Below are positions 1 through 64,000 of a stretch of 64,000 nucleotides of DNA, one piece after another; position 1 is the stretch's first letter, and each line of letters begins with the position of its first letter. The stretch lies in IMG/VR virus record IMGVR_UViG_3300044641_010298, positions 32,001 through 96,000 of that record; one strand, written 5' to 3'. The position numbers and the translations under genes were made by a program. The notes under the pieces are model-generated. The model did not search any database. It worked only from the letters and a program-made list of their open reading frames with translations, and was not told where the DNA came from. This DNA comes from a virus.

Positions 1-252
1 GGGTGCTGGTGACCCAGTCCCGGGAGTTGAATTAAAACCTGCTGATGGTGCGGCAGCGCCTGCGATAGCAGCATTCTTGGAGGCTCTAAGCCTGACATCA
101 TTTGAACTCTCTCTGGCACCTGTTTCGATTCCAGACCCAGAAATACCGCCTGATTTTGACACTTCTTTGGTGCCACGATTTTCTTCTTCTGCGGCTCCTG
201 CTCCCTGTACAATTAGATCGACGGATGTATTGGTACCAACTTTGAATGGCAT
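1..252 (-). CDS. Partial hypothetical (probably virion) protein, N-terminus MPFKVGTNTS..., runs off the window
   Basis: ATG at 252 directly follows the stop of the upstream gene; 84 open codons to the window edge; not in the ORF track. Confidence 0.7.
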   Translation of the reverse strand, partial: MPFKVGTNTSVDLIVQGAGAAEEENRGTKEVSKSGGISGSGIETGARESSNDVRLRASKNAAIAGAAAPSAGFNSTPGTGSPAP

Positions 253-253
253 T

Positions 254-2221
254 TTATCTTCCTAGAGTTGAGCTGCCAGATTCGACTCTTGTCTTTCCGA
301 CATAGGGCGTAATGATTATTTTTGATGGATCTTTGTTTCCAATGAAAAAATACTGAATTCCTGCACTAATTGGGTTGCTTCTTATTTTTGTTCCATCCAT
401 GATAATTTCAAAGTGATCGACCTGGCTAATGTTTCCTACAAAAAACCACTTTAAGTAATTTCCTCTCTGAGTTCTTAGAATTGTAATATTTTTTACAAAA
501 CTTTCTGATATTCTTTCCCCGGGAACCAAAACATCTGAAAAAACTCCTGTTCGACCAGCATAATATCCGAGATCTGCCAAAGATGAAGCATTTCCATATT
601 TTAGTGTTGAATTTCTAATTGCATCTCTAGTGAAAAACTTTGAGCTGAAGCTTGATCTAGAGAATTTTGATCTTGTTCCTATTTGCTTTGATGCAAGATC
701 TACTGTGCTTTTTAGATTAAATGAATTGTCCGCTGTGACAGATTGTCCAGCTGCAAGAAGCTCCAATGCTTCAGGGGCTGATCTAACTGCGACCTCAAAT
801 CTATAAATGCACGGATCTGTATCAGGGTTTCGCAGGGAAATTTTTCCTGTTTTGTAGACGCCCACCATTTCTTCATCTCCCGTTTTTTGAGAAATTCTAG
901 AAACAAGCACACGTGTGATGGGCTTTAGATTGTTTGTCATTTTTTCAAGATCGTTAGAAAGAATGCTTTCTAGCCCCAAATCCTTGAGATCTGATACAAT
1001 CTCATCGTAAGACGTAGATGTGTTGTAGTTAACGTTAACATCAAATGAAATCTCTCTCCCCCGTGATATCTCGCTGATATTTGATCCTGTTGAATTTGTA
1101 GATATTGCCGCAGTAATTTTTGCCAAATTATCAAGCTTCAAAGCGGGAACTATTACTTCAGATGGGCTAGATCTGAGTATTCCAGCGTCATCAATGTAGT
1201 CAACTGTATATGTGTATTCGTATTGGGGCTTTCTTGCAGAGTCTGCTAAAGTTAGTGAATTTTGAGAATTTGACAATGATTCAACAAACTCTCTATTGAT
1301 GTCTGATATTCCCTGTCTATAAAGCATGACCCTTGAGACTGTCTGGTCGATTGATGATACAGAAAAAGAAACAGATGAATCGCTCAATGAAGCCATGTAG
1401 AAAGGAATCTTCTTTTCACTTTTGGCAAAAGCTGACTCAAATTCAGAAAAATTTCCTATTCCTTGCTGCTGTATTCTAGAGACAGGACTTGCTCTAATAA
1501 TATATTTCTGATCACTATCGGGTACATCAAATACAACAGTTGCATTTCCGCTCGCATCAACGCCAGATGAAGATTGCTGCCCAAAGGGTGTGTAATCAAA
1601 ACTAGATTGTGCATCGCTCTTAATCAAAAACTTGAATGCTCCAGTATTTGGGTCTCTCGTAGTTGCTGATGCGAAGATACTTCTTCCTCCCTGCCTTGTA
1701 ACTGTTAGATTAAAATCGTCGCTTGGCAGATCATACCTGTTTATCATCTGTGCATGATCAACTTCAATTGTATCGATTACTGTTTCTGATCTATTAGTTG
1801 CAATATTTACAGCTTCTATTGTGAAAAGGTCTCCTATTCCAGATCCAGGTATTTCAATCTGATAGGAAATCTGTGATACGGAAAGATCTGGTCTATCAAC
1901 GTATTTTTTTGCAACAATCTTTTTTTTGTCCAGGCTATTTGCTATTTGTGAAACTCTTTGTGCATCAATTGACTTCATCATATTTTGAGATGTCATGACT
2001 GATTTTTTTACAGAGACCGATCTGTCTCTCTTCTTTGCTGCAACAACTTGTAGAACAATATCTCCAGCTAGCCTTCCTATTGTTGATAGGTCAACTGATA
2101 TTTTGAATTCATAATTGAAATATGTGACGCTTCCCTGGATTCTATGCGAGACTATTTGATATCCGTTCTGTCCTACAAATGACACATATTTTGGTTCGAG
2201 TTTTCTGGCTGCGTACAACAT
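254..2221 (-). CDS. Putative virion structural protein (beta-rich)
   Basis: 655 aa ORF, translationally coupled within the baseplate operon. Confidence 0.55.
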   Translation of the reverse strand: MLYAARKLEPKYVSFVGQNGYQIVSHRIQGSVTYFNYEFKISVDLSTIGRLAGDIVLQVVAAKKRDRSVSVKKSVMTSQNMMKSIDAQRVSQIANSLDKKKIVAKKYVDRPDLSVSQISYQIEIPGSGIGDLFTIEAVNIATNRSETVIDTIEVDHAQMINRYDLPSDDFNLTVTRQGGRSIFASATTRDPNTGAFKFLIKSDAQSSFDYTPFGQQSSSGVDASGNATVVFDVPDSDQKYIIRASPVSRIQQQGIGNFSEFESAFAKSEKKIPFYMASLSDSSVSFSVSSIDQTVSRVMLYRQGISDINREFVESLSNSQNSLTLADSARKPQYEYTYTVDYIDDAGILRSSPSEVIVPALKLDNLAKITAAISTNSTGSNISEISRGREISFDVNVNYNTSTSYDEIVSDLKDLGLESILSNDLEKMTNNLKPITRVLVSRISQKTGDEEMVGVYKTGKISLRNPDTDPCIYRFEVAVRSAPEALELLAAGQSVTADNSFNLKSTVDLASKQIGTRSKFSRSSFSSKFFTRDAIRNSTLKYGNASSLADLGYYAGRTGVFSDVLVPGERISESFVKNITILRTQRGNYLKWFFVGNISQVDHFEIIMDGTKIRSNPISAGIQYFFIGNKDPSKIIITPYVGKTRVESGSSTLGR

Positions 2222-3174
2222 TAGTCAAGCACCACAGTAAAGAGGTTTAAGAAAGTAGCAGATTCATACTGATCTGTCTGGACTTTTCCAAAAAATATTA
2301 CTCGCTTGTTCTGGCGTGCTCTATCTGTTAGATCAGTTACCTCGCCATAATCAAATGATTCAAGCTTTGTAACTCCATCAACAGTAATTTCGTACATTTG
2401 CATGACTATATCATTGCTTAGAGATGTATCTTGGAAATTTGAATCAAATCTTTGCTTTATAGGATTTTGATCAGTGCCAAATATTTCATTTTTCATATCT
2501 TCATATGTGTAAGAATTTGACTCCTTTATATTCACAAATGTCCCAAGATTAACGTCAGTATCTCCGTTTTTAACAACTGGCGGCAAAAACTTGAACTGTG
2601 GCGAATTTGAAAATCTCCTATCAAAGAATAGAGAATTAGCAGTTCCAATGCTTGAAATAATTCCTAGATTATCACTGCTATTTATTGTAAAAGATGCTGT
2701 TACAGGATTAATGACAAAGCTATCTGTATCATCAAGCGGGTCTCTTGATCCAATTATAGTATTAAGCTTATAAGCAGCCTGAAATGTATTTGTTAGATCA
2801 ATAATTGCTGATGAGAATGATGAGCTAAACGTGGGATTAATTCCGTTTATTGCGAGACTTCCTGAATATATTGTGCCGTCTGATCCTAGCGTTGAAGCAT
2901 AGCTACTAGATGCTAGAACAATTGTCGGAATGATATTTCCAGAGTCATCTGTGACAACAGCAAGCATGTCCTGCGGGAGTGATGCAGGAGATTCTAGATA
3001 TATCCTATCAACAGCAGAATCAATAGATCCTGAAATGCTGCTTGGATCGTAGTATGTCTGCCCATCTGTAAATGAAGCATAGGCAACATTGAGTCCGCCT
3101 CTGGCCAGCATGCTCCTTCCCCACGGCGTCATGACAACATCCATAACCCGGGTCTTGGAATCGAGAATCCCCAT
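2221..3174 (-). CDS. Putative baseplate/virion structural protein
   Basis: N-terminus 'DVVMTPWGRSMLARGGLNVAYASFTDGQTYY' resembles large-myophage baseplate proteins; operon context. Confidence 0.55.
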   Translation of the reverse strand: MGILDSKTRVMDVVMTPWGRSMLARGGLNVAYASFTDGQTYYDPSSISGSIDSAVDRIYLESPASLPQDMLAVVTDDSGNIIPTIVLASSSYASTLGSDGTIYSGSLAINGINPTFSSSFSSAIIDLTNTFQAAYKLNTIIGSRDPLDDTDSFVINPVTASFTINSSDNLGIISSIGTANSLFFDRRFSNSPQFKFLPPVVKNGDTDVNLGTFVNIKESNSYTYEDMKNEIFGTDQNPIKQRFDSNFQDTSLSNDIVMQMYEITVDGVTKLESFDYGEVTDLTDRARQNKRVIFFGKVQTDQYESATFLNLFTVVLD

Positions 3175-3193
3175 TTATTGCCTCTAGATATAA

Positions 3194-5992
3194 CTATTGC
3201 AGGCCAAAGCTTCCCGTAACTCCAAATATGAGATTGTTTGGTCCAAACTTAGGAATATAACTAGGAAGAGTACCTCTATTTTTAGTCTGACCATCATCAG
3301 AAAAAGGAACTGAAGCTGTGCACTCAATGCTTAGATTGCTGCACTGTGTGAGTTCTCCGTCTACAACATTATCAGATGATGCACTCACAAAAGTTGCAAC
3401 TACAACACCCCTTGCAACTGTGTCTCTTCCCTTGACCTGTGTGACAAATTTTCCGTCTCTTGACTGCTCAAGCATGTCTCTGACTTGGCCGTATCTATCC
3501 CTTCTGTATACAACGCTTGGGCTTTGAATTCTTGGATTCATAAGACCATATCGAATAGATGCAGCTCCTGTGTAGTTTTTTCCATCTGCTCTACCGACAT
3601 CAACAGTTGGAATATCTCCGTTGTAATAGAGTGCAAACTTTGCAGCATCTCCAGAAACCGATGATGCAAATGTTGATCCCATCGTGTCATAAAACATTCT
3701 CAAGGATATATTTTTTATCCTATTCTGATTTCCTATGTTTTCATAGGTAAAACTTCTCTTTAGAAGCGTGTTGTTGGCTCTATTGTCATCGAAAGCAAAT
3801 CCGTTAGTGGCGTCCTCAATAATAAGAAGCCTGTTTGGATCCTGCGGTGCGGATGAAAATATTGGTCCAACCTGCGTGGTATTTGCGAGTCCACCAGATA
3901 TTACAGGAACAGGTGGAACAAAGGTGTCATAATAGATCTGTTCCTGACTTACCATTCTAACGTTTCTTTGAAGTGATCCAGTAATCCACCCCTCGCCTCT
4001 TGAGGCTCTAGCCACGCGCTTTCTTTCTCCGGATAAGAAGTCTCCGTAGAAAATGTTGTCAACGTAAGAACCAGAAAGAACCAGAGGATCAAAAATGTCA
4101 AACTGGTCAATAGGTCCAATCTCATGTATGTCTTCGTGTATCGCGTCTGATCCACCAATCTGATATGAAGATATATCAAATGCACGACCCCTGGCGATCA
4201 AAGACCCATAAAAGATGACACTTGTATTTCCAGGCCTGATCTCTAGTCGAGAACCTGTGACAGCAAGTATGTCATTGTCAATTCCATCGTATGACCTGCC
4301 AGGAGATAGCATATTGGAATTTGCACCAGACTCTATTCCAAAAATGATCTCGTCTTCGGGAAATATGATTGCAATTGTCTCTGAATTTGGATCATATTCT
4401 GAGACTGTTCCCACCTCAGTTCCAGAGGTAGAAAATCCGCTTCCTGAATCGATTACTTGGCTGGTTCCTTCCCAGAATGATGTAACCAGAGACCTTGGGC
4501 TCGCCTGCACAAACTGATCCAAGAAAAGAGATGGAATGCTTCCAGACCTTACATTCAAGTTCTCAGTTGTGCTAACTCTTCCAAAAGATCCTAAGCTTCC
4601 AGAGGCTCTCTGTCCTCCAGTCCAATAGTTCTGGATGAATACTGATCCAGTTACTTTGCTTCCTCCTGAAGCTGCATCACAGGCATACTTTGATGTCGTT
4701 CCAAAAACACTATTGAAAGTGAGAGGCCTAAAATTTAGATTTATGTTAAAATCTTGCTGGACCTCAACAGGCACACCACTTGACGAGGCTATGTTGTGCG
4801 ACATAGAAAATGGTGCAGCAAAACCATAGCTATGAATTGGTGTCAATCCGCCCGATACTATATCTAACGTAGGAGAATTGTAGAAACAAAACGACTCTTT
4901 TGCAATCAGATATCTGATACTACTTGATATGTCTTGCTTAGAGTCGTTATCTGCGCTTGATCGATTCTGGACGTAGACGAAAAAGACATAGTTGTCAATG
5001 TCCCTGCCGAATCCAAGATCCATTGTTTCTCCGGATCCTGTCGGAGGCATCTGAGTTCTTCTGACCCTTACTGGAATATCGACAGATATTCTATCGACAG
5101 CAAGAGCAAAATCAGAATAATCTAACATCTTAAATGTTTCATTGGTCCTAGCGTGATATCTTGGCGAATGAGGTGCACCAAAAACAGATGTTGGCTCTCC
5201 TATGGTGTGATATCCTCTTGCGCGAAGTGCGCTTGCATCCTCAGGAACGTAATACGGTCCTTCTGAAGTTATGCTGTATGGACTGCTAGAAAACTGAGAA
5301 AGGTAACTATTGTTGTTCTGTGTCAGCTGAAACTGTCCAGCTACTGCAGGTGCTGCAGAAACTGAAAGTGATGGGTCATAATTAATTATAGAATTTCCAG
5401 TTTCGGGATCTCTTGCAGCAACATCTATCCAGTTTCTGCTCGAAGGGTTGTAATATACGAAACCAGATCGCTGGGTCAGATAGAGCGGACCAGACGGATC
5501 TCTTGCTGATTGTGCTCTATTGAGCTTTGTTAATTCAATTGCATTTTGAGTTGGCATGATAAAATTTACTGAAACCTTATCATTTGCCCGGGCAGAAAAT
5601 CCAGGATAAACTGACTCAGGAAATCCTTCAATATCTGATCCTGACTTGTAAGCTATTGGACCAGCTCCTGTTGACTCTCTATACAAGAAGAATGTAGATC
5701 TCTCTGTAACAACTGCTCTATCCTGATATGAGTTTCTATCCTTGATGCTAGCAGTAACTCTCAATGATCCCGTGAAGAACCCTGAACTTCTTGCACGAGT
5801 CGGAGTAAGCATGTAAGGAGCAGATACAACTTGATTGTCTTCAAATATTAGTGTCGTAGCGTCATCATAGGGCTTAAGAAAGCTTTCTAGATCTTTCTGG
5901 CCAGATATTCTCTGAATTGGTGGAAAGATATTCTTATTGTCAAGATCTCTGATATATGCTCTCGGTGAAACATTTAAAAATCTGCTACTCAT
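3194..5992 (-). CDS. Large virion structural protein
   Basis: 932 aa, S/T/G-rich with many SGS/TGS motifs, in the structural operon. Confidence 0.55.
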   Translation of the reverse strand: MSSRFLNVSPRAYIRDLDNKNIFPPIQRISGQKDLESFLKPYDDATTLIFEDNQVVSAPYMLTPTRARSSGFFTGSLRVTASIKDRNSYQDRAVVTERSTFFLYRESTGAGPIAYKSGSDIEGFPESVYPGFSARANDKVSVNFIMPTQNAIELTKLNRAQSARDPSGPLYLTQRSGFVYYNPSSRNWIDVAARDPETGNSIINYDPSLSVSAAPAVAGQFQLTQNNNSYLSQFSSSPYSITSEGPYYVPEDASALRARGYHTIGEPTSVFGAPHSPRYHARTNETFKMLDYSDFALAVDRISVDIPVRVRRTQMPPTGSGETMDLGFGRDIDNYVFFVYVQNRSSADNDSKQDISSSIRYLIAKESFCFYNSPTLDIVSGGLTPIHSYGFAAPFSMSHNIASSSGVPVEVQQDFNINLNFRPLTFNSVFGTTSKYACDAASGGSKVTGSVFIQNYWTGGQRASGSLGSFGRVSTTENLNVRSGSIPSLFLDQFVQASPRSLVTSFWEGTSQVIDSGSGFSTSGTEVGTVSEYDPNSETIAIIFPEDEIIFGIESGANSNMLSPGRSYDGIDNDILAVTGSRLEIRPGNTSVIFYGSLIARGRAFDISSYQIGGSDAIHEDIHEIGPIDQFDIFDPLVLSGSYVDNIFYGDFLSGERKRVARASRGEGWITGSLQRNVRMVSQEQIYYDTFVPPVPVISGGLANTTQVGPIFSSAPQDPNRLLIIEDATNGFAFDDNRANNTLLKRSFTYENIGNQNRIKNISLRMFYDTMGSTFASSVSGDAAKFALYYNGDIPTVDVGRADGKNYTGAASIRYGLMNPRIQSPSVVYRRDRYGQVRDMLEQSRDGKFVTQVKGRDTVARGVVVATFVSASSDNVVDGELTQCSNLSIECTASVPFSDDGQTKNRGTLPSYIPKFGPNNLIFGVTGSFGLQ

Positions 5993-6699
5993 CTTAGAAG
6001 TCCTGCAAATGCAATTGAATCTGTTCCAAACACGGAAGAGTACAAGGTAGTGCCAAATGCACCAGTCTCATATTCAGAATCATAGTCACCTGTATCAATT
6101 GTATACCCGAGGCTGCTAGTCAAGGGCATGTCAACAAAAATATCAGTTACAGACTGTTTTGTTCCATAAAATCCTTCTCTTGATATTCCTAGCTCAGATG
6201 CGCCTCCATCAAGAAATGGGTCATAAGAAACACCAGTACTAATTCCGTCTATAGATTCCTTTGAAACTTTTGGTCCTCTTGTTTTTTGAGGAATTTCTTC
6301 GTTTACAACATAGCCTCGCGGCCTTATTTCAAAAATTGTAATCTTTCCATCTGTGCTAGTCTCTGACTCAAAATCAAGAGTCTGACCTCGAATTATTTCT
6401 CCAGAGACTAGAACCTGCTCTGCTGTCTTTCTTTCTACTTGGTCTGTAAAAGAAGTTATGTCAAGAACATCAATTAGCTGACCTAGATTAACAGGCTTAA
6501 CCTCCTGGTCAATCATTCCATCGCTTGACATTTCAGCCCACTGCCCAGAAGATATGAATAGAGAATTTTTTCTCTTGTTCATATCTCTTCCTTGCCTTAT
6601 CTCAACACCGTATCCTGTTTTGCTAGGCTGGAATGTCGGTGCTGTGGTTGTAGGTGCGGGAAGTTGCTTAAATTGTCCTACGTCATAAAAGGGTTTCAT
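5989..6699 (-). CDS. Hypothetical structural-module protein
   Basis: 236 aa ORF overlapping or abutting both neighbours. Confidence 0.5.
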   Translation of the reverse strand: MKPFYDVGQFKQLPAPTTTAPTFQPSKTGYGVEIRQGRDMNKRKNSLFISSGQWAEMSSDGMIDQEVKPVNLGQLIDVLDITSFTDQVERKTAEQVLVSGEIIRGQTLDFESETSTDGKITIFEIRPRGYVVNEEIPQKTRGPKVSKESIDGISTGVSYDPFLDGGASELGISREGFYGTKQSVTDIFVDMPLTSSLGYTIDTGDYDSEYETGAFGTTLYSSVFGTDSIAFAGLLR

Positions 6700-6701
6700 C
6701 T

Positions 6702-9700
6702 TTAGACAGTTCCATCAGCTGGTTCGTAAAATCCAAATGCTTCAGAGTATTTTGCGTAGTCTCCGTCCATGTTTGTTGTCATGAATGATTCTTGAGAGTA
6801 GTATTTAATCTTTCCTCTTTCGAGAACATGAGGCTCAATTATGTAATTTATTCCTAAAAATTTTGTTCTCTTAGGGAGAATTGATTCAACTAGATCGGTC
6901 AATGCAACATCGACCCAGCGAAATACATCATAAGTTCTAGCAAGATCAATCTTTCCTGTTAATCTATTGAAATAAACAGTAGAAAAGTGATCAATCTTAG
7001 AGTATGAATCATTAAACATCTCAATTGGATTTCCGAGAGAATCCTCAATGTACTGAGTTGTCCCAACAGTTGTCATAATATCTTCATTTAAAGCTTTGAC
7101 AGCACTATGCTCTATTGAAAATCTTACATCATCAACAATCTCGCTAACGTCATAAATTTCATAGACAGGTCCAGAAATTGTAAGACTTGAATCTGTTTGC
7201 GTTGGCACATCGAGCCCTCTGACTCTAACCTTGTTGGAGACCTGCTGTAGATCAAATCTTGGAGATATTCTATCAACTGAGGCTAGATATGGAACGATAA
7301 CACGTTCTCCCGATCTGAATCCAGACCCTGATAGGTGTAGGCTATTTTGGCTGAAATCGAATATTCTTATATTTCCTGCGCTATCAGAGGATGTAGTTGC
7401 CTGGTCACATGATGCATCAATTCTCATTCTCTGGAAGGCACCTGTCTGCACAAGATCAAACCCTAGACTGATCTCCGGATTGCTGGTGCCTATGCTTGCA
7501 AAATTTCTTGCATGTTCGATGAAAGAAGAATCATCTAGTCTCGAAGAGAAGAACTTAATGTGTGAAACTTTTCCAGTAAAATTTGAATACAAAAAGTCTG
7601 GCTCGCTATTCAAGAGACGTGTAGATGCGTCTATGCTCTGCGACCCCACGATAATTTGAGATCCCGATGCGTTGTATGAAGAGTCTATGCCCTGGAAGGC
7701 GCTATTGCTGTATCCAGTTGAAACTTCAGTGTAATAAGAAGAAGTTGAGAAATAATTTGCCTGATTTCCAACCTGTCTTGCACACTTTAGGGTGTATAGT
7801 GAGGCACTCAATCCAATTTCGTCGTTCCTTGCTCTCTCTAGGCCAACAGTCCACCTCTCTCCATCAAAAATATTTACACCTGTCAAGAAAAGAATCATCG
7901 AAGCAGGAGCTACTCCAGATGCTTCCATTGAAGGCTTAAGCCCGAGCCTTAGAGTCCCTGATCCCTGTGTACCCTGTACGTAGATTATATTTGCATAAAG
8001 CGAACTATTTAGAGCGCTTCCGGTACCTGCGAGCCTCATGAGGCTCTGAGACATCGGGTGATTTAAACTCTTGTCAAAAACATAGGAGGCTTCGACAAAG
8101 AACGACCCTGATGTCATCAGTCCGTCATTTGGATTGTTAGATATACCATGAGGCGGAAAAGCAGCTGTATTTACAAAAGAGCCGCCTATCTCAGGAAATC
8201 CTTTTTCTACTCTGGATGCAGACAAAAAAGTACTTACAATCCGTGGAGAATCTGTCCTAAATCCGGGATAAGAAATTGACCCGGATGGAGTAGTGAGACT
8301 TCCTGAGAAGTTGACCATTGATGTTACTTCAATTGTTTGATCTCTAAGATCTGCAAGTCTAGCTTCTCCAGACATTCCATACTCTCTAATGGTAAAGAAG
8401 TTCTCAGGAACTATTCCTGACGATAGCATAATTGACCTTACTGCTGATTTTGTTCCTTTTGCAGAATTAACGTAAGACATGTTTGAAATAATTCTACGCC
8501 AGAGATCATCTCGAAGAGATCGAAGCGTATAAGTTGTTAACTCATCATCGTTGACATTGTTTCCAAATGAAAATTGCTCTGTAGTTGACTTTGCAAAGAA
8601 GTTTGGAAGATCTATTCCAAAATAGTCGGCTGCATATTTGATCATCTGGCTGTTTATCTTCTCTTCTTCTCCTAGCTCAACAGCCAGAAGATTAGACATG
8701 CTGTCAATAAACTGCTTGATCTCATCAACCTGTATGGACATCAAAGAGAGAGTAGAAAGGAGGGGAGAAGATCTTGGCATCTCTCCAGTTCCTGGAATAG
8801 AATCTAGTTCAGGAAATTCACCAATTCCTGAATCAAATCTGGATAAGCCGCTTGCGATAGCACTTTCCTGCAAATAGTGAGCCGGCACAAAATTTGTTAC
8901 AATATTTGGATTCTCTTCATCGTAATCTGAGGCACTCGTGATCAGATTATTAATCTCTGTTTGAAAACTAGAAAAATCAGGATAGAGAACTGGACTATAA
9001 TATGGGTTCTGATTTGAAAGTGGGACTCCGATAGAGCTTGTCATACGAAGGTGCTGTGAGAAATTTAAAATTTCAGAATGAAGACATTCTCCAGAATAGT
9101 CTAGTGCTACATTATTCATGTCATACGAACCGCTTGGTTCATCAAATCTAAAATAAAGCTTTAAGCTAGAGGTAGAAAAAATCTGACAATTTTTGTATTT
9201 CTCAATATTTTCTTCAGTTCTCTGGTCTGTAAAAAATCTCAATTCATCAATTGCGCCGCTCAGGGTTTGTCTGGGAAAAAATCTGTAGTCAAATATCTCG
9301 TGTAGACTTCCGCTTCCTATAAAAAGACTTGAAGTGTCAAAACTAAGTGATCCAAAATCCTGGTAATCAGATGATGAACCTACAAGATTTTGATCAACAA
9401 ATATTTTTGCTCTTTTTCCTCCATCTTCATCAAACAGACAAGCTCTGACGTGTGAAAAATTTCCCTTTGAGAAAGTTCCAGATGCTATCACGTATGAATC
9501 AGAAGCTGAGGAGACAAGAAATAGAATTCTACAGTCAGACGTTGAAGCTGATTGTGAGATAGCAAGCGTGTATCCCGCAGAGCCTTGCAGTCTCTGAACA
9601 ATAACCTGATTATCGTTTGAAATAGGGGGAACATAAAGATGTGCCTCTATCTCAAAGGGACTTTGCCCAATAACAATTGCTGCTTCTCCGCTTGCGCCAG

Positions 9701-10157
9701 GTGCTTCCGGAAAACTATAGCCCTTGTATGGCTTTACCTCGATGTATGTACCACCTGTCCGTTCAGTTACTTGAGTTCCAGAGAAAAAAAGATATCCTAT
9801 ATTCTTTGGAACACTATCAAAAATGTACTTCTCAAATCCTGTAAGTCTAAAGAGGAATTCATCTATTTCTGCACCAGATCCTGTATATGGGTACTCATTT
9901 ATCGACTTGTACAGAGCAACATCCAGCTTTGACCGGGCAGGAGAAAAGAAAGTGTGATTGCTAAATTTAGAAAAGTCTAATGAAAGCTGCTGTGTAGACT
10001 TAAATCCTGCAAGATATGAGTCTATCACAAAGTTGTTATCAGAGACATCGTGGTCAGCTAGTGCTGAATTACTTATGCCCCTTCTAACAGCATTTGTAGT
10101 TGTCTGGCTTTTTCTTCCTCTAAAAAGAGGAGGACGCGTTCTTAAACGAGGCATCAC
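6702..10157 (-). CDS. Baseplate wedge-like protein with LamG/concanavalin-like domains
   Basis: LamG signature 'LFIGSG...LSGAIDELRFF...LKLYFRFDE'; 'NSAKGTKSAVRSI' tail/baseplate I-type motif. Confidence 0.65.
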   Translation of the reverse strand: MMPRLRTRPPLFRGRKSQTTTNAVRRGISNSALADHDVSDNNFVIDSYLAGFKSTQQLSLDFSKFSNHTFFSPARSKLDVALYKSINEYPYTGSGAEIDEFLFRLTGFEKYIFDSVPKNIGYLFFSGTQVTERTGGTYIEVKPYKGYSFPEAPGASGEAAIVIGQSPFEIEAHLYVPPISNDNQVIVQRLQGSAGYTLAISQSASTSDCRILFLVSSASDSYVIASGTFSKGNFSHVRACLFDEDGGKRAKIFVDQNLVGSSSDYQDFGSLSFDTSSLFIGSGSLHEIFDYRFFPRQTLSGAIDELRFFTDQRTEENIEKYKNCQIFSTSSLKLYFRFDEPSGSYDMNNVALDYSGECLHSEILNFSQHLRMTSSIGVPLSNQNPYYSPVLYPDFSSFQTEINNLITSASDYDEENPNIVTNFVPAHYLQESAIASGLSRFDSGIGEFPELDSIPGTGEMPRSSPLLSTLSLMSIQVDEIKQFIDSMSNLLAVELGEEEKINSQMIKYAADYFGIDLPNFFAKSTTEQFSFGNNVNDDELTTYTLRSLRDDLWRRIISNMSYVNSAKGTKSAVRSIMLSSGIVPENFFTIREYGMSGEARLADLRDQTIEVTSMVNFSGSLTTPSGSISYPGFRTDSPRIVSTFLSASRVEKGFPEIGGSFVNTAAFPPHGISNNPNDGLMTSGSFFVEASYVFDKSLNHPMSQSLMRLAGTGSALNSSLYANIIYVQGTQGSGTLRLGLKPSMEASGVAPASMILFLTGVNIFDGERWTVGLERARNDEIGLSASLYTLKCARQVGNQANYFSTSSYYTEVSTGYSNSAFQGIDSSYNASGSQIIVGSQSIDASTRLLNSEPDFLYSNFTGKVSHIKFFSSRLDDSSFIEHARNFASIGTSNPEISLGFDLVQTGAFQRMRIDASCDQATTSSDSAGNIRIFDFSQNSLHLSGSGFRSGERVIVPYLASVDRISPRFDLQQVSNKVRVRGLDVPTQTDSSLTISGPVYEIYDVSEIVDDVRFSIEHSAVKALNEDIMTTVGTTQYIEDSLGNPIEMFNDSYSKIDHFSTVYFNRLTGKIDLARTYDVFRWVDVALTDLVESILPKRTKFLGINYIIEPHVLERGKIKYYSQESFMTTNMDGDYAKYSEAFGFYEPADGTV

Positions 10158-11668
10158 TCCACCCTGAATTTGGCGGCAACATCATTGATTATGATCTCTT
10201 GCCCTTTATTAACTATCTTGAAGTCAAATGTATATGTTCTACCTTTTGGCAAAGCTGACATATAAAGATCAAAATAGTGTGAAGTTGAGTCATTGGATGT
10301 TTGCGTGCCAGGAACGTGGAATGGAATAATCACATCGTCGCTTTCAAAATCTCTAACTCTATAGTAGCAGCTATCAACAATGACCCCTGTATTCTCAAGC
10401 GGAGTCTTTACCGTAATTACGTTTTTTGTGAAATTTTCGATAAATAATCTAAATCTGAATTTTTCAGTTGTCTTGTATGTCGAACGCATGTTAGTAATGT
10501 TGACGAAATATCTCTCTGGATTTTGCTGAAAATATGTTGTTTCTCTGCCGTCTATGCTTAGGGCACCTGTGGCAAATTGAACTGTTTGATCGGGCGAGAG
10601 CCACTTTACGCCAAATTCAAGTCCAGTCGCACTAGTGCCGGTGAGATATGCTCTTATATCGGAATCAAAAGAGTTTACCAAGAATGATGACTTATAAATT
10701 CCTGTAATTGGAATGTTTCCAATCTTGTATTGTGATCCTGAGAAAACTTTTGTGATACTGCCAGATTGCAACTTAACCACAACGCAATTATCTCCCACAA
10801 GCTGTGTCAAGCTTGATCCAGATACGAGATTTGATGCGACTCCTCTTGAAAAAGAGTTTAGAAATATTGATCCAGTTGTATTAAATTCAAATATCTGCGT
10901 CTTGTCAGATATAACGTCATTGTATGTGACAATTAACTTTGGTCTTTTGGCAGTATTAGTTGTGTTTCTTGATGCAAATCTCTTTACAAATCTAGACTTG
11001 GTATCAGATTCCTGGTCAGAGATAAAGGATACTCTGAATCCGGAATTTGAAATAAAACCCGCGAGAACACCTGAGACTATTTTTGTCACATTTACATTCA
11101 AGTCTTCCTGGCCTGTTGAAAAGGATTGAACTGATGAAAAGTTGACAATTCCTTTTCCGTCGTTTAGATTTCCAGATGTTATTATATCAATATCGTCGCT
11201 TCCAAGCAGCCCGCCTGCATTTGCACCCGATGCAGACCATGTCACGACTGTTCCTGAAACAGAAGCAGTAATGAAATTTGTTACATCAATGTCTTCAAAT
11301 CTTACAACATCTCTTCCTGTTCCTTCATCAAAGCTCTTTGAAAGGGGATATACGACTAGAGAAAAATTAGTCGGTGTCGTCTGTCCTCCGAAGACATCAT
11401 GCAAATACAGGCTGCATGTAAAGTCATTTGAATTTATATCAAACTCTCCTAGCGTCATTGAAGAGCTTAAATCTGAAAGATCAAAATGAAGAAGACCTCT
11501 GCTTATCTCAATTGGGCTTGTCTCACCGGAAAATGTACTTTCATCATATAGCTTAAAAATATCAATCGTTCCTGCCTGACCAGTATTGGAGTCAGTTGCC
11601 CGCAATGTATTTGATATTATCTTGTTTGTTATGTAAGCATCCTTGTCGGCCTGAATTATTCTGTACAT
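10154..11668 (-). CDS. Virion structural protein (DNRLRE-like domain)
   Basis: 'ADKDAYI...SRGLLHFDLSDL...RPKLIVTY' pattern; baseplate operon context. Confidence 0.55.
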   Translation of the reverse strand: MYRIIQADKDAYITNKIISNTLRATDSNTGQAGTIDIFKLYDESTFSGETSPIEISRGLLHFDLSDLSSSMTLGEFDINSNDFTCSLYLHDVFGGQTTPTNFSLVVYPLSKSFDEGTGRDVVRFEDIDVTNFITASVSGTVVTWSASGANAGGLLGSDDIDIITSGNLNDGKGIVNFSSVQSFSTGQEDLNVNVTKIVSGVLAGFISNSGFRVSFISDQESDTKSRFVKRFASRNTTNTAKRPKLIVTYNDVISDKTQIFEFNTTGSIFLNSFSRGVASNLVSGSSLTQLVGDNCVVVKLQSGSITKVFSGSQYKIGNIPITGIYKSSFLVNSFDSDIRAYLTGTSATGLEFGVKWLSPDQTVQFATGALSIDGRETTYFQQNPERYFVNITNMRSTYKTTEKFRFRLFIENFTKNVITVKTPLENTGVIVDSCYYRVRDFESDDVIIPFHVPGTQTSNDSTSHYFDLYMSALPKGRTYTFDFKIVNKGQEIIINDVAAKFRVE

Positions 11669-11676
11669 AGTCTCTC

Positions 11677-13527
11677 CTAGATTGCGTTTCCAATGATGTC
11701 TGTATCTGGATATTTGACTTCAAATATTCCACCAGTAGGCGGAAAGAAAACGCCCCTATTTATTGATCTAGCTGGGCTAATCGAAAAAGATGAATAACTC
11801 CTTTCGTCAACATCTCCTGTCAGGCTAGAAAAGCTGTAGCTATCTAGTCCTATAACTCCATCTTGATTGAGTATTAGATTTATTAAATCTGAGACTCTTA
11901 TTCCTCCATCGATTTGCATGTTTTTTATGTCAAGGTAGTCTTTGAGGGCATTATTTATTTTTGTTATTATTCCTGATTTATCCTCTCTATCGTCAATTAT
12001 AACTGTGTAATTAAATCCAATATTTATGATCTTGGAATCAAGGACATCAAATGAATCAGATATCACTCTGAACTCATTTATGTAAGTTGAAATATTTCTC
12101 TTTAGAGTGTCCGGAGATTGTGTGAGATATCCATCTGCATCTCTGCTAATCACAAACAAAAGTGAAGAAAGTGGATTAACTGGGTTTGGCTGTATGCCTA
12201 CCCTAAATGCCCTACCAAAATTAGTTGGCATTAAGAATATTCTTGCTATCAAGTCTTCTTTTGAAATCACTCTATTTTGAGAATTTCTTACACTAAGAGC
12301 AATACTTCTTAGATCTTCAAGCGTAGGTGCATCTTCACCACCTTGCGCAGAAGACAGATTGTTAATCAACAGAGACGACCTAACACTAGCAACTTTTGAA
12401 GGAGTAATTCCGTCTTTGAAGTGGGTCAGCAAGTTACTAACCGACCTTATGGTGTTTGATGAAACGTTGTGAGATACACCACCTCCGTGTCTATACCTTG
12501 TTCTAATAGTGGTATTCATGGGAGTAACTCCCATGCTCTTTGATCCAAGCAATGAATTTGGATCAATTGAAACACGAGAAAATACTCTCTTGTCACCGTA
12601 AAGAGGAAGAGATACTTCGCTCGGATCCGGAAGTATATCATCATCTAGTGTGTCTGCAGCTCCCGATCCAAAGACAATAGTAACATTTCCAGAATCAGCA
12701 TCTGACCTTGTAATAAATCTATAAGGGGCCGGAACAACAGCAAGCGCATCATCGACTGCATCTGTATCTGAGTTGTTATTTTCAACTGCCTTGAATACTG
12801 TGTCCTGTGACAAAGCATCAACTTCATAATACTCATTCCCGTCAGAATCTCTAACCAGCAATATTTCGCTTACATTAGAATTTGACAGAGAGATTGTCTT
12901 GAATGGTGTAGCATCAGGACCAAACGTAAATTGCTCTTCAGTTATATCGCCAGATGACATCAGCCCTGTTCTGGTGACCGAATATGTTAGCGGATTTCCT
13001 GTTGAATCTGTGCTAGATATTGTGTAGGTTGCTTTGTAATTTCCAAAAGAATCCAATTCTGAAAAATCAATATCGTCCAGAAGTGTGAAAGAAATTCCAG
13101 TATTGGATGTTGCTCTTGTTCCCGCTTTTATAGTGGGCAATTGTCCGTTATTTGGAAGATATCCCGCTGTTGAAAGCTGTGCATCAACTGTTATAGTAAA
13201 ATCAACATCACAAAATGCTGGTGACGCACCCTTTATTTTCACACCTGCGAGTCGTATGAGTCTCTCGACGTTTCTTCTCTCTACTGCAGTATCAAGGCTA
13301 AGCTCATTAAATTGATGGTCCATATAGAAAGATGTGATATCTCCAATGTAAGCGACTAGGTCAATAAGCATTCCTCCGACAGACGCTTCTGAGAAGTCTT
13401 GAATCTTGTCAGGAAAGTATATCTTTGCGTACTGCAAGAGTTCAGCTCGAAGGCTGTTAAAATCCTTTGCAAGATAGTTTCTTTGTCTTTTTTGCTTCAG
13501 ATTTTTCTTTACGTCTGTCAGTGACAT
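11677..13527 (-). CDS. Baseplate wedge subunit (T4 gp6/baseplate J-like)
   Basis: 'KDFNSLRAELLQYA...DFSEASVGGMLIDLVAYIGD...LDTAVERRNV' and 'GGEDAPTLEDLR...QNRVISKED' motifs. Confidence 0.85.
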   Translation of the reverse strand: MSLTDVKKNLKQKRQRNYLAKDFNSLRAELLQYAKIYFPDKIQDFSEASVGGMLIDLVAYIGDITSFYMDHQFNELSLDTAVERRNVERLIRLAGVKIKGASPAFCDVDFTITVDAQLSTAGYLPNNGQLPTIKAGTRATSNTGISFTLLDDIDFSELDSFGNYKATYTISSTDSTGNPLTYSVTRTGLMSSGDITEEQFTFGPDATPFKTISLSNSNVSEILLVRDSDGNEYYEVDALSQDTVFKAVENNNSDTDAVDDALAVVPAPYRFITRSDADSGNVTIVFGSGAADTLDDDILPDPSEVSLPLYGDKRVFSRVSIDPNSLLGSKSMGVTPMNTTIRTRYRHGGGVSHNVSSNTIRSVSNLLTHFKDGITPSKVASVRSSLLINNLSSAQGGEDAPTLEDLRSIALSVRNSQNRVISKEDLIARIFLMPTNFGRAFRVGIQPNPVNPLSSLLFVISRDADGYLTQSPDTLKRNISTYINEFRVISDSFDVLDSKIINIGFNYTVIIDDREDKSGIITKINNALKDYLDIKNMQIDGGIRVSDLINLILNQDGVIGLDSYSFSSLTGDVDERSYSSFSISPARSINRGVFFPPTGGIFEVKYPDTDIIGNAI

Positions 13528-13530
13528 TTT

Positions 13531-14001
13531 TTATCCGATGTTTGTGACAATAATTTCTACTGTTTTCTGGCTGGTGGATGCTCTAGGTATAGAGAATCTA
13601 ACCCGTATTCTTATCTTTGAAACACCATTTTGATCAGTTTGCAAGGCTTGTGTCTCAAAATCATCAAGGCTGATGTACGGCATGTATCTTTCTGTCGTTT
13701 GCTTGACTAGAGACATTGCTCTTTCATCGTAATCAGGTAACGCCAGCCTTTCTGTCAAGAGAGATCTTAGATTTGCACCAAAATCAAATAGAGGCACCCT
13801 CTCTCCGTGATTTGTTAGAAGCATATTTCTAAAATTATCAACCATCTGGTCGATGGCCGCGCTAGACATTTCAAAGGGACCTCCAAGCTTTCCAGAAAGA
13901 ACAATCGGCGTCAATATTCCTACGGGTCGAATCTGCGCAGGCTGTACACTCCTGGGGTTATTTGATAAGTCTCCAACACTCTTAAAGCTTATTGCTGCCA
14001 T
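13531..14001 (-). CDS. Baseplate wedge subunit gp25/GPW-like
   Basis: 'NFRNMLLTNHGERVPLFDFGANLRSLL' gp25 signature next to the gp6-like gene. Confidence 0.85.
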   Translation of the reverse strand: MAAISFKSVGDLSNNPRSVQPAQIRPVGILTPIVLSGKLGGPFEMSSAAIDQMVDNFRNMLLTNHGERVPLFDFGANLRSLLTERLALPDYDERAMSLVKQTTERYMPYISLDDFETQALQTDQNGVSKIRIRVRFSIPRASTSQKTVEIIVTNIG

Positions 14002-14040
14002 GTTGATAACTATTTGAGTATGATGCAGTCATCGATTGTT

Positions 14041-15174
14041 TTAAGAAACTTCAAGAATCTTTGAAACAGACGTTGCAATCAGTCCTGACCCTAGCACAAA
14101 TCCTACCAATGTAACAATGAAAGATTTGACAAAGAAAATAACAACACTGATTGTTGACGCAATCTCAAGTACAGCATTAGGATTAATATCAATAGTTGCA
14201 CTAATTCTCTCCCAGATGAGGCCAAGAAGAGCTTGAAGCATGTCTTTTACTGCTTGAACTATATCCGTAAAAATTTTCTTAATGGCGTCAACTAGCTGCA
14301 AAATAGATTCAGTTGCTTCGCTTATTGCTCCAGTTATTACTCCGGTTACAGTCTCGATAATTTCTGATGGTATTTTTAAGAATACTGTCATAAGCTTTAT
14401 GAACTTTGTAGCAATTCCATCTTGTCCATCTCTTTCAACTGTTGCAAAAAGAGGAGTAATGCTCAGAGAAGGATCCAGGAAAGAAATGTCAAGAACAGGA
14501 AGGCTAAAGTCTGGAACTAGAGATAGAGCAGCATTTTTTATATTTTCTGCAATTTCAACAATTTTCTGTGTGATTGTGTCTTTTGCTTCTTCTATTTTTG
14601 AAATTACTTCTTCGACTGCCTCTCCGGCGCGGTCTAGTGCCTCTTCAATTGCAGACTTTATTATCTCAAAAAATTCTTCAGCTTTTTCCAGGGCTGCATC
14701 TATTCCTTCAGAAAGAGAATCAACTATCTCTTTTAATTTTGAGGCAATCTCTTCTCCCTTTGACAAAAAGACACCAATTTGAGAGACTATAATATCTGTT
14801 ATTGGCGAGCTTAGAATTGAGTTTATTGGCTCAAATATTGCAGAAAGCTCTGTTAATATTATTGCAATAGGTCTAGTTGGGTCAAAAAGAAATGGAAAAG
14901 CAGCACCCGTGTCTGGCACGGTGTCCAGGCCTTTTGCAATACTAGAAAGCAATCCCTCTACGTAATATGCGTTCCAAGCAGGATATTCGCTGATTACATC
15001 TTCTGTGGTTCCTGTCTCAAATTTTCCTAAACTAATTGAGCCCGGAGGAAGGCTAGTACTCCCAAGAGTAATTCCATCTCTTAAGATTCCTACAATAGAA
15101 TCTCTATATTTTGATATCACACCGCTACTTACAGAGTCACCATCTAAAATTCCAACCGTCGACAACGTTCCCAT
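14041..15174 (-). CDS. Hypothetical helical/coiled-coil virion protein
   Basis: 377 aa with amphipathic helical stretches and a hydrophobic C-terminus. Confidence 0.45.
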   Translation of the reverse strand: MGTLSTVGILDGDSVSSGVISKYRDSIVGILRDGITLGSTSLPPGSISLGKFETGTTEDVISEYPAWNAYYVEGLLSSIAKGLDTVPDTGAAFPFLFDPTRPIAIILTELSAIFEPINSILSSPITDIIVSQIGVFLSKGEEIASKLKEIVDSLSEGIDAALEKAEEFFEIIKSAIEEALDRAGEAVEEVISKIEEAKDTITQKIVEIAENIKNAALSLVPDFSLPVLDISFLDPSLSITPLFATVERDGQDGIATKFIKLMTVFLKIPSEIIETVTGVITGAISEATESILQLVDAIKKIFTDIVQAVKDMLQALLGLIWERISATIDINPNAVLEIASTISVVIFFVKSFIVTLVGFVLGSGLIATSVSKILEVS

Positions 15175-16277
15175 TAGGTAACCTTGACCAAAACCTTGGT
15201 GGAAAAAATTCCAGTTGCAGGAAGAGCGGGGGCGCCAAGTATTCCTCCTGCTGTTGAGACAAGAGATGGTGCTGCAACTTTTCCTGCAGTGACAACTGAA
15301 TCAACAGAAGCAAGAATTGCTCCTGTTGCATCTTCGCCGCCCAGCTTTATGATTCCCAGAGAGGAAGGCGTGATAATAATGTCTCCATTGCTCTTTAATA
15401 TTATGCTAGATGGATCAGAACTAGGTCCGACAAGTATTTTCATGTCCTTTCTTGCCTGTATTCTTACTGAGTCCGTTACGAGTGAGATAGTTGGAGATTC
15501 TCCTGCATCATCGCCTGGCAGAGAGTAATAAGAATCAGCATTAAAACCACTTGATACAACAATTCGAGATGAATCATCACTCTTTAAAGTTCCAAGACCA
15601 GAAGTCTGCAAGGGCTTGACAGATTCAACATACTTGTCTGCGTTTGTTATCTTTTGGCTTTCAGGAAGCTTTATTGTGTCTGATAGTCCTGCAACTATGT
15701 CTACTGTTCCAGTTCCTGGACTTCCATTGTTTGTCAAAACTATTGCAGTCCCATTTGATCCCTGCAAAGTTAGATCAACTGATTTGCTCTTTACAGAGAT
15801 AATTGGTTCGCCAATAAATTCTGATCTTGCATTTGAATTCTTTCTAACATCTGCTAAATTTACTGTAGATGAATTTGGATCATAAAAAGTGCTAGAAGTT
15901 GTCTGCGCAGCATTTTGTGACTTTAGTGAAAGGCTATTGTAGAGATCTGCACGCAAATCGTGAGTAAAATTTAAATCATCTGCAGATTCATTTTGAACTT
16001 TTCTTGATAGCCAGTATGGAACAAGATCTGCCTGCTGACTAAAAACCCAGACTCTCTCTCCTGACTTAATCGGTAGTCTTATATGAGAGAAAAATGGATA
16101 ATGGATGATTTTTTGAAGGCTAGATTTGTCATCAACAATGGCTGCTATAATTGTTCCATTTGGACAATTTTTAAAGAACTTTTTGTTAGTGACACCTGTG
16201 AGAATCTTAGTGATTTGTTCAGAAGTTAGAGAGCTATAATCTGTAATGTAGTCTATGACAACAGCCTCTCTAAACAT
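15174..16277 (-). CDS. Baseplate hub/spike-like protein (gp5/gpV-like)
   Basis: OB-fold motif 'PFFSHIRLPIKSGERVWV' and beta-strand-rich C-terminus; located upstream of gp25. Confidence 0.55.
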   Translation of the reverse strand: MFREAVVIDYITDYSSLTSEQITKILTGVTNKKFFKNCPNGTIIAAIVDDKSSLQKIIHYPFFSHIRLPIKSGERVWVFSQQADLVPYWLSRKVQNESADDLNFTHDLRADLYNSLSLKSQNAAQTTSSTFYDPNSSTVNLADVRKNSNARSEFIGEPIISVKSKSVDLTLQGSNGTAIVLTNNGSPGTGTVDIVAGLSDTIKLPESQKITNADKYVESVKPLQTSGLGTLKSDDSSRIVVSSGFNADSYYSLPGDDAGESPTISLVTDSVRIQARKDMKILVGPSSDPSSIILKSNGDIIITPSSLGIIKLGGEDATGAILASVDSVVTAGKVAAPSLVSTAGGILGAPALPATGIFSTKVLVKVT

Positions 16278-16660
16278 TACTCACCCTCGTTGATTTGGCT
16301 GAAGATTGAGTCAGAGTCTACTGGCCTGCTCTCCTCGCTAGTGATTATCTCAGCAAGCTTTATGAGCTGATCATTTGCCCTAGACATTCTCTCAATGTAC
16401 TTGACAACAACGGGACCAAGTATGCTGTGATTTGCAGCGTTCCCCTTGAGCTGAATGAAAGTGTCAGTAAAAAGAATTGCTGCGCTCTCTCTATCAGCCA
16501 GCGCATTGTTGTAGATTTCTGACCACAGGAGTTTTTTCTTATCATCGACTCCTTCGAGAGAACTTAAAAGATCATCAAATTGAGCAACTTTCTTCTGTCG
16601 ATTATTCAGAATGTCAATCTGATCATTTATCTTTTCCATCTCTGATTTTTTACCGGCCAT
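16277..16660 (-). CDS. Hypothetical helical protein
   Basis: 127 aa ORF coupled to its neighbours. Confidence 0.55.
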   Translation of the reverse strand: MAGKKSEMEKINDQIDILNNRQKKVAQFDDLLSSLEGVDDKKKLLWSEIYNNALADRESAAILFTDTFIQLKGNAANHSILGPVVVKYIERMSRANDQLIKLAEIITSEESRPVDSDSIFSQINEGE

Positions 16661-16668
16661 CTGATCTC

Positions 16669-17394
16669 CTAGTCTACAATGTCAAATTCACATTCAACCA
16701 TCGCTTCTCTATAGTGCCGTTTAATTGATGACATTGCAGTTGATATCTGCTTTGTGGTTAGGTTTGTCATCTCTCTAATATACACAAAAATTGCACGCTT
16801 ATTGAAAAAATCAATATCATCAATGTTCTGGAATATCTTAACAATGGCGTCCATGCACATCTTTTCATGATCTTGAGTTATTCTATCAGATACCTCAAGA
16901 AACATCATCTCAAGCTGCTCGGACTGAATTGCTTTCTTTCCAGCAGATCCGTATATTTCAAATGTTGGCTCAACAATATCAATTATTTCAATCTCTGGAA
17001 CTATTGTCTTATCATCGATATTGATATGCTTCTTTGTGTGCTTTATCTTCTGTCTCATCTTCACAATGATCCAGTTTTTTGCAACAACGTTGAAGTATGA
17101 GAATGCTTTTGATCCTCTCGATGCGTCAAATTTCTTCAACTTTTCATACAGAAAACTTACGCAATCATTCTTGAATTCATCGACCGATACATGTACATTT
17201 GCGCCATGAATGAATATTAGATTCTCAACAAGCTTTCCAAAGGCAGGCAGGATTTCTTCTGTGTAGATTCTATCCCTCTCTGCCTGGTCCTCTTCACTCT
17301 GGAACTTAACGATTGCATCATGAGTTCCTGAATGGAAATAAAGCTTTAGGTCGTTCTTCTTTGGTCCGGCGCTACTACTTTTCTTTGCTCTCAC
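16669..17394 (-). CDS. Phage RNA polymerase sigma factor (T4 gp55-like late sigma)
   Basis: Region-2 motif 'DCVSFLYEKLKKFDASRGSKAFSYFNVVAKN'; adjacent to structural genes. Confidence 0.7.
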   Translation of the reverse strand: MRAKKSSSAGPKKNDLKLYFHSGTHDAIVKFQSEEDQAERDRIYTEEILPAFGKLVENLIFIHGANVHVSVDEFKNDCVSFLYEKLKKFDASRGSKAFSYFNVVAKNWIIVKMRQKIKHTKKHINIDDKTIVPEIEIIDIVEPTFEIYGSAGKKAIQSEQLEMMFLEVSDRITQDHEKMCMDAIVKIFQNIDDIDFFNKRAIFVYIREMTNLTTKQISTAMSSIKRHYREAMVECEFDIVD

Positions 17395-17677
17395 CTGGAC
17401 CTCCCATATCCGTTATTGAGTTAGCTATTTTGAGAATCAGATCTTGACACCCTTTTATTTCAGAAATTACCTGTCTTACTTCAACTGAATCAAAAAATAC
17501 AGGTTTCTCAAGTATCTTAGAAAAGATTGCAAATTTTTCATCAAGTGCATCGAGGCATTCTTCCACAGCGTCTTGCATTTTGAGGATAATTAATCCAAAT
17601 CTTACGTTGTAGTAGATGGAAACGCAAAGAAGACAAAAATTAATTGCGGCAAATAGGTAGATGACCACATCAAGCAT
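17375..17677 (-). CDS. Small protein with N-terminal TM helix and coiled coil
   Basis: Hydrophobic N-terminus 'VVIYLFAAINFCLLCVSIYY'. Confidence 0.55.
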   Translation of the reverse strand: MLDVVIYLFAAINFCLLCVSIYYNVRFGLIILKMQDAVEECLDALDEKFAIFSKILEKPVFFDSVEVRQVISEIKGCQDLILKIANSITDMGGPGESKEK

Positions 17678-18833
17678 TACTTAATATCTCTATAAATGTC
17701 CGCTCGTACATCTTGAGAATTGAATCTCTTGAGAACTTTGATCTGCACAAGGCAGAAAGCTCTCTTGCCCATTGAGTCGGAGTCTCACTTGAATCTCTAA
17801 ATTTTCTTATCTTCTTTTTGAAGATATCTTCAGAGGGATTTGCCCACTTAGATCCTGCTACGAATATTCTTCCATCAATTCTTGACTCTGGAACGTCTAT
17901 CATGTCGTGTTCAATCTTTATCCACTTTCCAGTATTCAAGAACTCTGTGTGGGCAGACCAGCCTGTTGCAATTACAGGAAGCCCAGAAGCTGCTGCCTCG
18001 AGAAGGGGTAGCCCAAAACCCTCGCCCCGTGTTAGGCTGACAAGTGCCTTAATCTTTGGATTTCGATATAGCCTAGAAATTTCCTCATTTGTCATATTTC
18101 CATGAATAAAATAGACAGGAACCTTACTAATTGATCGAATCTGAGATACCACAGATCGAATTGCCTGGGATGTCATTCCCTTGTCGATAGTTGTGCCTCT
18201 TCCGCTATTTGTCTTGAGAACAATTCCTACGCTCTTGTCATCCTTAAATGATTCACATATCCACTTAATTGTATTCACTATGTTCTTTCTATCTACAGAC
18301 GAATCAACAGAGGTCAGCTGGCTTACTATCAAGAAATTGAATTCTGTTCTTAGCGGTATATCGAGATAGGAATCTACCTTTTCAATCTCCTCAATGAACC
18401 ACTCGGGAATTACGTAGACAGGAACATTAATTTTTCCGGACTTCTCGAGGACGCTTCTTGTGAAGCTTGATGGGACAATAATTGCAGACATCTTATTGCA
18501 AGCTTCAACCCATGCAGGGTTACAAACATCCGTCTCAACAGCAGCTGTTATTCCTACGTTTATCTTTGCAAGTGTGGGAGTCCACTCATCGGGTAGCTGA
18601 ACCTGGAAAGATACATCAAATCCCGTCTGCTGGTCTGTTGATCTCTTCATTACATCGCCAACAAGCCCGCCTTCTGCCTCTTGATCAATAAACCAGGAGG
18701 TATTTCCCCACTGTACTATCTGTGTAGATACCTCGGAGGATGGTATCTTTTTTACTGCCTCAAAAACTTGTCTGCTGTGCTGCCCGTATCCTGAAATGCT
18801 CAAAAGCGGAGCACGAACTACGATGCGCATCAA
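17670..18833 (-). CDS. Glycosyltransferase, GT-B/GT4 family
   Basis: 'SGYG' N-terminal motif and 'RGEGFGLPLLEAAASGLPVI' EX7E motif. Confidence 0.85.
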   Translation of the reverse strand: MMRIVVRAPLLSISGYGQHSRQVFEAVKKIPSSEVSTQIVQWGNTSWFIDQEAEGGLVGDVMKRSTDQQTGFDVSFQVQLPDEWTPTLAKINVGITAAVETDVCNPAWVEACNKMSAIIVPSSFTRSVLEKSGKINVPVYVIPEWFIEEIEKVDSYLDIPLRTEFNFLIVSQLTSVDSSVDRKNIVNTIKWICESFKDDKSVGIVLKTNSGRGTTIDKGMTSQAIRSVVSQIRSISKVPVYFIHGNMTNEEISRLYRNPKIKALVSLTRGEGFGLPLLEAAASGLPVIATGWSAHTEFLNTGKWIKIEHDMIDVPESRIDGRIFVAGSKWANPSEDIFKKKIRKFRDSSETPTQWARELSALCRSKFSRDSILKMYERTFIEILSNA

Positions 18834-20071
18834 AACTCCTGAACGCTATAGGTCTTTCTATTTTTCTTCCAGTTCTCGACGAGATTTGACGCAGTATTGT
18901 GCCAGTCATCTACAGTCTTCTGGAAGCTAAACTCTGATCTTGCATAATTGAAGACTTTTCTTGATAGATTCTGTCGTTCAACATCAGAAAGCTCATACAT
19001 TTTCATGATTCCAAGTGCAACATTTTCATTTTTAACGTAGTCTTCGTAAATGTAGGGAACGCTCTGCGAACCAACCAGAGTCTTCAGATCGATGTCAAGA
19101 CCGACGCCATTGTGAGATCCGTCTCTATGATCAATAGCTTGTCTAGTCATGCCACCTGTCTTTGCAGCAATTATGGGAGTTCCTGCATTCATGGATTCTA
19201 GAGTTGCAAGACCGAATCCCTCAGCAAAGCTTATGTTAATGCAAACGTCTGAGATGTTGTAGAGAATATTCATCTTGCTGAACTCTAGTCTCTCTTTTGA
19301 GAAGACTATATTATCCTGCACTCCTAGCTGCTCAGATACTGCGTAGAGATTTGGTCCCTCTTGGTCAAGCGGGTCTGTATGCATAATGAGAGTAGCTTTT
19401 CTGTGACCGTGCTTCTTTTGTAGATCATCAAGGAAAATCTTCCATGACTCAATGACGTCGCTTGGTCGCTTCCTTCTTGCGTTTCTATTCACCCATATCG
19501 CCACAAAATGATCTGCGCGATTGCTACCAAGAAGCTGATGTCTGTACATTCTCTTCTCATGCTGCGAGATAGGATAGAATAGGTCAGGCGGCAGCGCATG
19601 AGGAATGAAGTTTGTCTTATCCGGGAATCGATCTTTTATCATGTCATATGTTGCATAAGAATGACAATTTATTAGATCTGTCGCTTCATATAGCGAAGAA
19701 TTGAAGGAAGGATAGGGAAGATTATCCCAGACATGCCACCATGCAATAGGGCATACCTGGTGAACTTCATCCTCCATTTCAAAGAGCCAAATAAAGAATC
19801 TTGGATCTGTGAATATGAGAAGCAAATCGGGCTTCTCAGTGGCGAGTGTAACCCTGATTAGGTCTCTATTTCCAAATCCGTCGATTGGCTTGATGATGAA
19901 GTCTTCATTAACAACGACTGTCCTGTAATCTGTGTGCTTGACAGCAGCACCAAATTGCCTAAATGTCCAGCCGCCCTTATCAAGCATGCCGTTCACGAGA
20001 TGTCTTGTCTGGGTTCCTACACCCGAAGTGGATAGAGCGTGATCCGATAGAATTAGAACTTTCTTTTTCAT
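18830..20071 (-). CDS. Glycosyltransferase, GT4 family
   Basis: 'NRNARRK' and 'AEGFGLATLESMNAGTPII' motifs. Confidence 0.85.
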   Translation of the reverse strand: MKKKVLILSDHALSTSGVGTQTRHLVNGMLDKGGWTFRQFGAAVKHTDYRTVVVNEDFIIKPIDGFGNRDLIRVTLATEKPDLLLIFTDPRFFIWLFEMEDEVHQVCPIAWWHVWDNLPYPSFNSSLYEATDLINCHSYATYDMIKDRFPDKTNFIPHALPPDLFYPISQHEKRMYRHQLLGSNRADHFVAIWVNRNARRKRPSDVIESWKIFLDDLQKKHGHRKATLIMHTDPLDQEGPNLYAVSEQLGVQDNIVFSKERLEFSKMNILYNISDVCINISFAEGFGLATLESMNAGTPIIAAKTGGMTRQAIDHRDGSHNGVGLDIDLKTLVGSQSVPYIYEDYVKNENVALGIMKMYELSDVERQNLSRKVFNYARSEFSFQKTVDDWHNTASNLVENWKKNRKTYSVQEF

Positions 20072-20093
20072 GATTCTCTAAGAACAATAGGCA

Positions 20094-20906
20094 TTATCTA
20101 GCACTCGTAAATGCTGGAAATTCAGCAGATCCTGGACAATGATCGGTTCCTTTGAACTCGCAATATGTGCATGACATTCTATTCTTTAGATACTTCCCAG
20201 AAGAAACTCCATTAATCATTGACTTTACTAGCTTATTTGAATCATCAAGCATCTTAGGCCCAACAGATATTTCAACTAGTTCGCAAGACTTTCCCTTCTT
20301 TGATCCACGCTTTAGGAGAACAAATCCGCACTTTATCTCTTTGGGATCAACTTCAAACTTTTGGCTTGTATAGAACTTGTAGAGGGCAAGCTGTGCCTGA
20401 ACAAGAAAATCTCTTTTCTTGTCTGACGACCATCCTCGAGCGCTGGTAGTCTTCCAGTCTATAATCCAGAGCTTATCCTGCCCCCTTTTGTTCTTTGCCT
20501 TTATCATTCCATCGACAAATCCCTTAAATTTAACATTAGAATCTTGAACAGATTCATATAGTGCATGCTCTGATGCAATAAATTCCCAATCTGGGAATGT
20601 CTCTGACATAAAATCAGGAATATCTTCGATGATCTGCTTGGCTTCCTTTACCCAGGTATCAGGATTATTGAAACTTTTTTCTTTCCATCCATTCCGTATG
20701 CTTGATTCCAGCCGATCTAGATTAAACTCTCGGGATTTGAGATAGTCTTCACACTCAGCGTGGACGTGTGTTCCAAAATCGATATTAGGGCTTGGAACAA
20801 ACTTATCAATCTTGTCAATATAGACTAGCTTGTGACGCCAGGAGCATTCCTTCCAAGCCTTTACCTCAGAATAAGAAACATGCGGTTTTCCAGTTGGAAA
20901 AATCAT
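20094..20906 (-). CDS. PD-(D/E)xK nuclease, Cas4/AddB-like
   Basis: 'FGTHVH', 'FKGFVDG', 'IIDWKT' and 'QLALY' motifs; N-terminal Cys plus C-terminal CxxC..C Fe-S pattern. Confidence 0.8.
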   Translation of the reverse strand: MIFPTGKPHVSYSEVKAWKECSWRHKLVYIDKIDKFVPSPNIDFGTHVHAECEDYLKSREFNLDRLESSIRNGWKEKSFNNPDTWVKEAKQIIEDIPDFMSETFPDWEFIASEHALYESVQDSNVKFKGFVDGMIKAKNKRGQDKLWIIDWKTTSARGWSSDKKRDFLVQAQLALYKFYTSQKFEVDPKEIKCGFVLLKRGSKKGKSCELVEISVGPKMLDDSNKLVKSMINGVSSGKYLKNRMSCTYCEFKGTDHCPGSAEFPAFTSAR

Positions 20907-20945
20907 TTAGTCCTCATGTTATCTTACTTCGCTTAGGAGTCGTAT

Positions 20946-21887
20946 TCAACTCTTTTTGCTGACTGCTCGACCAATCTGGTGTTCCCAGTCTCTATCTTTT
21001 TCTCCGCGGACCTCTAGATTCTTTTCCCACGCAGATACCAAAACCTTTGGATCAATTCCGTTCTTTCTAGCAACTGATATTAGTGCGTTGATGTCCTTTG
21101 GGAAACAATGTCCGCCAAATCCTCTTACATGGTTTCCCTCGTGAGTTGGAACCGGGCCAGGAACAGACCAGTGGGTACTTCCTAGTCTAGTATCGAATTT
21201 TGCGTACTCTACAACCTTGTCATAGTCAACATTGAGACCGCTAGCATCAAGAGATTCACAAATCTGTGAAATCTCGTTAGCAAAAGAGACTTTCACTGCA
21301 AGAAAGCAGTTCGTAACGTACTTAACCATTTCAGCTGTGGTCGAGTCTGTCTTAACAATTGGTACACTGGGAAATGCTCTCTGGAAAACATTCTTTACAG
21401 TGTTTATCTGCGGTCGTGGTCCTCCCAGAATAATTCTATTTTGGCTTCTCATATCATTCAGAGCATTTGCTTCTGTTAAAAATTCGGGATTAAAAACTAC
21501 GTAGAGTCCATTTGAATTATATTTTTCATTCCACGACTCTGTTGATCCCGGAGGAACTGTAGATTTAATAACTGCAATTCTCTCACCCGGGATAGCAGCA
21601 AGCTCTTCCAGAACGCTCTCAACAATCGAAAGATCAGCTGATCCATCTTCTTGCATCGGAGTTGGAACACAGACAAAATATACCCCTGAAAATTGTGTCC
21701 CTTTTTCTGGTCCCACTCTTTCTGCGTAGTCTATCATTCCCTTTAGAGACCAAAGATCAGACATCTCAAATACACCAGGGACTACTTTTCCAGCTTTATC
21801 AAAAGCATAGACAGTAAATCCTCGTTCAGAAAATACAGTCGCAAGTGAACCGCCAACAAATCCTTGTCCAATAACAGCTATGCTCAT
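20946..21887 (-). CDS. ugd: UDP-glucose/GDP-mannose dehydrogenase family protein (short, lacks C-terminal domain)
   Basis: GxGFVG, 'CVPTP', 'KSTVPPG', 'NPEFL' and catalytic '[10 protein letters not shown]' motifs. Confidence 0.8.
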
Positions 21888-22858
21888 TTTATTTTCTCTC
21901 TCTCTGCAGCAAGATCAGATTCATACATTAGCTTTGCGAGACTCTTGAACGTAGTCTTTGGTGTCCATCCGAGCTTTTCCTTGGCCTTGGTGCAATCTCC
22001 CTCCAGCCAGGGCACCTCGTGTGGTCTCCTGAGCCGATCATCTATGATGAGATGCTTGTCAACATCAAGGCCGGCAATCTGGAAGACCTCATCAAGGAAC
22101 TCTCTAACTGTATGAGTCTCTCCGGTGGAAATCACGTAGTCATCGGGCCTGTCTTGCTGCAGCATGAGCCACATTGCCTCAACATAGTCCTTTGCGTATC
22201 CCCAGTCTCGGAGCGCATCGAGATTTCCAAGAGAGATATTGTCCTGGAGACCGAGCTTGATCCTTGCCGCTGCAAGGGTGATCTTGCGGGTCACAAATGT
22301 CTCGCCACGACGAGGGCTCTCATGGTTGAAGAGAATACCGGAAGAAGCGTGGATGCCGTATCCCTCGCGGTAGTTACGTGTTAGACCATGAGCAAAGACC
22401 TTCGCGCATGCGTATGGCGAGGCCGGCATCAGACGTGTCAGTTCATTCTGGGGGTGTTCCGGGTTGTCACCGTACATCTCAGAAGAAGACGCTTGATAGA
22501 ATCGACAATTTGGTTGCATTGTGCGAATGCACTCTAGAAGTCGAAGCGGTCCCATGGCAACTGCGTCCACTGTCTCTTCCGGAACGTCAAATGACACCCT
22601 GACGTGTGACTGTGCAGCGAGATTGTAGACCTCATCGAACTTCTGGTTCGAGAAGAGCCGGTAGAATGCTCCGACATCGTTCATTGAGCCGTAAACGAGC
22701 TGGAAGTTTGGATTTGCGAGGAGATGGTCAATTCTGTCAGTCGCCAATAGTGAGGTTCTCCTCTTCACTCCGACGACCTTGTATCCCTTCTCCAGAAGGA
22801 GCTCTGCCAGGTATGAACCGTCCTGTCCTGTGACTCCAGTGACCAGTGCTGTCTTCAT
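21884..22858 (-). CDS. gmd: GDP-mannose 4,6-dehydratase
   Basis: '[16 protein letters not shown]', '[10 protein letters not shown]', '[16 protein letters not shown]' and '[10 protein letters not shown]' motifs. Confidence 0.95.
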
Positions 22859-22860
22859 GT

Positions 22861-23787
22861 TCAAACTATAACACCACGAACGTTCGGGTATCTTACTTGA
22901 AAGTACTTAATAGTCTCTCTTAGACCCTCGCGAAGAGGTGTATATTCACCCTTCCAGCCAAGAGACCTAAGCCTCTCGTTGGACGAAGGCTTTTCGTACT
23001 GTCCGTCAGGCTTACTCTTATCAAAGTTACAACCTCCCTCGTATCCAATCTCCTCAGCAATCATACGAGCAAGACTTTCAATCGAGACCTGCTCTGGATT
23101 TCCAATGTTGACAGGCTCTGCTTTGTCATAGTTCTCTGCAAGCCAGAGAATAATTCTTGCTGCATCACGTGCAAAAGTGAACTCACGTAACGGCTTGCCA
23201 CTTCCCCAGACATCTACATGGTCGTGTCCGTAGACCTTTGCCTCGTGAAATTTTCTGATGAGAGACGGTATGACATGACCGCTGTTTAGATCGTAGTTGT
23301 CGTTAAGACCGTAGAGATTGTTAGGAATGACTGAGATAAAGTTACATCCGAACTGTTGACGGTATGCCCTGCTCTGTACCTCTAGCATCCTCTTTGCGTA
23401 TGCGTAACCAAAGTTTGAAGGGTGTGGTGGACCGAGATGAAGCTGGTCCTCTGTGAGCGGGTATTTCACGTATGCAGCATCTGGATAGATGCAAGTTGAG
23501 AGGATAGAGACAAGCTTTAGTCCGTCATGCTTGCAGGCTTCAAGAATGTTCATGCTCATACGAACGTTATCATCAAAGAAATCTGCGACATAGTCAGTGT
23601 TTGCTTTCACACCTCCTACTCTTGCAGCGCAATGAATAACTGTGTCAAACTTACCATTTGGACAAAGTCTGAGTTTAAAATTGCCCGTGAGATCACAATT
23701 TTTCGAATTAAAACCAATTGATCCTGGTGAAAGAGATAGAACCTCACTTCCAAGTAGACCAGTTGAACCTGTAATCAGTCTCATCAT
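22861..23787 (-). CDS. fcl: GDP-L-fucose synthase
   Basis: 'AARVGG', 'STCIYP', 'YAYAKR', 'PNNLYG', '[12 protein letters not shown]' and '[10 protein letters not shown]' motifs; adjacent to gmd. Confidence 0.9.
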
Positions 23788-24431
23788 GATTCTCTATTGA
23801 CTTCCCAGACAGTCAAAGATTCTCTCCACCAGTAGGAAAAGTTGGAATATTTTACAGAGGCCTGGCCTAATGCATTGCTAGCAGGAACATTTAGAGTAAA
23901 TCCTTTCCCTACCATAAGATCAACAAAAGAATCAAAAGGCAAGGGATTTAAATGCTGGTGGTGTGGATCGCTTTCTGGATTTTCAGATCCACCATATCGA
24001 CTCCACGTCATTATTAGATACTTACCCGTTAGAGATCTTAGATTTTTTAGTAGAGTCTCTGTGTATTCGGGTTCGATATGTTCGCCAACTTCAGTGCATA
24101 TCACAATATCGAACTTCTTTTCTTCTAAGCCTTCCGGCAAAGGATCTCTTATATCAATAAAGTGAATATTATCAACAATTGATTTGCTAGCGTACTTTTT
24201 ATGATACTCAAAATATTCTATTCCTTCAACACTAACATTTTTGAATCCTGATTTAATGAAATCAATAAGATGACCATCTGCACAACCTACATCAATAGCA
24301 CTTGAGACACTACTAAAATTAAATACTTCTTTTAAGACTTGAAAAAATGATTCATATGGTGCAGGAGAGCGACCTGTCTCCTCGCCCTCTGGATATCTTT
24401 TCTCAATGTTAATTTTTTCCATTAAATCCAC
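23784..24431 (-). CDS. Class I SAM-dependent methyltransferase
   Basis: 'IDVGCADG' and 'FDIVICTEVGEHI' motifs. Confidence 0.8.
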   Translation of the reverse strand: MDLMEKINIEKRYPEGEETGRSPAPYESFFQVLKEVFNFSSVSSAIDVGCADGHLIDFIKSGFKNVSVEGIEYFEYHKKYASKSIVDNIHFIDIRDPLPEGLEEKKFDIVICTEVGEHIEPEYTETLLKNLRSLTGKYLIMTWSRYGGSENPESDPHHQHLNPLPFDSFVDLMVGKGFTLNVPASNALGQASVKYSNFSYWWRESLTVWEVNRES

Positions 24432-25297
24432 CTTTCTTTGGACACGACTGGGACATACTGCAAAAAATCAATCTGGCTATAGTCAAAAGACTTTAGTCTA
24501 AAATTGGTCCATGATCCCATATACGGTCTTTCAAAATCAACTATTCCAGCAAGAGCATCAATACCAGATCCTACATCATAGAATATAGCATTTTTGTATT
24601 TTTTAAGTCTGTGAAGAAGTCCAGATTTAACATGCCCAATTCCGACTAAAAATATGCGAGTCTCTTCTGATGAGTTCTCAAGCTGAGTTGCAACGCTTCG
24701 TTCAAGAGATTCAAGATCATCACACGCAAATTTCTGCGGGATCTTAATATAGTCATTAAAAGTCTCAAGACCAAGAAACTCTTGATATTCTACATTTTCC
24801 ATTAAACCCTGGATTAAGTCAATCTTTTTATCAGCTCCAATTATACCAATCTTTCCAGAAAAATTCTTTGTTAGCCATCTGCTAGAAACAAGACCGTATC
24901 CAAATTCAGCAGGAATATTGATTGGACGGTCAGGGTACAGATCTCTAAAAAGGTGAGTGTTATAAAGCTCAACAGCAATCAGATCGTTTTGCACAACACC
25001 ATTAATAAAATCATCGTGATTAAGCATCTGACTGTAATCTTTTCCAATAGATCTCTTTCCAGGAGTTGCACTTCCATATGGAATCTTTTTAAGAAAGTAA
25101 TAGTCGCCATCTCCAAACTTATAAATTGTGCAGCTATTTCCCGCAGAAGTCGCTTCAATTAACCACTTCTTGAATCCTTCTAATCCCTCCTGGAAGTTTG
25201 GACAAGCATCCGGATTTTGAAAAACTGGGTGTTGATCTAGATTTAGCGATCCTTCTATTTCATATTGTGGCAAAAAACCCGGATGCTTATCAAGCAA
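24422..25297 (-). CDS. Putative GT-D-fold (DUF1792-like) glycosyltransferase
   Basis: 'YKFGDGD' and C-terminal 'DVGSGID' motifs. Confidence 0.55.
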   Translation of the reverse strand: MLDKHPGFLPQYEIEGSLNLDQHPVFQNPDACPNFQEGLEGFKKWLIEATSAGNSCTIYKFGDGDYYFLKKIPYGSATPGKRSIGKDYSQMLNHDDFINGVVQNDLIAVELYNTHLFRDLYPDRPINIPAEFGYGLVSSRWLTKNFSGKIGIIGADKKIDLIQGLMENVEYQEFLGLETFNDYIKIPQKFACDDLESLERSVATQLENSSEETRIFLVGIGHVKSGLLHRLKKYKNAIFYDVGSGIDALAGIVDFERPYMGSWTNFRLKSFDYSQIDFLQYVPVVSKERWI

Positions 25298-25345
25298 GAT
25301 TATCTCCTAGTTAGAAAACAATAATTTGTCTTTTCTAGATTTATA

Positions 25346-26440
25346 CTAGGGCCTGTATTGATTTACGACATCAGAAATATACCTTAGCTGATTCTCTTCT
25401 AGCCACCATCCAACTGGAATGTTGATCATTCTGCTGCAGAAATAGTCGCAGCCTGGCAGACTATCTGAAACATAGTCCGAAAAGACAGAATATCTGTCAT
25501 TTCTCACGTGAACAACATCTGATGCGATTCCCTTTTCAAGGAGATACTTTGAAAAATGAGAAGGAGAATCAACAACAAGCGTATAGATCCAGTATGCAGA
25601 TTCAGCATCCGGAGTCTGTCTTAGCTTTTTAACATAGACATTTTCTATTTCACGATCGTAGAACTTTCCATTTTTTATGTGCTTCTCAACAATTCCGTCA
25701 ATTTTTTCCATCTGAAGTAATCCAATTGAAGCATTGACATTATTCATGTGGAATTTGTATCCAGATCTCGTAATGTCCTGGGACCACTTCTGGCCTGTGA
25801 ACTTTCTATCAAGACCAAACCACTTTATCTTTCTGAGTGTTTCAATTTCTTCTTTTCCAAGATTTGTAGAAATTGCGCCCCCATCGACTGTGGTCAGGTG
25901 CTTGATTGCTTGAAAAGAGAAGCAAACATAATCAGAGTGACTTCCGATCTTTTGACCCTTGTATGAGGCACCTAGTGCATGTGCTGCATCTTCAATAACC
26001 CTGATTCCGTGATTCTTGGCAATTCTATTAATTTCATCAATTTCAAATGGTAATCCGCTCCAGTGAACACCTACGATTGCCTTTGTTTTCTTGGTGATCT
26101 TCTTTTCAACAGAAGCTGGATCAATATTTCCTGTTGTGGGATCAATATCTGCCCAGACAATTTTCGCCCTAGCATTGTGAATTGGTTCATTTGTTGCCAT
26201 GCATGTCATAGGTGTCGTAATAACTTCGTCTCCCGGACCGACTCCCGACATATCATAGGCAAGTGTGAGTGCGCTGGTGCAGCTATTGACAATGGCAACA
26301 TCTCTATTCTGGATGTATTCACCAAAACTTCTCTCAAATTGATCTGACTTTTCACCCTCGGTAATAAATCCTGAGTCGAAGACTTCTTGGATTGCTTGAC
26401 CAATGCCTACCGGTGTGTGTATCTTGAAGAGGGGAATCAC
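25346..26440 (-). CDS. DegT/DnrJ/EryC1/StrS sugar aminotransferase
   Basis: 'VNSCTSAL', 'IEDAAHALG' and PLP-lysine 'SFQAIKHLTTVDGG' motifs. Confidence 0.9.
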   Translation of the reverse strand: MIPLFKIHTPVGIGQAIQEVFDSGFITEGEKSDQFERSFGEYIQNRDVAIVNSCTSALTLAYDMSGVGPGDEVITTPMTCMATNEPIHNARAKIVWADIDPTTGNIDPASVEKKITKKTKAIVGVHWSGLPFEIDEINRIAKNHGIRVIEDAAHALGASYKGQKIGSHSDYVCFSFQAIKHLTTVDGGAISTNLGKEEIETLRKIKWFGLDRKFTGQKWSQDITRSGYKFHMNNVNASIGLLQMEKIDGIVEKHIKNGKFYDREIENVYVKKLRQTPDAESAYWIYTLVVDSPSHFSKYLLEKGIASDVVHVRNDRYSVFSDYVSDSLPGCDYFCSRMINIPVGWWLEENQLRYISDVVNQYRP

Positions 26441-27390
26441 TTGGTTTTTCTCCTGTATTCGCTGATTATATTCTCAATTTCTTTGTCAAGGAATCTTGTT
26501 TGCTTCCATCCTAGATTCAAAACCTTGCTATTGTCGAGAGCGTATCTGACATCAGCACCCGATCTATCCATTACGTTTTTTGTAACATCTTTGTAGTCAA
26601 CTTTCATATTTTTACAAATTATCCTTACGACTTCTTCTACAGAATATTCTTCGTCAGAAGAAATGTGATAAGACTCATTTCTATTTCCTTCTTCGATTAT
26701 TCTAAAAATTGCGTCAACATTATCATCAACGTGAATCCAGTTTCTAATATGGGTGCCGCTTCCGTGAATTGGTATCTTGTTTCCATCAAGGATGCTCGTT
26801 ATAGATCTAGGAATTAATTTTTCTGAGTTTTGTCTTGGGCCGTAGTTGTTAGTAGTTCTTGTGATAATGTATGGAATTTTATAGGTTCTTCCCCACGCAG
26901 AAACAAGCTGTTCAGCGGCTGACTTTGTTGCAGAGTAGGGATTACTTGGTGTGTGCTTGTCAGACTCCCCAAAGAAACCATCTTCAATGTCTCCAAATAC
27001 CTCGTCTGTGCTGATTTGTACGAAAAGCGGGCACTCATATTCCCAGGCGGACATTACGCTTTTTATGTTCTTGTTCTTTATAATTTCAAGCAAATTATAG
27101 ACACCTAGCACGTTGGTTCTAACAAAATTGAAGCTGTCTTCTATTGAGTTATCAACATGTGATTCAGCAGCAAAATTTATTATTGCGTGACAGTGGGGAA
27201 GATCTTTGATTTGTGAAATATCCTCTTTTATGTGAACATAATTTCCCTTAAAATTCAGATCCTTATTAGCTGCATAAGTCTCGCAATCAATGTTGATGAT
27301 TGAATATCCCTTTTCAAGGGCTTTCTCGACAAAATGAGAGCCTATGAATCCTAAGCCTCCAGTAACTACAAAAGTCTTACTTCTGGACAT
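26437..27390 (-). CDS. rfbB: dTDP-glucose 4,6-dehydratase
   Basis: 'TGGLGFIGS', 'FAAESHVD', 'STDEVFG', 'PYSATK' and 'NNYGPRQ..EKLIP' motifs; start trimmed to MSRSK. Confidence 0.85.
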   Translation of the reverse strand: MSRSKTFVVTGGLGFIGSHFVEKALEKGYSIINIDCETYAANKDLNFKGNYVHIKEDISQIKDLPHCHAIINFAAESHVDNSIEDSFNFVRTNVLGVYNLLEIIKNKNIKSVMSAWEYECPLFVQISTDEVFGDIEDGFFGESDKHTPSNPYSATKSAAEQLVSAWGRTYKIPYIITRTTNNYGPRQNSEKLIPRSITSILDGNKIPIHGSGTHIRNWIHVDDNVDAIFRIIEEGNRNESYHISSDEEYSVEEVVRIICKNMKVDYKDVTKNVMDRSGADVRYALDNSKVLNLGWKQTRFLDKEIENIISEYRRKTK

Positions 27391-27808
27391 TTTCAAAAAA
27401 GATCTCCCAATTTTCAAATTTCTCTGTGTCCTGATTTTCAGGATGCCATGCAATATTAGGCAGGTTTATTACAGTTGATATCTCTGATTCACTATTATTC
27501 ACAATTCTTATAGGCATTCCTGGCGGAATAAAGACTACTCGAATTTGATTTTCATCAACTCTTAGATTGACCTTTTTTACTTGACCATCCTCAAAATACT
27601 CAACAAAACTTTCTCCACCAATTGCAGTCAGATACCCAGATCTTTTCCTGTGAAGAATTGGCCCCTTTTTCATAAGGGGACCAATCGTTGTTGCGTAGAC
27701 CATTGCAGGTTGATATCCTGGAACAAGAGAATCCCAATCCCTGTATATTGGAATCATGAGACCCTCAGCCGTCTTGTTGATGAATATTTCCCTATAAGAG
27801 AGAGTCAT
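27377..27808 (-). CDS. Cupin-fold sugar epimerase/isomerase (RmlC/FdtA-like)
   Basis: 'KGPILH' and 'VVFIPPG' cupin motifs; adjacent to rfbB. Confidence 0.6.
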   Translation of the reverse strand: MTLSYREIFINKTAEGLMIPIYRDWDSLVPGYQPAMVYATTIGPLMKKGPILHRKRSGYLTAIGGESFVEYFEDGQVKKVNLRVDENQIRVVFIPPGMPIRIVNNSESEISTVINLPNIAWHPENQDTEKFENWEIFFENVQK

Positions 27809-28434
27809 TTATTTTCCTTTTTAATCTTATCAATAAAATCCGAGCTTATACAATCAGAAAAAATTGAAATTCCAGGAAATTTTTCATTTATTACAGTGTA
27901 ATTAAGCTTATCCCTAGTTGAGCAAATTGAAGCTCTTTTGTATTTTGTCATCCACTCAACATTGTCTCTCTCAGGAGTTCCGCCTTCAAAAATTACTGGG
28001 ATCCCACTTTTTATTTTTTCCTTGAATATTTCATGAATTTGATAAATCTTTTCTCCATCATTTGAAACATCAATGTGACAAAAATCAAAATTTAGATTGG
28101 ACCAATCTCCCTCAAATATGTTTCCCTTCTCAAGAGTCACAAAATCTGAAACGCCAAGATCATCTATCCTTTGCTGAACATCTGATCTTTTGCTGCTCTT
28201 ATAAGAGTAATCTTCCCACAAGTCAAAGCATGTAAGTGATCCATTTCCGAGTGTCTTCAAAGCAAGGCCCATGCAAATTGCAGAATATCCAAAAAGAGTC
28301 CCAAACTCAACAATTTTTAAGGGAGAAATTTCTAAAACTGTCTCATACAAAAAAATACCAAGACCATTCTTGGAATAAGAAGACTCAATTTCTAGCCTAT
28401 TTATAATTTCTCTTGCCTCATTCTCTCTTATCAT
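27805..28434 (-). CDS. Class I SAM methyltransferase (Methyltransf_24-like)
   Basis: 'IVEFGTLFGYSAI' and 'FDFCHID' motifs. Confidence 0.75.
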   Translation of the reverse strand: MIRENEAREIINRLEIESSYSKNGLGIFLYETVLEISPLKIVEFGTLFGYSAICMGLALKTLGNGSLTCFDLWEDYSYKSSKRSDVQQRIDDLGVSDFVTLEKGNIFEGDWSNLNFDFCHIDVSNDGEKIYQIHEIFKEKIKSGIPVIFEGGTPERDNVEWMTKYKRASICSTRDKLNYTVINEKFPGISIFSDCISSDFIDKIKKENK

Positions 28435-28455
28435 TAATTCCTCACGTTCTGGAAT

Positions 28456-29112
28456 CTAGTAATCTCTTGGATTTTCACCATGCGGATACCAAGTCAATCC
28501 CATCTCATCTCTAGTGTCAAATTGAATCTTCTCTTTTTGAAAAAAATTAAAAATTTGATCTTCAATTGAGATTGAATTCTTGACCATTTCAATTAAATTA
28601 ATTGATCTACAGTAGCTTAAAAGATCCTTAGAGCTTATACAAAAAAGACCTGTATTAAAATGTCGACCGTGCTCTCTGTTAATTGTGAATAGATTTCTTG
28701 GATTTGACAAAAAAGAATCAATAAAATTAAAGTTTCTTGTCTTCTGCCTCGGTTCGTGATGAATTATCCAGTCATATTCTTTTATTTCATTTTCAAGACA
28801 AAGCCACGTAAAAATCAGTCCAGCACCGTTATTTAATCCCCCAAATTGATTGTTTTTAGTTAAAAAAACTCTAGAATTTGAGGGAAATCTATCAACAATT
28901 CTTTGATCAATCTCGGAAAAACTAGAAGATGTATTATCAGATATGATGATGTCCACATTCTTGAATCTATCATGTCCGCTCAAGAATGTATCTAGCCCCG
29001 CCATATACTGGTTTACTCTATCCTCTCCTGTAAATCTTCCAGAACCATATCCGGTGCGAGGAGGCGGATTAAATGCACAGCTCAGGATGATTAAGCACCT
29101 GCTTTTTTCCAT
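28456..29112 (-). CDS. Hypothetical protein, possible GT-A glycosyltransferase
   Basis: 'IIISDNT' and 'NNGAG' motifs; island context. Confidence 0.4.
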   Translation of the reverse strand: MEKSRCLIILSCAFNPPPRTGYGSGRFTGEDRVNQYMAGLDTFLSGHDRFKNVDIIISDNTSSSFSEIDQRIVDRFPSNSRVFLTKNNQFGGLNNGAGLIFTWLCLENEIKEYDWIIHHEPRQKTRNFNFIDSFLSNPRNLFTINREHGRHFNTGLFCISSKDLLSYCRSINLIEMVKNSISIEDQIFNFFQKEKIQFDTRDEMGLTWYPHGENPRDY

Positions 29113-29167
29113 GTGAAATCTCCAGTATTTGTCTCGTTTTATGTTTTCTGAAGTTTGCTAACTCGTC

Positions 29168-29869
29168 TTAGTTTCTCTGGTCTTCCACAAGGTTCTTTCT
29201 CATGAAGTAGATGTTTGTGTGCTCATAATCATCATCTTTGTTTTCTACTTTCAAAAAGTACAAAGAATTTTCTCGAATGAGTGCACGATAAGCAATAAAT
29301 CCTGATGTTTCAAGAAGCTGAAGCATATCAGAAATCTTTATTCCTCGCTCTTTCCAGCATCCTCCGTACTCGAATTGTCCGGCTAGTATTTTTTCGTGAT
29401 TAGCATATCTTCCAATGCTAGAAAAAGTCTCTAGCTCAAATCCCTCTGTATCAATCTTGAGATACCATGAGCTAGAAGGGGATTGATCAAATTCTGATTC
29501 ATCCAGTATGCTCTCAAGCCTTCTGAGGCTGACTTCGATCTTCTCTCTTTGATTCAGTATCTCTATCTCGTTAAATGCCTGTCTGTCATAGAGAGCTGAA
29601 CACTTGGGAAAATTAGGCGTCACAAACATATCAGACTTTTTTTCTTCTGTGGAGATTGCGCATTGAAATACTTTTGCGCTTGGGAATCTATTTCTAATGA
29701 TCTCAGCCTTTTCTGGTATCGGCTCGATCATGATTGCATTTTTTCTAGATCCCATCCCTAGAACAAAACTAACAAAGTCACCCTCGTGACTTCCTACGTC
29801 AATTATTCCAAAATCTTTTGGAAAAACTCGATCAATTATCGATTTTGCAATGATAAAATCTTCTTCCAC
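29168..29869 (-). CDS. FkbM-family methyltransferase
   Basis: 'IDVGSHEGD', 'IEP' and 'YLKIDTEGFE' motifs. Confidence 0.85.
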   Translation of the reverse strand: MEEDFIIAKSIIDRVFPKDFGIIDVGSHEGDFVSFVLGMGSRKNAIMIEPIPEKAEIIRNRFPSAKVFQCAISTEEKKSDMFVTPNFPKCSALYDRQAFNEIEILNQREKIEVSLRRLESILDESEFDQSPSSSWYLKIDTEGFELETFSSIGRYANHEKILAGQFEYGGCWKERGIKISDMLQLLETSGFIAYRALIRENSLYFLKVENKDDDYEHTNIYFMRKNLVEDQRN

Positions 29870-29882
29870 AGCAGCTCCCGTC

Positions 29883-30725
29883 TCAAATATACCCGAGAAT
29901 AATGTTCTCGTATTTCTTTGCAGCCTGCTCGAGAGTAAAACTCTCCTCTATGAATTCTCTTGGTAAGAAACTTGAAATTTTTTGAGAAAATTCATCAAAT
30001 CTATCAATATTAAAGGTGTCAAAGATCTCACCGCAGCGCTGGTCAAAATATGGAACGCTAGTTGAATCAGCAGGGTTATCCTTGTAGTGAAAATAGTCAA
30101 ACTTTGATTTATTCACAACATAGCAGGGCACACCCATTGAGAGTATCTGCATGTAAGCAATTCCTTGTGACTCAGTACCCGTCAAAAGAATGCAAGATCT
30201 AGCGCTTTCACAGGCAAGATATAGATCTTTCTCTTCGTATTTTCCATACTCTATGATCCTGTGAGGGACGGACCTGCTTCTGAGGTGATTGATGACAAAA
30301 TCAAGCTCTTCTCTCTGCCGACTCTTGAAATAGACTAAGACCTCTTTCTTTTGTTGATTTTTTGGGGACCAAAGATCAGTATCAATGCCTGCGGGCCACA
30401 CATCAATTGTGGATGATGACATCTCTGCGTATTTTTGGTACTTTTTCTTAACCCATTCGCTTGGGACAACATAGTGATCAAATTTTTTACAAATTTCTCC
30501 CCACTCACTTGGAAAGATGAATAAATTTGGTCCCATTATAGCATTTCTAGGAAGAGATCCCAGAGCTTGAGTGGGCTGTAAACATCCCTGGATAACATCG
30601 GATTGTATCCTGCTATTTCCATAGACAGACCATCCAATTCCAGCTAGGCCTCTTGCAAGACTTTCAACAACTCTTCCAGGTCCTCTTTGAGTCGAAGAAA
30701 AATGCAAGTTTATTTCTTTTTTCAA
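29883..30725 (-). CDS. GT-B glycosyltransferase-like protein
   Basis: 'VVPSEWV', 'GIDTD' and 'TESQGIAYMQILSMGVP' motifs. Confidence 0.65.
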   Translation of the reverse strand: MKKEINLHFSSTQRGPGRVVESLARGLAGIGWSVYGNSRIQSDVIQGCLQPTQALGSLPRNAIMGPNLFIFPSEWGEICKKFDHYVVPSEWVKKKYQKYAEMSSSTIDVWPAGIDTDLWSPKNQQKKEVLVYFKSRQREELDFVINHLRSRSVPHRIIEYGKYEEKDLYLACESARSCILLTGTESQGIAYMQILSMGVPCYVVNKSKFDYFHYKDNPADSTSVPYFDQRCGEIFDTFNIDRFDEFSQKISSFLPREFIEESFTLEQAAKKYENIILGYI

Positions 30726-31525
30726 CTTCTTTCCAGAAGGCTTATAGAAGAAGGATAATGAGCAGAAGTATTGTTTATCTCAGAAAGCGACAAGAAGTCA
30801 ATCTTCTTTCCCTGATCCCAGATCTTTTTCAAATTTTCTGGTAATTCCTCGCCCGACTTGTTCTTGTACTCATCTTGGACACGATTGATGGGCAAGTTCA
30901 CTATGCAGGAAGATGCCATACAGACACATCCAAAGTTTTGAGACATCTGCTTGGCAATTTGCAACCTGTCCTCGAACTGATTTGGATTATTGAATTCAAT
31001 CATCTGAATCCATGATAGCATCTGATCTTTTCTAAAGACGTGTCCATCAACAGATATTGGGTAACTCCAGTCTCCAGATCCAGCGCGCCAGTCCCAAGCA
31101 AAAAATCCTCCCTGGATCATTCCGTCTGGGATTGGCTGCTTCTCTCCTGTTGGATAGCAATAGTTTAGATGCATACCCATTCTCATTGAGAATGTTAGAA
31201 TGCTGGGATTTGCATCCAAGATGCCGCACATTGTCAATATTGAGCATCTCTTCTTGAAGATGATATCATCAACAAAGAATGTGCAAAATCTGCTTGCCTC
31301 AGAAAAGCAAGACATGATATCTTGCTTAAAATTTCCCTGATTTACGAACCTAACATGTGGAAATTTTTTTCTTATCTCTTCGAGACCATCAACATAGAGA
31401 TCATCGTATTTGAAAATAACAGATATTGAGGAGTGATCCTTGATGTCAGAATAAAAATGAAGAGATTCTAACAATGCATAGAGCTGGAGGGGTCTATTCC
31501 TAGAAAATATTACAGTATCGATCAT
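30722..31525 (-). CDS. GT2-like glycosyltransferase
   Basis: 'IFSRNRPLQL' and 'FFVDD' DxD-like motif. Confidence 0.6.
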   Translation of the reverse strand: MIDTVIFSRNRPLQLYALLESLHFYSDIKDHSSISVIFKYDDLYVDGLEEIRKKFPHVRFVNQGNFKQDIMSCFSEASRFCTFFVDDIIFKKRCSILTMCGILDANPSILTFSMRMGMHLNYCYPTGEKQPIPDGMIQGGFFAWDWRAGSGDWSYPISVDGHVFRKDQMLSWIQMIEFNNPNQFEDRLQIAKQMSQNFGCVCMASSCIVNLPINRVQDEYKNKSGEELPENLKKIWDQGKKIDFLSLSEINNTSAHYPSSISLLERS

Positions 31526-32223
31526 TTTACCACGCCCGTATAAAGATACAGGGATCTATAGAAGCTTGACAATGATAATGCAATTTTTGGATCATAGGCT
31601 GGACTGTGTTCGAACCTATAGGTTACAAGTCGCTCAGGAAGTATTTCAATTTTTGCAAACTTGATCGCTCTTAGCCAGAAATGATAATCCTCGCAGAAAG
31701 GAAAGCAATCTTCGTAGACCCCAATGTGATCAATCAGGGACCGCTTAAAGATCATGCTGGAATTTGCAAGGCAATTTCTTCCAGAAAGCATGCTGCTGAT
31801 TATTTCATTGTGTGTCAGAGGATGGAATATCTGATTTTCGTAGAGCGTTCCATCTTTATGTGTTGTCAATATCTGTGTACCAACAACATCTGCTCCATTT
31901 TCATCGATGCACTTGATCTGCTTTTCAATCTTTCCATCGTGCCAGATATCATCAGCATCCAAGAGGGCAACTAGATCACCCTTTGCAATAAAAAGACCCT
32001 TGTTTCTTGCAGGAACTTTTCCCTTTTGAGATTCAACAACGATCACCCTGCCATCTATTTCTGCTTCTTTGTTGGCAACTTCCATTGTTGAATCTGTGCA
32101 GCCATTGACAATTACAATGACCTCTTCAATGACAGGACCCTGGGAAAGCGCGCTCTGGATTGCGTCACGAAGTGTGGATTCAGCATTATAGGCAGGAATT
32201 ATGACCGAGACGCTGTGATTCAC
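31522..32223 (-). CDS. Glycosyltransferase family 2
   Basis: 'VSVIIPAYN', 'ARN', 'LDADD' and 'EDY.FWLR' motifs. Confidence 0.9.
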   Translation of the reverse strand: MNHSVSVIIPAYNAESTLRDAIQSALSQGPVIEEVIVIVNGCTDSTMEVANKEAEIDGRVIVVESQKGKVPARNKGLFIAKGDLVALLDADDIWHDGKIEKQIKCIDENGADVVGTQILTTHKDGTLYENQIFHPLTHNEIISSMLSGRNCLANSSMIFKRSLIDHIGVYEDCFPFCEDYHFWLRAIKFAKIEILPERLVTYRFEHSPAYDPKIALSLSSFYRSLYLYTGVVK

Positions 32224-34052
32224 TGGATCCCCTCGATGTGTGGGACCTTGTTCTTCCAGTCCACCTTTCTGTGAAAGATATGCCCACCTAGCTCTTTTGC
32301 CAGCTTATCTGCAAGCTGTCTAATGTCTTCGTCTGAGACTTCTGCCCAAGGCTTATCAAAGAACATGTTATTGTCAGCGCTATCCTCCTGTCGGATATCA
32401 AATAGGCTCTCCCAGTGACGCTGCCAGTAATCTCTGTATGTTCTAATCTTTCTCTCCATGTTAAACCACGAGTAGTGTCGAGGAGAGGGCAGGCTGCTGA
32501 CAACGTGCTTGAACCATGACTGGTAGGCGTGAAGCGCCTCTGGATGACCTCCAATGGCTGCGATTCTTGCACGATGAGCTTCTTCTGTGTAGAAATTTGC
32601 GCAAGGAATTGGGTCACCTGTTGAAACGTGAATGTAATCACATCCGTCTGTCCCCTGCCTTGCATACAGATTCCCCTCAGAATCTGTCATTCGAAGCTGT
32701 GCTGGTATTCCATGCGTTATATGGGGAAGATTTCTAGATAGTCTCCACTTCCAGGGAGTGATATCCATTCTAACCTTCTCTTTTGATCCCCAAAATTCAA
32801 CAACTGGAAGGCAGACAAGGTTTGAAGTCTTTGGAAATGACTTACAAAGATCTCTTACCTTTGTCCAGTCAGATTCTGGTAAGACCTCATCTGCATCCAT
32901 CTGCCAGCAAAAATCACCAGTACAATGGCTTCTTGCAACTGCCTTCTGGTCTCCATCAAATACAGCAAACCGCTTGTGTGACCAATCTCTCTCGTTTCTT
33001 ACGAGCTTGATCCTGGGATCATTGCTAGCCATTTCTTGGAGCCTTTCCCAGGTTCCATCCTTCGAGCCGCCATCAACGATGACAACCTCATCGCAGAACC
33101 CGACCATTGACCTAATTGAATCCTCGTACGGGTATTGATGCTTGATGCAATCAAGCGTGGTTGTGTATCCGGATATGCTGGGTTCATTCTGTGCTATCTT
33201 GTTGACAACGCCCCAGAACATATCAGGCCTGTTCCTGAGATAAGCACAGACGTCATTTGGCGCTGCCTGGAACCATGGCTCTGCAGCATGCTGCACGTTC
33301 TCATTTGTGACAACTTCACATCCGAGCAGCTTGGCCTCTATGACCATTCTTGGGCATGTATCTCCGCCTTTTGGCAAGTAGACAAATCCCGATGATTCTG
33401 ACATCTTTTGTAGCATTTGATCATATGGAAGGTCCCAAACAATCTCATACTGCTTGTTATTGCTGATGCACCACTGCTCAGCGTCATCGGCGCCCTTTAT
33501 CCATGATTTTGATCCAAGAACTAACCATCCAGATCTTGTATTTTCAGATTTTGATAAATCATCAACCTTTTGGAAAAATTCATCTCCAAAAACAGAGCTT
33601 AGGACAGTTGTCTTCTTGTCATTAAGAAATGGAAATCTATCTGTGTAGCGCTGCTTTTGTGCTTCAGACATCCAGAAGACGTGATCAGCAGCATAATAGA
33701 ACGCAGAAACAAGCTTTCCTAAGTCTTTTTCGTGGCAATCACAATCCTTTCCAGTCTCTGACTTGTGCTTCTCAATTGACCTATATTGGCAGAATTTATA
33801 ATCATACTCAAGGATGGCAAACTTAAGATTTGATGCAATTGTCGGAATGAGATTAAAATCGATTGATGCAAAATTACCAAAAACCCAGATGTCATCCTTG
33901 TGATTCTGGATTAGATTCATTGTAAGATTTCTGGCGTGAATCTTGACAACCTCAAACGGGCTCTTTCCAATAAGAGACTCAGTTGTAAGCTCAGCACCTC
34001 CAGCATAATTTTCTGCAAAAAGATCAGCTACGAAGACTACTTTGTTTTTCAT
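32220..34052 (-). CDS. Two-domain glycosyltransferase (GT-B + GT2)
   Basis: N-half 'GGAEL...DTCPRMVIEAKLLG'; C-half 'IVDGGSKDGT...QMDADE'; start trimmed to MKNKV. Confidence 0.8.
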   Translation of the reverse strand: MKNKVVFVADLFAENYAGGAELTTESLIGKSPFEVVKIHARNLTMNLIQNHKDDIWVFGNFASIDFNLIPTIASNLKFAILEYDYKFCQYRSIEKHKSETGKDCDCHEKDLGKLVSAFYYAADHVFWMSEAQKQRYTDRFPFLNDKKTTVLSSVFGDEFFQKVDDLSKSENTRSGWLVLGSKSWIKGADDAEQWCISNNKQYEIVWDLPYDQMLQKMSESSGFVYLPKGGDTCPRMVIEAKLLGCEVVTNENVQHAAEPWFQAAPNDVCAYLRNRPDMFWGVVNKIAQNEPSISGYTTTLDCIKHQYPYEDSIRSMVGFCDEVVIVDGGSKDGTWERLQEMASNDPRIKLVRNERDWSHKRFAVFDGDQKAVARSHCTGDFCWQMDADEVLPESDWTKVRDLCKSFPKTSNLVCLPVVEFWGSKEKVRMDITPWKWRLSRNLPHITHGIPAQLRMTDSEGNLYARQGTDGCDYIHVSTGDPIPCANFYTEEAHRARIAAIGGHPEALHAYQSWFKHVVSSLPSPRHYSWFNMERKIRTYRDYWQRHWESLFDIRQEDSADNNMFFDKPWAEVSDEDIRQLADKLAKELGGHIFHRKVDWKNKVPHIEGIQ

Positions 34053-34085
34053 AGAAAAATAGTAGTCAAGAACTCTTAAATGTTT

Positions 34086-34116
34086 AAAAGAAAAAGCCGG
34101 GCTCAAGGCCCAGCTT
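34086..34116 (-). terminator. Rho-independent terminator after the tail-fibre gene
   Basis: Minus strand AAGCTGGGC-CTTGA-GCCCGGCTT followed by TTTCTTTT. Confidence 0.75.
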
Positions 34117-34136
34117 AGTCTTTGTCAGCTAAAGAG

Positions 34137-36515
34137 CTAGATCTCTTCGATCACAAACTTGTATCTCTTTCCAGAGTGATTGTTTGTAATTGAGAGGAAG
34201 TCTCTCTCCTCAATGATGGTCCAGTCACCACGATCGTTGCGAAGGTGCAAGTCGCCGGTGTACATGTTGCGCCACCGGAATGAAGGTGAGCCAAGGTCAT
34301 AGGCAACGTCTGCTCCTGGAAGCATATTCTCATTGACAGTGATCGTTCCTGCACCTGACGTGGATCCAATGTTAATATTTGTCGTCGAGTTAGAAGCACC
34401 ACCAGTTCCAATGTTGATCGTCTTTGTGGTGGATGCGGCAGTCGCACCAGTTCCAAGGTTGTAAGTCGAGGATCCCGTTGAAGCAGTTCCAAGATTTACT
34501 GTCTGCGTCGACGTGGTGGTGCTTGCAATTGAGAGTGTTGTTGAAACACCTGCAAAATTAATCGTTGTTACGTCGGAATTTAGAAGGTCAGCTCTTGTTA
34601 TAGTGGGGCCTGATCCTAGAATCAAGCTTCCGCCTATTGTACCGCTCTGGACAGTAAAGATGTTATCTGAGTCAGCACGGAAGAAAGCACCTTGGCCTGT
34701 AACACCCTTTGCGATGTTCAGGTATACAGCTGATCCGCTGACTATTGTTGTCGAAGTACCTCCAACAACCATTGCCTTTCCAGAATCAGCTGTAATAAGC
34801 GCTGCATTTGATGAAAGAGATACAGATGATGAATTTATTGTCAGGTATGGCTGAGCATGCTTCTGAAATCCAACACCAGTATCACCATGTCGCATCAAGA
34901 AGTTGCTTGATCCGCTGAGGTTTAGATTGGATCCTGCTGCTGATCCGAGTGTAAATCCGTTTGCGCTAGTGGCAGTTCCTACAGCAGCAGCACCTGCAAA
35001 TGCGAAGCTTGTTGATCCTCCGTGCGATCCGATTGTGACGCCAGATCCCGTAAGAACAAGGTTTCTTGCTATAGATCCAGCCCCTCCATCTCTTGCAAAC
35101 AACGTGAGGCTTGTCGATGGAATGCCCGTAACCGATCCGGCCTGTATTCCATTGACGTCAAAATTGACGCCAGTCGTTGAATCAAGATCAACAGCGGCGC
35201 CGCTGAGGATTAGTGACTTTCCTCCAACAGCTCCGAACTTAGCTGCTCCGGCTGATCCTGTGAGCTCGGCATGAGAGCTTCCTCCAATCTGGAACTCAAT
35301 GGGCTGATTTGATGCAGGATTGAGGGTAATCTTGCTCGCTGTTGAATTGACTGTGACAGGTCCCGATGCCTGGGCAAGAAGAGATGTACCATCAGAGGAA
35401 GAAACAAATGCTGTAGTTCCTCCAACATCAAATCTAGCCGCCCTTACTGGCTGCAGAGCAGTAACGCTAACAGCTGTTGCAACGCTTCCTGTTGGTGAGC
35501 TTGTTGTCTTTGTTGCTACGAAAGATGAGTTGGAATTTGACCAGACGAATGCAACATTATTTCCGTCACCAGTAATTCCACCAATGAATCCTCGATCACC
35601 AGCAGATAGAGCAATTGATCCAGAAGAGAACCCAAGACCGATGACAGGATCTTGAATCTCTGTGACTGTTGAATCAATTGTGGTAACTGTTCCGCTGATG
35701 TAGAGATCGCCCTTGACTGTGAGGCTGTTGTTGACTGTAGTCGTGCCAGTGCTTGAACCGATTGCTACTGCAGTAGCAGCACCGCCAATGTTAACAGTTG
35801 TTGCACTTGTGTTGAACAGGGTCGCTGTTGCAGCGGTGGTCGTAATATCTCCACCGTTGACTGCTAGATCACTGCTGGCGCTTACAATGCCAACAAGAGT
35901 CGATGTTCCAGCAACAGTAAGATTTCCACCGGCTTGTAGATCACTAGAGCCGCTTATTACACCGTCATTGCCTAGAGAGACAACCTGCAGTCCTGATCCA
36001 TTCTTTGTGACAAAGGATCCAGAGGTTACAACGTTATTTGTATCATCAATTGTAACACCGGATGTATCCTGGATGAGCTTTCCGGTCAATCCATCAAAAC
36101 GAGCAATGGCATTATCCGTTGCGCTAGCCGGTCCGTCAACGTCTCCACCACCTGCGCCTGCTGTAAGAGATGTGAGTGTTACACCGCCTGAGTTTCCGCT
36201 ATCAAAGAATGTGAGGCCGCCAGATCCTGAGGTGATCTTTGCTGCACCTCCTAAGAACTGGATCTCGTTAGATGTGATTGTGATCGATCCAGTTCCTACG
36301 GTCAAAGATCCGCTAACAACTGCATCTCCGCCAAAAATTGCGGTTCCTGAGGTTCCTTTTCCTCCAATCGAACCGCTGACGAAGAACGAGCTATCTGTTC
36401 CTGGGTTTGATGGAAACGTTCCTGGGCCTGGATTTCCAAAGATAACAGACCCTGTTATTCCAATCTTCCAGGCATCTGCGCTACTGCCCGAGATGTTGTT
36501 AGTGATTAATGCCAT
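34137..36515 (-). CDS. Tail fibre protein
   Basis: G/S/T-rich beta repeats, 'GDVDGPASATDNAIARFDG' module, C-terminal 'YTGDLHLRNDRGDWTIIEE...GKRYKF' fibre domain. Confidence 0.8.
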   Translation of the reverse strand: MALITNNISGSSADAWKIGITGSVIFGNPGPGTFPSNPGTDSSFFVSGSIGGKGTSGTAIFGGDAVVSGSLTVGTGSITITSNEIQFLGGAAKITSGSGGLTFFDSGNSGGVTLTSLTAGAGGGDVDGPASATDNAIARFDGLTGKLIQDTSGVTIDDTNNVVTSGSFVTKNGSGLQVVSLGNDGVISGSSDLQAGGNLTVAGTSTLVGIVSASSDLAVNGGDITTTAATATLFNTSATTVNIGGAATAVAIGSSTGTTTVNNSLTVKGDLYISGTVTTIDSTVTEIQDPVIGLGFSSGSIALSAGDRGFIGGITGDGNNVAFVWSNSNSSFVATKTTSSPTGSVATAVSVTALQPVRAARFDVGGTTAFVSSSDGTSLLAQASGPVTVNSTASKITLNPASNQPIEFQIGGSSHAELTGSAGAAKFGAVGGKSLILSGAAVDLDSTTGVNFDVNGIQAGSVTGIPSTSLTLFARDGGAGSIARNLVLTGSGVTIGSHGGSTSFAFAGAAAVGTATSANGFTLGSAAGSNLNLSGSSNFLMRHGDTGVGFQKHAQPYLTINSSSVSLSSNAALITADSGKAMVVGGTSTTIVSGSAVYLNIAKGVTGQGAFFRADSDNIFTVQSGTIGGSLILGSGPTITRADLLNSDVTTINFAGVSTTLSIASTTTSTQTVNLGTASTGSSTYNLGTGATAASTTKTINIGTGGASNSTTNINIGSTSGAGTITVNENMLPGADVAYDLGSPSFRWRNMYTGDLHLRNDRGDWTIIEERDFLSITNNHSGKRYKFVIEEI

Positions 36516-36531
36516 TTTTTCCTCTCTCGAT

Positions 36532-36539
36532 TAACTATC
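36532..36539 (-). promoter_or_regulatory. Putative late promoter GATAGTTA
   Basis: Upstream of the tail fibre; related ATANDTA copies at 3191, 14007, 38599, 49651 and 50364. Confidence 0.5.
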
Positions 36540-36575
36540 TTGATCTTGTTAAGGGGAAGCCTAAATCATCTGTTT

Positions 36576-38033
36576 TTAATCAAATTCAGGTGCTGGCTCG
36601 AGGACAAATTTGTATCTCTTTCCTGTCTTATTAAATCTAATTGTTAAACATTCCTCTTCCTCAATGATGGTGTAATCTCCTCGATCATTTCGAAGGTGAA
36701 GGTCGCCCGTGTAGACATTTGCAAATCTTCGGACGGGAGATCCCAGATTTCTCGACATATCAGCATCTGGAATTATGTTTGATCCTAGATTTGATCTAAA
36801 GTTCACAACATCAGCACCTGTTCTTCCAAGATAAACAGATCCTGATATCATTACGTCACCGCCAAAGACTGCAGTTCCCTTTGTTGCTCCGTCTTTTGAG
36901 CTAGGCGCACCTCCGACAAAGAAGTTTGTATCAGAAGATAGGAATGGATTTGCTGCTGCAGGATATATGCTTGGCATTATTGCAACAGTTACCTCGGATG
37001 CAGCCGTACTCGATGTTACGTACAGGAAGTTAACTGTATTGCCACCTGTAGTCCTGATACTTCCAAAGAAATCTCCTCCGCTTGTTAGGTTTCTTAGCTC
37101 GAGATTTCCCGCTGGGGTCTGTTCAAGTATTCCATTTCCTGCTACATCAGTTAGTGTTAAGAGGCCACCTCTTACAGTTGCATTGCCCGCAACAGTAATA
37201 TTTCCTCCTCCCAAGATATTTGAAGAAGCGCTGATCACTCCGGCTGTTGTCACAACAAAATCTGTGTCACCAGCTGCATCTTTTATGATAAGAGATCCAG
37301 ACGATACTATGTTTCCGCCAAAAAGTGCAACAGATGTTGAAGAAGATCCGGATACAAAGAAGAATACATCTGATCCTGCATTGTTTGTGACGTATGATGA
37401 TCCTAGATTTCCTGCTAGCGCAAGCGAACCGGTCGTATTAAGCCTTCCAGCTACTGGATCAGTGAAATAAGAAGATCCTCCGCCTCCACCACCCGTTGAA
37501 GTGATAGTGATAGAGCCGTTTGAAGCTGTTGAAAGCGAGATATTTGATCCTGCGATAAGATATGAGGATCCATCTGAAACTCTCTGTAGAGACCCTGTGA
37601 TACCAGCAGAAAAAATAGCATTTTCTGTTGCTTGGACGTATTTGAAAGATCCTGATTTTGCATAAATCTGATCCCATAGAAGAGCAGGCGACCCAAGATC
37701 ATAGTCTTCACTTGATACAGGAACTATATTAGATCCTACTCTTCCTGAAAAATCGATGATATCGGCTGATGTTTGTCCAAGGACTGTGTTATCAAATACA
37801 GTCAAAGATCCACTGATCTTTACGCTACCACCAAACACTGTGAAAGCGTTAGTGCCTCTACTTCCTGTGACAAACAGGAATGTATCAGATCCTGCACCAA
37901 GCGCAGGCGTAATTGATCCTAGCCCATCAGCATTTGAAGCAGATATTATGACAAGAGAAGGACCAGGAGATAGGCTTCTCGATGCAATTATCTGACTTGT
38001 TCTAATCTGTGAAGTAAGAAAGTCTCTTGCCAT
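36576..38033 (-). CDS. Tail fibre protein (paralog of the previous gene)
   Basis: Same C-terminal 'YTGDLHLRNDRGDYTIIEE...GKRYKF' domain; three 'DxxxFVxG..FGGx(V/I)..SGS' repeats. Confidence 0.8.
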   Translation of the reverse strand: MARDFLTSQIRTSQIIASRSLSPGPSLVIISASNADGLGSITPALGAGSDTFLFVTGSRGTNAFTVFGGSVKISGSLTVFDNTVLGQTSADIIDFSGRVGSNIVPVSSEDYDLGSPALLWDQIYAKSGSFKYVQATENAIFSAGITGSLQRVSDGSSYLIAGSNISLSTASNGSITITSTGGGGGGSSYFTDPVAGRLNTTGSLALAGNLGSSYVTNNAGSDVFFFVSGSSSTSVALFGGNIVSSGSLIIKDAAGDTDFVVTTAGVISASSNILGGGNITVAGNATVRGGLLTLTDVAGNGILEQTPAGNLELRNLTSGGDFFGSIRTTGGNTVNFLYVTSSTAASEVTVAIMPSIYPAAANPFLSSDTNFFVGGAPSSKDGATKGTAVFGGDVMISGSVYLGRTGADVVNFRSNLGSNIIPDADMSRNLGSPVRRFANVYTGDLHLRNDRGDYTIIEEEECLTIRFNKTGKRYKFVLEPAPEFD

Positions 38034-38034
38034 T

Positions 38035-38250
38035 TTATCCTCTCACCGCGACGACCCTAATTGCCCCTGTGAAAGCGGCTGAGGTGTTTAGTGTGCAGCC
38101 CGATGATGTTAAGTTACTTACGAACACTTCAACATTTGTCTGCACGGGCAAGGCTGTAATTGCAGGTGCTGATATAAATGCTGTTGAGAAGCTCACGCTT
38201 TTTGTGGTTTCTCCGACAAAAGGAATTATCTGGTTTTCAATTTGAATCAT
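38035..38250 (-). CDS. Small fibre-associated beta protein (H-type lectin-like)
   Basis: 'VSFSTAFISAPAI' motif; paralogous to the next gene. Confidence 0.5.
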   Translation of the reverse strand: MIQIENQIIPFVGETTKSVSFSTAFISAPAITALPVQTNVEVFVSNLTSSGCTLNTSAAFTGAIRVVAVRG

Positions 38251-38582
38251 CAGGCCACCTGTATTGCAGAGAAAGTTACCTGACCAGTGAATTGTGCACT
38301 TACAGAAATTGTAACCGATGTTGTAGTTACTGCATTTATGTAGACATTAACGTTTGAATTATCAGTTGTTTGAACTGAAATTGCAGAGATTGCTGGTGCA
38401 GAAGCGAAGGATGAGACAAAGTTGTAAGTCTTTGGCCCATCCTCATTTGCAAACTCTATTACACCTGTCTCAACATTGAAATCTTCTGATGTTTCAGTAA
38501 CTTCCCTTTTTTCAAATCTCGCATAGGGATACACCTTTGTGAACCTATTGAGATCTCGCTTTTTCAGTGTTACAGTTGCCAC
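38250..38582 (-). CDS. Small fibre-associated beta protein (H-type lectin-like)
   Basis: 'YNFVSSFASAPAI' motif. Confidence 0.5.
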   Translation of the reverse strand: MATVTLKKRDLNRFTKVYPYARFEKREVTETSEDFNVETGVIEFANEDGPKTYNFVSSFASAPAISAISVQTTDNSNVNVYINAVTTTSVTISVSAQFTGQVTFSAIQVA

Positions 38583-38606
38583 TTTTCACCCTACTTCTTA
38601 ATTATG

Positions 38607-39914
38607 CTAGAGGAGGCGTGAAGCAAGCGTAGCAAGCTCAGATCTTTCTCCCTTTGTTAGTGTAATGTGGCCTGCAATTCTCTCGTTTTTGAATTTTTCT
38701 ATTGTAATGGTGAGTCCGTTTGAAAGACTGTCAAGGTAGGGAGTATCAATCTGTTCAATATCTCCCAAAAGAACAATCTTTGAATTCTCTCCCATTCTTG
38801 TGATAATAGTCTTTAGCTCATGAATGGTAGAGTTTTGAGCCTCATCAACAATCAAAAAAGTGTTATTAAAGGTCCTTCCTCTAATAAATGCAAGAGGAGA
38901 AACCTCTATTTGCCCCTTTTGTCTCATTGCCTCAAAGTACGTGACATCCTTGAATGCTTGCCTAAAATTATCAAGGATGGGTGAAAGCCATGGACTCATC
39001 TTATCATCAATATCTCCAGGCAAGAATCCAATTTCCTTTCCAACAGTCTGGAGAGATCTTGTAATCACTATTCTGTCGTACTTCTTGTCCTGGAGCCCTG
39101 ATAGTCCTGCCATTAGAGTCAAAAAAGTCTTACCAGACCCTGCAAGGCCTGTCATTGTCACCATTTGAACGTCGTCTCTGGTAAGAAGATCTAGTGCAAA
39201 TTTTTGCTCCTTATTTCTTGGAGATATTCCAATTACCCTAGAAATCTTATTCACAGGCTGCCTAATGAATCCGTCATAAAAGACGCCAATTGCAGACTGA
39301 TTTCCGGACCTGAGTACAACAAACTGATTTTGATGTAATTCCTCATCAACTTTTGATACTTCGATTTTATCAGACTGATAGAACTCATCAATAATCGAAG
39401 AATCTTCAATTTCTATCTCTTCGACGCCAGAGTACATCTGGCTCTTGTCTTTGACAATTCTGTCCTTGTAATAGTCCTCTGCATTTATTCCTAGAGAATC
39501 GCACTTAACCCTGAAATTGATGTCTTTTGTGATGACAACTACTTTTCCGGGCGTATTTCTCTTGCAGTTAAGCGCGCAGGCAATGATCTTGTTGTCGCCT
39601 GTTGCAGAATCTAAGCCTCCTGGGACCTCGTATGTTCCAATATCAACTCTGATTGTCTGATCTCCTTCGATTGTTACGCCATCGTGAAGAGATCCCTGAC
39701 TTCTAAGCTTATCTAGATATCGATTGATGTATCTTGCTGATTCTCCTAGAATTTCTTGCTTCTCCTTGAATCTATCAAGCTCATCAAGGACGACGATTGG
39801 AATCACAACGTCATTTCCTGGCAAAGAATGAATAGAACTCTTGTCGTAGAGAAGAACCGAGGTATCAATTATGAAAGTCTTTCTCTTTGCCTGGGCTGTA
39901 ATTTCAGTCTGCAT
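38607..39914 (-). CDS. phoH: PIN-PhoH family ATPase
   Basis: PIN 'IIDTSVLL...ELD...TKD'; Walker A 'GLAGSGKT'; 'GFLPG', 'RGRT', 'DEAQN' and 'TRMGENSK' motifs. Confidence 0.9.
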   Translation of the reverse strand: MQTEITAQAKRKTFIIDTSVLLYDKSSIHSLPGNDVVIPIVVLDELDRFKEKQEILGESARYINRYLDKLRSQGSLHDGVTIEGDQTIRVDIGTYEVPGGLDSATGDNKIIACALNCKRNTPGKVVVITKDINFRVKCDSLGINAEDYYKDRIVKDKSQMYSGVEEIEIEDSSIIDEFYQSDKIEVSKVDEELHQNQFVVLRSGNQSAIGVFYDGFIRQPVNKISRVIGISPRNKEQKFALDLLTRDDVQMVTMTGLAGSGKTFLTLMAGLSGLQDKKYDRIVITRSLQTVGKEIGFLPGDIDDKMSPWLSPILDNFRQAFKDVTYFEAMRQKGQIEVSPLAFIRGRTFNNTFLIVDEAQNSTIHELKTIITRMGENSKIVLLGDIEQIDTPYLDSLSNGLTITIEKFKNERIAGHITLTKGERSELATLASRLL

Positions 39915-39969
39915 TTTTTCCCTTTAGTAAAATCTATACCGGACAGTTACATTTTAATCAGAGGTAACG

Positions 39970-40191
39970 ATGAAGTGTTATGAAATGCATGATTCTGGAA
40001 AAATAGATTGCCAAAATAAGTCATGCAGGCAATGGATAAACTGTAAGCAGCATCAAAATTGCACGCTGATTGCATCAAAGTCAGGACCAATGTCTCTCCA
40101 GGAAATAGGGGACATCATGGGTGTGACAAGAATGAGAATCTGTCAAATGGAAAAGAGAATAGTTCAAAAAATATCTGATTTCATTAAGTAA
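39970..40191 (+). CDS. Stand-alone sigma-70 region 4 domain protein with Cys-rich N-terminus
   Basis: 'MSLQEIGDIMGVTRMRICQME' aligns to RpoD region 4.2; five N-terminal Cys. Confidence 0.75.
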   Translation: MKCYEMHDSGKIDCQNKSCRQWINCKQHQNCTLIASKSGPMSLQEIGDIMGVTRMRICQMEKRIVQKISDFIK

Positions 40192-40223
40192 TAAAAAGGC
40201 CACCTTTCGGTGGCCTTTTTATT
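40190..40223. terminator. Bidirectional intrinsic terminator
   Basis: Perfect inverted repeat AATAAAAAGGCCACC-TTTC-GGTGGCCTTTTTATT between convergent genes. Confidence 0.9.
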
Positions 40224-40237
40224 TTGTGCAAAATCTA

Positions 40238-40435
40238 TCAGGTAGACTCTGCTGTGGTGTCCTCAGCACTCTTTGAAAGCTTAACGAGATCACCTGCAGA
40301 CTGCTTGATCAAGCGAAGACCCTTCCTTGCGCGGACGCCTGCAGACTTATTTCCCTTTGCATTCTTCTTTACATCAAGCTCAACACTCTCAAAAAGGGTG
40401 CGAAGCTCTTCCCACTTATCAACAAGACTCATCAT
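40238..40435 (-). CDS. Histone H1-like nucleoid protein, Hc1 family
   Basis: 'KGNKSAGVRARKGL' Hc1 signature. Confidence 0.7.
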   Translation of the reverse strand: MMSLVDKWEELRTLFESVELDVKKNAKGNKSAGVRARKGLRLIKQSAGDLVKLSKSAEDTTAEST

Positions 40436-40665
40436 ACCTCCAATTGTGTTTTTTCAGCCTCTTCAAGAGGACTTCCTACAAATAACTTTGTCACGCCTGA
40501 TATCTGCTCAAGCGCATCTCTGTTTTCTAGCGATATGCTTAAGAGATAGATTATTTGAAGTCTTTGCATATCATCAACTCCAAAATTTTCAATCTCTTTC
40601 ACTATTTCTCTGCACTGTTGCAGTTTTTCAGCAACTTTATGCACCTTTGTGTGACCATAATCCAT
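40432..40665 (-). CDS. Hypothetical protein
   Basis: 77 aa coupled ORF. Confidence 0.6.
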   Translation of the reverse strand: MDYGHTKVHKVAEKLQQCREIVKEIENFGVDDMQRLQIIYLLSISLENRDALEQISGVTKLFVGSPLEEAEKTQLEV

Positions 40666-41132
40666 TAGAATCCAACTCCATCGCTGACTATCTCATTTCT
40701 GGTTCGGAAACTTCCATCTTTCTTGATCATCAGTATCTTTAAGTTTGTTCTGTTTGCCTGTTCGTCACGTCTAATAACAACCTCGGTCTCTTGGTTGTTT
40801 TCAAGGAGCCACTCAATCTGTTCCCACGTTGCTATGTCAATATTTTGTGACTTGAGGTAGGCAGAAAGCCTCTCTGGTAGTCCAAGTTCAACATCTTCAA
40901 TTGTTCTAACACTTCCGCTCTCTTCTTTTCCATGAATTATCTCAGATCTACAATGATCGGTAATTCTGTGAAGAACGCCACAGTTATTGCATTGAACGAC
41001 CTTTTCTCTTACCTGATCATCTTCAACTATACTGAATGCAATGAACTTGTGAAAGATAGGAGGATTTGTGCTCCTGTACTGCGGTAGAACACAATGACAC
41101 TGGATGAGGTGCTTGATGCCCTCGGTTGGCAT
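40665..41132 (-). CDS. Hypothetical Zn-binding protein
   Basis: CHC, CNNC and HC motifs; RBS present. Confidence 0.6.
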   Translation of the reverse strand: MPTEGIKHLIQCHCVLPQYRSTNPPIFHKFIAFSIVEDDQVREKVVQCNNCGVLHRITDHCRSEIIHGKEESGSVRTIEDVELGLPERLSAYLKSQNIDIATWEQIEWLLENNQETEVVIRRDEQANRTNLKILMIKKDGSFRTRNEIVSDGVGF

Positions 41133-41134
41133 TT

Positions 41135-41356
41135 TTACCTCACTACCTCTTCAATGGACTTCTCGATCTGGCCAGAAGCATTGATGAATCCCTGCTCAAA
41201 AGAAGACTCAATGACTCGAATTAGCTTCTGAGCGTCATTGTCATCGATCTTATAGATTCCTTGCATCTTTGCTTCAACGATATTTGCAATTACCCTATCC
41301 TTGACATGATCAACAGCGACCTTAAATTCCGTTCTTAGTCGCGATGTTTTTGACAT
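41135..41356 (-). CDS. Hypothetical protein
   Basis: Start trimmed to MSKTS after a GAGG RBS. Confidence 0.6.
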   Translation of the reverse strand: MSKTSRLRTEFKVAVDHVKDRVIANIVEAKMQGIYKIDDNDAQKLIRVIESSFEQGFINASGQIEKSIEEVVR

Positions 41357-41378
41357 TTTCTTTTTTGCCTCACTTAAA

Positions 41379-42680
41379 TTAAACTGTTTCGATACCAGCA
41401 GCAACTGATCTGATCGACGTCCTCGTCGATAAAAAAACCTTGATAGCCTGGTAAGCCATTTCAGCGGGTACCACATTGTTCCTTCCAAATAATAGACACA
41501 TCTTAGCAGATGAAAACTCTTGGAAATCATTTTTTTCAATAAATCCAGATTTAAAAATCTTGGGAAGAGATCGAAATGTTCTATCTAGTCTCTCAACAAT
41601 GTTAGGATCATTTTTTTGATCATCTATCCCGACTTCAATCTTTGTAGAAGAAGAAGAAAGGCTCCTTATTCTAGGCTCAAGAATATGAGCAAGATTTAGA
41701 TTTTCATCAATTCTTTTTCTCAATCCCGTTGTATGAGCATGAACATCCTTTCTTGCAGACTCTCTTTCAATGCTAATTTGATTTCTTGAGATGATAACTC
41801 TGTCTGCTTCAGACTTTTGTCTATCGATTCCTGTTGAAATCGTATCTCCTCGGGCTGCTGCAATGGGTTCAATTCCAAATATTATCCCAAGATCAACAAG
41901 AGTGTTGACGTGAAATTCTGTCACAGGAACTTTAACAAGAATTACGTCTAAATTTCCTGCAATGTAGTTCTTTGTCAAGGTTTCCATGACATCGGGTAGA
42001 CAATCTAGACAAAATATTACACAAGGAATTCTATTTTTAGAAGAATCCTCGAGAAATCTGTGAATTTCGCTCACATTCTCAATTATTCCATCAATAATTA
42101 TTGATCTTACATTTTTCCTATTCCAAACACCTTTTTGAAGAAATCTCTGATCAATTTCAAGATCAGAAAATCCATATCCTAAAGACCTTGTGATCTTAGT
42201 GGCGGAAAGGGGAGACTTCTTCACAAGAATCTTGTCATCAGACATTATTGTAGAAAAAGTCTTCTCTATAATTCTTCTGTAAGGTTCACTTCCGGCATCA
42301 AAAGTCCTGAGAATATCTCTCTTCCTTGAGGGAATTGATCTCTCTGAAATTTTGGACAATATCTTGTCCCACTCATCATCGGGCTCTGCGCCAATCGACT
42401 TCTTTGCGATGTCGTCAATTACTGCACTTGATAAAATTCTAAGAAATAGCTCTCCTGCGCCAGCAGCATATTTTTCAGCCTGAATTGCTGCTGACTCGAT
42501 CATAGGGGTTATCAATCCGTCTCTATTAGATCCTCTCCTGATCACAAGGGTCTGTACTGGATCCCTGTGGGATCCAGACTGAGTGAAGGCATCTCCAGCA
42601 TCGCAAATTTTTTGTATGTCATCACATGCTTTTCTTGCTTTGCTGGAGATCTCTCTTTCATTTAGGAATCTTGTGTACAT
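41379..42680 (-). CDS. Divergent GroEL/Cpn60-like protein
   Basis: Apical-domain pattern 'IIIDGIIENVSEIHRFLE..SK.RIPCVIF...DVMETL..N...GNLDVILVKVP'; GDGTTT replaced by 'AAGAGEL'; start MYTRF with GGAG RBS. Confidence 0.65.
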   Translation of the reverse strand: MYTRFLNEREISSKARKACDDIQKICDAGDAFTQSGSHRDPVQTLVIRRGSNRDGLITPMIESAAIQAEKYAAGAGELFLRILSSAVIDDIAKKSIGAEPDDEWDKILSKISERSIPSRKRDILRTFDAGSEPYRRIIEKTFSTIMSDDKILVKKSPLSATKITRSLGYGFSDLEIDQRFLQKGVWNRKNVRSIIIDGIIENVSEIHRFLEDSSKNRIPCVIFCLDCLPDVMETLTKNYIAGNLDVILVKVPVTEFHVNTLVDLGIIFGIEPIAAARGDTISTGIDRQKSEADRVIISRNQISIERESARKDVHAHTTGLRKRIDENLNLAHILEPRIRSLSSSSTKIEVGIDDQKNDPNIVERLDRTFRSLPKIFKSGFIEKNDFQEFSSAKMCLLFGRNNVVPAEMAYQAIKVFLSTRTSIRSVAAGIETV

Positions 42681-42693
42681 GTCTCCATTATTA

Positions 42694-44619
42694 TCAGGAA
42701 TCTCTCCAAAGATTATTGGCAGCGAAAGTAATAATCTCTTCTGCTGATTCTGGCGTGTAACCGTAGTCCTTGACCATGGTCTCAACCATCTCAGAGTACT
42801 TCTTCTGCTGCTCATTATCACGGCTCTTGGACTTGGTGACAATCCTCGCTAGATCCTTGACAGTGGCAATCAGATAGCTCTCAATTGCCTCTTTGAGGGG
42901 CTCATAGGACTTATAATCAACCTTTTGTCCGCGACGAACCTTGGCAAACATGTAAGCCGTGACATCAGCTCGGAATCCATCACGAGAAGATCCGACAATT
43001 CCGATCTGCTCCTCGATTGCCTTCATAAACTTCTCATCAGGCTCTCTCTCCTCGTTTGTCACACGATCCTTGAGCCGCTGCTTTGTGGTGAATGACTCAG
43101 CATTGTCGAGGTAGTTGTCGAAGAGCGACTGTGCCTGTTCCTCGTAGGCGGTGACAAAGGCCTTGGCAATCTCACCCTCAAGGATTTTTAGATATTCCTC
43201 GCGAATAAGCTTCTGCAGAATCTCTAGGTAGTTCTTCTTCTTCTCCTCGTCAATGATCTGCTCCTTCACCTGCTTGATAAGCGCATCGATGACTCGCATG
43301 GGAGTGATGAAACTCTTATCAGAATCAGTGAGAGCAGAGTCGATTGCCTTGGTGATGAATCGTGTTGAGATTCCGTCCATTCCCTCGTGCTTGGCCTCGT
43401 CTCGGAGGTCCTTGATATCAACCTTCTTGGTGCGACCCTTCTCGACAACTTCTTGGCCATCATAGATCTTCATCTTGGTGAGAAGATCGCACTTCTGAGA
43501 TGGCTTTAGGCGGCTCATGACCGAGAACATTGCAGCGACCTTGATGGTGTGCGGAGAGAGATGTGCCTTAAAATCAGATCTACGAAGCATCTTATCGTAA
43601 ATCTTCATCTCCTGAGTGAGCTCTAGGACGTATGGGACCTCAATCTTTACGACTCGATCTAGAATTGCCTCGTTCGTATGCTCCGACTTAAATCGATTCC
43701 ACTCTGACTCATTACAGTGTGAGATGATGACTCCATCGAAGTAAAGCATTGCGTTCTTACCAGGAGTCGGAACGTTCTTTTCTTGGGTTGCTGTGATGAT
43801 GGTATGGAGGAACTCGATCTCATTCTTAAAGATCTCAACGAATTCAACCACGCCGCGGTTGCCAACATTGAAGGCACCGTCAAGAGAAAGAACCCGAGGA
43901 TCATTCTCAGAGTACTTGTCGAGCTTCGAGATGTCCTCAGAACCGATGAGTGCAGAGACGTCCTGAGAGTTGGCATCCATGGGAGGTACAACAGCAATAC
44001 CACGACGAGCACGCTGTGAAAACCCGCTGCGAACAATTGGGAACTTCTCGTACTCTCCCTTGAAATCCTCCATCAGCCTGTGTCGACAAATTGGACAGAG
44101 GTCACCCTCGATGTGCACACCAAGCGCCTTCTCAAATTGATCTCTGAGGGCGCGCGGTAGAAGGTGAAGGGGCTCCTCTCGAACTGGGCACCCTTCGAGG
44201 TGGTAAACAGGCTCAGCTGCCTTCTCAAGCGACTTCTTGACAGCATCTGCAAGTGCGCTCTTTCCGGATCCAACTGGTCCCATGAGAAGAAGAACCTGTC
44301 GACTCTCCTCGCCCTTCAGTGACGCAGACTTTAGGAATCTCATGATCTTAGCGATGACTCGCTCATGACCATAAAACTCGTCCTTAAAGTAATTGTAGAT
44401 CTTGAGCTTGTCACCATCGAATAGCTTCTTGCAACGTGGATCTGATTCATCCATTGTTTCGATTCCGTATGTTGCAACTGAATCGAAAAGTCGACGTGCT
44501 GAAAGCTTGGAAACATCTGGATTCTCCTTTAGGACTTCCAGATAGTCCACCAGCGTTCCTGTCCAGGGCTCCTTCTGGCTCTCTGCTCTTTGCTGCTTAA
44601 TAAGCTTTAGAAAATCCAT
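42694..44619 (-). CDS. prkA: PrkA/YeaG family AAA+ serine kinase
   Basis: 'RQVLLLMGPVGSGKS', 'GCPVREEPL', 'NRGVVEFVEIFK', 'HCNESEW', 'NEAILDR' and 'EGMDGISTRF' motifs. Confidence 0.92.
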   Translation of the reverse strand: MDFLKLIKQQRAESQKEPWTGTLVDYLEVLKENPDVSKLSARRLFDSVATYGIETMDESDPRCKKLFDGDKLKIYNYFKDEFYGHERVIAKIMRFLKSASLKGEESRQVLLLMGPVGSGKSALADAVKKSLEKAAEPVYHLEGCPVREEPLHLLPRALRDQFEKALGVHIEGDLCPICRHRLMEDFKGEYEKFPIVRSGFSQRARRGIAVVPPMDANSQDVSALIGSEDISKLDKYSENDPRVLSLDGAFNVGNRGVVEFVEIFKNEIEFLHTIITATQEKNVPTPGKNAMLYFDGVIISHCNESEWNRFKSEHTNEAILDRVVKIEVPYVLELTQEMKIYDKMLRRSDFKAHLSPHTIKVAAMFSVMSRLKPSQKCDLLTKMKIYDGQEVVEKGRTKKVDIKDLRDEAKHEGMDGISTRFITKAIDSALTDSDKSFITPMRVIDALIKQVKEQIIDEEKKKNYLEILQKLIREEYLKILEGEIAKAFVTAYEEQAQSLFDNYLDNAESFTTKQRLKDRVTNEEREPDEKFMKAIEEQIGIVGSSRDGFRADVTAYMFAKVRRGQKVDYKSYEPLKEAIESYLIATVKDLARIVTKSKSRDNEQQKKYSEMVETMVKDYGYTPESAEEIITFAANNLWRDS

Positions 44620-44629
44620 TTTAGACCTC

Positions 44630-45934
44630 TCAGATTTCAAAATATTCGTCCTCGATCTCAGTTACCAGCTTAACTGGACCACCCCAGATCTCGCTGATAT
44701 TTTTTACGCAATTGTCAGCATAGTCAAGCTCAAGATCCCTGCCATCATGTTCGTGAACAAGTATCAAAGTATCCTTCTTGACTTCATCAACGTAAATGAT
44801 AGGAATGCCATTGCCACCCACTGAGTTCAGTAGCGTCTGACGACACACCTTCCATCCGTCCTCATCTGACAAATCATCAATTGTCCAGTCTCCGTTCCGC
44901 TTCTTTGCTGAGTAGGTGAAAAGATTAAGCTTCTCACAAATGTCTCGATCCAGATACTGCATGATGAAAGACTCGTCATTGTGGACCTCCCTTGCGATAA
45001 AGCACTCCTCGATTCCTCTCTCCTCTTCAATTTTCTTGAAGAGCTCAAATCCCAGATGATAAGGGTTGATTGATCCACCCCAGGGTCGAAGAACAAGGTT
45101 ATGAATTCTGAGAAATGGAATGTGCATACTGTCAGGTAGCTCAAGCTGATTTAAAGTACGATAGTGCCAAAAACTTGCCCATCCCTCATTCATTACCTTT
45201 GTCCTGATCTGTGGCATGAAGTAGAGAGATTCTCCCCTGATGATCTCAATAATATCTTTCTGCCAAGGCTTAAGGTCTTTACAATTTTCCTGAAGGAATA
45301 GTAGAAGATCATATTCAGGTGCTAAAGGATGCTTAATCTGATCAGAATCTTTAAGATTTTTTGTATTCTTACTATCCTTCCAGAAAGATTCAACTAGATC
45401 TCTCTCTTCTCTCCTGAATCTTCCTCTCCTGTCAACCTGATACTGAATACTGTGGCATGAATCTATTAATTTCTCAACTCTTTCTATTCCAATTGAAGGA
45501 TCTTCAATGTATGACTGAATTCTAGATCTTGCGCTTCTAAATCTTGTTGTTACATTGTCAGCATCTGTATCTCTAAAAGTTCTGTTCTTCTTAAAGAAAT
45601 CAGAATGACCCACACAATGAGCCATAATCAGAACCTGAAGATATAGAGGATTCTCAAGCATCAGATATGCAATAGAAGGATTTGAGTTAATGATCAACTC
45701 ATAAGGCAATCCCTCAGCTCCTGCATTGTACATGTGATGAGTTCTTTCAAATGACTTTCCATATGACCAGTGAGAAAAGTGAGAAGGCATGCCATGATAA
45801 GACATGTTTCCTATCATCTCAAAATAATCACATGTCTCATATGCAATCTCATACCAGTCTAGCCCGCTCGCCTTAGAGATTTCGCATATCCTCCGGTCCC
45901 AGTCGGCAAGCTCCTCCATGGTCCAATTAGACAT
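44630..45934 (-). CDS. spoVR: SpoVR/YcgB family protein
   Basis: 'GMPSHFSHWSYGK', 'YELIINSNPSIAYL', 'AHCVGHSDFF', 'TKVMNEGWASFWH' and 'NPYHLG' motifs. Confidence 0.92.
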   Translation of the reverse strand: MSNWTMEELADWDRRICEISKASGLDWYEIAYETCDYFEMIGNMSYHGMPSHFSHWSYGKSFERTHHMYNAGAEGLPYELIINSNPSIAYLMLENPLYLQVLIMAHCVGHSDFFKKNRTFRDTDADNVTTRFRSARSRIQSYIEDPSIGIERVEKLIDSCHSIQYQVDRRGRFRREERDLVESFWKDSKNTKNLKDSDQIKHPLAPEYDLLLFLQENCKDLKPWQKDIIEIIRGESLYFMPQIRTKVMNEGWASFWHYRTLNQLELPDSMHIPFLRIHNLVLRPWGGSINPYHLGFELFKKIEEERGIEECFIAREVHNDESFIMQYLDRDICEKLNLFTYSAKKRNGDWTIDDLSDEDGWKVCRQTLLNSVGGNGIPIIYVDEVKKDTLILVHEHDGRDLELDYADNCVKNISEIWGGPVKLVTEIEDEYFEI

Positions 45935-47120
45935 CTTCGATTCCTCCAAAAAGCTTCTTGAATACTGGCCAGATATCCTGTGCATTCTTAATAATGTTCA
46001 TTTTAAACTTGGTATTCTGAAGTGAAACAAGGCTTCCCCAGACTGTCTTATCAACATCCTCATTCCAAGAGCTATCTGAACGAACTCCTGTTAAAATCTC
46101 AGAATATCCAATCATTTGTGATATATCAGCAAGCTCTGCAAATTCTTTCTTTGCTTTTGCATTGTCTTCAGGCCAGTTATCACCATCAGTACAATGAAAA
46201 GCGTAGATGTTCCATGAAGAAGGGTGGAAGCGCTTCATTGCAATCTCTCTGGCAAGTGCCGGAGCCGAGCTAATGTACGTTCCTCCAGACTCGACACGCT
46301 TAAAGAACGAGTCTTCGTCAACTTCCCTAGCCTCAGTTGTGTGAGAGATGAATACAATTTCAAGATTCTCATACTTGTATCGAAGAAAATGGTATAGAAC
46401 AAAGAAGAATGATCTTGCTATGTATTTAACATCTTTCGTCATTGATCCTGATACATCCATCATAAAAAATACAACCGCGCTTGATGACTCCTTTGGTTTT
46501 GACTTAATGTGATGATACCTTAGATCATTATCATGAAACGGGAATAGCTCTTCACCTGTCTCAGGATCTATCTCAATCTCGCCTGCTCTCTTTGCAGCAG
46601 ATTTTCTCTTGATTCTCTCAATTGCAGAAAGCTTCTTGTCAAGACGAGGCTGGATGCCAGTAGTTCTAGTTCCGTGGCGCTTTGGCTTCTCCTGCATGAT
46701 TGTCTTGAGTCTCTTCTTATCAAGATCTGGCAGGCTTAAAGAGTCAAAAAGATATTCAGCTAATTCCTCTAGGGAGATCTCAACCTCATATGCCTCTTCG
46801 CCTTTATCTTTTCCCGCCTTGTTTCCACCGCCCTGACCTTGTTGTTGACCCTTTCTAACAACCTGACCTTCCTCAATGTCTTGACCCGGAGCAGATCCTA
46901 TCTTCTTTTGTCCGGTGTTGTCACCGTATACAAACTGCCATTCCTTAATTCCTCGAACTGGAATTTTTATCCGCTTCTTTCCGTCTTGGCCAATAATTGA
47001 TTCTTCAGAAATAATGTCAGTAATACCATCTCTAATGGCTTTTTCAATCTTCTTCTTGTGTCTCGATCGATCTGAAGCAGACCTATCTGCAGACGTCTTG
47101 TGTTCGCGAAAGATTGACAA
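45927..47120 (-). CDS. yeaH: YeaH/YhbH (DUF444) VWA-domain protein
   Basis: 'MMDVSGSM' MIDAS, 'FISHTTEAREVDE..FF', 'ESGGT' and 'WNIYAFHCTDGDNW' motifs; TTG start with AAGGAG RBS. Confidence 0.9.
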   Translation of the reverse strand: MSIFREHKTSADRSASDRSRHKKKIEKAIRDGITDIISEESIIGQDGKKRIKIPVRGIKEWQFVYGDNTGQKKIGSAPGQDIEEGQVVRKGQQQGQGGGNKAGKDKGEEAYEVEISLEELAEYLFDSLSLPDLDKKRLKTIMQEKPKRHGTRTTGIQPRLDKKLSAIERIKRKSAAKRAGEIEIDPETGEELFPFHDNDLRYHHIKSKPKESSSAVVFFMMDVSGSMTKDVKYIARSFFFVLYHFLRYKYENLEIVFISHTTEAREVDEDSFFKRVESGGTYISSAPALAREIAMKRFHPSSWNIYAFHCTDGDNWPEDNAKAKKEFAELADISQMIGYSEILTGVRSDSSWNEDVDKTVWGSLVSLQNTKFKMNIIKNAQDIWPVFKKLFGGIEDV

Positions 47121-47245
47121 AATTACTCCTTAGGACATTAGAATAATACACCAGCATGTTGATTCGTTCTATAGCTACATATTTAGAAATACTAGCAATA
47201 TTCGTCTCACGGGCTTTATTTTGGATCACAAGAGGAAAAGAAAAG

Positions 47246-47626
47246 ATGAGAAAAATGATAGTAGAAAAGAGTTGCGCTCAAGACAAAGATTCTGTATCTC
47301 TCATCTGCCAATTTTGTCTATTTGCTACAGATCATCTTAAAATCGGAGATACAGATTATAAAGTTGTCATTACTGGGGATAAAGAAAAGCACGGAATTAA
47401 AACAACGGCATATTTCAATCCCCAAACAAATGATCTAGTTATCTTTACAGCTGGCAGACATCCGCACGATATTTGTCGATCAATTGCACACGAGATGGTC
47501 CACATGCGTCAAGGAAAGCACAATTTCTATGGAAAGAAGAATATTAAAGATGTCGGAGGATTCTTTGAGGACGAAGCAAACGCTGTCGCAGGTCAAATTG
47601 TAAAGCTTTTTATAGCATACAGATGA
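47246..47626 (+). CDS. HExxH metallopeptidase-like protein
   Basis: 'RSIAHEMVHMRQ...EDEANA' motif. Confidence 0.6.
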   Translation: MRKMIVEKSCAQDKDSVSLICQFCLFATDHLKIGDTDYKVVITGDKEKHGIKTTAYFNPQTNDLVIFTAGRHPHDICRSIAHEMVHMRQGKHNFYGKKNIKDVGGFFEDEANAVAGQIVKLFIAYR

Positions 47627-47628
47627 AA

Positions 47629-47922
47629 CTATCTTCCAAATGCGATAATCTTCCATGCCTCTGGAAGGACTGCAATTCCTTCTTCGTGATCATTATCAAA
47701 TGTCTCATCCTCAGCGTCTGTGTGCATTGCTTTACCTTGCGCTGCATCTAGGGCACTATCTGGATCCTCATCTGGAATTACTTCAATTCTAGACTGCGTG
47801 CCTACAGAATATGAGCCAGGCTCGGCGACATAAGACTCTCTCTTGCCTGTAATCTCACCTTCTAGAAATTTTTTAACTTCCTCTTTGATGATTCTTCGAA
47901 CCATTTTTTCGGATATTATCAT
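47629..47922 (-). CDS. Leader-family protein (acidic cargo)
   Basis: N-terminus MIISEKMVRRIIKEEVKKFLE; GATATGTA upstream. Confidence 0.7.
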   Translation of the reverse strand: MIISEKMVRRIIKEEVKKFLEGEITGKRESYVAEPGSYSVGTQSRIEVIPDEDPDSALDAAQGKAMHTDAEDETFDNDHEEGIAVLPEAWKIIAFGR

Positions 47923-47940
47923 TTAAGGCCTCTGTGATTC

Positions 47941-47948
47941 TACATATC
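47941..47948 (-). promoter_or_regulatory. Putative late promoter GATATGTA
   Basis: The 17-mer GATATGTAGAATCACAG is also found at 56524-56540. Confidence 0.65.
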
Positions 47949-47958
47949 TAGCCTATTG

Positions 47959-48780
47959 TCACTCATCCGGAAAAATCGATGAATCAAGCAATACCAGCCT
48001 GCCATCTCTGGCAATTCCAGTATTTTCACCGTTTATCTCGCTAACCCTGATATTGTACCGACCTAGCGCTCGGATGAATCCAGCAAACGTGGACGAGCTA
48101 TCTTTGAGATCACTGCGGATCGAGAGGAGAGAAATATCAGGATTTTGACTTTTTCTCACAATTTCCCCGCCAGGAAAATAATGTCGCAGGGTATCTTCCT
48201 CCCTCAATCTCTCCTGACGCCTGTCATTGTACCCTCCGAGGAGCACACGAATTAGGGTCGCGTATTCCTCAAGGCCCGTTTCCCCTAGAGATTTTGGATT
48301 AGGCAGAAGATCTGTTCGAAAGAATCGAAAGAAATCCGCCTCACGACGCAGCGGCTCAACTTCCTCCATGACGATCCAGGAGAAATCAGGCGCGTGCTCA
48401 TATGATCGCGGAAAAACATCCGTTACGAGATCGTCTTGCCCCATTGTCCAGTCGTCCTGATTCATCTGACCAACATCAAAATCATCTGCTGGAATAGATC
48501 TCAGCCTGTCCTTGGAGATCTTGAGGACACGATTATTTCCAATAGTGAAAGTGACCCGAAAGGAGCCGTCTGCAATGTACTCAACCGGAATCCCGAATTT
48601 TTCTCGCAAGGATTCAACTTCAGGATCATCAGGTCCAAACATCCACTCACCATGTCGACTAAACATCTCCATGAGAATATCTGAAAGTGCATCCAGGGTG
48701 CTTACACTTGTGACCGCTTTCTGCTTTATTGAATCTGCAATAACCTCTTGAATTAAAGATTTAAGTAGATTCATCTTCAT
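47959..48780 (-). CDS. Leader-family protein with protein-kinase-like domain
   Basis: 'IADGSFRVTF' G-loop, 'VLKI', 'WIVMEEV', 'SEINGEN' and 'LVLLDSS' motifs. Confidence 0.6.
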   Translation of the reverse strand: MKMNLLKSLIQEVIADSIKQKAVTSVSTLDALSDILMEMFSRHGEWMFGPDDPEVESLREKFGIPVEYIADGSFRVTFTIGNNRVLKISKDRLRSIPADDFDVGQMNQDDWTMGQDDLVTDVFPRSYEHAPDFSWIVMEEVEPLRREADFFRFFRTDLLPNPKSLGETGLEEYATLIRVLLGGYNDRRQERLREEDTLRHYFPGGEIVRKSQNPDISLLSIRSDLKDSSSTFAGFIRALGRYNIRVSEINGENTGIARDGRLVLLDSSIFPDE

Positions 48781-49645
48781 CTTTCAGAAGCTCCAAGATC
48801 TCGCCCGCCTGAATCGCTCCAACAGGTCCAGTTAGCACCATCCCGAGCAATCGCTCAACGAGATCCTCGTCCTCCTCAAATTTGAGGAACTCGGCGACCC
48901 TCCCGAAAGAACCGTTGATGGTCCGAAGGGCCTCGATCTCCTCAGGGTTGCTCTTGATGATCTCAATCGCATCAAGGTAACCCGCTGAGTACTGCTTGTT
49001 CTTCTCATTGTACGTGTTTCGGAGCCAGGCACTGATCCGCTCACAGGCGAAATCAAGATCGCTGACCCCTTCAACCCAGCGTTGGCTCTCATTGGACGCT
49101 GTACGCTGGATCTCTTTTCCCATCTCCGGATGCTGCCTGTAGACTGTTGCACCGAGGCTATCGAGGAAGTACTGTGGACTTGCGACAAAGTTGTCCTCAG
49201 TGTGGCTCTCGTAGTACTCCATTACCTTACTGAAGATCGAGATGAGGTGCTCGGCAGCACGACGCTGGTCATCTGCATCCTGATCTTCAATCTTCACGTA
49301 CTTCCAGCCGCCGTCAGGATCTTTCACCACACGCCACGCAGCGTCGTCGGCAATCTCCTTGAGGCGCTTGAGACCGGTGCCGGTGATCCAGGTACGGCAG
49401 AAGCAGGCGATGACGTAAGCGACGTCATCGATGTGGGTGGGATCCTCAACATTTGGCAGCGGCTTCGGTGGGTCTTCCTTCTTTGCAGGCGGTGTCCAGT
49501 CCTCCTCGCCATCGTCCGCGTCGGAAGCGCCGTCCCAGTCATCTTCGTAATCATCATCATCGACTGCCTCGAGGACCCGCTTCATCTCTTCCTTGATAAT
49601 GTTTCTAAGTCTTGTTTCATTGATGAACATAGGATCTTCTCTCAT
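48761..49645 (-). CDS. Leader-family protein with shared C-terminal GPxG..QAxE motif
   Basis: MFINETRLRNIIKEEMKRVLE; C-terminus LTGPVGAIQAGEILELL. Confidence 0.7.
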   Translation of the reverse strand: MREDPMFINETRLRNIIKEEMKRVLEAVDDDDYEDDWDGASDADDGEEDWTPPAKKEDPPKPLPNVEDPTHIDDVAYVIACFCRTWITGTGLKRLKEIADDAAWRVVKDPDGGWKYVKIEDQDADDQRRAAEHLISIFSKVMEYYESHTEDNFVASPQYFLDSLGATVYRQHPEMGKEIQRTASNESQRWVEGVSDLDFACERISAWLRNTYNEKNKQYSAGYLDAIEIIKSNPEEIEALRTINGSFGRVAEFLKFEEDEDLVERLLGMVLTGPVGAIQAGEILELLKDEDEST

Positions 49646-49653
49646 GTCTTTAA

Positions 49654-50358
49654 TTATCCCAGAATATTAATGATCTCATAAGCCTGGATGACGCCATCCG
49701 GGCCCGATAGTATCATATTTGTCAAATTTTCTTGATATTCTGGATCTATGTTACTAAAATTCACGTCCCTAAAAAAGACAAGTGCTTGCAAATAATTCAT
49801 GTACAATTCTTTCATTTCTGGATCTGTTTTGTCAAACACAGATCTGAGCTCTTTAATCTCTGTGGATATAATTTTTTCTCTAGGAAAATCTCCTATTGAC
49901 ATCGATCTAGATCTTATCTCAGCCATCTGGTTAAGGACATTATTTATTATTGATGAAATCTTATAGTATTTTCTCATAAATTCATCGCCGAATTTTTGTC
50001 TTTCTAGCGCTTGGAGCCCTGCAAATGTTTCTTCAATTTCTTGTCTTTTTAGACCTGGTGAAACATTTTTAATTACATCATAGAAATCATAGCTTTTGAA
50101 AAATGAAGAATTCACTCTAGAATTCTGTAGCATGTCTCTAAAGCTCTCAACTTCAAGAATTATGTCTGGATTAATGTCTTTGGAATTAGGACTCTCAAGA
50201 AAAATCTTGATGGAATATATGCGAGACTTAATTGTTTCATCTACTCCGAATCTCGCAAGAAGGGCACACATTAGCTGATAATCACTTTCCTGTGCAAGCT
50301 CATATGATTCCAAAAGAATCACACGAATTGCATGACGGATGGAATTTTCTTTTTTCAT
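49654..50358 (-). CDS. Leader-family protein with shared C-terminal motif
   Basis: MKKENSIRHAIRVILLE; C-terminus LSGPDGVIQAYEIINIL. Confidence 0.7.
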   Translation of the reverse strand: MKKENSIRHAIRVILLESYELAQESDYQLMCALLARFGVDETIKSRIYSIKIFLESPNSKDINPDIILEVESFRDMLQNSRVNSSFFKSYDFYDVIKNVSPGLKRQEIEETFAGLQALERQKFGDEFMRKYYKISSIINNVLNQMAEIRSRSMSIGDFPREKIISTEIKELRSVFDKTDPEMKELYMNYLQALVFFRDVNFSNIDPEYQENLTNMILSGPDGVIQAYEIINILG

Positions 50359-50366
50359 GACTTTAA

Positions 50367-51080
50367 TTATTCCAGAACTGATGCAAGCTCTGCAGCCTGC
50401 ATAAGACCTTCCGGACCCTCAGCAATAAGTTCGCTGAGCTTCTCTCGATATTCAGCGTCTATATTAGTAGTGTTGACCTTCCTAAATCGAGATGCGCTTC
50501 TCATGCAAGACACGTAAGTTTCTATTGTTGATCTTGGGATTTTCTGCAATATGAATCTGAGCGAGCGTATATTGCGCTTGGCCCCATCATGAGCGCTGAT
50601 ACCTGCATAGCTCTCTTGACCCTCAGCAAGCATTCTCAAGTTCCTTGCTAGGCCAGAAATGGGAGTCCTAATGTAGACTTCGTGCTCAAATAAGAAGGAG
50701 AAATTCTCATCGATCCATACTCTGATCCTTTTCCATATATCATTTCTCGAATCTACATCAGCATAATCGTAAGCTAGTCCTATAACACTGTCAAGATCTC
50801 TTCTTCTTGCCAACTCAGGGTCAGAGAGGCCAGATTTCAGCGCTTTTCCTACGTTCTCAATGTATTCAATGTCATTTTGGTCAAAAGTTTCTCGAGCGGG
50901 GCTTGCCAGGAATCTAGAGATTGAATCTGCGAACCTAACAACGTTGCTTCTTTCTTCATCGTTTAGCATTATCGAGCAGATAAAATAAGCATTATCATCT
51001 GCTGAAGATGACTTATTTTCCTCTGAGTCCTGGATCTGCTCAAAGATGAGCTGCCGAATTAGAGATTCTTTTTTATTCAT
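50367..51080 (-). CDS. Leader-family protein with shared C-terminal motif
   Basis: MNKKESLIRQLIFEQI; C-terminus AEGPEGLMQAAELASVL. Confidence 0.7.
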   Translation of the reverse strand: MNKKESLIRQLIFEQIQDSEENKSSSADDNAYFICSIMLNDEERSNVVRFADSISRFLASPARETFDQNDIEYIENVGKALKSGLSDPELARRRDLDSVIGLAYDYADVDSRNDIWKRIRVWIDENFSFLFEHEVYIRTPISGLARNLRMLAEGQESYAGISAHDGAKRNIRSLRFILQKIPRSTIETYVSCMRSASRFRKVNTTNIDAEYREKLSELIAEGPEGLMQAAELASVLE

Positions 51081-51113
51081 TGCACTTCTCTCTGATCTAT
51101 TTGTTTGATGGAT

Positions 51114-51791
51114 TCAAATTATTGAGTAAATTTCCAAAGCCTGCAAGAATCCAGATCCGTCAGGGCCAATGATCTTCATGAGCTGCTGCTTCTTTATTTT
51201 TGGGATGTCCTTCATGTTGCTCGCCATCTCGTACATGGAATCCATCAGCCTAATGGCCTCCTCGAGGTCGTCCCTGTTGATCTTTTGAAGCTTTTCGATA
51301 TCTGGCTTCATGCCTCGAGGTGTGTTGTTGTCACGGTTAAACTGGCCTGCGGCCCAGCCATTTGCAAGAGTCCAGAAGATCTGCGGGCTTACATCCTTCG
51401 CGACGCTGTCGTATAGTTGACCCTTGATCCTTGAGATGAGCTTCTTCGCCCGAACTGGATCGTACCCGAGCGCCTCGATCACCACCTTGGGTGCCTCATC
51501 AAGGTCGAAAGGAAAATCCTCTCCGGATCCCATGGACATGATCCCAAGATCAGCGACCTCCTCAGCCTCCTTCTGAGACAGCATGCTGTCAAGACCGAGC
51601 TTGATGAGACGTTCCCTGTTCTCAGGGGTGAACTTTGCCGACCAGCCCGGTCCAGGATTGATGAGCCTCCGGAAGCAATCGACGTAGAGCTCAGCAGGAA
51701 CACTCGGCGGAAGGATGCTCATCACAGTGTATCTCTCGAGCAGAAGTGTCTCACTGATGATGCTACGAATCAAGGCCTCTTGTCTTCTCAT
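51114..51791 (-). CDS. Leader-family protein with shared C-terminal motif
   Basis: MRRQEALIRSIISETLLLE; C-terminus IGPDGSGFLQALEIYSII. Confidence 0.7.
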   Translation of the reverse strand: MRRQEALIRSIISETLLLERYTVMSILPPSVPAELYVDCFRRLINPGPGWSAKFTPENRERLIKLGLDSMLSQKEAEEVADLGIMSMGSGEDFPFDLDEAPKVVIEALGYDPVRAKKLISRIKGQLYDSVAKDVSPQIFWTLANGWAAGQFNRDNNTPRGMKPDIEKLQKINRDDLEEAIRLMDSMYEMASNMKDIPKIKKQQLMKIIGPDGSGFLQALEIYSII

Positions 51792-51808
51792 TGAATCTCC
51801 GATAGATT

Positions 51809-51816
51809 TACATATC
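51809..51816 (-). promoter_or_regulatory. Putative late promoter GATATGTA
   Basis: 17 nt upstream of a leader-family start. Confidence 0.6.
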
Positions 51817-51918
51817 CCGGAAAGGGATTCGAAAATTTTTTGAAAACCTCAAAAACAAAGAGGGAACTTCCCGTCAGTCAAAAAATCCCAGAAGAACATC
51901 CGAGCCTAGCAGCAAAAA

Positions 51919-52254
51919 TCAAGCCTTTCTGGCAGAAAAAATGATGTCACCCTCACGTGAAAAATCATACGCGATCTTCTTTCCACCATAAGCAGATCTT
52001 AGCTTTGACAGGCGGACAAGGGCGCGCTCAGCTGCCTTCTCGCTAATACCGAGCATTCCTGCAATCATCCAGGGAAAAATGATATTTCCACCCTTGGCGC
52101 CGCCCATGCTGTCGACTATGTCAATTGCCGTCCTAAGAACTTCCTCTTCTACCTCTGTCAGAGGATCAGTGAAGTAGCCATCGTTGGATTCTCTAATCAG
52201 AGAAGAAATTTCACGTCTTACGATTCGACGAAGATTTGACTCAGATATGTTCAT
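51919..52254 (-). CDS. Leader-family protein with putative winged-HTH
   Basis: MNISESNLRRIVRREI; 'MIAGMLGISEKAAERALVRL' HTH pattern. Confidence 0.6.
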   Translation of the reverse strand: MNISESNLRRIVRREISSLIRESNDGYFTDPLTEVEEEVLRTAIDIVDSMGGAKGGNIIFPWMIAGMLGISEKAAERALVRLSKLRSAYGGKKIAYDFSREGDIIFSARKA

Positions 52255-52267
52255 GATTTTTTCTCCT

Positions 52268-53140
52268 CTAGTTCACGTCAACGACAAGGATCTTTCCACG
52301 AAGATTCTGTCTCGCCTCGACGGCAGCCTGCTTGATCATTTTTCTAAGCAATTTGAACGCCTCCTGGACCTCCTCGGGTGCGGTCTCGAAAGCTTCAGAA
52401 AAAACAAATCCCTTGCCCGTGATGAGCTCCTGCGTCATCACCTCGGCAAGTGACTCAATATAGGAGCCGAGCTCTCCCTTCCTGGCAGAACCCATCGTTA
52501 GATACTTGTCGAAAGGAACATTAGCGCCCTCATCAATGATAGGAAATAGAGGATCATCAGGGCCCGCATAGTAGGTCTTGCTGCCAAGCTCGATGAAAGT
52601 GGGAGAGATCTTTGAAACCTCCTTGGCCGAATCATCATCCATACCATCAATGTTGAAAAATGCGTGGAAGATCATCCAGGGAGATGCCATGGTCCCACGC
52701 TCGGCGCCCGAGGTCGTATACAGTAAGATCAGATCATCAGGGCCCAGGTCATCAGGAGTTTTCCGATAGCCCATCTTCTGCATCTGTTTGATCTTTCTAG
52801 GCGTCAACGTCAGGACAATACCCCGGTTTGTGACACCATCAGTGAAATCTGTCCCACGTGCGTCAATGTCCTCAATATTTCCGACATAGGGCGCGACAAA
52901 GACTCGAAATGGAAGATGTGCGTAAAGTCGGAGCGCCGTATCTTCAAACTTCTTGCTAAGCGCAAGAGCCGTCGCCGCCCGGGGATTGGGAGAATATTGA
53001 CCAGTTCCGCCTGCTTCAAAATCTTTGCTAGGCTTTCTTGAAAAACCAACGCCCAGCCTTCCAGCATAGGGCATCTCATCTAGCTTTCGAGAAAGCTCTT
53101 CTCTAATGATCTGCCTGATCGTGCTCTCTAGTATTCTCAA
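52268..53140 (-). CDS. Leader-family protein, unknown cargo
   Basis: MRILESTIRQIIREELSRKLDE; TTG start; GATATGTA upstream. Confidence 0.7.
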   Translation of the reverse strand: MRILESTIRQIIREELSRKLDEMPYAGRLGVGFSRKPSKDFEAGGTGQYSPNPRAATALALSKKFEDTALRLYAHLPFRVFVAPYVGNIEDIDARGTDFTDGVTNRGIVLTLTPRKIKQMQKMGYRKTPDDLGPDDLILLYTTSGAERGTMASPWMIFHAFFNIDGMDDDSAKEVSKISPTFIELGSKTYYAGPDDPLFPIIDEGANVPFDKYLTMGSARKGELGSYIESLAEVMTQELITGKGFVFSEAFETAPEEVQEAFKLLRKMIKQAAVEARQNLRGKILVVDVN

Positions 53141-53159
53141 GTGAAATCCTTGTTAGGGC

Positions 53160-53167
53160 TACATATC
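53160..53167 (-). promoter_or_regulatory. Putative late promoter GATATGTA
   Basis: 19 nt upstream of a leader-family start. Confidence 0.6.
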
Positions 53168-53169
53168 GA

Positions 53170-53630
53170 GGCTCAAAAGTGACCCATTTTTCCCGGGAAA
53201 TTTTTAGGACCACTTTTGATTCCCAAAATTCTCTCGGCCCAGATTTTTGAGCTCGCGCGGGAGCCCTCGGCAGATGATGGGGGCGATGGGCCCTTCGGGT
53301 CAAATTTTCTCGGGAAATTTTCGGGAGATCGCGGGAATGAGGGAAAATCAGCGATCCGGGTGAGAGGGCTGACTTGTTTAAGTCAAAATTTTCCGGGCGG
53401 TCGGCGGAGACTTAGGCGGCCCCGGCGCCCTGCAGGGAGCGCCGGTGGGCTTGGGACCCTGGGGGGCCCGCCCGGGGCGGGCCCCCCAGCCCCCTGCCAT
53501 AGGGCCCCCTGGGGCGCCCCCTGCCCTGCCAGGGGTAGCCCTGACGCTACACGAGCCCTACCCAGCCCCGGGCAGCAGGGTGGGCAGCGTCCGCCAGAAT
53601 GCAGGGCTGGGGGGCAGACTGCCCGGTGGC
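53170..53630. other. Non-coding junction: repeated A/T tracts then extremely GC-rich palindromic DNA; candidate genome end, packaging site or origin
   Basis: AAAATTTT-type tracts at 53175-53392; G/C runs at 53400-53630; base composition shifts here. Confidence 0.5.
53459..53489. repeat. Perfect 15-bp inverted repeat with 1-nt centre
   Basis: CTGGGGGGCCCGCCC-G-GGGCGGGCCCCCCAG. Confidence 0.9.
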
Positions 53631-53633
53631 TAC

Positions 53634-53735
53634 CTACAGCAGGCTGAGGATCCAGGCGCTGATGACCGAGCCGGCAACACCGAGGGCCACCATCGTGACC
53701 ACCTGGCGGCGTGTCATGAACCAGTTCCACTCCAT
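53634..53735 (-). CDS. 33-aa membrane micropeptide MEWNWFMTRRQVVTMVALGVAGSVISAWILSLL
   Basis: GGAGG RBS and its own promoter copy; missed by the ORF track. Confidence 0.7.
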   Translation of the reverse strand: MEWNWFMTRRQVVTMVALGVAGSVISAWILSLL

Positions 53736-53756
53736 GTTGCTCCTCCCTACCTGATC

Positions 53757-53787
53757 ATAGTACCACAGCGGGTCGCGGTGACACGCG
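53757..53787 (-). promoter_or_regulatory. Cassette promoter copy (variant)
   Basis: CGCGTGTC-N14-TGGTACTAT. Confidence 0.65.
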
Positions 53788-53788
53788 G

Positions 53789-54577
53789 CTACGGGTTCTT
53801 TGGATCCCAGCGCCTCTGCTCGGGGATCGACTCGGTGTACAGCCGCACCGCTCGGGCAACATCTGTGTGCCCAGCCGACTCTGCCAGCCGCGCGATGGCG
53901 TTGCCCTCTCTCTCTATGATGTCGTTCATCATCTGTGACACCTGGCTGATGTCCTCTGGCATCGTGTTATAGACATCCCTGAGGTAATCAGCTGACACCT
54001 GGTAGGCATCGTCTGTCTTGTCGAGGAAGTCGATTGTGCTGAGGCCGTAGCCGCCCCACTTGATCATCTTGAAGGCTCCCTCGATGACAGTGCCGGCGCG
54101 GATCTCCACCATGTCCATGAGCGCGCCGACATAGCCCAGGATTGACATGCCCATGAAGAAGATGGAGATGTGGTAGGCGGTCTCGTAGGCTTCTAGCACG
54201 GTGGCTCGCTGCGCCGGGTCCAGCCTCTCCTGCTGCGCGAGCGCATCCTCGTACCTCTTCTTCGCCAGCGAGAACTGGACGACAGAGGTGAGCAGCGCTG
54301 TTGTGTCAAATATGAACCCAGTGTACCTCAGGTTCCCCTGGATGAAGTTGGTGACGAAGCCGAACAGGTCGTTGATCGCGCTGATCGACTGGAGGCTGTC
54401 CTCCATGTCTTGAGTGTCTAGCATCTGCAGCACATCAGCGTGAGAGGCTGCGACCGTGGCTGCTGGGTTCTTGTGTGCTAGCCGCCCGGTGTCTGGCTCG
54501 AAGGTCCCGAGCTCAGCCTCTCTCAGCAGCTCTCTCACCGCCTCTCGAAGCAGGCGGCCCTGTGTCGTCACGCTCAT
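53789..54577 (-). CDS. Leader-family protein with hydrophobic helices
   Basis: 'GRLLREAVRELLREAE'; hydrophobic segment 'ISIFFMGMSILGYVGALM'; GATATGTA upstream. Confidence 0.65.
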   Translation of the reverse strand: MSVTTQGRLLREAVRELLREAELGTFEPDTGRLAHKNPAATVAASHADVLQMLDTQDMEDSLQSISAINDLFGFVTNFIQGNLRYTGFIFDTTALLTSVVQFSLAKKRYEDALAQQERLDPAQRATVLEAYETAYHISIFFMGMSILGYVGALMDMVEIRAGTVIEGAFKMIKWGGYGLSTIDFLDKTDDAYQVSADYLRDVYNTMPEDISQVSQMMNDIIEREGNAIARLAESAGHTDVARAVRLYTESIPEQRRWDPKNP

Positions 54578-54598
54578 CGTGTAGCCCCATGTTGAGGC

Positions 54599-54606
54599 TA
54601 CATATC
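54599..54606 (-). promoter_or_regulatory. Putative late promoter GATATGTA
   Basis: Upstream of a leader-family gene within the GC-rich array. Confidence 0.6.
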
Positions 54607-54615
54607 ACCCGCCGA

Positions 54616-54939
54616 TCAGCTGTGGACCAGGGCCTTGCACATCCGGGCGATCGCCACCCGACCACCGCGGCCGATCAGCAGGTCCGGGTCGTGCCCCTCG
54701 GTCACGGACAGGGTGGCCTCGGGGACACCGTGGCCGACGGGCTTCGGCATCCGGGGGAGGAGCCCGTTCCAGTTCACCTTGAACCGGGTCGGGTACCGGG
54801 GATCCATGCGGTCGGTGGCCACGAACTTGTGCTCCTGGCCTTCGGGGCCGACCGCGATCCCGCTGACCGCGGTGGTGCCCAGGGGGGAGACCGTGACGGA
54901 GGTGATCTTGAAGGTCCAGCGGAGGTTGGCGGTGGCCAT
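54616..54939 (-). CDS. Cassette-encoded hypothetical protein (paralog of 61300-61683)
   Basis: AAGGA RBS; own promoter copy. Confidence 0.7.
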   Translation of the reverse strand: MATANLRWTFKITSVTVSPLGTTAVSGIAVGPEGQEHKFVATDRMDPRYPTRFKVNWNGLLPRMPKPVGHGVPEATLSVTEGHDPDLLIGRGGRVAIARMCKALVHS

Positions 54940-54975
54940 GTTGTCGTCCTTGGTTTGGGGTCCGTTAGCTCAGAC

Positions 54976-55006
54976 ATCATACCATTCAACGCCTGAGGCG
55001 CACGGG
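54976..55006 (-). promoter_or_regulatory. Cassette promoter copy
   Basis: CCCGTGCG-N14-TGGTATGAT. Confidence 0.85.
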
Positions 55007-55008
55007 CC

Positions 55009-55128
55009 TCAGTTGAGGCAGTTGATCAGCGGGCAGATCCCGGAGAGGTAGACGAGGGCCGCGACATTGGCGACGAAGAGGGACCCAGCGATCGAGACGG
55101 TGCCCCAGATGACGGTGTCGGTGGTCAT
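55009..55128 (-). CDS. 39-aa membrane peptide MTTDTVIWGTVSIAGSLFVANVAALVYLSGICPLINCLN
   Basis: AAGGAGG RBS; own promoter; missed by the ORF track. Confidence 0.7.
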   Translation of the reverse strand: MTTDTVIWGTVSIAGSLFVANVAALVYLSGICPLINCLN

Positions 55129-55177
55129 TTGATTCCTCCTTCCTGGGCGGTGTCCATCACCGCCTCCTTGCCAGATC

Positions 55178-55208
55178 ATCATACCATTCAGCGGTCAGCC
55201 CGCACGGG
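55178..55208 (-). promoter_or_regulatory. Cassette promoter copy
   Basis: CCCGTGCG-N14-TGGTATGAT. Confidence 0.85.
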
Positions 55209-55210
55209 CT

Positions 55211-55420
55211 TCAGTGGTTGGCGATCCGGTTCGCCGCGGTCCGGTCGAGGTCCCAGCCCTTCTGCTGGACCGTCTGGTGGCTCGTGTCGACCAGGTCCTT
55301 CACCTCACCGCCCACCGTCCGGACAGTGAAGTTGCGGCCCGCAACCTCGATCACCTCAGCCGCCATCCACTCACCTCGGATCCGAACCACCAGGCTCTCA
55401 CCAATCAGGGGATTGACCAT
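55211..55420 (-). CDS. Small SH3/Tudor-like beta-barrel protein
   Basis: AAGGAGG RBS; 'IGESLVVRIRGEWMAAEVIEV' pattern. Confidence 0.65.
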   Translation of the reverse strand: MVNPLIGESLVVRIRGEWMAAEVIEVAGRNFTVRTVGGEVKDLVDTSHQTVQQKGWDLDRTAANRIANH

Positions 55421-55439
55421 GTTGCCTCCTTGTGATCCT

Positions 55440-55470
55440 ATTCTACCACCGCGACCCTGCCCCGCACGGG
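55440..55470 (-). promoter_or_regulatory. Cassette promoter copy
   Basis: CCCGTGCG-N14-TGGTAGAAT. Confidence 0.85.
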
Positions 55471-55473
55471 CCG

Positions 55474-55755
55474 TCAGCCGACCATGAAGGCCGCCATCGG
55501 GACCCGCAGCGGGCGGCAGGCCGTCACCTCGGCCACCCAGGCCTCGTGCTTCGCCTCGGCCTCCGCCTCGAGCCGGGCCCGCTCACGCCACTCATCCTCG
55601 AGGTCCCGGGTCGCCGCCTCCCAGCCCTCCGCCGTGTCGTCCTCCGGGCGGTACCACCGCGGCTTGATGTTGTGGACCGCCTTGAAGGCGTCGACGAAGT
55701 TGTAGAAGGCCTCGACCTGGGCGTGGGTGGCGAAGGAGGCGGTGTTGATGGCCAT
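55474..55755 (-). CDS. Small phage-type hypothetical protein
   Basis: 'DAFKAVHNIKPR' motif; GGAG RBS; own promoter. Confidence 0.7.
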   Translation of the reverse strand: MAINTASFATHAQVEAFYNFVDAFKAVHNIKPRWYRPEDDTAEGWEAATRDLEDEWRERARLEAEAEAKHEAWVAEVTACRPLRVPMAAFMVG

Positions 55756-55791
55756 GTTTGACTCCGTTCTCTGAGGTTGCCTAGCTCTGTT

Positions 55792-55822
55792 ATTCTACCA
55801 ACGGGTCCCAGGGACGCACGGG
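55792..55822 (-). promoter_or_regulatory. Cassette promoter copy
   Basis: CCCGTGCG-N14-TGGTAGAAT. Confidence 0.85.
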
Positions 55823-55823
55823 C

Positions 55824-56036
55824 CTACGTGAATCTTGAGCGGCGCCTTGCATCGATGTAGGCATCACCGGAGTCTTCAGCATCGCCAAACATTGGCTGAA
55901 ACCGCTTGCTGTAGTGAGATCGGGTCGCTGTCTCGTCTTCCTCAGGCTCCCGCCAGGTCTCAGGGTCTTGATCGGGATCAGGCTTTCGTAGCTCTTCTCT
56001 GATGATGTGTCGAAGCTGGCGCTCGGTGATCCTCAC
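55824..56036 (-). CDS. Leader-family small protein
   Basis: MRITERQLRHIIREEL; GATATGTA upstream. Confidence 0.75.
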   Translation of the reverse strand: MRITERQLRHIIREELRKPDPDQDPETWREPEEDETATRSHYSKRFQPMFGDAEDSGDAYIDARRRSRFT

Positions 56037-56055
56037 ATGTGCCCCTAGATGGGTC

Positions 56056-56063
56056 TACATATC
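56056..56063 (-). promoter_or_regulatory. Putative late promoter GATATGTA
   Basis: Upstream of an MRITE gene. Confidence 0.65.
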
Positions 56064-56132
56064 GCCCTGGGCCAACAGCGACAACATCGCACAGACACAA
56101 GTCAGGCCCCAGTGACGGGGCCCGAGGTGGTG

Positions 56133-56513
56133 TTAGCGCGAGCGCTTGATTTGCAAGCCGTGCGGAACTCTTCCCGCCTCTATGCGGCTCTGGATCTCAC
56201 CGGCTGGTAGATCCAAGAATTCATCCGGATCGTCGCCGTACTCGTACTCATCCTCGTCTGGCTCATCGAGGTCGAGATTTGAAAACATGTCATCAAACTT
56301 CTTGCCAAAGTCAGGGTCAGTGAGCTTGGGTCGCCTGAACATTGTGGGCTCTCTCATCTTGCGGGCGGTCTCTGCACCCGGGCCAGAGAAGTCATCCATC
56401 CCAGACTCCTCGTAATCGCCTGTCTCTGGGTTCTTGCGGAATGTAACGCCCTTCCTCATCTCATTCAGCTCCTCGCGGACTATCCGGCGAAGCTGGCCCT
56501 CAGTGATCCTCAT
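56133..56513 (-). CDS. Leader-family acidic protein
   Basis: MRITEGQLRRIVREELNE; GATATGTA and AGGAGG upstream. Confidence 0.75.
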   Translation of the reverse strand: MRITEGQLRRIVREELNEMRKGVTFRKNPETGDYEESGMDDFSGPGAETARKMREPTMFRRPKLTDPDFGKKFDDMFSNLDLDEPDEDEYEYGDDPDEFLDLPAGEIQSRIEAGRVPHGLQIKRSR

Positions 56514-56532
56514 GATGTGCCTCCTGTGATTC

Positions 56533-56540
56533 TACATATC
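56533..56540 (-). promoter_or_regulatory. Putative late promoter GATATGTA
   Basis: Upstream of an MRITE gene. Confidence 0.65.
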
Positions 56541-56671
56541 GCCCCGCTCACCCAGTGCAGGATCAATGTTGCGCAGCGCCAGATCGCGCCCCTTGCATCA
56601 GGATCTCGGCGCCGTGATGCACATCGGGCGCCCCCAGACCGCATCTCCTGCAGCCTGTGGCGCCCTAGTGA

Positions 56672-56989
56672 TTAAGCCTTTGAACGCTTCCAGGCCATGT
56701 AGGCTGCCCTTCCCTCTTCAGCTGATCCGAAGTCCTGTCCGTGAGAAGGATGCGAAGATGGGAACTTGAGGCCGTAACGGAACTCATAATCAGCCTCTGA
56801 CTCACCGGGACCGTCGTCGTCAACTCCGTAGTTCATCTCAGCGCTGCGGTCGTAGTCATATCCGCTGCTGTACCCGCCGCCGTAATAGCCGCTACCACCG
56901 TATTTGCTCCCGCCGCGGCGGTAGGTCTCTGTCATCCTGCTGATCTCTTCCTTGATGATCTTTCTCAACTGCGATGCTGTGATTCTCAT
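56672..56989 (-). CDS. Leader-family Gly/Tyr-rich protein
   Basis: MRITASQLRKIIKEEISRMTE; GATAAGTA upstream. Confidence 0.75.
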   Translation of the reverse strand: MRITASQLRKIIKEEISRMTETYRRGGSKYGGSGYYGGGYSSGYDYDRSAEMNYGVDDDGPGESEADYEFRYGLKFPSSHPSHGQDFGSAEEGRAAYMAWKRSKA

Positions 56990-57008
56990 GTGATCCTCTT
57001 GGTGTCTG

Positions 57009-57016
57009 TACTTATC
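57009..57016 (-). promoter_or_regulatory. Putative late promoter GATAAGTA
   Basis: Upstream of the MRITA gene. Confidence 0.6.
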
Positions 57017-57106
57017 ACCATCCGTAGAACTTTAGCAGCGTTGTGAACACAACATTCCAGAACAGGATCAGCGTTGCCTTCAACAGGGTATCGAGGACCC
57101 AGAGCT

Positions 57107-57322
57107 CTACAGCCTGCCGTGTGATTCGAGCATGGTCACCACCTCGGGCGGTAGCTCCTCCTTCAGGATGCTCTGTGTCCCCACGCGGCCGTCCTTCGTC
57201 TTGTAGCCGATCTGCCATCCGTGCCTCACCTTCTGCTCTACCTCTAGCTCTGTCCCCTTGGGCCACTCAGTGCCGAAGCGGGTCGTGTACTTCTGCTTGA
57301 GAGTTACAACTTCACCAACCAT
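57107..57322 (-). CDS. Small SH3-like hypothetical protein
   Basis: AAGGAGG RBS. Confidence 0.65.
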   Translation of the reverse strand: MVGEVVTLKQKYTTRFGTEWPKGTELEVEQKVRHGWQIGYKTKDGRVGTQSILKEELPPEVVTMLESHGRL

Positions 57323-57332
57323 TCTCTCCTCC

Positions 57333-57644
57333 TTAGCCTAGCGCCCAGCAGAGCGCAGCGAAAGCGATTGTGAATCCGATCTCCATCACCACCCGGGCCA
57401 CATCTCTCGCCAGCGGCGGCGGCATCACCAGGAGCGACAAGCCCACCAGCCCGAGGGCAGCGGAGTACATGATCACATTGGCGATCAGGAACGCCGTCCC
57501 CCAGCCCCCAGCGATCAGGAGCACCGTGAGCAGGGACCAGCACCCGCGGAGCATGAGCGCCCAGGTTGGGTCATTCGCTCGCAGCGCCCGCCACATGTCC
57601 CAGATGGTCAGGGCGCCCCAGAGAATTGCACCGATCGATGGCAT
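57333..57644 (-). CDS. Multi-pass membrane protein (probably leaderless transcript)
   Basis: About 4 hydrophobic segments; TGtTAGGAT 5 nt before the ATG. Confidence 0.6.
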   Translation of the reverse strand: MPSIGAILWGALTIWDMWRALRANDPTWALMLRGCWSLLTVLLIAGGWGTAFLIANVIMYSAALGLVGLSLLVMPPPLARDVARVVMEIGFTIAFAALCWALG

Positions 57645-57677
57645 AGAACATCCTAACACCCAGTGGGTGCTTGTGTA

Positions 57678-57818
57678 TCAGGTTCGAGAGATCTGGGAAC
57701 AGACCACCAGCATCACGACCCAAGCGACCATCAGGCCCAGGAGCCAGGCGGGGCCGTCGGACCAGGCGATGTGATCGACGGCCATGAGCTGGTGGAAACC
57801 CGAGATGACGTTGTCCAT
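57678..57818 (-). CDS. 46-aa membrane peptide MDNVISGFHQ...
   Basis: GGAGG RBS; own promoter; C-terminal TM segment; missed by the ORF track. Confidence 0.65.
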   Translation of the reverse strand: MDNVISGFHQLMAVDHIAWSDGPAWLLGLMVAWVVMLVVCSQISRT

Positions 57819-57836
57819 TCTTCCCTCCGTGGATCT

Positions 57837-57867
57837 ATTATAACACGTGACCAAGATCCTGCACGGG
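57837..57867 (-). promoter_or_regulatory. Cassette promoter copy
   Basis: CCCGTGCA-N14-TGTTATAAT. Confidence 0.8.
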
Positions 57868-57870
57868 TCT

Positions 57871-58323
57871 CTACCCAGCGTCCTCCCAGTCCTTGATCCG
57901 CTGCCAGAGGTCGAAGAGCCGCTTCACATCGGCGAGGGGCAGGGAGGTGAGTCCCTCGCTGAACTTGAGCGAGAGCTCGTCCATGTCCACCGTCACATCA
58001 CCGCCACCCATGTTCACCGTGATGCTCCGGATCGGCTGGAAGGGGACGATGCAGCCCGAGGGGCTGACGGGACGGACAGCCGGCGTGCCGTCAGCAGTGG
58101 TCATGCCCCTGTCAGCCATCAGGACCTCGACGGCCTCCTTCGCCTCCTTCAGGCCGACGCCGGGCCGGTCCTTGCCGCTGAAAGGATCGATCGTTCGGTG
58201 GCGAGAGGCGTCGCGGACCACCTTGATCGCGTTGATCTTGTTGGCGTAGCCGCCGCCCGTCTTGTCGTCCAGGAGCGTCTTCACCTGGCTCATCTCTTCC
58301 GCGGTCAGCATGATCTTGATCAT
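57871..58323 (-). CDS. Ribosomal protein bL12 (L7/L12) C-terminal-domain-containing protein
   Basis: 'NKINAIKVVRD...GVGLKEAKEAVE' matches the bL12 CTD signature. Confidence 0.7.
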   Translation of the reverse strand: MIKIMLTAEEMSQVKTLLDDKTGGGYANKINAIKVVRDASRHRTIDPFSGKDRPGVGLKEAKEAVEVLMADRGMTTADGTPAVRPVSPSGCIVPFQPIRSITVNMGGGDVTVDMDELSLKFSEGLTSLPLADVKRLFDLWQRIKDWEDAG

Positions 58324-58340
58324 CTTTCCTCTCCGTGGTT

Positions 58341-58679
58341 CTATTCTACCAGGACCCCGCGCTCTCGCAGGAGCTTCACAGCTGCGGTGTGCCCGTGAGC
58401 CGTGAGGATCTCGATCGCTTTCGCCTCAGCGGTGGGCTCGTCATCGGTGTCAGCGAGGATGTGACCCAGCTCGTGAGCCTCAATCGCCAGCAGGTGGTCG
58501 GGAGTGCACCATCCCTGGCTGGCGATGCGCCCATCGATCACAGCGACTGGGTACTCCGTCCCGCGGATCGCATAGCCGTGATTCTGATCAGAGAGCCGCT
58601 CGACCACCGTGCCTTCATCTCGGTCCTCAACCTCGACGACCAGCACATTGCTTGCCATGTCGGACATCCTGAACTTCAT
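58341..58679 (-). CDS. Small HExxH metallopeptidase-like protein
   Basis: 'AIEAHELGH....DEPTA' motif; GGAGG RBS. Confidence 0.6.
   Translation of the reverse strand: MKFRMSDMASNVLVVEVEDRDEGTVVERLSDQNHGYAIRGTEYPVAVIDGRIASQGWCTPDHLLAIEAHELGHILADTDDEPTAEAKAIEILTAHGHTAAVKLLRERGVLVE
58343..58373 (-). promoter_or_regulatory. Cassette promoter copy (variant, inside the upstream CDS end)
   Basis: CTCCTGCG-N14-TGGTAGAAT. Confidence 0.7.
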
Positions 58680-58699
58680 CTCGCCTCCCTTCTACATCT

Positions 58700-58730
58700 A
58701 TCGTATCACTTCGCATGCCCGTCACACAGC
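58700..58730 (-). promoter_or_regulatory. Cassette promoter copy (degenerate)
   Basis: GCTGTGTG-N14-TGATACGAT. Confidence 0.45.
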
Positions 58731-59125
58731 GTGCGGACCCAGCCTCCGCCGCGGGGCTTCCCAGGTGCACCACAGATCTCACAGGTGCGGAGCGCAAGCG
58801 ATTCAGCGAGAGCGATTGCACCGTCGATGTAGTCGTCGCTATTGCTCACATAGAATCGCAGCCCGCCCCACTTCTCCTTCACCTGCACCGCGACTGTCTG
58901 GTGGCCCTCATCCCATTCAGCATCAGTGAGGTCCTTAAAGTCGCTCTTCTTCCGCTTCCAGTCCAGGTGGTGCTGGATTGTGTTACACAGCGTGTCGACG
59001 ATGTCATACCAGCCGTCGTCATGCTCGAAGCCGAAGCACATCAGTGTCTGGCGGGGATCGCCCCGCCTGTCACAAAAGATCTTCGGGTATCGCTCACACA
59101 GTGACTTGTCCTTCTCCTCAGTCAT
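58706..59125 (-). CDS. Conserved phage hypothetical protein with C-terminal Zn finger
   Basis: 'GWYDI...QVKEKWGGLRFY...TCEICG...TLC..H' pattern. Confidence 0.7.
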   Translation of the reverse strand: MTEEKDKSLCERYPKIFCDRRGDPRQTLMCFGFEHDDGWYDIVDTLCNTIQHHLDWKRKKSDFKDLTDAEWDEGHQTVAVQVKEKWGGLRFYVSNSDDYIDGAIALAESLALRTCEICGAPGKPRGGGWVRTLCDGHAK

Positions 59126-59331
59126 TTATTCCTCTCGTTGTGTCTATCGAGCATCGCTTGAATCGCTTCGATCACCACCCGCTGGAATCCCTCTTGATCG
59201 TCCGGCTGGAGCCCAAACGCTGCATAGAACTGGTCAACCTTGTCATCCTCGATCTCGAAGACAAATCGCGACCCGCCACCCTCTTGCGGAGCCTCGCTAA
59301 TGCTCAGCAGCCCAGGAATATCACTCATCAT
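59122..59331 (-). CDS. Hypothetical protein
   Basis: Coupled ORF. Confidence 0.55.
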   Translation of the reverse strand: MMSDIPGLLSISEAPQEGGGSRFVFEIEDDKVDQFYAAFGLQPDDQEGFQRVVIEAIQAMLDRHNERNK

Positions 59332-59665
59332 TCTTCACCTTTCCAGACGCAGCCAGCTCGGCGTAGCCTGGGTAGTACCCAGTTCCCTCGTGTAGATGCC
59401 TGAGCAGATTCTGGGGCCCGAATCCCTCAGCGTCACAGTGGGCATCCCAGAAGTCCTTGATCTCATCATAGGCTCGCAGCTGGACGGTGCGGAGCCGGAG
59501 GATCTCTTGGCTGAGGCGGGTCACCTCCGACTCAAGCGCAGCGACCTTGCTCGGCTCCGACACCCAGCGAGCGAAATCACGAATGACACCCTTGTGTGAT
59601 CGAAGCAGGTCCTCGACATCCTGCTCGTTGATTCTATGCAGCCAGCCTGGCACATCGTTTGACAT
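59321..59665 (-). CDS. Hypothetical protein
   Basis: GGGGAG RBS; coiled-coil middle region. Confidence 0.6.
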   Translation of the reverse strand: MSNDVPGWLHRINEQDVEDLLRSHKGVIRDFARWVSEPSKVAALESEVTRLSQEILRLRTVQLRAYDEIKDFWDAHCDAEGFGPQNLLRHLHEGTGYYPGYAELAASGKVKNDE

Positions 59666-59673
59666 CGCTCCCC

Positions 59674-59841
59674 CTAGAAGGTGATCACCTGCTCCCAGTC
59701 AAATTCCTCGGCATCCGTGAGCAGCGCATCAAAGAGGCTCTGCTCAGCGCCGGAATCACCCAGTGCCTCCTGCATCGCCTCGCTTGGTGGCTGGTCAGGC
59801 CGCCGCTCGATTACAATCTGGCGCGTCCTGGCGCGGTCCAT
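59674..59841 (-). CDS. 55-aa acidic hypothetical protein MDRARTRQIV...
   Basis: TGATG stop/start overlap; fills the gap; missed by the ORF track. Confidence 0.55.
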   Translation of the reverse strand: MDRARTRQIVIERRPDQPPSEAMQEALGDSGAEQSLFDALLTDAEEFDWEQVITF

Positions 59842-60071
59842 CACTCATCCTCGCCACGCTTCGTGTTGCCTGTCTGGGGCTGGCGCTTCCGGATCACCAG
59901 GGTGGCCCGTGGGCGCTCGCCTGGCTTGAGCTCGGCGTCATCCTTCGGGTAGAAGACCACGAAGGTGCTGTCGCGGAGGTCAACGAGCGCTGGAAGATCG
60001 GCTCCGCCGATCAGGTACTCATCCCCGTTCTTGTCGGTGCGGGGCGTCAAACGGATCTCAAATTGGTTCAT
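59841..60071 (-). CDS. Hypothetical protein
   Basis: Start MNQFE after AAAGGA. Confidence 0.6.
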   Translation of the reverse strand: MNQFEIRLTPRTDKNGDEYLIGGADLPALVDLRDSTFVVFYPKDDAELKPGERPRATLVIRKRQPQTGNTKRGEDE

Positions 60072-60084
60072 GGTAACATCCTTT

Positions 60085-60354
60085 CTATGATACATCTTTG
60101 TCGTCTGGCTCCTCGCTCACCGGACCATTCCGGAAAGGGAGGACATTGGGTCGAGGCGGAGCCTCCTCCTCGTCATCATCGTCGTCGTCATCGTACTGCC
60201 ACCCGTTGGCGAGCAGCATCGCGATGAAGGTCGCCACCGTCTCCTGATGCATCTTGATGATCCGATCCCCGGTCCGCAGGCCGTAGATCGCGCCAAGGAT
60301 CGCACCGCTGATGAAAGAGAGCGTGACGAGGATGAGGGCGACTGAGGGGTCCAT
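60085..60354 (-). CDS. Membrane-anchored protein with poly-Asp/Glu tail
   Basis: N-terminal TM segment; DDDDDDDEEE tract. Confidence 0.65.
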   Translation of the reverse strand: MDPSVALILVTLSFISGAILGAIYGLRTGDRIIKMHQETVATFIAMLLANGWQYDDDDDDDEEEAPPRPNVLPFRNGPVSEEPDDKDVS

Positions 60355-60384
60355 GGCTATATTCTGGTCCAGGGCTGCGGGTTG

Positions 60385-60564
60385 TTAATGCTCGAGCGAG
60401 CCGGTCCGCACTTGGACCAGCGTCCATAGGTCATCCAGCGCCGGGTCCGGGTCCTCCTGTAGGGCAGCTTTAAGCGAGAAGAGGTCGTCGGGTTCCATCT
60501 CGTTCAGGAGCCAGAGGTTGTCTGCGACCTGACGAGGGGTGGGCGGTGCTTCAAGATTGATCAT
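60385..60564 (-). CDS. 59-aa acidic hypothetical protein MINLEAPPTP...
   Basis: AGGAG RBS; missed by the ORF track. Confidence 0.6.
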   Translation of the reverse strand: MINLEAPPTPRQVADNLWLLNEMEPDDLFSLKAALQEDPDPALDDLWTLVQVRTGSLEH

Positions 60565-60572
60565 GTTGACTC

Positions 60573-60626
60573 CTATCGGAAAGAAGCGAGGAAGAGAAGG
60601 ATGATGATGCCCATGATGATCGCCAT
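60573..60626 (-). CDS. 17-aa hydrophobic micropeptide MAIIMGIIILLFLASFR
   Basis: TAAGGAGG RBS and promoter copy directly upstream. Confidence 0.6.
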   Translation of the reverse strand: MAIIMGIIILLFLASFR

Positions 60627-60647
60627 TGTTTGCCTCCTTACCTTGTT

Positions 60648-60678
60648 ATTGTACCAGGTCGCCCACCGCCCGCACGGG
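60648..60678 (-). promoter_or_regulatory. Cassette promoter copy
   Basis: CCCGTGCG-N14-TGGTACAAT. Confidence 0.85.
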
Positions 60679-60679
60679 C

Positions 60680-60826
60680 TTAGCCCTCGACCTCGATCAC
60701 CTGGAGGAGGCCCTCGATCGTGTCGAGGTCGAGGCCGGACCAGAGGGCGCGGGAGATGACCACGCCGGTGTCGAGCCCCTGGGCCTTGGTCGCGAGGATC
60801 TGGTCGATGAAGTGGTGAGCTGCCAT
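60680..60826 (-). CDS. 48-aa hypothetical protein (paralog of 63187-63417)
   Basis: GGAGG RBS; own promoter; 'GLDTGVVISRALW' segment. Confidence 0.7.
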   Translation of the reverse strand: MAAHHFIDQILATKAQGLDTGVVISRALWSGLDLDTIEGLLQVIEVEG

Positions 60827-60870
60827 GTTTGCCTCCAGGGCGGAGTCCATCCCCGCCGCCTTGCCAGATT

Positions 60871-60901
60871 ATTCTACCATCAGCTGTCAGGGTCGCACGA
60901 G
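60871..60901 (-). promoter_or_regulatory. Cassette promoter copy
   Basis: CTCGTGCG-N14-TGGTAGAAT. Confidence 0.85.
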
Positions 60902-60917
60902 GCCCCGGCCGGTGAGG

Positions 60918-61223
60918 CTAGAGGGAAAGGAATCGAGAGATATCAGAGGAATCAATGTAGAACTCAATGCCGGATTGAGTCTTGAGGCGGAGCTGGGGAT
61001 GGGCCAGGCCGGCCTGCTTGGAGGTCAGGATGGCCAGGAGCTGGACTTGATCACCGGGGTTCAGGTGGGAGGTGGGATCAGGATTGATGGGGTAGGAATT
61101 GAAGGGGCCGGGGTGCCGGGAAACAAGGTTGGGAATGCGGGGGTTGAAGTTGATGCAGGTTTTCTTGGTGATGGTGAGGGTGGAGGGGTTGGTGTTCCGG
61201 ATGATGGTGAGGTTGAGAGCCAT
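60918..61223 (-). CDS. Hypothetical protein, G-poor coding strand
   Basis: AAGGAGG RBS; own promoter. Confidence 0.65.
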   Translation of the reverse strand: MALNLTIIRNTNPSTLTITKKTCINFNPRIPNLVSRHPGPFNSYPINPDPTSHLNPGDQVQLLAILTSKQAGLAHPQLRLKTQSGIEFYIDSSDISRFLSL

Positions 61224-61243
61224 TTGTCCTCCTTGGCCTATTC

Positions 61244-61274
61244 ATTATACCAATCGATTCCGGATTCGCACGAG
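61244..61274 (-). promoter_or_regulatory. Cassette promoter copy
   Basis: CTCGTGCG-N14-TGGTATAAT. Confidence 0.85.
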
Positions 61275-61299
61275 GCCCGGAAGGCCGGAGGCCATCCCG

Positions 61300-61683
61300 T
61301 TACGGGGCCGCCTCGAGCCCGAAGAAGCCGTCGTCACCGAGGACGAGGTCGAGCTTCGCCATCATCGCCGCGGCCTCGCCGCTGACCACCTCCTCGGCCG
61401 TCAGGACCGGGACCACGACCGGCGCCGCTTCGACCACCTTCCGGGGCCGCTTGAGGACCGCCTCCGGGAGGGTCATGCCCGCCGCCTTCACCGCGGCCTT
61501 CGCACGATGGCCGATCGAGACCCGGGTCCCGCGGTCGAAGTCACCGCCGGTCACGTGCATGAGCATCTTCGAACCCCAGCGAAGAGGGGATGCGACAAAC
61601 ACTTCACCATCAGCAATCCCGTGGACCACGATGTTTCCGTCCTCAAGAACCACAGATTCGATAGAGATGTTCTTTGAAGCCAT
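61300..61683 (-). CDS. Cassette-encoded hypothetical protein (paralog of 54616-54939)
   Basis: Start MASKN after AAGGAG; own promoter. Confidence 0.7.
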   Translation of the reverse strand: MASKNISIESVVLEDGNIVVHGIADGEVFVASPLRWGSKMLMHVTGGDFDRGTRVSIGHRAKAAVKAAGMTLPEAVLKRPRKVVEAAPVVVPVLTAEEVVSGEAAAMMAKLDLVLGDDGFFGLEAAP

Positions 61684-61724
61684 GTTTAACTCCTTGGTTG
61701 ATTGCTGTTTGTTTCCGCCAGGAT

Positions 61725-61755
61725 ATTTTACCACTCATCTCAATGTTCGCACGAG
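61725..61755 (-). promoter_or_regulatory. Cassette promoter copy
   Basis: CTCGTGCG-N14-TGGTAAAAT. Confidence 0.85.
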
Positions 61756-61793
61756 AATCGATACATGAGAGAAGTTGTCGCCATACTTAGACT

Positions 61794-61884
61794 AGACCCC
61801 TGGTGAGTTAGTTCTCTTCTCCGGCAGAGAACTTCTGCGACAAACGATTTGTTCGCAACTCAGTATCAACCAGGGGTCTTTTTT
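61794..61884 (+). ncRNA. Candidate structured RNA (three-way junction ending in a U-tract) upstream of the HNH gene
   Basis: AGACCCCTGGT/ACCAGGGGTCT outer stem, two inner hairpins, TTTTTT tail, late-type CATACTTA just upstream. Confidence 0.45.
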
Positions 61885-61941
61885 GTCAGAAGAGAATATA
61901 TAGAAACATCGAGGATTGATACTCCTCGTCCGGAGAGAAAC

Positions 61942-62604
61942 ATGACCAAAGCAATATACGCAGAGTGCATGTATTGTGGGAAGCCACACAGAAAGAAATC
62001 AGCAAGCCCACGATGTTCCAAGTGCAAATACCTCGACCCTGATTTTAGGAAGAAAGTTTCAGATGGTCTCAAACAAAGCCTCAACAATCCTGAGACAAGA
62101 AAGTCAAGATCAGAGAAAGCAAAGCGAATGTGGTCTGATGAATCATACAGAGAAAAACAAGCTGAATCATATTCCTCCAGAAAAGACGAAGAATATCGAT
62201 CCAAGCAATCGATTTCAAATAGCTCTATTTGGTCAAGCCTAGAGCTTCGAGAAAGACAATCAAAAATGGCAAAAGAAAGATGGGACAATCCTGATTACAG
62301 GAGCAAATTTCTTGAAACAGTCAGGGAAGAAGAATACAGAAAGAGAAAATCTCTCTCGCTGGGCGGAGATGGTGACTTAAGTAGAATCGAAAATGATCAA
62401 TCATCTGCGCTCAAGCAGTGGTCAAAGAAAGTAAAAACAAGAGACAACCATCAATGCCAGCACTGCGGATCAGTGAATGATTTGCATGCTCATCACGTCA
62501 AGCGAAAAGCAATGTTTCCTGATCTGGCCCTTGAGATTACCAATGGAATCACGCTCTGCTCATTGTGCCATGCACAAGAGCACAGAAAGCTGAACAATCA
62601 GTAG
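61942..62604 (+). CDS. HNH homing endonuclease with NUMOD3-like helical repeats
   Basis: 'RDNHQCQHCG...HAHH...NGITLCSLCH' motif; N-terminal CxxC..CxxC; AT-rich and antisense to the array. Confidence 0.85.
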   Translation: MTKAIYAECMYCGKPHRKKSASPRCSKCKYLDPDFRKKVSDGLKQSLNNPETRKSRSEKAKRMWSDESYREKQAESYSSRKDEEYRSKQSISNSSIWSSLELRERQSKMAKERWDNPDYRSKFLETVREEEYRKRKSLSLGGDGDLSRIENDQSSALKQWSKKVKTRDNHQCQHCGSVNDLHAHHVKRKAMFPDLALEITNGITLCSLCHAQEHRKLNNQ

Positions 62605-62792
62605 ACAACGACTTTAATTATCTGGTCGTCGTAGCCCCAGCACCACTCGCCGGGGCGGACCATGCCGTCGAAGCCGGGCCGGCCGTTCTTGATGTCCGAT
62701 TCCTTGGACTCGACCTCGACCGTGCGGACCTCGCCGCCAAAGGCGCGGTACTTGATGATGGAGCCGACGCGGTAGTTGTGCTGCTTGTTCAT
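62598..62792 (-). CDS. Small SH3-like phage protein
   Basis: AAGGAGG RBS; 'DIKNGRPGFDG...WGYDDQI' motif. Confidence 0.7.
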   Translation of the reverse strand: MNKQHNYRVGSIIKYRAFGGEVRTVEVESKESDIKNGRPGFDGMVRPGEWCWGYDDQIIKVVVY

Positions 62793-62811
62793 CTTGCCTC
62801 CTTGTGAAGTT

Positions 62812-62842
62812 ATTCTACCACACCCGACCCGACCCGCACGGG
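62812..62842 (-). promoter_or_regulatory. Cassette promoter copy
   Basis: CCCGTGCG-N14-TGGTAGAAT, abutting the upstream TGA. Confidence 0.85.
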
Positions 62843-63127
62843 TCAGATCGACGCGAGTCCCATCTTCAGGAGGTCGATCCTCCGGACCTGGGAAGGACGG
62901 GGGTCACGGTGATTGGACCACTTCTTGATGTCCTTCTCGATCACACCCTTCAGGAGTCGGATCGAGTCCTCCTGGGTCGAACCCCACTTTCCACACTCCA
63001 CAGTCCTGGATCCATCCGCGCACATCCAGGTCTTCCACACGTCCTCAGTCAGTCCCTGGACCTTGAGATAGGAGAAGAATCCATTGGGGGCGACCGTCGT
63101 TTCGATGAAGAAGTTGAGACCCATCAT
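62843..63127 (-). CDS. Hypothetical protein
   Basis: Start MMGLN after AAGGAGG; own promoter. Confidence 0.7.
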   Translation of the reverse strand: MMGLNFFIETTVAPNGFFSYLKVQGLTEDVWKTWMCADGSRTVECGKWGSTQEDSIRLLKGVIEKDIKKWSNHRDPRPSQVRRIDLLKMGLASI

Positions 63128-63155
63128 TCTGTCCTCCTTGGTTCCTGACCTCGAT

Positions 63156-63186
63156 ATCATACCATCGATCGGGTCGGTCGCACGGG
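63156..63186 (-). promoter_or_regulatory. Cassette promoter copy
   Basis: CCCGTGCG-N14-TGGTATGAT, abutting the upstream TGA. Confidence 0.85.
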
Positions 63187-63417
63187 TCAGATCGCGACGG
63201 AGCCGTCCTGGGGGAGGTGCAGCCGGGCGACCGCCGCATCCATCTCAGCAGCGGACCACTCTTGGAGCTGAGCATCGACCTCGGGGGCCAGACTCCGCTC
63301 CCGGGCGAGGTCCCACAGGTCGCGGTTGATGACCGAGCCGGTCTCGAGCGGGAGCTCTCCCTTGAAGGTGGCGTTGCCGACGAGACGGATGAGGGTCGCG
63401 ATTCGGTGAGCGGTCAT
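63187..63417 (-). CDS. Hypothetical protein (paralog of 60680-60826)
   Basis: GGAGG RBS; flanked by 35-bp direct repeats. Confidence 0.7.
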   Translation of the reverse strand: MTAHRIATLIRLVGNATFKGELPLETGSVINRDLWDLARERSLAPEVDAQLQEWSAAEMDAAVARLHLPQDGSVAI

Positions 63418-63438
63418 GCTGTCCTCCGTTGTGTGTAG

Positions 63439-63469
63439 ATCATACCATCGATCGGGTCGGGCGCACGGG
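63439..63469 (-). promoter_or_regulatory. Cassette promoter copy
   Basis: CCCGTGCG-N14-TGGTATGAT, abutting the upstream TGA. Confidence 0.85.
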
Positions 63470-64000
63470 TCAGCTGCCGGCGATCGTGGTCACCTGCCTG
63501 ACCTCTCGGTAGCCGCCCACGCTGAAGTAGGAGCGCTGCCGGTCAGCGAGCGAGACGAGAGTTGGATCCAACGCTCGGGCCCACTTGAGCCGGTTCTCGA
63601 TGATGGCGATCTGGTGCTGGTGACCGCGGCCATTCGTGGGCGGCGGGACATGGGCCCAGAGCACCCGCATCCCCATCAGCCGGTCCACAGCCGCGACCCG
63701 ATCCGGGCACAGGCCCTGGTGCACCATGGCTGCAGCAGCACAGGACATCGACCAGCCAGTGCCCGTCGGGGTCCGGCTGTCGAGATGGGTGATCAGCCTC
63801 TCAGCCAGCGAGCGCCCGTGGGTCTTGCCCGCGTACATGATCTGCTCGCCCTCGAACAGGATGTAGATGCCCACGGGGTGGGGCTCGCCCGCCAGCGCCT
63901 GCACCATCAGGTCGCGGACGGAGAGATCGCCCAGCACCGGGGCGGTCCCGCTGCGGTGGAGAGCCGCGCCCTGGATCCGACCTAGCGGGAGCCCGCCCCA
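63470..64000 (-). CDS. GIY-YIG nuclease-like protein (5' end probably outside the window)
   Basis: 'GIYILF....YAGKT...LAERL..H...E' motif; frame open to the window edge. Confidence 0.65.
   Translation of the reverse strand, partial: WGGLPLGRIQGAALHRSGTAPVLGDLSVRDLMVQALAGEPHPVGIYILFEGEQIMYAGKTHGRSLAERLITHLDSRTPTGTGWSMSCAAAAMVHQGLCPDRVAAVDRLMGMRVLWAHVPPPTNGRGHQHQIAIIENRLKWARALDPTLVSLADRQRSYFSVGGYREVRQVTTIAGS

Follow-up and report, generated by a model that had tools for sequence, protein, structure and literature searches.

Encapsulins are known for short terminal peptides that direct a variety of cargo proteins into an HK97-fold shell. The leader described here resembles the encapsulin cargo-loading peptide in these features and would differ from it in others, as the encapsulin peptide is usually C-terminal, binds the shell directly, stays uncleaved and is connected with neither a scaffold nor a protease. 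In phage T4, IPI, IPII, IPIII and Alt carry a capsid-targeting sequence that the gp21 protease cleaves off (Mullaney and Black 1996, covered by the reviews PMC9026906 and PMC3012670), and the T-even internal proteins form a diverse set in which the targeting sequence alone is conserved (PMC3012670, PMC9026906). T4 gp21 has itself an N-terminal self-site, L-I-E-9 (discussed in PMC9026906). In the jumbo phages phiKZ and SPN3US many internal head proteins are processed after Glu by a gp21-related protease, and the paralogues gp53 and gp54 begin with the same 15 residues, a stretch likened by the authors to the T4 targeting sequence; the propeptides are there mostly longer than 100 residues, with the motif A/S/G-x-E, and no single tag extends over more than 100 families (PMC5694885).

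The window analysed here, a stretch of 64,000 nucleotides of a 104-kb viral contig, carries an array of minus-strand genes whose products begin with a helical leader, consensus M-K/R-I-T-E-S-x-L-R/K-x-I-I-R/K-E-E-L (about 16 conserved residues). Like the T4 tag, this leader is a short N-terminal peptide found on unrelated, fast-evolving proteins and ending in [LI]-x-E; the phages have likewise a gp20 portal, a gp21-type protease and a gp23 capsid, and in both some carrier genes lie in the head module and others outside it. The leader is longer than the T4 tag (16-22 versus 10-19 residues) and of other sequence. The first ten residues of T4 IPII and IPIII are identical and end in I-A-E (T4 record); the leader shares with them only the M-K start and the I-x-E end, which is not significant, and the leader HMM finds nothing comparable to the T4 peptide. 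The leader would work like the T4 tag and not be a member of its sequence family. Its carriers number dozens per genome against about four in T4, their bodies are mostly acidic or neutral where those of T4 are basic, and a second tag coexists with it. The T4 core and vertex propeptides (gp67, gp68, gp24 and the gp21 N-terminus) have gene positions beside the protease that match those of leader genes. By eye, gp24 (M-A-K-I-N-E-L-L-R-E) and Alt (M-E-L-I-T-E) resemble the first ten residues of the leader, over stretches too short for statistics, and T4 has, unlike the phages studied here, no large family built on such peptides.

Leader genes of the window

An earlier note on this DNA had described twelve dissimilar proteins with this leader and proposed that it loads injected effectors into the capsid. 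All twelve minus-strand open reading frames were found at the coordinates that it gave:

47629..47922, minus strand: 97-aa acidic protein, canonical type-A leader (HMM 20.2 bits at residue 1); GATATGTA 25 nt upstream
47959..48780, minus strand: 273-aa protein-kinase-like protein (homologues, fold), worn-down N-terminal helix, no HMM score
48761..49630, minus strand: 289-aa very acidic protein, canonical leader (HMM 19.1 bits at Met 49630), C-terminal G-P-x-G-x-x-Q-A
49654..50358, minus strand: 234-aa paralogue (blastp to 50367), degenerate leader, C-terminal motif as in the L007 genes
50367..51080, minus strand: 237-aa paralogue (blastp to 49654), degenerate leader, C-terminal motif
51114..51791, minus strand: 225-aa protein, degenerate leader; GATATGTA 24 nt upstream
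51919..52254, minus strand: 111-aa protein, canonical leader (HMM 16.4 bits)
52268..53140, minus strand: 290-aa conserved globular protein, canonical leader (HMM 11.6 bits), TTG start; GATATGTA 26 nt upstream
53789..54577, minus strand: 262-aa protein, loose leader-like helix only, no HMM score; GATATGTA 28 nt upstream
55824..56036, minus strand: 70-aa protein, canonical leader (HMM 30.9 bits), GTG start; GATATGTA 26 nt upstream
56133..56513, minus strand: 126-aa acidic protein, canonical leader (HMM 29.8 bits)
56672..56989, minus strand: 105-aa Gly/Tyr-rich protein, canonical leader (HMM 22.9 bits); GATAAGTA 26 nt upstream
47941..57016, minus strand: promoter-like motifs upstream of seven leader genes, at 24-28 nt (GATATGTA six times, GATAAGTA once)
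47948, 51816, 53167, 54606, 56063, 56540 and 57016, minus strand: first bases of the seven motifs

A leader HMM was built from IMG/VR sequences only, none of them from the studied contig, and a six-frame scan of the 104-kb contig recovered exactly seven of the twelve (47629, 48761, 51919, 52268, 55824, 56133 and 56672), with scores of 11.6-30.9 bits at the ORF starts against 6.3 bits for the best other six-frame match. The five genes that had been called looser (47959, 49654, 50367, 51114 and 53789) obtained no score with this HMM. Four of them have a degenerate leader and relatives with a clean one; the membership of 53789, for which a loose match and a promoter motif speak, is uncertain. The bodies are also less dissimilar than had been described and the count of twelve is too high in this respect, as 48761, 49654, 50367 and 51114 are paralogues. 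Genes 49654 and 50367 matched each other (blastp E 2.7e-14), and a C-terminal G-P-x-G-x-x-Q-A-x-E motif is common to 48761, 49654, 50367 and, by eye, 51114. This motif occurs with clean leaders in two tandem genes of the locus L007, one of which 51114 matches over both ends (L007:1572-2237, phmmer E 9e-4). The start of 48761 is probably the second Met, at 49630.

Of the labels that had been given to the bodies, only kinase-like was upheld, at fold level; Pfam and PHROGs did not confirm the others. The AF2 model of 47959 (pLDDT 89.5) has a two-lobed kinase fold with a Gly-rich loop, the beta-3 Lys, the catalytic-loop Asn and the metal-binding Asp, and 36 homologues keep G72, K87, N253 and D266 without exception. 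Its top Foldseek matches are all kinase-like (MTR kinase, APH(2''), PRPK, PknB), the top ten having a probability of 0.97-1.00 and an E of about 1e-4 but TM-scores of only about 0.3. Among 99 homologue clusters, several carry a clean type-A leader and others a second, type-B tag at the same place. The body of 52268 gave no fold match despite a model pLDDT of 85.6; its leader is followed by an invariant L-D-E/M-P-Y-A-G junction, with E22 and M23 invariant in 13 homologues. For 56133, the leader is retained in metagenome orthologues, and one of them, P0007, agrees in leader and C-terminal tail but has a different middle.

The ATANDTA motif was present, as had been reported, before nine of the twelve genes. 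Two of the nine copies read ATAATTA, lie 12 nt from the start and overlap the upstream stop codon; these are probably gene junctions. The other seven copies are the promoter-like motifs listed above. GATATGTA occurs in seven copies on the minus strand and none on the plus strand, six of the seven before leader genes. Adjacent non-leader cassettes have instead sigma-70-like promoters, CCCGTGCG followed after 14-15 nt by GGTAGAAT or GGTATGAT, and the structural genes have ATAGTTA, ATAAGTA or ATAGATA at distances similar to those of the leader genes. The leader genes have their own promoter-like motif, akin to that of the structural genes and unlike those of the neighbouring cassettes. GATATGTA is not, however, of the ATAGTTA type, so the genes can be called late only tentatively; a gp55-like factor was looked for and none was identified.

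Spread of the leader and linkage to the head module

The leader profile gave about 226 matches across 117 IMG/VR contigs, with the leader at residue 1 in 212 of them and about 138 BLAST-distinct, unrelated bodies behind it; one complete 284-kb genome has 33 leader-bearing genes. The type-A search pattern matched 124 times in IMG/VR and three times in 596 Gb of prokaryote genomes, so the motif is nearly missing from cellular genomes. At identical leader residues, codon identity between copies is only 39% (nucleotide identity 58%), and this free variation of synonymous codons indicates selection on the peptide and not on the DNA. The leader is kept in 40% and 60% GC contexts and in distant phages. 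It exists, is modular, selected at the peptide level and phage-specific, and its carriers are an uncultured group of large T4-like phages: no cultured phage bearing it was found, and it is absent from the cultured relatives Flavobacterium phage immuto, Microcystis phage Mel-JY01 and Rhodothermus phage RM378.

The studied contig has a T4-type head module (Pfam: Gp23 1.6e-78, Peptidase_S77 2e-27, Portal_T4 1.2e-78), including the gp21-type S77 protease that had been anticipated. Every one of the seven contigs of at least 132 kb that carry the leader encodes this protease; a leader gene was also seen on a 69-kb contig (rated 78% complete) in which S77 gave no match. In about 16 IMG/VR loci with the protease, leader genes directly adjoin it or lie between portal and scaffold, and the profile matches there the N-termini of the encoded proteins, in line with the expectation of the earlier note. 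Five protease-centred loci on large contigs have immediately after the protease two conserved variant-leader genes, in the positions of T4 genes 67 and 68. The leader is tied both to S77-protease genomes and to the neighbourhood of the protease gene. In several loci, the gene of an 82-aa leader protein lies just upstream of the large terminase gene, a slot where the small terminase would be expected.

Related phages have in the same genomes the type-B tag, M-K-L-L-x-E-N-W-R-K-F-L-x-E. Its cargo is rich in enzymes (Zeta-toxin-like kinases, M23 peptidase, NUDIX, HD, GNAT, ParB-N and HAD-type nucleotidase), and it is linked to the protease gene in 12 of 14 loci, compared with about 14 of 16 for type A.

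The candidate cutting site and the proposed function

A hydrophobic-x-E had been reported after the leader in nine genes; we found the site within residues 16-26 in eight of the twelve, compared with 24% of background N-termini. Among 132 non-redundant leader proteins, 84 have [LI]-x-E within residues 16-26 against 30.7 +/- 4.2 in shuffles, the enrichment, at residues 18-22, being specific for Glu (64% versus 6-18% for other residues at the same position). The residue that follows the Glu is usually Ser, Ala, Met or Gly. Of the matches not selected by the search pattern, 72 of 89 have [LIV]-x-E at residues 12-14. The motif is thus conserved at the sequence level within and just past the leader, but the I-T-E site of the leader is not universal, Glu5 being frequently Lys in relatives. 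The Glu spacing (14/15, 18/19, 21/22) fits a continuing amphipathic helix, so that a portion of the enrichment may be structural. The S77 protease of the contig has an N-terminal L-T-E ending at residue 9, to be compared with L-I-E-9 of T4. If the T4 cutting rule is valid here, a high [LI]-x-E density is expected in the scaffold, and this was 4.7 per 100 aa versus 1.2 in background proteins, about fourfold.

A T4-like capsid-targeting function is the best fit to these data, with a probability of roughly 0.6. The leader would be a modular N-terminal amphipathic helix, often extending to [LI]-x-E at 18-22, on proteins made as a separate temporal class, possibly late. The helix would attach its carriers to the scaffolding core while the prohead assembles, so that they are enclosed once the gp23-type shell closes, and the S77 protease would cut behind the Glu of an [LI]-x-E, either that at residue 14 or one at 18-22, or both. 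Conserved core components encoded beside the protease would make up some of the carriers, and the others would be fast-changing cargo in arrays such as that of the window, part of which would leave with the DNA and act in the next host; 47959 is probably one of these. Core binding, cleavage, timing and ejection we infer by analogy with T4. The computable predictions of the earlier note held; its mechanism has this same basis, and we are less sure of the injection of tagged proteins into the host than of capsid targeting. The injected payload seems the weakest step, since for the many acidic ORFan bodies a role as degradable core proteins could suffice. Against capsid targeting itself stand the large payload implied by 33 tagged genes per genome, a second tag that a single sorting signal does not explain, the many strongly acidic bodies, so different from the basic internal proteins of T4, the frequent Lys at residue 5, the leader gene at the terminase, the S77-less 69-kb contig, the cultured relatives without leader and a leader sequence without true similarity to that of T4.

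The tagged proteins might instead be scaffold-like elements of prohead-core assembly (compare T4 gp67, gp68 and gp22), degraded and expelled at maturation and undelivered. The conserved genes at the 67/68 positions and the many acidic low-complexity ORFan bodies, like T4 gp67, agree with this; but in the bodies [LI]-x-E is no denser than in the background (1.05-1.35 per 100 aa), far from the scaffold value, and they are therefore not built for shredding. With well-folded conserved globular proteins and enzymes among the carriers (47959, the 52268 family) and Zeta-toxin-like kinases, M23 peptidase, NUDIX, HD and GNAT domains behind the type-B tag, we consider this unlikely. Similarly doubtful is a system of address labels, in which at least two N-terminal tags, types A and B here, would give their protein sets separate locations or fates within the head: one set might be cleaved and freed while the other is retained, or one might be ejected ahead of the other. 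If true, the capsid would act as a delivery vehicle with several compartments that can be programmed, its payload changing as cassettes are exchanged.

It is less probable again that the helix docks its carriers on a hub other than the capsid, such as a phage or host chaperone, a turnover protease or its adaptor, a replication or transcription factory, or the membrane. Two tags in one genome would be expected with two destinations, the type-B cargo includes ordinary-looking metabolic enzymes (HAD-type nucleotidase, NUDIX) and one tagged gene adjoins the terminase gene; however, why both tags are so tightly linked to the protease gene, and why the enrichment is specific for Glu, would stay unexplained, and none of the other genes seen accompanied the arrays consistently. 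Very improbable is a shared N-terminus without sorting function, left over from a common ancestor or arising from translation starts or recombination: four of the twelve genes are paralogous and modules are shuffled between relatives, as in P0007, but the 138 unrelated bodies, the freely varying synonymous codons with 58% nucleotide identity and the conservation across GC contexts and distant phages argue against it. A RiPP-like recognition sequence for a modifying enzyme, such as a radical-SAM partner, hardly deserves credence: although a CxxxCxxC protein is encoded at a distance of about 5 kb in one leader locus, L063, the studied contig and three other leader-rich contigs gave no Radical_SAM (PF04055) match, so that no radical-SAM gene was found next to tagged genes there, and the three matches of the complete 284-kb genome lie 26-50 kb from its leader arrays.

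Leader genes and their bodies

The earlier note had described a similar N-terminal helix on twelve proteins encoded between 47629 and 56989 of the window (genes are named here by their window start coordinates, all on the minus strand). The twelve open reading frames were all present at these positions, and pairwise BLAST limited the similarity within the core set to the first 18-22 residues. To avoid circularity, an HMM of this 16-residue leader was trained only on IMG/VR sequences from outside this contig, collected by a degenerate DNA pattern scan, and was then run over all six frames of the contig. Of the window genes, exactly seven matched at their start codons (47629, 48761, 51919, 52268, 55824, 56133 and 56672), with the match in 48761 beginning at the second Met and with scores of 11.6-30.9 bits compared to 6.3 for the next best match in the contig. 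The five looser ones of the twelve scored nothing. The membership of four of these five is indirectly supported by sequence relationships: 49654 and 50367 are paralogues, 51114 matches one of two tandem genes with clean leaders at the IMG/VR locus L007, and the 47959 family (99 clusters) exhibits at its N-terminus either a clean leader or a second tag, called here type B. For 53789, the sole support is its promoter motif.

In IMG/VR, the degenerate pattern matched 124 times, in 117 contigs, and the HMM brought the total to 226 matches, 212 of which have Met at model position 1, typically with a ribosome-binding site in front. Positions left free by the pattern were also conserved (Lys/Arg at 2, Ser at 6 and a hydrophobic residue at 16). 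One pattern match, at locus L029, was rejected as due to chance, being inside a long ORF of a high-GC contig. In a complete-rated 284-kb genome 33 leader matches were found, in two arrays, and in an uncultured 484-kb phage 15. Outside phages the motif proved rare: prokaryote genomes totalling 596 Gb contained 3 pattern matches. The leader was not found in cultured phages, including by tblastn with a 24-residue leader, and the region had no megablast match among them; a full-text literature search with leader strings gave no relevant paper and none printing the leader, and an ESM Atlas look-up gave generic helix matches only. Word-indexed protein searches with the leader alone returned close orthologues only, because leader-only matches fall below significance against 5.8 billion sequences.

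The bodies behind the leader form 138 BLAST-distinct groups, and a Pfam domain (LRR, PG_binding_1, LysM and two DUFs) was detected in about 5 of 105 body representatives. The twelve proteins, whose bodies the earlier note had labelled kinase-like or wHTH-like, for example, had no match above threshold in Pfam or PHROGs. The weak matches all concern unnamed PHROGs: three, belonging to 47629 and 52268, span the leader alone, and 47959 weakly matches phrog_4301 across its body. Structure prediction suggests that this 47959 body is protein-kinase-like. In the predicted structures, the leader is a separate helix of lower confidence in front of a compact body. For the 52268 family, fold comparison gave no convincing match (Foldseek E ≥0.14; VIA-align Z ≤3.8; weak zincin-like rows).

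At the other end, a C-terminal motif, G-P-x-G-x-x-Q-A-x-E-[IL]-x-x-x-L, is common to 48761, 49654, 50367 and the two tandem L007 genes (L007:1572-2883), and a looser form was seen by eye in 51114. The 56133 orthologues have another C-terminal tail in common, even where the middle differs, as in the metagenome orthologue P0007. Both ends of the C-terminal-motif proteins and of the 56133 orthologues may be functional modules; the C-terminus of T4 Alt is also trimmed (PMC9026906).

Head module and linkage to the prohead protease

The contig (a single IMG/VR virus record of 104,212 bases, about 32% complete according to CheckV), of which the window covers bases 32001-96000, contains a T4-type head module upstream of the window.

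T4-type head module, contig bases 1-32000, minus strand, in gene order
Gene 1: large terminase
Gene 2: Portal_T4 (1.2e-78)
Gene 3: 286-aa protein
Gene 4: Peptidase_S77, the gp21-type prohead protease (2e-27), contig bases 11535-12140
Genes 5-8: two small proteins, then two more
Gene 9: scaffold-like protein, acidic, 448 aa
Gene 10: Gp23 capsid protein (1.6e-78)

The capsid protein is distant from those of cultured phages (40-50% identity over about half of the protein), the nearest being Flavobacterium phage immuto, Microcystis phage Mel-JY01 and Rhodothermus phage RM378, and its closest relative is from an uncultured 484-kb phage. Judged by the distance of its cultured relatives, the source is therefore a large, uncultured, distant T4-like phage. 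The N-terminus of the capsid protein shows L-T-E-G near residue 10 (loci L001, L002), as in two of the three relatives with N-termini read, Flavobacterium phage immuto having L-F-E-G instead, and the N-terminus of the contig's protease, L-L-T-E-W, resembles L-L-I-E-T-W of T4 gp21.

Homologues of the contig's proteins were present in 67 of the 117 leader loci, mostly from the packaging/head region. As the earlier note had predicted, leader matches occur together with a gp21-type protease: in most of the about 16 loci whose fetched flank includes the protease, a leader gene either adjoins it or is placed between portal and scaffold, and one locus has six leader genes. Two conserved genes with leader-variant N-termini directly follow the protease both in this contig and in five loci from large contigs that were centred on the protease; in T4, genes 67 and 68 occupy these places. 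S77 was found in all 7 tested leader contigs of at least 132 kb. The smaller leader contigs without S77 are fragments, rated as 13-47% complete, and so are uninformative on this co-occurrence; a 69-kb contig, rated as 78% complete, with one leader gene and no S77, is a possible exception. In loci L035, L039, L047, L070 and L108, the gene just upstream of the large terminase encodes a leader protein of 82-142 aa. A small terminase would be expected at this place, and the arrangement fits poorly with a reading as capsid cargo alone.

Cutting motif, second tag and proposed role of the leader

The T4 protease cleaves after Glu in [LI]-x-E (PMC9026906). T4 IPII and IPIII have a common ten-residue N-terminus ending in I-A-E, and L-I-E of T4 gp21 and L-T-E of the contig's protease both end at residue 9. 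Among the leader matches not selected by the pattern, 72 of 89 have [LIV]-x-E at residues 12-14, and 84 of 132 non-redundant proteins have a further [LI]-x-E between residues 16 and 26, compared to 30.7 ± 4.2 in shuffles. The last position of this second motif strongly favours Glu above other polar residues, and Ser, Ala, Met or Gly usually comes next. The junction of the 52268 family, L-D-E followed by M-P-Y-A-G, is invariant in homologues at 30-97% identity, and the density of [LI]-x-E in the contig's scaffold is about 4 times background. The Glu positions (14/15, 18/19, 21/22) have helical spacing, so helix structure may account for part of the [LI]-x-E signal.

Type B (M-K-L-L-x-E-N-W-R-K-F-L-x-E) came to light through homologues of the kinase-like 47959. 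In IMG/VR it has at least 149 matches, spread over at least 120 loci (L143-L262) of the same phage supergroup as the leader loci, on at least 81 unrelated bodies. Among the matches listed, a type-B gene lies within about 1 kb of the protease in 12 of 14 protease-bearing loci, both tags occur together in 18 loci, and the cargo includes Zeta-toxin/AAA_33 kinases, M23 peptidase, NUDIX, GDSL lipase, HD, GNAT, ParB-N and HAD-type nucleotidase, recognisable enzymes being commoner than behind the leader. No extra [LI]-x-E was seen beyond residue 14 of type B. The tag is absent from this contig, and tblastn with a type-B kinase-like homologue gave no match.

The best-supported reading, with a probability of about 60%, makes the leader a counterpart in function, though not a relative in sequence, of the T4 capsid-targeting sequence: it would bring its carrier protein to the prohead core and would then be removed by the head protease. 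In T4, a ten-residue tag suffices for packaging foreign proteins. That the cargo is delivered into the next host is less sure than targeting, and we consider it a tentative proposal at somewhat below even odds, suggested by the T4 precedent and by the folded, conserved and apparently enzyme-like bodies such as that of 47959. Rival readings are that the leader has a role in core assembly only, or that it docks its carriers to another hub. The 138 distinct bodies argue against the leader being a relic of ancestry or a feature of expression, and so do the synonymous codons, which vary freely among leader copies, so that the peptide is the conserved entity. An enzyme recognition sequence was rejected, as no radical-SAM gene was found in this contig or in three other leader-rich contigs, and those of the complete 284-kb genome lie 26-50 kb away from its leader arrays.

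That T4-like phages use the targeting sequence to load varied proteins has already been proposed in the T4 literature (PMC9026906); the present case adds a distinct and longer tag, a very large repertoire, tight protease synteny, a promoter motif of its own and a second tag that coexists with it. If targeting is correct, the leader would flag head-carried proteins from sequence alone in a large, widespread group of uncultured aquatic phages, with up to about 30 head proteins per genome and well over 100 families, nearly all of them uncharacterised. A new host would encounter the tagged proteins before any other phage product, so that they are natural candidates for anti-defence or host-takeover functions. 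Being unrelated to the T4 tag, longer and with so large a natural repertoire, the leader would show how far the T4 strategy reaches, and it would offer a portable handle for packaging experiments. How intracapsid sorting is encoded becomes a testable question, given two tags and module exchange between fixed ends.

Promoter motifs and neighbouring genes

The ATANDTA-like motif is found before leader genes as the earlier note had reported, whereas the one before structural genes is similar but not identical (ATAGTTA and relatives, at distances like those of the leader-gene motifs). GATATGTA occurs 7 times on the coding strand and 0 times on the other; it lies 24-28 nt before six leader genes, and a seventh leader gene has GATAAGTA. 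Near window 53 kb the GC content rises from about 44% to about 60% (53000-64000), and small cassettes are arrayed along the high-GC part, in which CCCGTGCG is followed after 14-15 nt by GGTAGAAT or GGTATGAT, an arrangement that looks like a host sigma-70 promoter. Leader genes and GATATGTA were found on either side of the GC jump, which argues against a chimeric assembly. Since the leader genes keep their motif amid sigma-70-like cassettes, they are, by their upstream sequences, a separate regulatory class across both GC compartments, possibly 'late'. A gp55-like late sigma factor was not found by Pfam in a candidate ORF. In a promoter k-mer comparison of divergent IMG/VR loci, ATANDTA was enriched 2.8-fold only, too weakly for the promoter argument to be transferred to relatives.

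Genes adjoining or near the leader array, window coordinates
42694-47120, minus strand: PrkA kinase (1.4e-142), SpoVR (5.3e-118) and DUF444/YeaH (2e-111), adjoining the array
47156-47626, plus strand: 156-aa protein that carries H-E-x-x-H and matched no family, the region's only plus-strand gene

The PrkA/SpoVR/YeaH trio is a bacterial stress or sporulation-type module on a phage. Several relatives have a ribosomal protein S21-like gene in the head module, between protease and scaffold (L004:12652-12873, L079:5543-5761 and L127:6143-6370), the last of these, in Microcystis phage Mel-JY01, being annotated as RpsU.

Follow-up and report, generated by a model that had tools for sequence, protein, structure and literature searches.

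T4 middle promoters combine a MotA box, centred at -30, with a -10 element and rely on sigma appropriation by AsiA/MotA. Extended -10 promoters are reportedly transcribed by sigma-70 lacking region 4.2, an observation attributed to Kumar et al. in 1993. Sigma function divided between two proteins is known from T4 gp55/gp33, SPO1 gp34/gp33, B. subtilis SigO-RsoA and Tn916 Sig7-Sig8, the last pair driving the promoter ahead of its own genes (bioRxiv 10.64898/2026.10.01.756105). In the PeSL (promoter-early stem-loop) cassettes of T4-type phages, small ORFans of a hyperplastic region are flanked by repeated promoter units; related phages differ by indels and replacements whose crossovers lie in the unit, some of them in the segment from the -10 to the start codon (Arbiol et al. 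2010, PMC2839356; Comeau et al. 2014, PMC4122927).

The window analysed here is a stretch of 64,000 nt, positions 32,001 to 96,000 of the 104-kb virus record IMGVR_UViG_3300044641_010298 (G000; CheckV completeness 32%), which derives from a freshwater large myovirus (giant phage). G001 (97 kb) and G003 are related phage records. A preliminary description of the window had listed 15 minus-strand copies of a promoter element, and all of them were present. Thirteen matched CYCGTGCG-N14-TGGTANRAT with at most two mismatches, against 0.07 expected from shuffles, and the copies at 53757 and 58700 were degenerate. As described, eleven copies carried a perfect CGTGCG, ten of the 15 started 0-3 nt after the upstream stop codon, and in three (63469, 63186, and 62842) a TGA was followed directly by CCCGTGCG. 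The features of the array in the window, in window coordinates, are:

53757..53787, minus strand: degenerate promoter copy, CGCGTGTC-N14-TGGTACTAT, then a 33-aa ORF (53634-53735)
54976..55006, minus strand: promoter copy; ORF 54616-54939, 107 aa, cluster 16
55178..55208, minus strand: promoter copy with an AUGGA-loop hairpin in the leader; ORF 55009-55128, 39 aa, cluster 27
55440..55470, minus strand: promoter copy; ORF 55211-55420, 69 aa, cluster 39
55792..55822, minus strand: promoter copy; ORF 55474-55755, 93 aa, cluster 38
55824..57836, minus strand: element-free block of several tightly packed genes, ATATGTAG before two of them
57837..57867, minus strand: promoter copy (CCCGTGCA, TGTTATAAT); ORF 57678-57818, 46 aa
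58343..58373, minus strand: promoter copy (CTCCTGCG) embedded in the upstream ORF at its 3' end; ORF 57871-58323, 150 aa
58700..58730, minus strand: weak copy with TGATACGAT and a poor box; ORF 58341-58679, 112 aa
58731..60647, minus strand: operon-like run of small overlapping genes lacking the element, in synteny with G001
60648..60678, minus strand: promoter copy; ORF 60385-60564, 59 aa, preceded by a hydrophobic mini-ORF of 17 codons
60871..60901, minus strand: promoter copy with a hairpin leader; ORF 60680-60850, 56 aa
61244..61274, minus strand: promoter copy; ORF 60918-61223, 101 aa
61725..61755, minus strand: promoter copy; ORF 61300-61683, 127 aa, one of three paralogues
61849..62604, plus strand: HNH endonuclease gene of low GC, inserted between two opposite-strand cassettes
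62812..62842, minus strand: promoter copy adjoining TGA; ORF 62598-62792, 64 aa
63156..63186, minus strand: promoter copy adjoining TGA; ORF 62843-63127, 94 aa
63439..63469, minus strand: promoter copy adjoining TGA; ORF 63187-63417, 76 aa

The spacers of the copies at 63469 and 63186 were nearly identical, and the HNH segment had no homologue in G001 and no HSP across it. A motif scan of the whole record, as had been proposed, showed that the array extends beyond the window: the record contains 35 copies, all of them minus-strand, between 85.7 and 104.0 kb. The spacer from CGTGC(G/A) to TGnTAnnAT, reported as invariable, measured 14 nt in 32 of 32 sites of the record, and no site with any other spacer between 10 and 20 nt was found there. 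The consensus was C(C/T)CGTGC(G/A), exactly 14 nt, then TGGTAnA(A/C)T; the columns of the box and the -10 were nearly invariant, those of the spacer held no information, and neither did columns -14 to 0 upstream of the box, which consist of GC-rich coding sequence or a stop codon. None of the copies was recovered by a sigma-70 consensus scan; the -10 fits (TGGTAnAAT) and the -35 is CGTGCG. Canonical TTGACA/TATAAT sites in the three phage records occurred at shuffle expectation, without enrichment. The anatomy originally proposed, an extended -10 of the sigma-70 family whose -35 position is taken by a non-canonical box, was supported, as was the organization into single-gene cassettes headed by the element: element, strong SD, and small ORFan, with the next element mostly 0-3 nt past the stop. 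Terminator-like sites numbered 9 against 6.3 expected, and none lay at a cassette junction. In G003, a tRNA cluster began 50 nt past the end of a copy (CCCGTGTA-N14-TGGTATAAT); searches of G000 and G001 gave no tRNAs.

Scanning of metagenomes recovered at least 120 contigs with the element, mostly from lake and other freshwater samples, and at least 734 copies on at least 122 sequences when the G000 and G001 arrays were added to the metagenome loci. Among the matches listed, an SD and an ORF, claimed to stand behind each copy, were seen after 659 of 734 copies, with a median leader of 21 nt and a median ORF of 82 aa, and 257 of 605 stop-to-promoter gaps measured -3 to 3 nt. Among the same listed matches, TG and TA...T were invariant in 626 unique copies, after a filter for TG, and 613 of these had a purine 7 nt after the -10, which we infer to be the +1. 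When listed sites were anchored on the extended -10 and SD only, the box stood at N14 in 476 of 536 and at N15 in 33. At least 659 cassettes yielded at least 224 protein families, defined as protein clusters (nucleotide single-linkage clustering over-merged the cassettes). Fifty-five cassette proteins gave four weak Pfam and four unnamed PHROG matches and are thus essentially ORFans. This large freshwater pool of element-headed cassettes is new here, and the rigid, information-rich element offers a sequence handle for retrieving hundreds of function-unassigned accessory cassettes from metagenomes.

The idea that related genomes gain, lose, and reorder cassettes with the promoter as the joint was supported by indels and a transposition. 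Between G000 and G001, 11 clean cassette indels were found, all with their joints within the promoter-leader unit of ~55 nt, the sole repeated DNA of the array; every edge lay -9 to +56 nt relative to the promoter start, and one promoter in one genome aligned to both flanking promoters of the other. The cassette order 38-39-27-16 of the window was 27-38-39-16 in the relatives L298 and L295, so that the cluster 27 cassette (copy 55178..55208) occupies a different location there; the joints of this transposition were the promoters at 55822, 55208, and 55006. At least two different next neighbours were seen in 32 of 48 cassette families, among the matches listed. Two studies of lake or drinking water gave contigs joined across promoter or leader sites. 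Two RNA-library runs (X19 and X20) gave contigs that cover about half of the stretch and span several cassettes and that may include carried-over DNA. Intergenic DNA is essentially the promoter-leader unit only, so any viable whole-gene indel must end there, and joints in the element are expected from selection alone. Mis-joins at short repeats are possible in metagenome assemblies.

In these joints (11 of 11 indels and one transposition within the promoter unit) the array resembles the PeSLs, and as in T4-type phages the positions in promoter-leader repeats fit homologous recombination. Unlike a PeSL, the element has no stem-loop (pairing across the box was not above the shuffle control), no terminator, and no AT-rich upstream tract; its box is CGTGCG rather than TTGACA, its spacer is rigid, its copy density is much higher, and the array belongs to another phage lineage, in which it forms a GC-rich compartment. 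Judged from sequence, the element would work like T4-type PeSLs but is not a member of them. The principle of ORFan cassette shuffling, known in T4-type coliphages, is thereby extended to an unrelated, environmentally abundant freshwater lineage, with a unit that is far more uniform and denser and a -35-position box unlike any standard bacterial consensus.

A candidate reader of the box was found in relatives. In six distinct relatives, with a sigma at least 57% identical to that of G003, the element lies ~50 nt upstream of the sigma gene. This sigma contains regions 1.2, 2, 3, and 4.1 and ends after 4.1, region 4.2 being absent. In at least 40 loci a conserved small ORF (ORF2), always adjacent, comes next after the truncated-sigma gene, and relatives with a full-length sigma and a normal region 4.2 are without ORF2. 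In low-GC members, GTGCR-N17/18-TAnAWT occurred 22 times on the gene strand and twice on the opposite strand. Neither the assembled 104 kb of G000 nor the 97 kb of G001 yielded the sigma module, so its link to the element is drawn from the relatives. ORF2 gave no Pfam match, no PDB sequence match (sigma included), and no Foldseek match, and had no detectable sequence similarity to sigma region 4. The best small-domain matches of its model (pLDDT 83) were LuxR/GerE-type HTH domains at Z 3.3-3.9 only, a low-Z resemblance of a predicted structure. A predicted complex of the sigma C-terminus and ORF2 scored 0.41 against 0.03 for the best control (partner pLDDT at least 63; runs agreeing in at least 76% of contacts), which weakly supports the pairing; 58 of 80 solved pairs attained the mark, as did 2 of 110 mismatched ones, but only 7 of those 80 did so at 0.60 or less.

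This module resembles the described split sigmas in that sigma function would be divided over two adjacent genes. It differs in that the large piece of the relatives is near-complete and group-1-like (1.2 to 4.1), only region 4.2 missing, and that the small piece, found with its module in relatives only, would supply its function without detectable region 4 similarity. With T4 middle promoters the element shares a canonical -10 and a phage-specific box replacing the -35 at fixed spacing, but its box is at -35, whereas the MotA box is centred at -30; a search for MotA (PF09114) gave no match here, nor in any control genome. The case of Kumar et al. is paralleled by the universal TG and by a lineage that encodes a sigma without region 4.2, in contrast to which the studied element has a strongly conserved upstream box. 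We put the chances that the two-piece phage sigma of the lineage reads the box at about even; this phage-encoded split sigma, as a candidate for the role, is new here, and should it read the box, promoter and sigma would form a compact orthogonal pair and sigma function would be divided in a new way.

On balance, we lean towards the explanation that the locus is a hypervariable recombining cassette array whose composite promoter is read by a phage two-piece sigma. Each unit comprises the box at the -35 position, 14 nt, the extended -10, the putative +1, a ~13-nt leader with AAGGAGG, and the ORFan, whose stop adjoins the next promoter; as there are no terminators, transcription would add up along the array. 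The reader would be the group-1-like sigma ending after region 4.1, recognizing the extended -10, together with the adjacent ~91-aa protein, recognizing the box. Since an element promoter precedes the module's own genes, positive feedback is proposed, and host holoenzyme, using just the extended -10, would carry out the first round of transcription. A phage-sigma-dependent promoter could not be immediate-early on its own. Shuffling would proceed by homologous recombination between the promoter-leader repeats. More tentatively, and with somewhat less than even confidence, the phages may form a widespread uncultured aquatic large-phage clade with a two-piece sigma, a private GTGCR + GGTAnAAT promoter code, and one freshwater sublineage in which this promoter has multiplied to head hundreds of interchangeable ORFan cassettes; its GC-rich cassette compartment might, with the same reserve, be driven by recombination and vary in content among phages.

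An alternative that we consider unlikely is that the host primary-sigma holoenzyme reads the extended -10 alone and the cassettes are immediate-early, the box being the site of a separate regulator (an activator or a shut-off repressor, of phage or host) and the phage sigma serving a later class. Every copy has the TG, and extended -10 promoters need no -35 contact, as with E. coli sigma-70 lacking region 4.2. As a rule, the sigma gene of a phage is early and lies behind a host-read promoter, as with SPO1 gene 28, and by that analogy the element promoter carried by the phage sigma gene itself would fit; other recurrent motifs, such as ATATGTAG, could be phage sigma targets. However, the box varies as little as the -10 does and is locked at one spacing, which fits contact within one initiation complex, and only ORF2 and a 73-aa region-4.2-like protein (window 39970-40191) turned up as candidate regulators of the box.

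It is improbable that CGTGCG is the -35 hexamer of the host's housekeeping sigma and the promoters are ordinary host-type ones. The hexamer stands exactly 17 bp from the -10 hexamer, but primary-sigma region 4.2 and TTGACA-like -35 elements are conserved in most bacterial phyla. An exact-pattern scan of one genome per species (185,579 species), the exact pattern being a weak test, yielded single scattered matches, with two on one contig only in a 1.4-kb MAG fragment, and indicated no host. The box is also kept in related phages from 35 to 62% GC; an ordinary host -35 is unlikely because the box follows the phage lineage across this range. That the repeats are sites of a dedicated, integron-like site-specific recombinase, with the promoter look secondary, is very improbable: adjoining cassettes are separated by 0-3 nt and are drawn from a large pool with very variable content, but unlike integron arrays there is no attC-like complementarity across the box above shuffles, no tyrosine recombinase (PF00589) was matched in three partial, incomplete records where control genomes gave matches, the joints are scattered over ~60 nt rather than at a single point, and the conserved letters are a textbook extended -10 at promoter spacing before an SD and a start codon.

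The array forms a block of 62% GC in a genome of otherwise ~40% GC. A chimeric assembly was considered as the cause of this jump and rejected, the same layout occurring independently in G001; it was also disfavoured by the presence of ATATGTAG in both compartments and of the low-GC HNH gene within the array. The 20-point gap could reflect codon matching of first-expressed genes to a GC-rich host, or GC-biased repair at a recombination hotspot. Neither the array nor the low-GC part gave a megablast match to cultured phages, protein searches matched only distant myoviruses at ~30% identity, and passages of the 'moraphage' paper (PMC12619734) yielded no link to this lineage. In line with the proposed reader, a single contig of 266 kb carries a 61% GC array as well as the sigma module. 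On this contig the GC-rich array lies outside a 164-kb stretch classed as provirus by IMG/VR, and provirus callers are misled by so sharp a GC compartment.

Searching the window with the pattern put forward in the preliminary description returned 13 matches at no more than two mismatches, where 0.07 were expected, and every one of them is on the minus strand; copies 53757 and 58700, also listed there, are degenerate versions. Its counts were reproduced: a perfect CGTGCG occurs 11 times, 10 copies begin 0-3 nt past a stop codon, and three read literally TGA followed by CCCGTGCG. A scan of the whole record of this phage (G000) found 35 copies on a single strand between 85.7 and 104.0 kb, in an array that reaches the contig end. 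The 14-nt spacer proved as rigid as proposed, all 32 sites having CGTGC(G/A) and TGnTAnnAT 14 nt apart and none showing a different spacer between 10 and 20 nt. Across the G000 copies, information content was nil in the 14 spacer columns, and the box and -10 columns were almost invariant. Because spacer length is kept while spacer sequence is free, this pattern is better explained by a functional constraint on geometry than by recent copying.

The range of the element is much wider than a single window could reveal. A metagenome scan with the exact 18-base form of the pattern gave matches on at least 120 contigs, nearly all of about 60% GC, nearly all with every copy on one strand, and mostly from lake or other freshwater samples, judging by their names; together with G000 and the related IMG/VR phage contig G001, these hold at least 734 copies. 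Among the matches listed, 626 unique copies gave the consensus C(C/T)CGTGC(G/A), N14, (G)TGGTAnA(A/C)T, then AA, with a purine 7 nt past the -10 in 613 of them, followed by C, AAGGAGG and the start codon. The implied mRNA leader would be about 13 nt; for cassettes among the matches listed, the median distance from -10 to start codon was 21 nt and the median ORF length 82 aa. When sites were anchored independently of the box, by an extended -10 with an SD and start codon after it and nothing else, the box (at most one mismatch) stood at exactly N14 in 476 of 536 sites and at N15 in 33, with essentially none elsewhere, and 1 of 65 sites had it on the opposite strand (matches listed). Stop codons lay -3 to 3 nt from the next promoter in 257 of 605 cases among the matches listed. 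In the more distant relative G003, one copy (CCCGTGTA-N14-TGGTATAAT) ends 50 nt 5' of a tRNA cluster, which fits a promoter role independent of any downstream ORF. Canonical TTGACA/TATAAT promoters were absent from the array region, and terminators were not in excess there. The promoter-cassette reading is well supported by sequence and comparison. Family matches among 55 cassette proteins were weak and few.

Some leaders carry further features; promoters are named here by their 5' end on the minus strand.

Window 55140-55175 and 60835-60870: AUGGA-loop hairpins in the leaders of promoters 55208 and 60901
Window 60574-60627, minus strand: hydrophobic mini-ORF of 17 codons (MAIIMGIIILLFLASFR) immediately after promoter 60678 and before a 59-aa ORF

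The AUGGA-loop hairpin lies immediately 5' of the SD in 24 of 626 unique leaders (among the matches listed), and its stems vary compensatorily (GCGGTG/CACCGC, GCGGGG/CCCCGC, GAGGGG/CCCCTC, GTGGTG/CACCAC).

The arrays of G000 and G001 are collinear at 70-93% nucleotide identity and differ by whole cassettes. In 11 of 11 clean indels, both edges fell between -9 and +56 nt from a promoter start, and the single promoter of the shorter genome aligned with both flanking promoters of the longer one, the overlaps being 6-54 nt long. Since intergenic DNA consists essentially of the unit alone, viable whole-gene indels have to end within it. Cassette order also differs between related phages: the protein clusters behind promoters 55822, 55470, 55208 and 55006 run 38-39-27-16 in the window, 27-38-39-16 in two lake contigs that are 92-96% identical (L298 and L295), and 27-104-16 in G001. 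By BLAST, the reorder joints map to the promoter-leader stretches belonging to 55822, 55208 and 55006, the breakpoint position that the preliminary description had predicted. Contigs from public runs likewise join across promoter/leader sites. One join (L180, 14167 to 15055) recurred in two studies with identical 19 bridging letters, and two more, 15859 to 16121 and 16592 to 18731, were each present in two studies. Mis-joins at repeats are possible in short-read assemblies. Among the matches listed, 659 cassette proteins formed 224 families at 60% identity, 111 of them singletons, and 32 of the 48 families with at least three observations had two or more different downstream neighbours, a diversity inflated by paralogues. 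Few cassettes of this array recur in those of more distant phages. The proposed role of the promoter unit as a recombination joint has good support from sequence and comparison.

The source record is a linear IMG/VR virus of 104,212 bp (CheckV completeness 32%); the window covers its bases 32001-96000. Within this record the element copies are confined to a block of about 62% GC at 84.5-104.2 kb, the other 84 kb being of about 40% GC. Further features of the two compartments and their boundary are as follows.

Window 47182, 47947, 53166, 54605, 56062 and 56539, minus (gene) strand only: six copies of ATATGTAG
Window 61849-62604, plus strand: low-GC HNH endonuclease gene inserted between two opposite-strand cassettes
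Window 53380-53630: about 250 nt of GC-rich sequence containing G and C runs, at the low/high-GC boundary immediately 3' of the last cassette

An assembly chimera was ruled out as the source of the jump on three grounds: the independent contig G001 (96.8 kb) has a matching layout, with 37 copies within 20 kb at 62% GC and then 40% GC; ATATGTAG is present in both compartments; and the low-GC HNH gene sits within the array. The two compartments are sharply separated (window 52000-64000 versus 1-52000) and are kept in relatives (G001 1-21000; L273). Cassette ORFs have a GC3 of 0.8-0.97, and the tRNAs of G003 serve AT-rich codons (Arg-UCU/CCU, Ile-UAU, Gly-UCC and others). The HNH segment has no counterpart in G001, and in the near relatives L298 and L295 the neighbouring cassette 24 is missing from this site as well. 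Most products of the genes behind ATATGTAG start with a similar amphipathic N-terminus (R-I-T-E-x-Q-L-R-x-I-I-R-E-E), and this motif may represent a second promoter class with a shared N-terminal tag. No convincing minus-strand gene was found in 53380-53630.

In shuffling cassettes modularly at the promoter unit, the array behaves as T4-type PeSLs do (PMC2839356). However, the stem-loop, the sigma-70 -35 and the AT-rich upstream tract of PeSLs were each looked for in the element and are absent from it. As judged from sequence, the array is therefore PeSL-like in its modular working and lies outside the PeSL family.

The box itself is most likely read by a phage factor. In G000, G001 and G003, canonical sigma-70 promoters are about as frequent as shuffling predicts. 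A scan of species genomes, a weak test in that the exact pattern was used, gave scattered single matches and two matches only on one 1.4-kb MAG fragment. A split sigma encoded by relatives has, in our estimate, an even chance of being the reader. The main rival, in which host holoenzyme would act through the extended -10 while a separate regulator binds the box, seems clearly less likely to us.

The candidate sigma module and a small protein resembling sigma region 4.2 are encoded as follows.

L182 1381-2405, and about 40 loci L191-L242: two-gene module of a sigma ending after region 4.1 and a conserved 91-108 aa protein (MSMPKG...MNHSTARN...DPRFQ)
Window 39970-40191, plus strand, opposite to its neighbours: 73-aa stand-alone region-4.2-like protein with a Cys-rich N-terminus

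G003 shares 45 kb of synteny with G000, at 40-90% amino-acid identity, and its sigma-70-family gene stands directly behind an element copy. This sigma has regions 1.2, 2, 3 and 4.1 and then stops; the next gene, with its own SD, encodes a 91-aa product (ORF2). The pair recurs at no fewer than 40 IMG/VR loci, in many of which the stop and start codons overlap; the small gene is missing from more distant relatives that have a sigma with a normal region 4.2. In the six closest distinct loci, the sigma gene has the element about 50 nt upstream, and low-GC members (35-44% GC) carry GTGCA-N17/18-TAnAWT, often ...GGTATAAT, 22 times on the gene strand versus 2 on the other, so the box travels with the phage module over a wide GC range. 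That a sigma gene stands behind its own promoter is no objection, since split sigmas are known, among them Tn916 Sig7-8, which drives its own genes' promoter (bioRxiv 10.64898/2026.10.01.756105).

ORF2 was modelled with confidence (pLDDT 83). The model had no match in a Foldseek search, and a wide structural search reached Z scores of 3.3-3.9 at most, with LuxR/GerE-type HTH domains (DosR, RcsB, DegU, QscR) recurring over residues 19-91. Such domains and sigma region 4 belong to one fold group. Predicted as a complex, the sigma C-terminus and ORF2 scored 0.41 versus 0.03 for the best control (partner pLDDT at least 63, at least 76% of contacts agreeing between runs); this was rated weak support. 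Of 80 solved pairs 58 reached the mark, though only 7 did so with a score of 0.60 or less, and of 110 mismatched pairs 2 reached it. Counting against this candidate, the module was not found in the assembled third of either G000 or G001. The 73-aa protein has a clear HTH of the sigma-70 region 4.2 type (Pfam E 1e-8) and is kept in G001 at 82% identity; no homologue was found in G003. Sigma module and a 61% GC array occur together on the 266-kb metagenome contig that is the parent of G003. The GC-rich array of this contig falls outside the 164-kb stretch classed as provirus by IMG/VR, and the two-gene module is widespread in large uncultured phage contigs (locus GC 27-56%).

On sequence evidence the phage is a distant myovirus, with a baseplate wedge protein about 30% identical to proteins of Microcystis phage Mel-JY01 and the Flavobacterium 'immuto' phages. 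Further genes were noted.

Window 38607-39914 and 41379-47120: PhoH, and a cluster of PrkA-like kinase and DUF444 (YeaH-like) genes

The PrkA-like kinase shares about 33% identity with its counterpart in Thermus phage phiYS40. The stretch, with 99-100% of its sampled words present in certain lake runs, was found in runs from lakes, drinking water and freshwater sediment, belonging to 16 studies in all.
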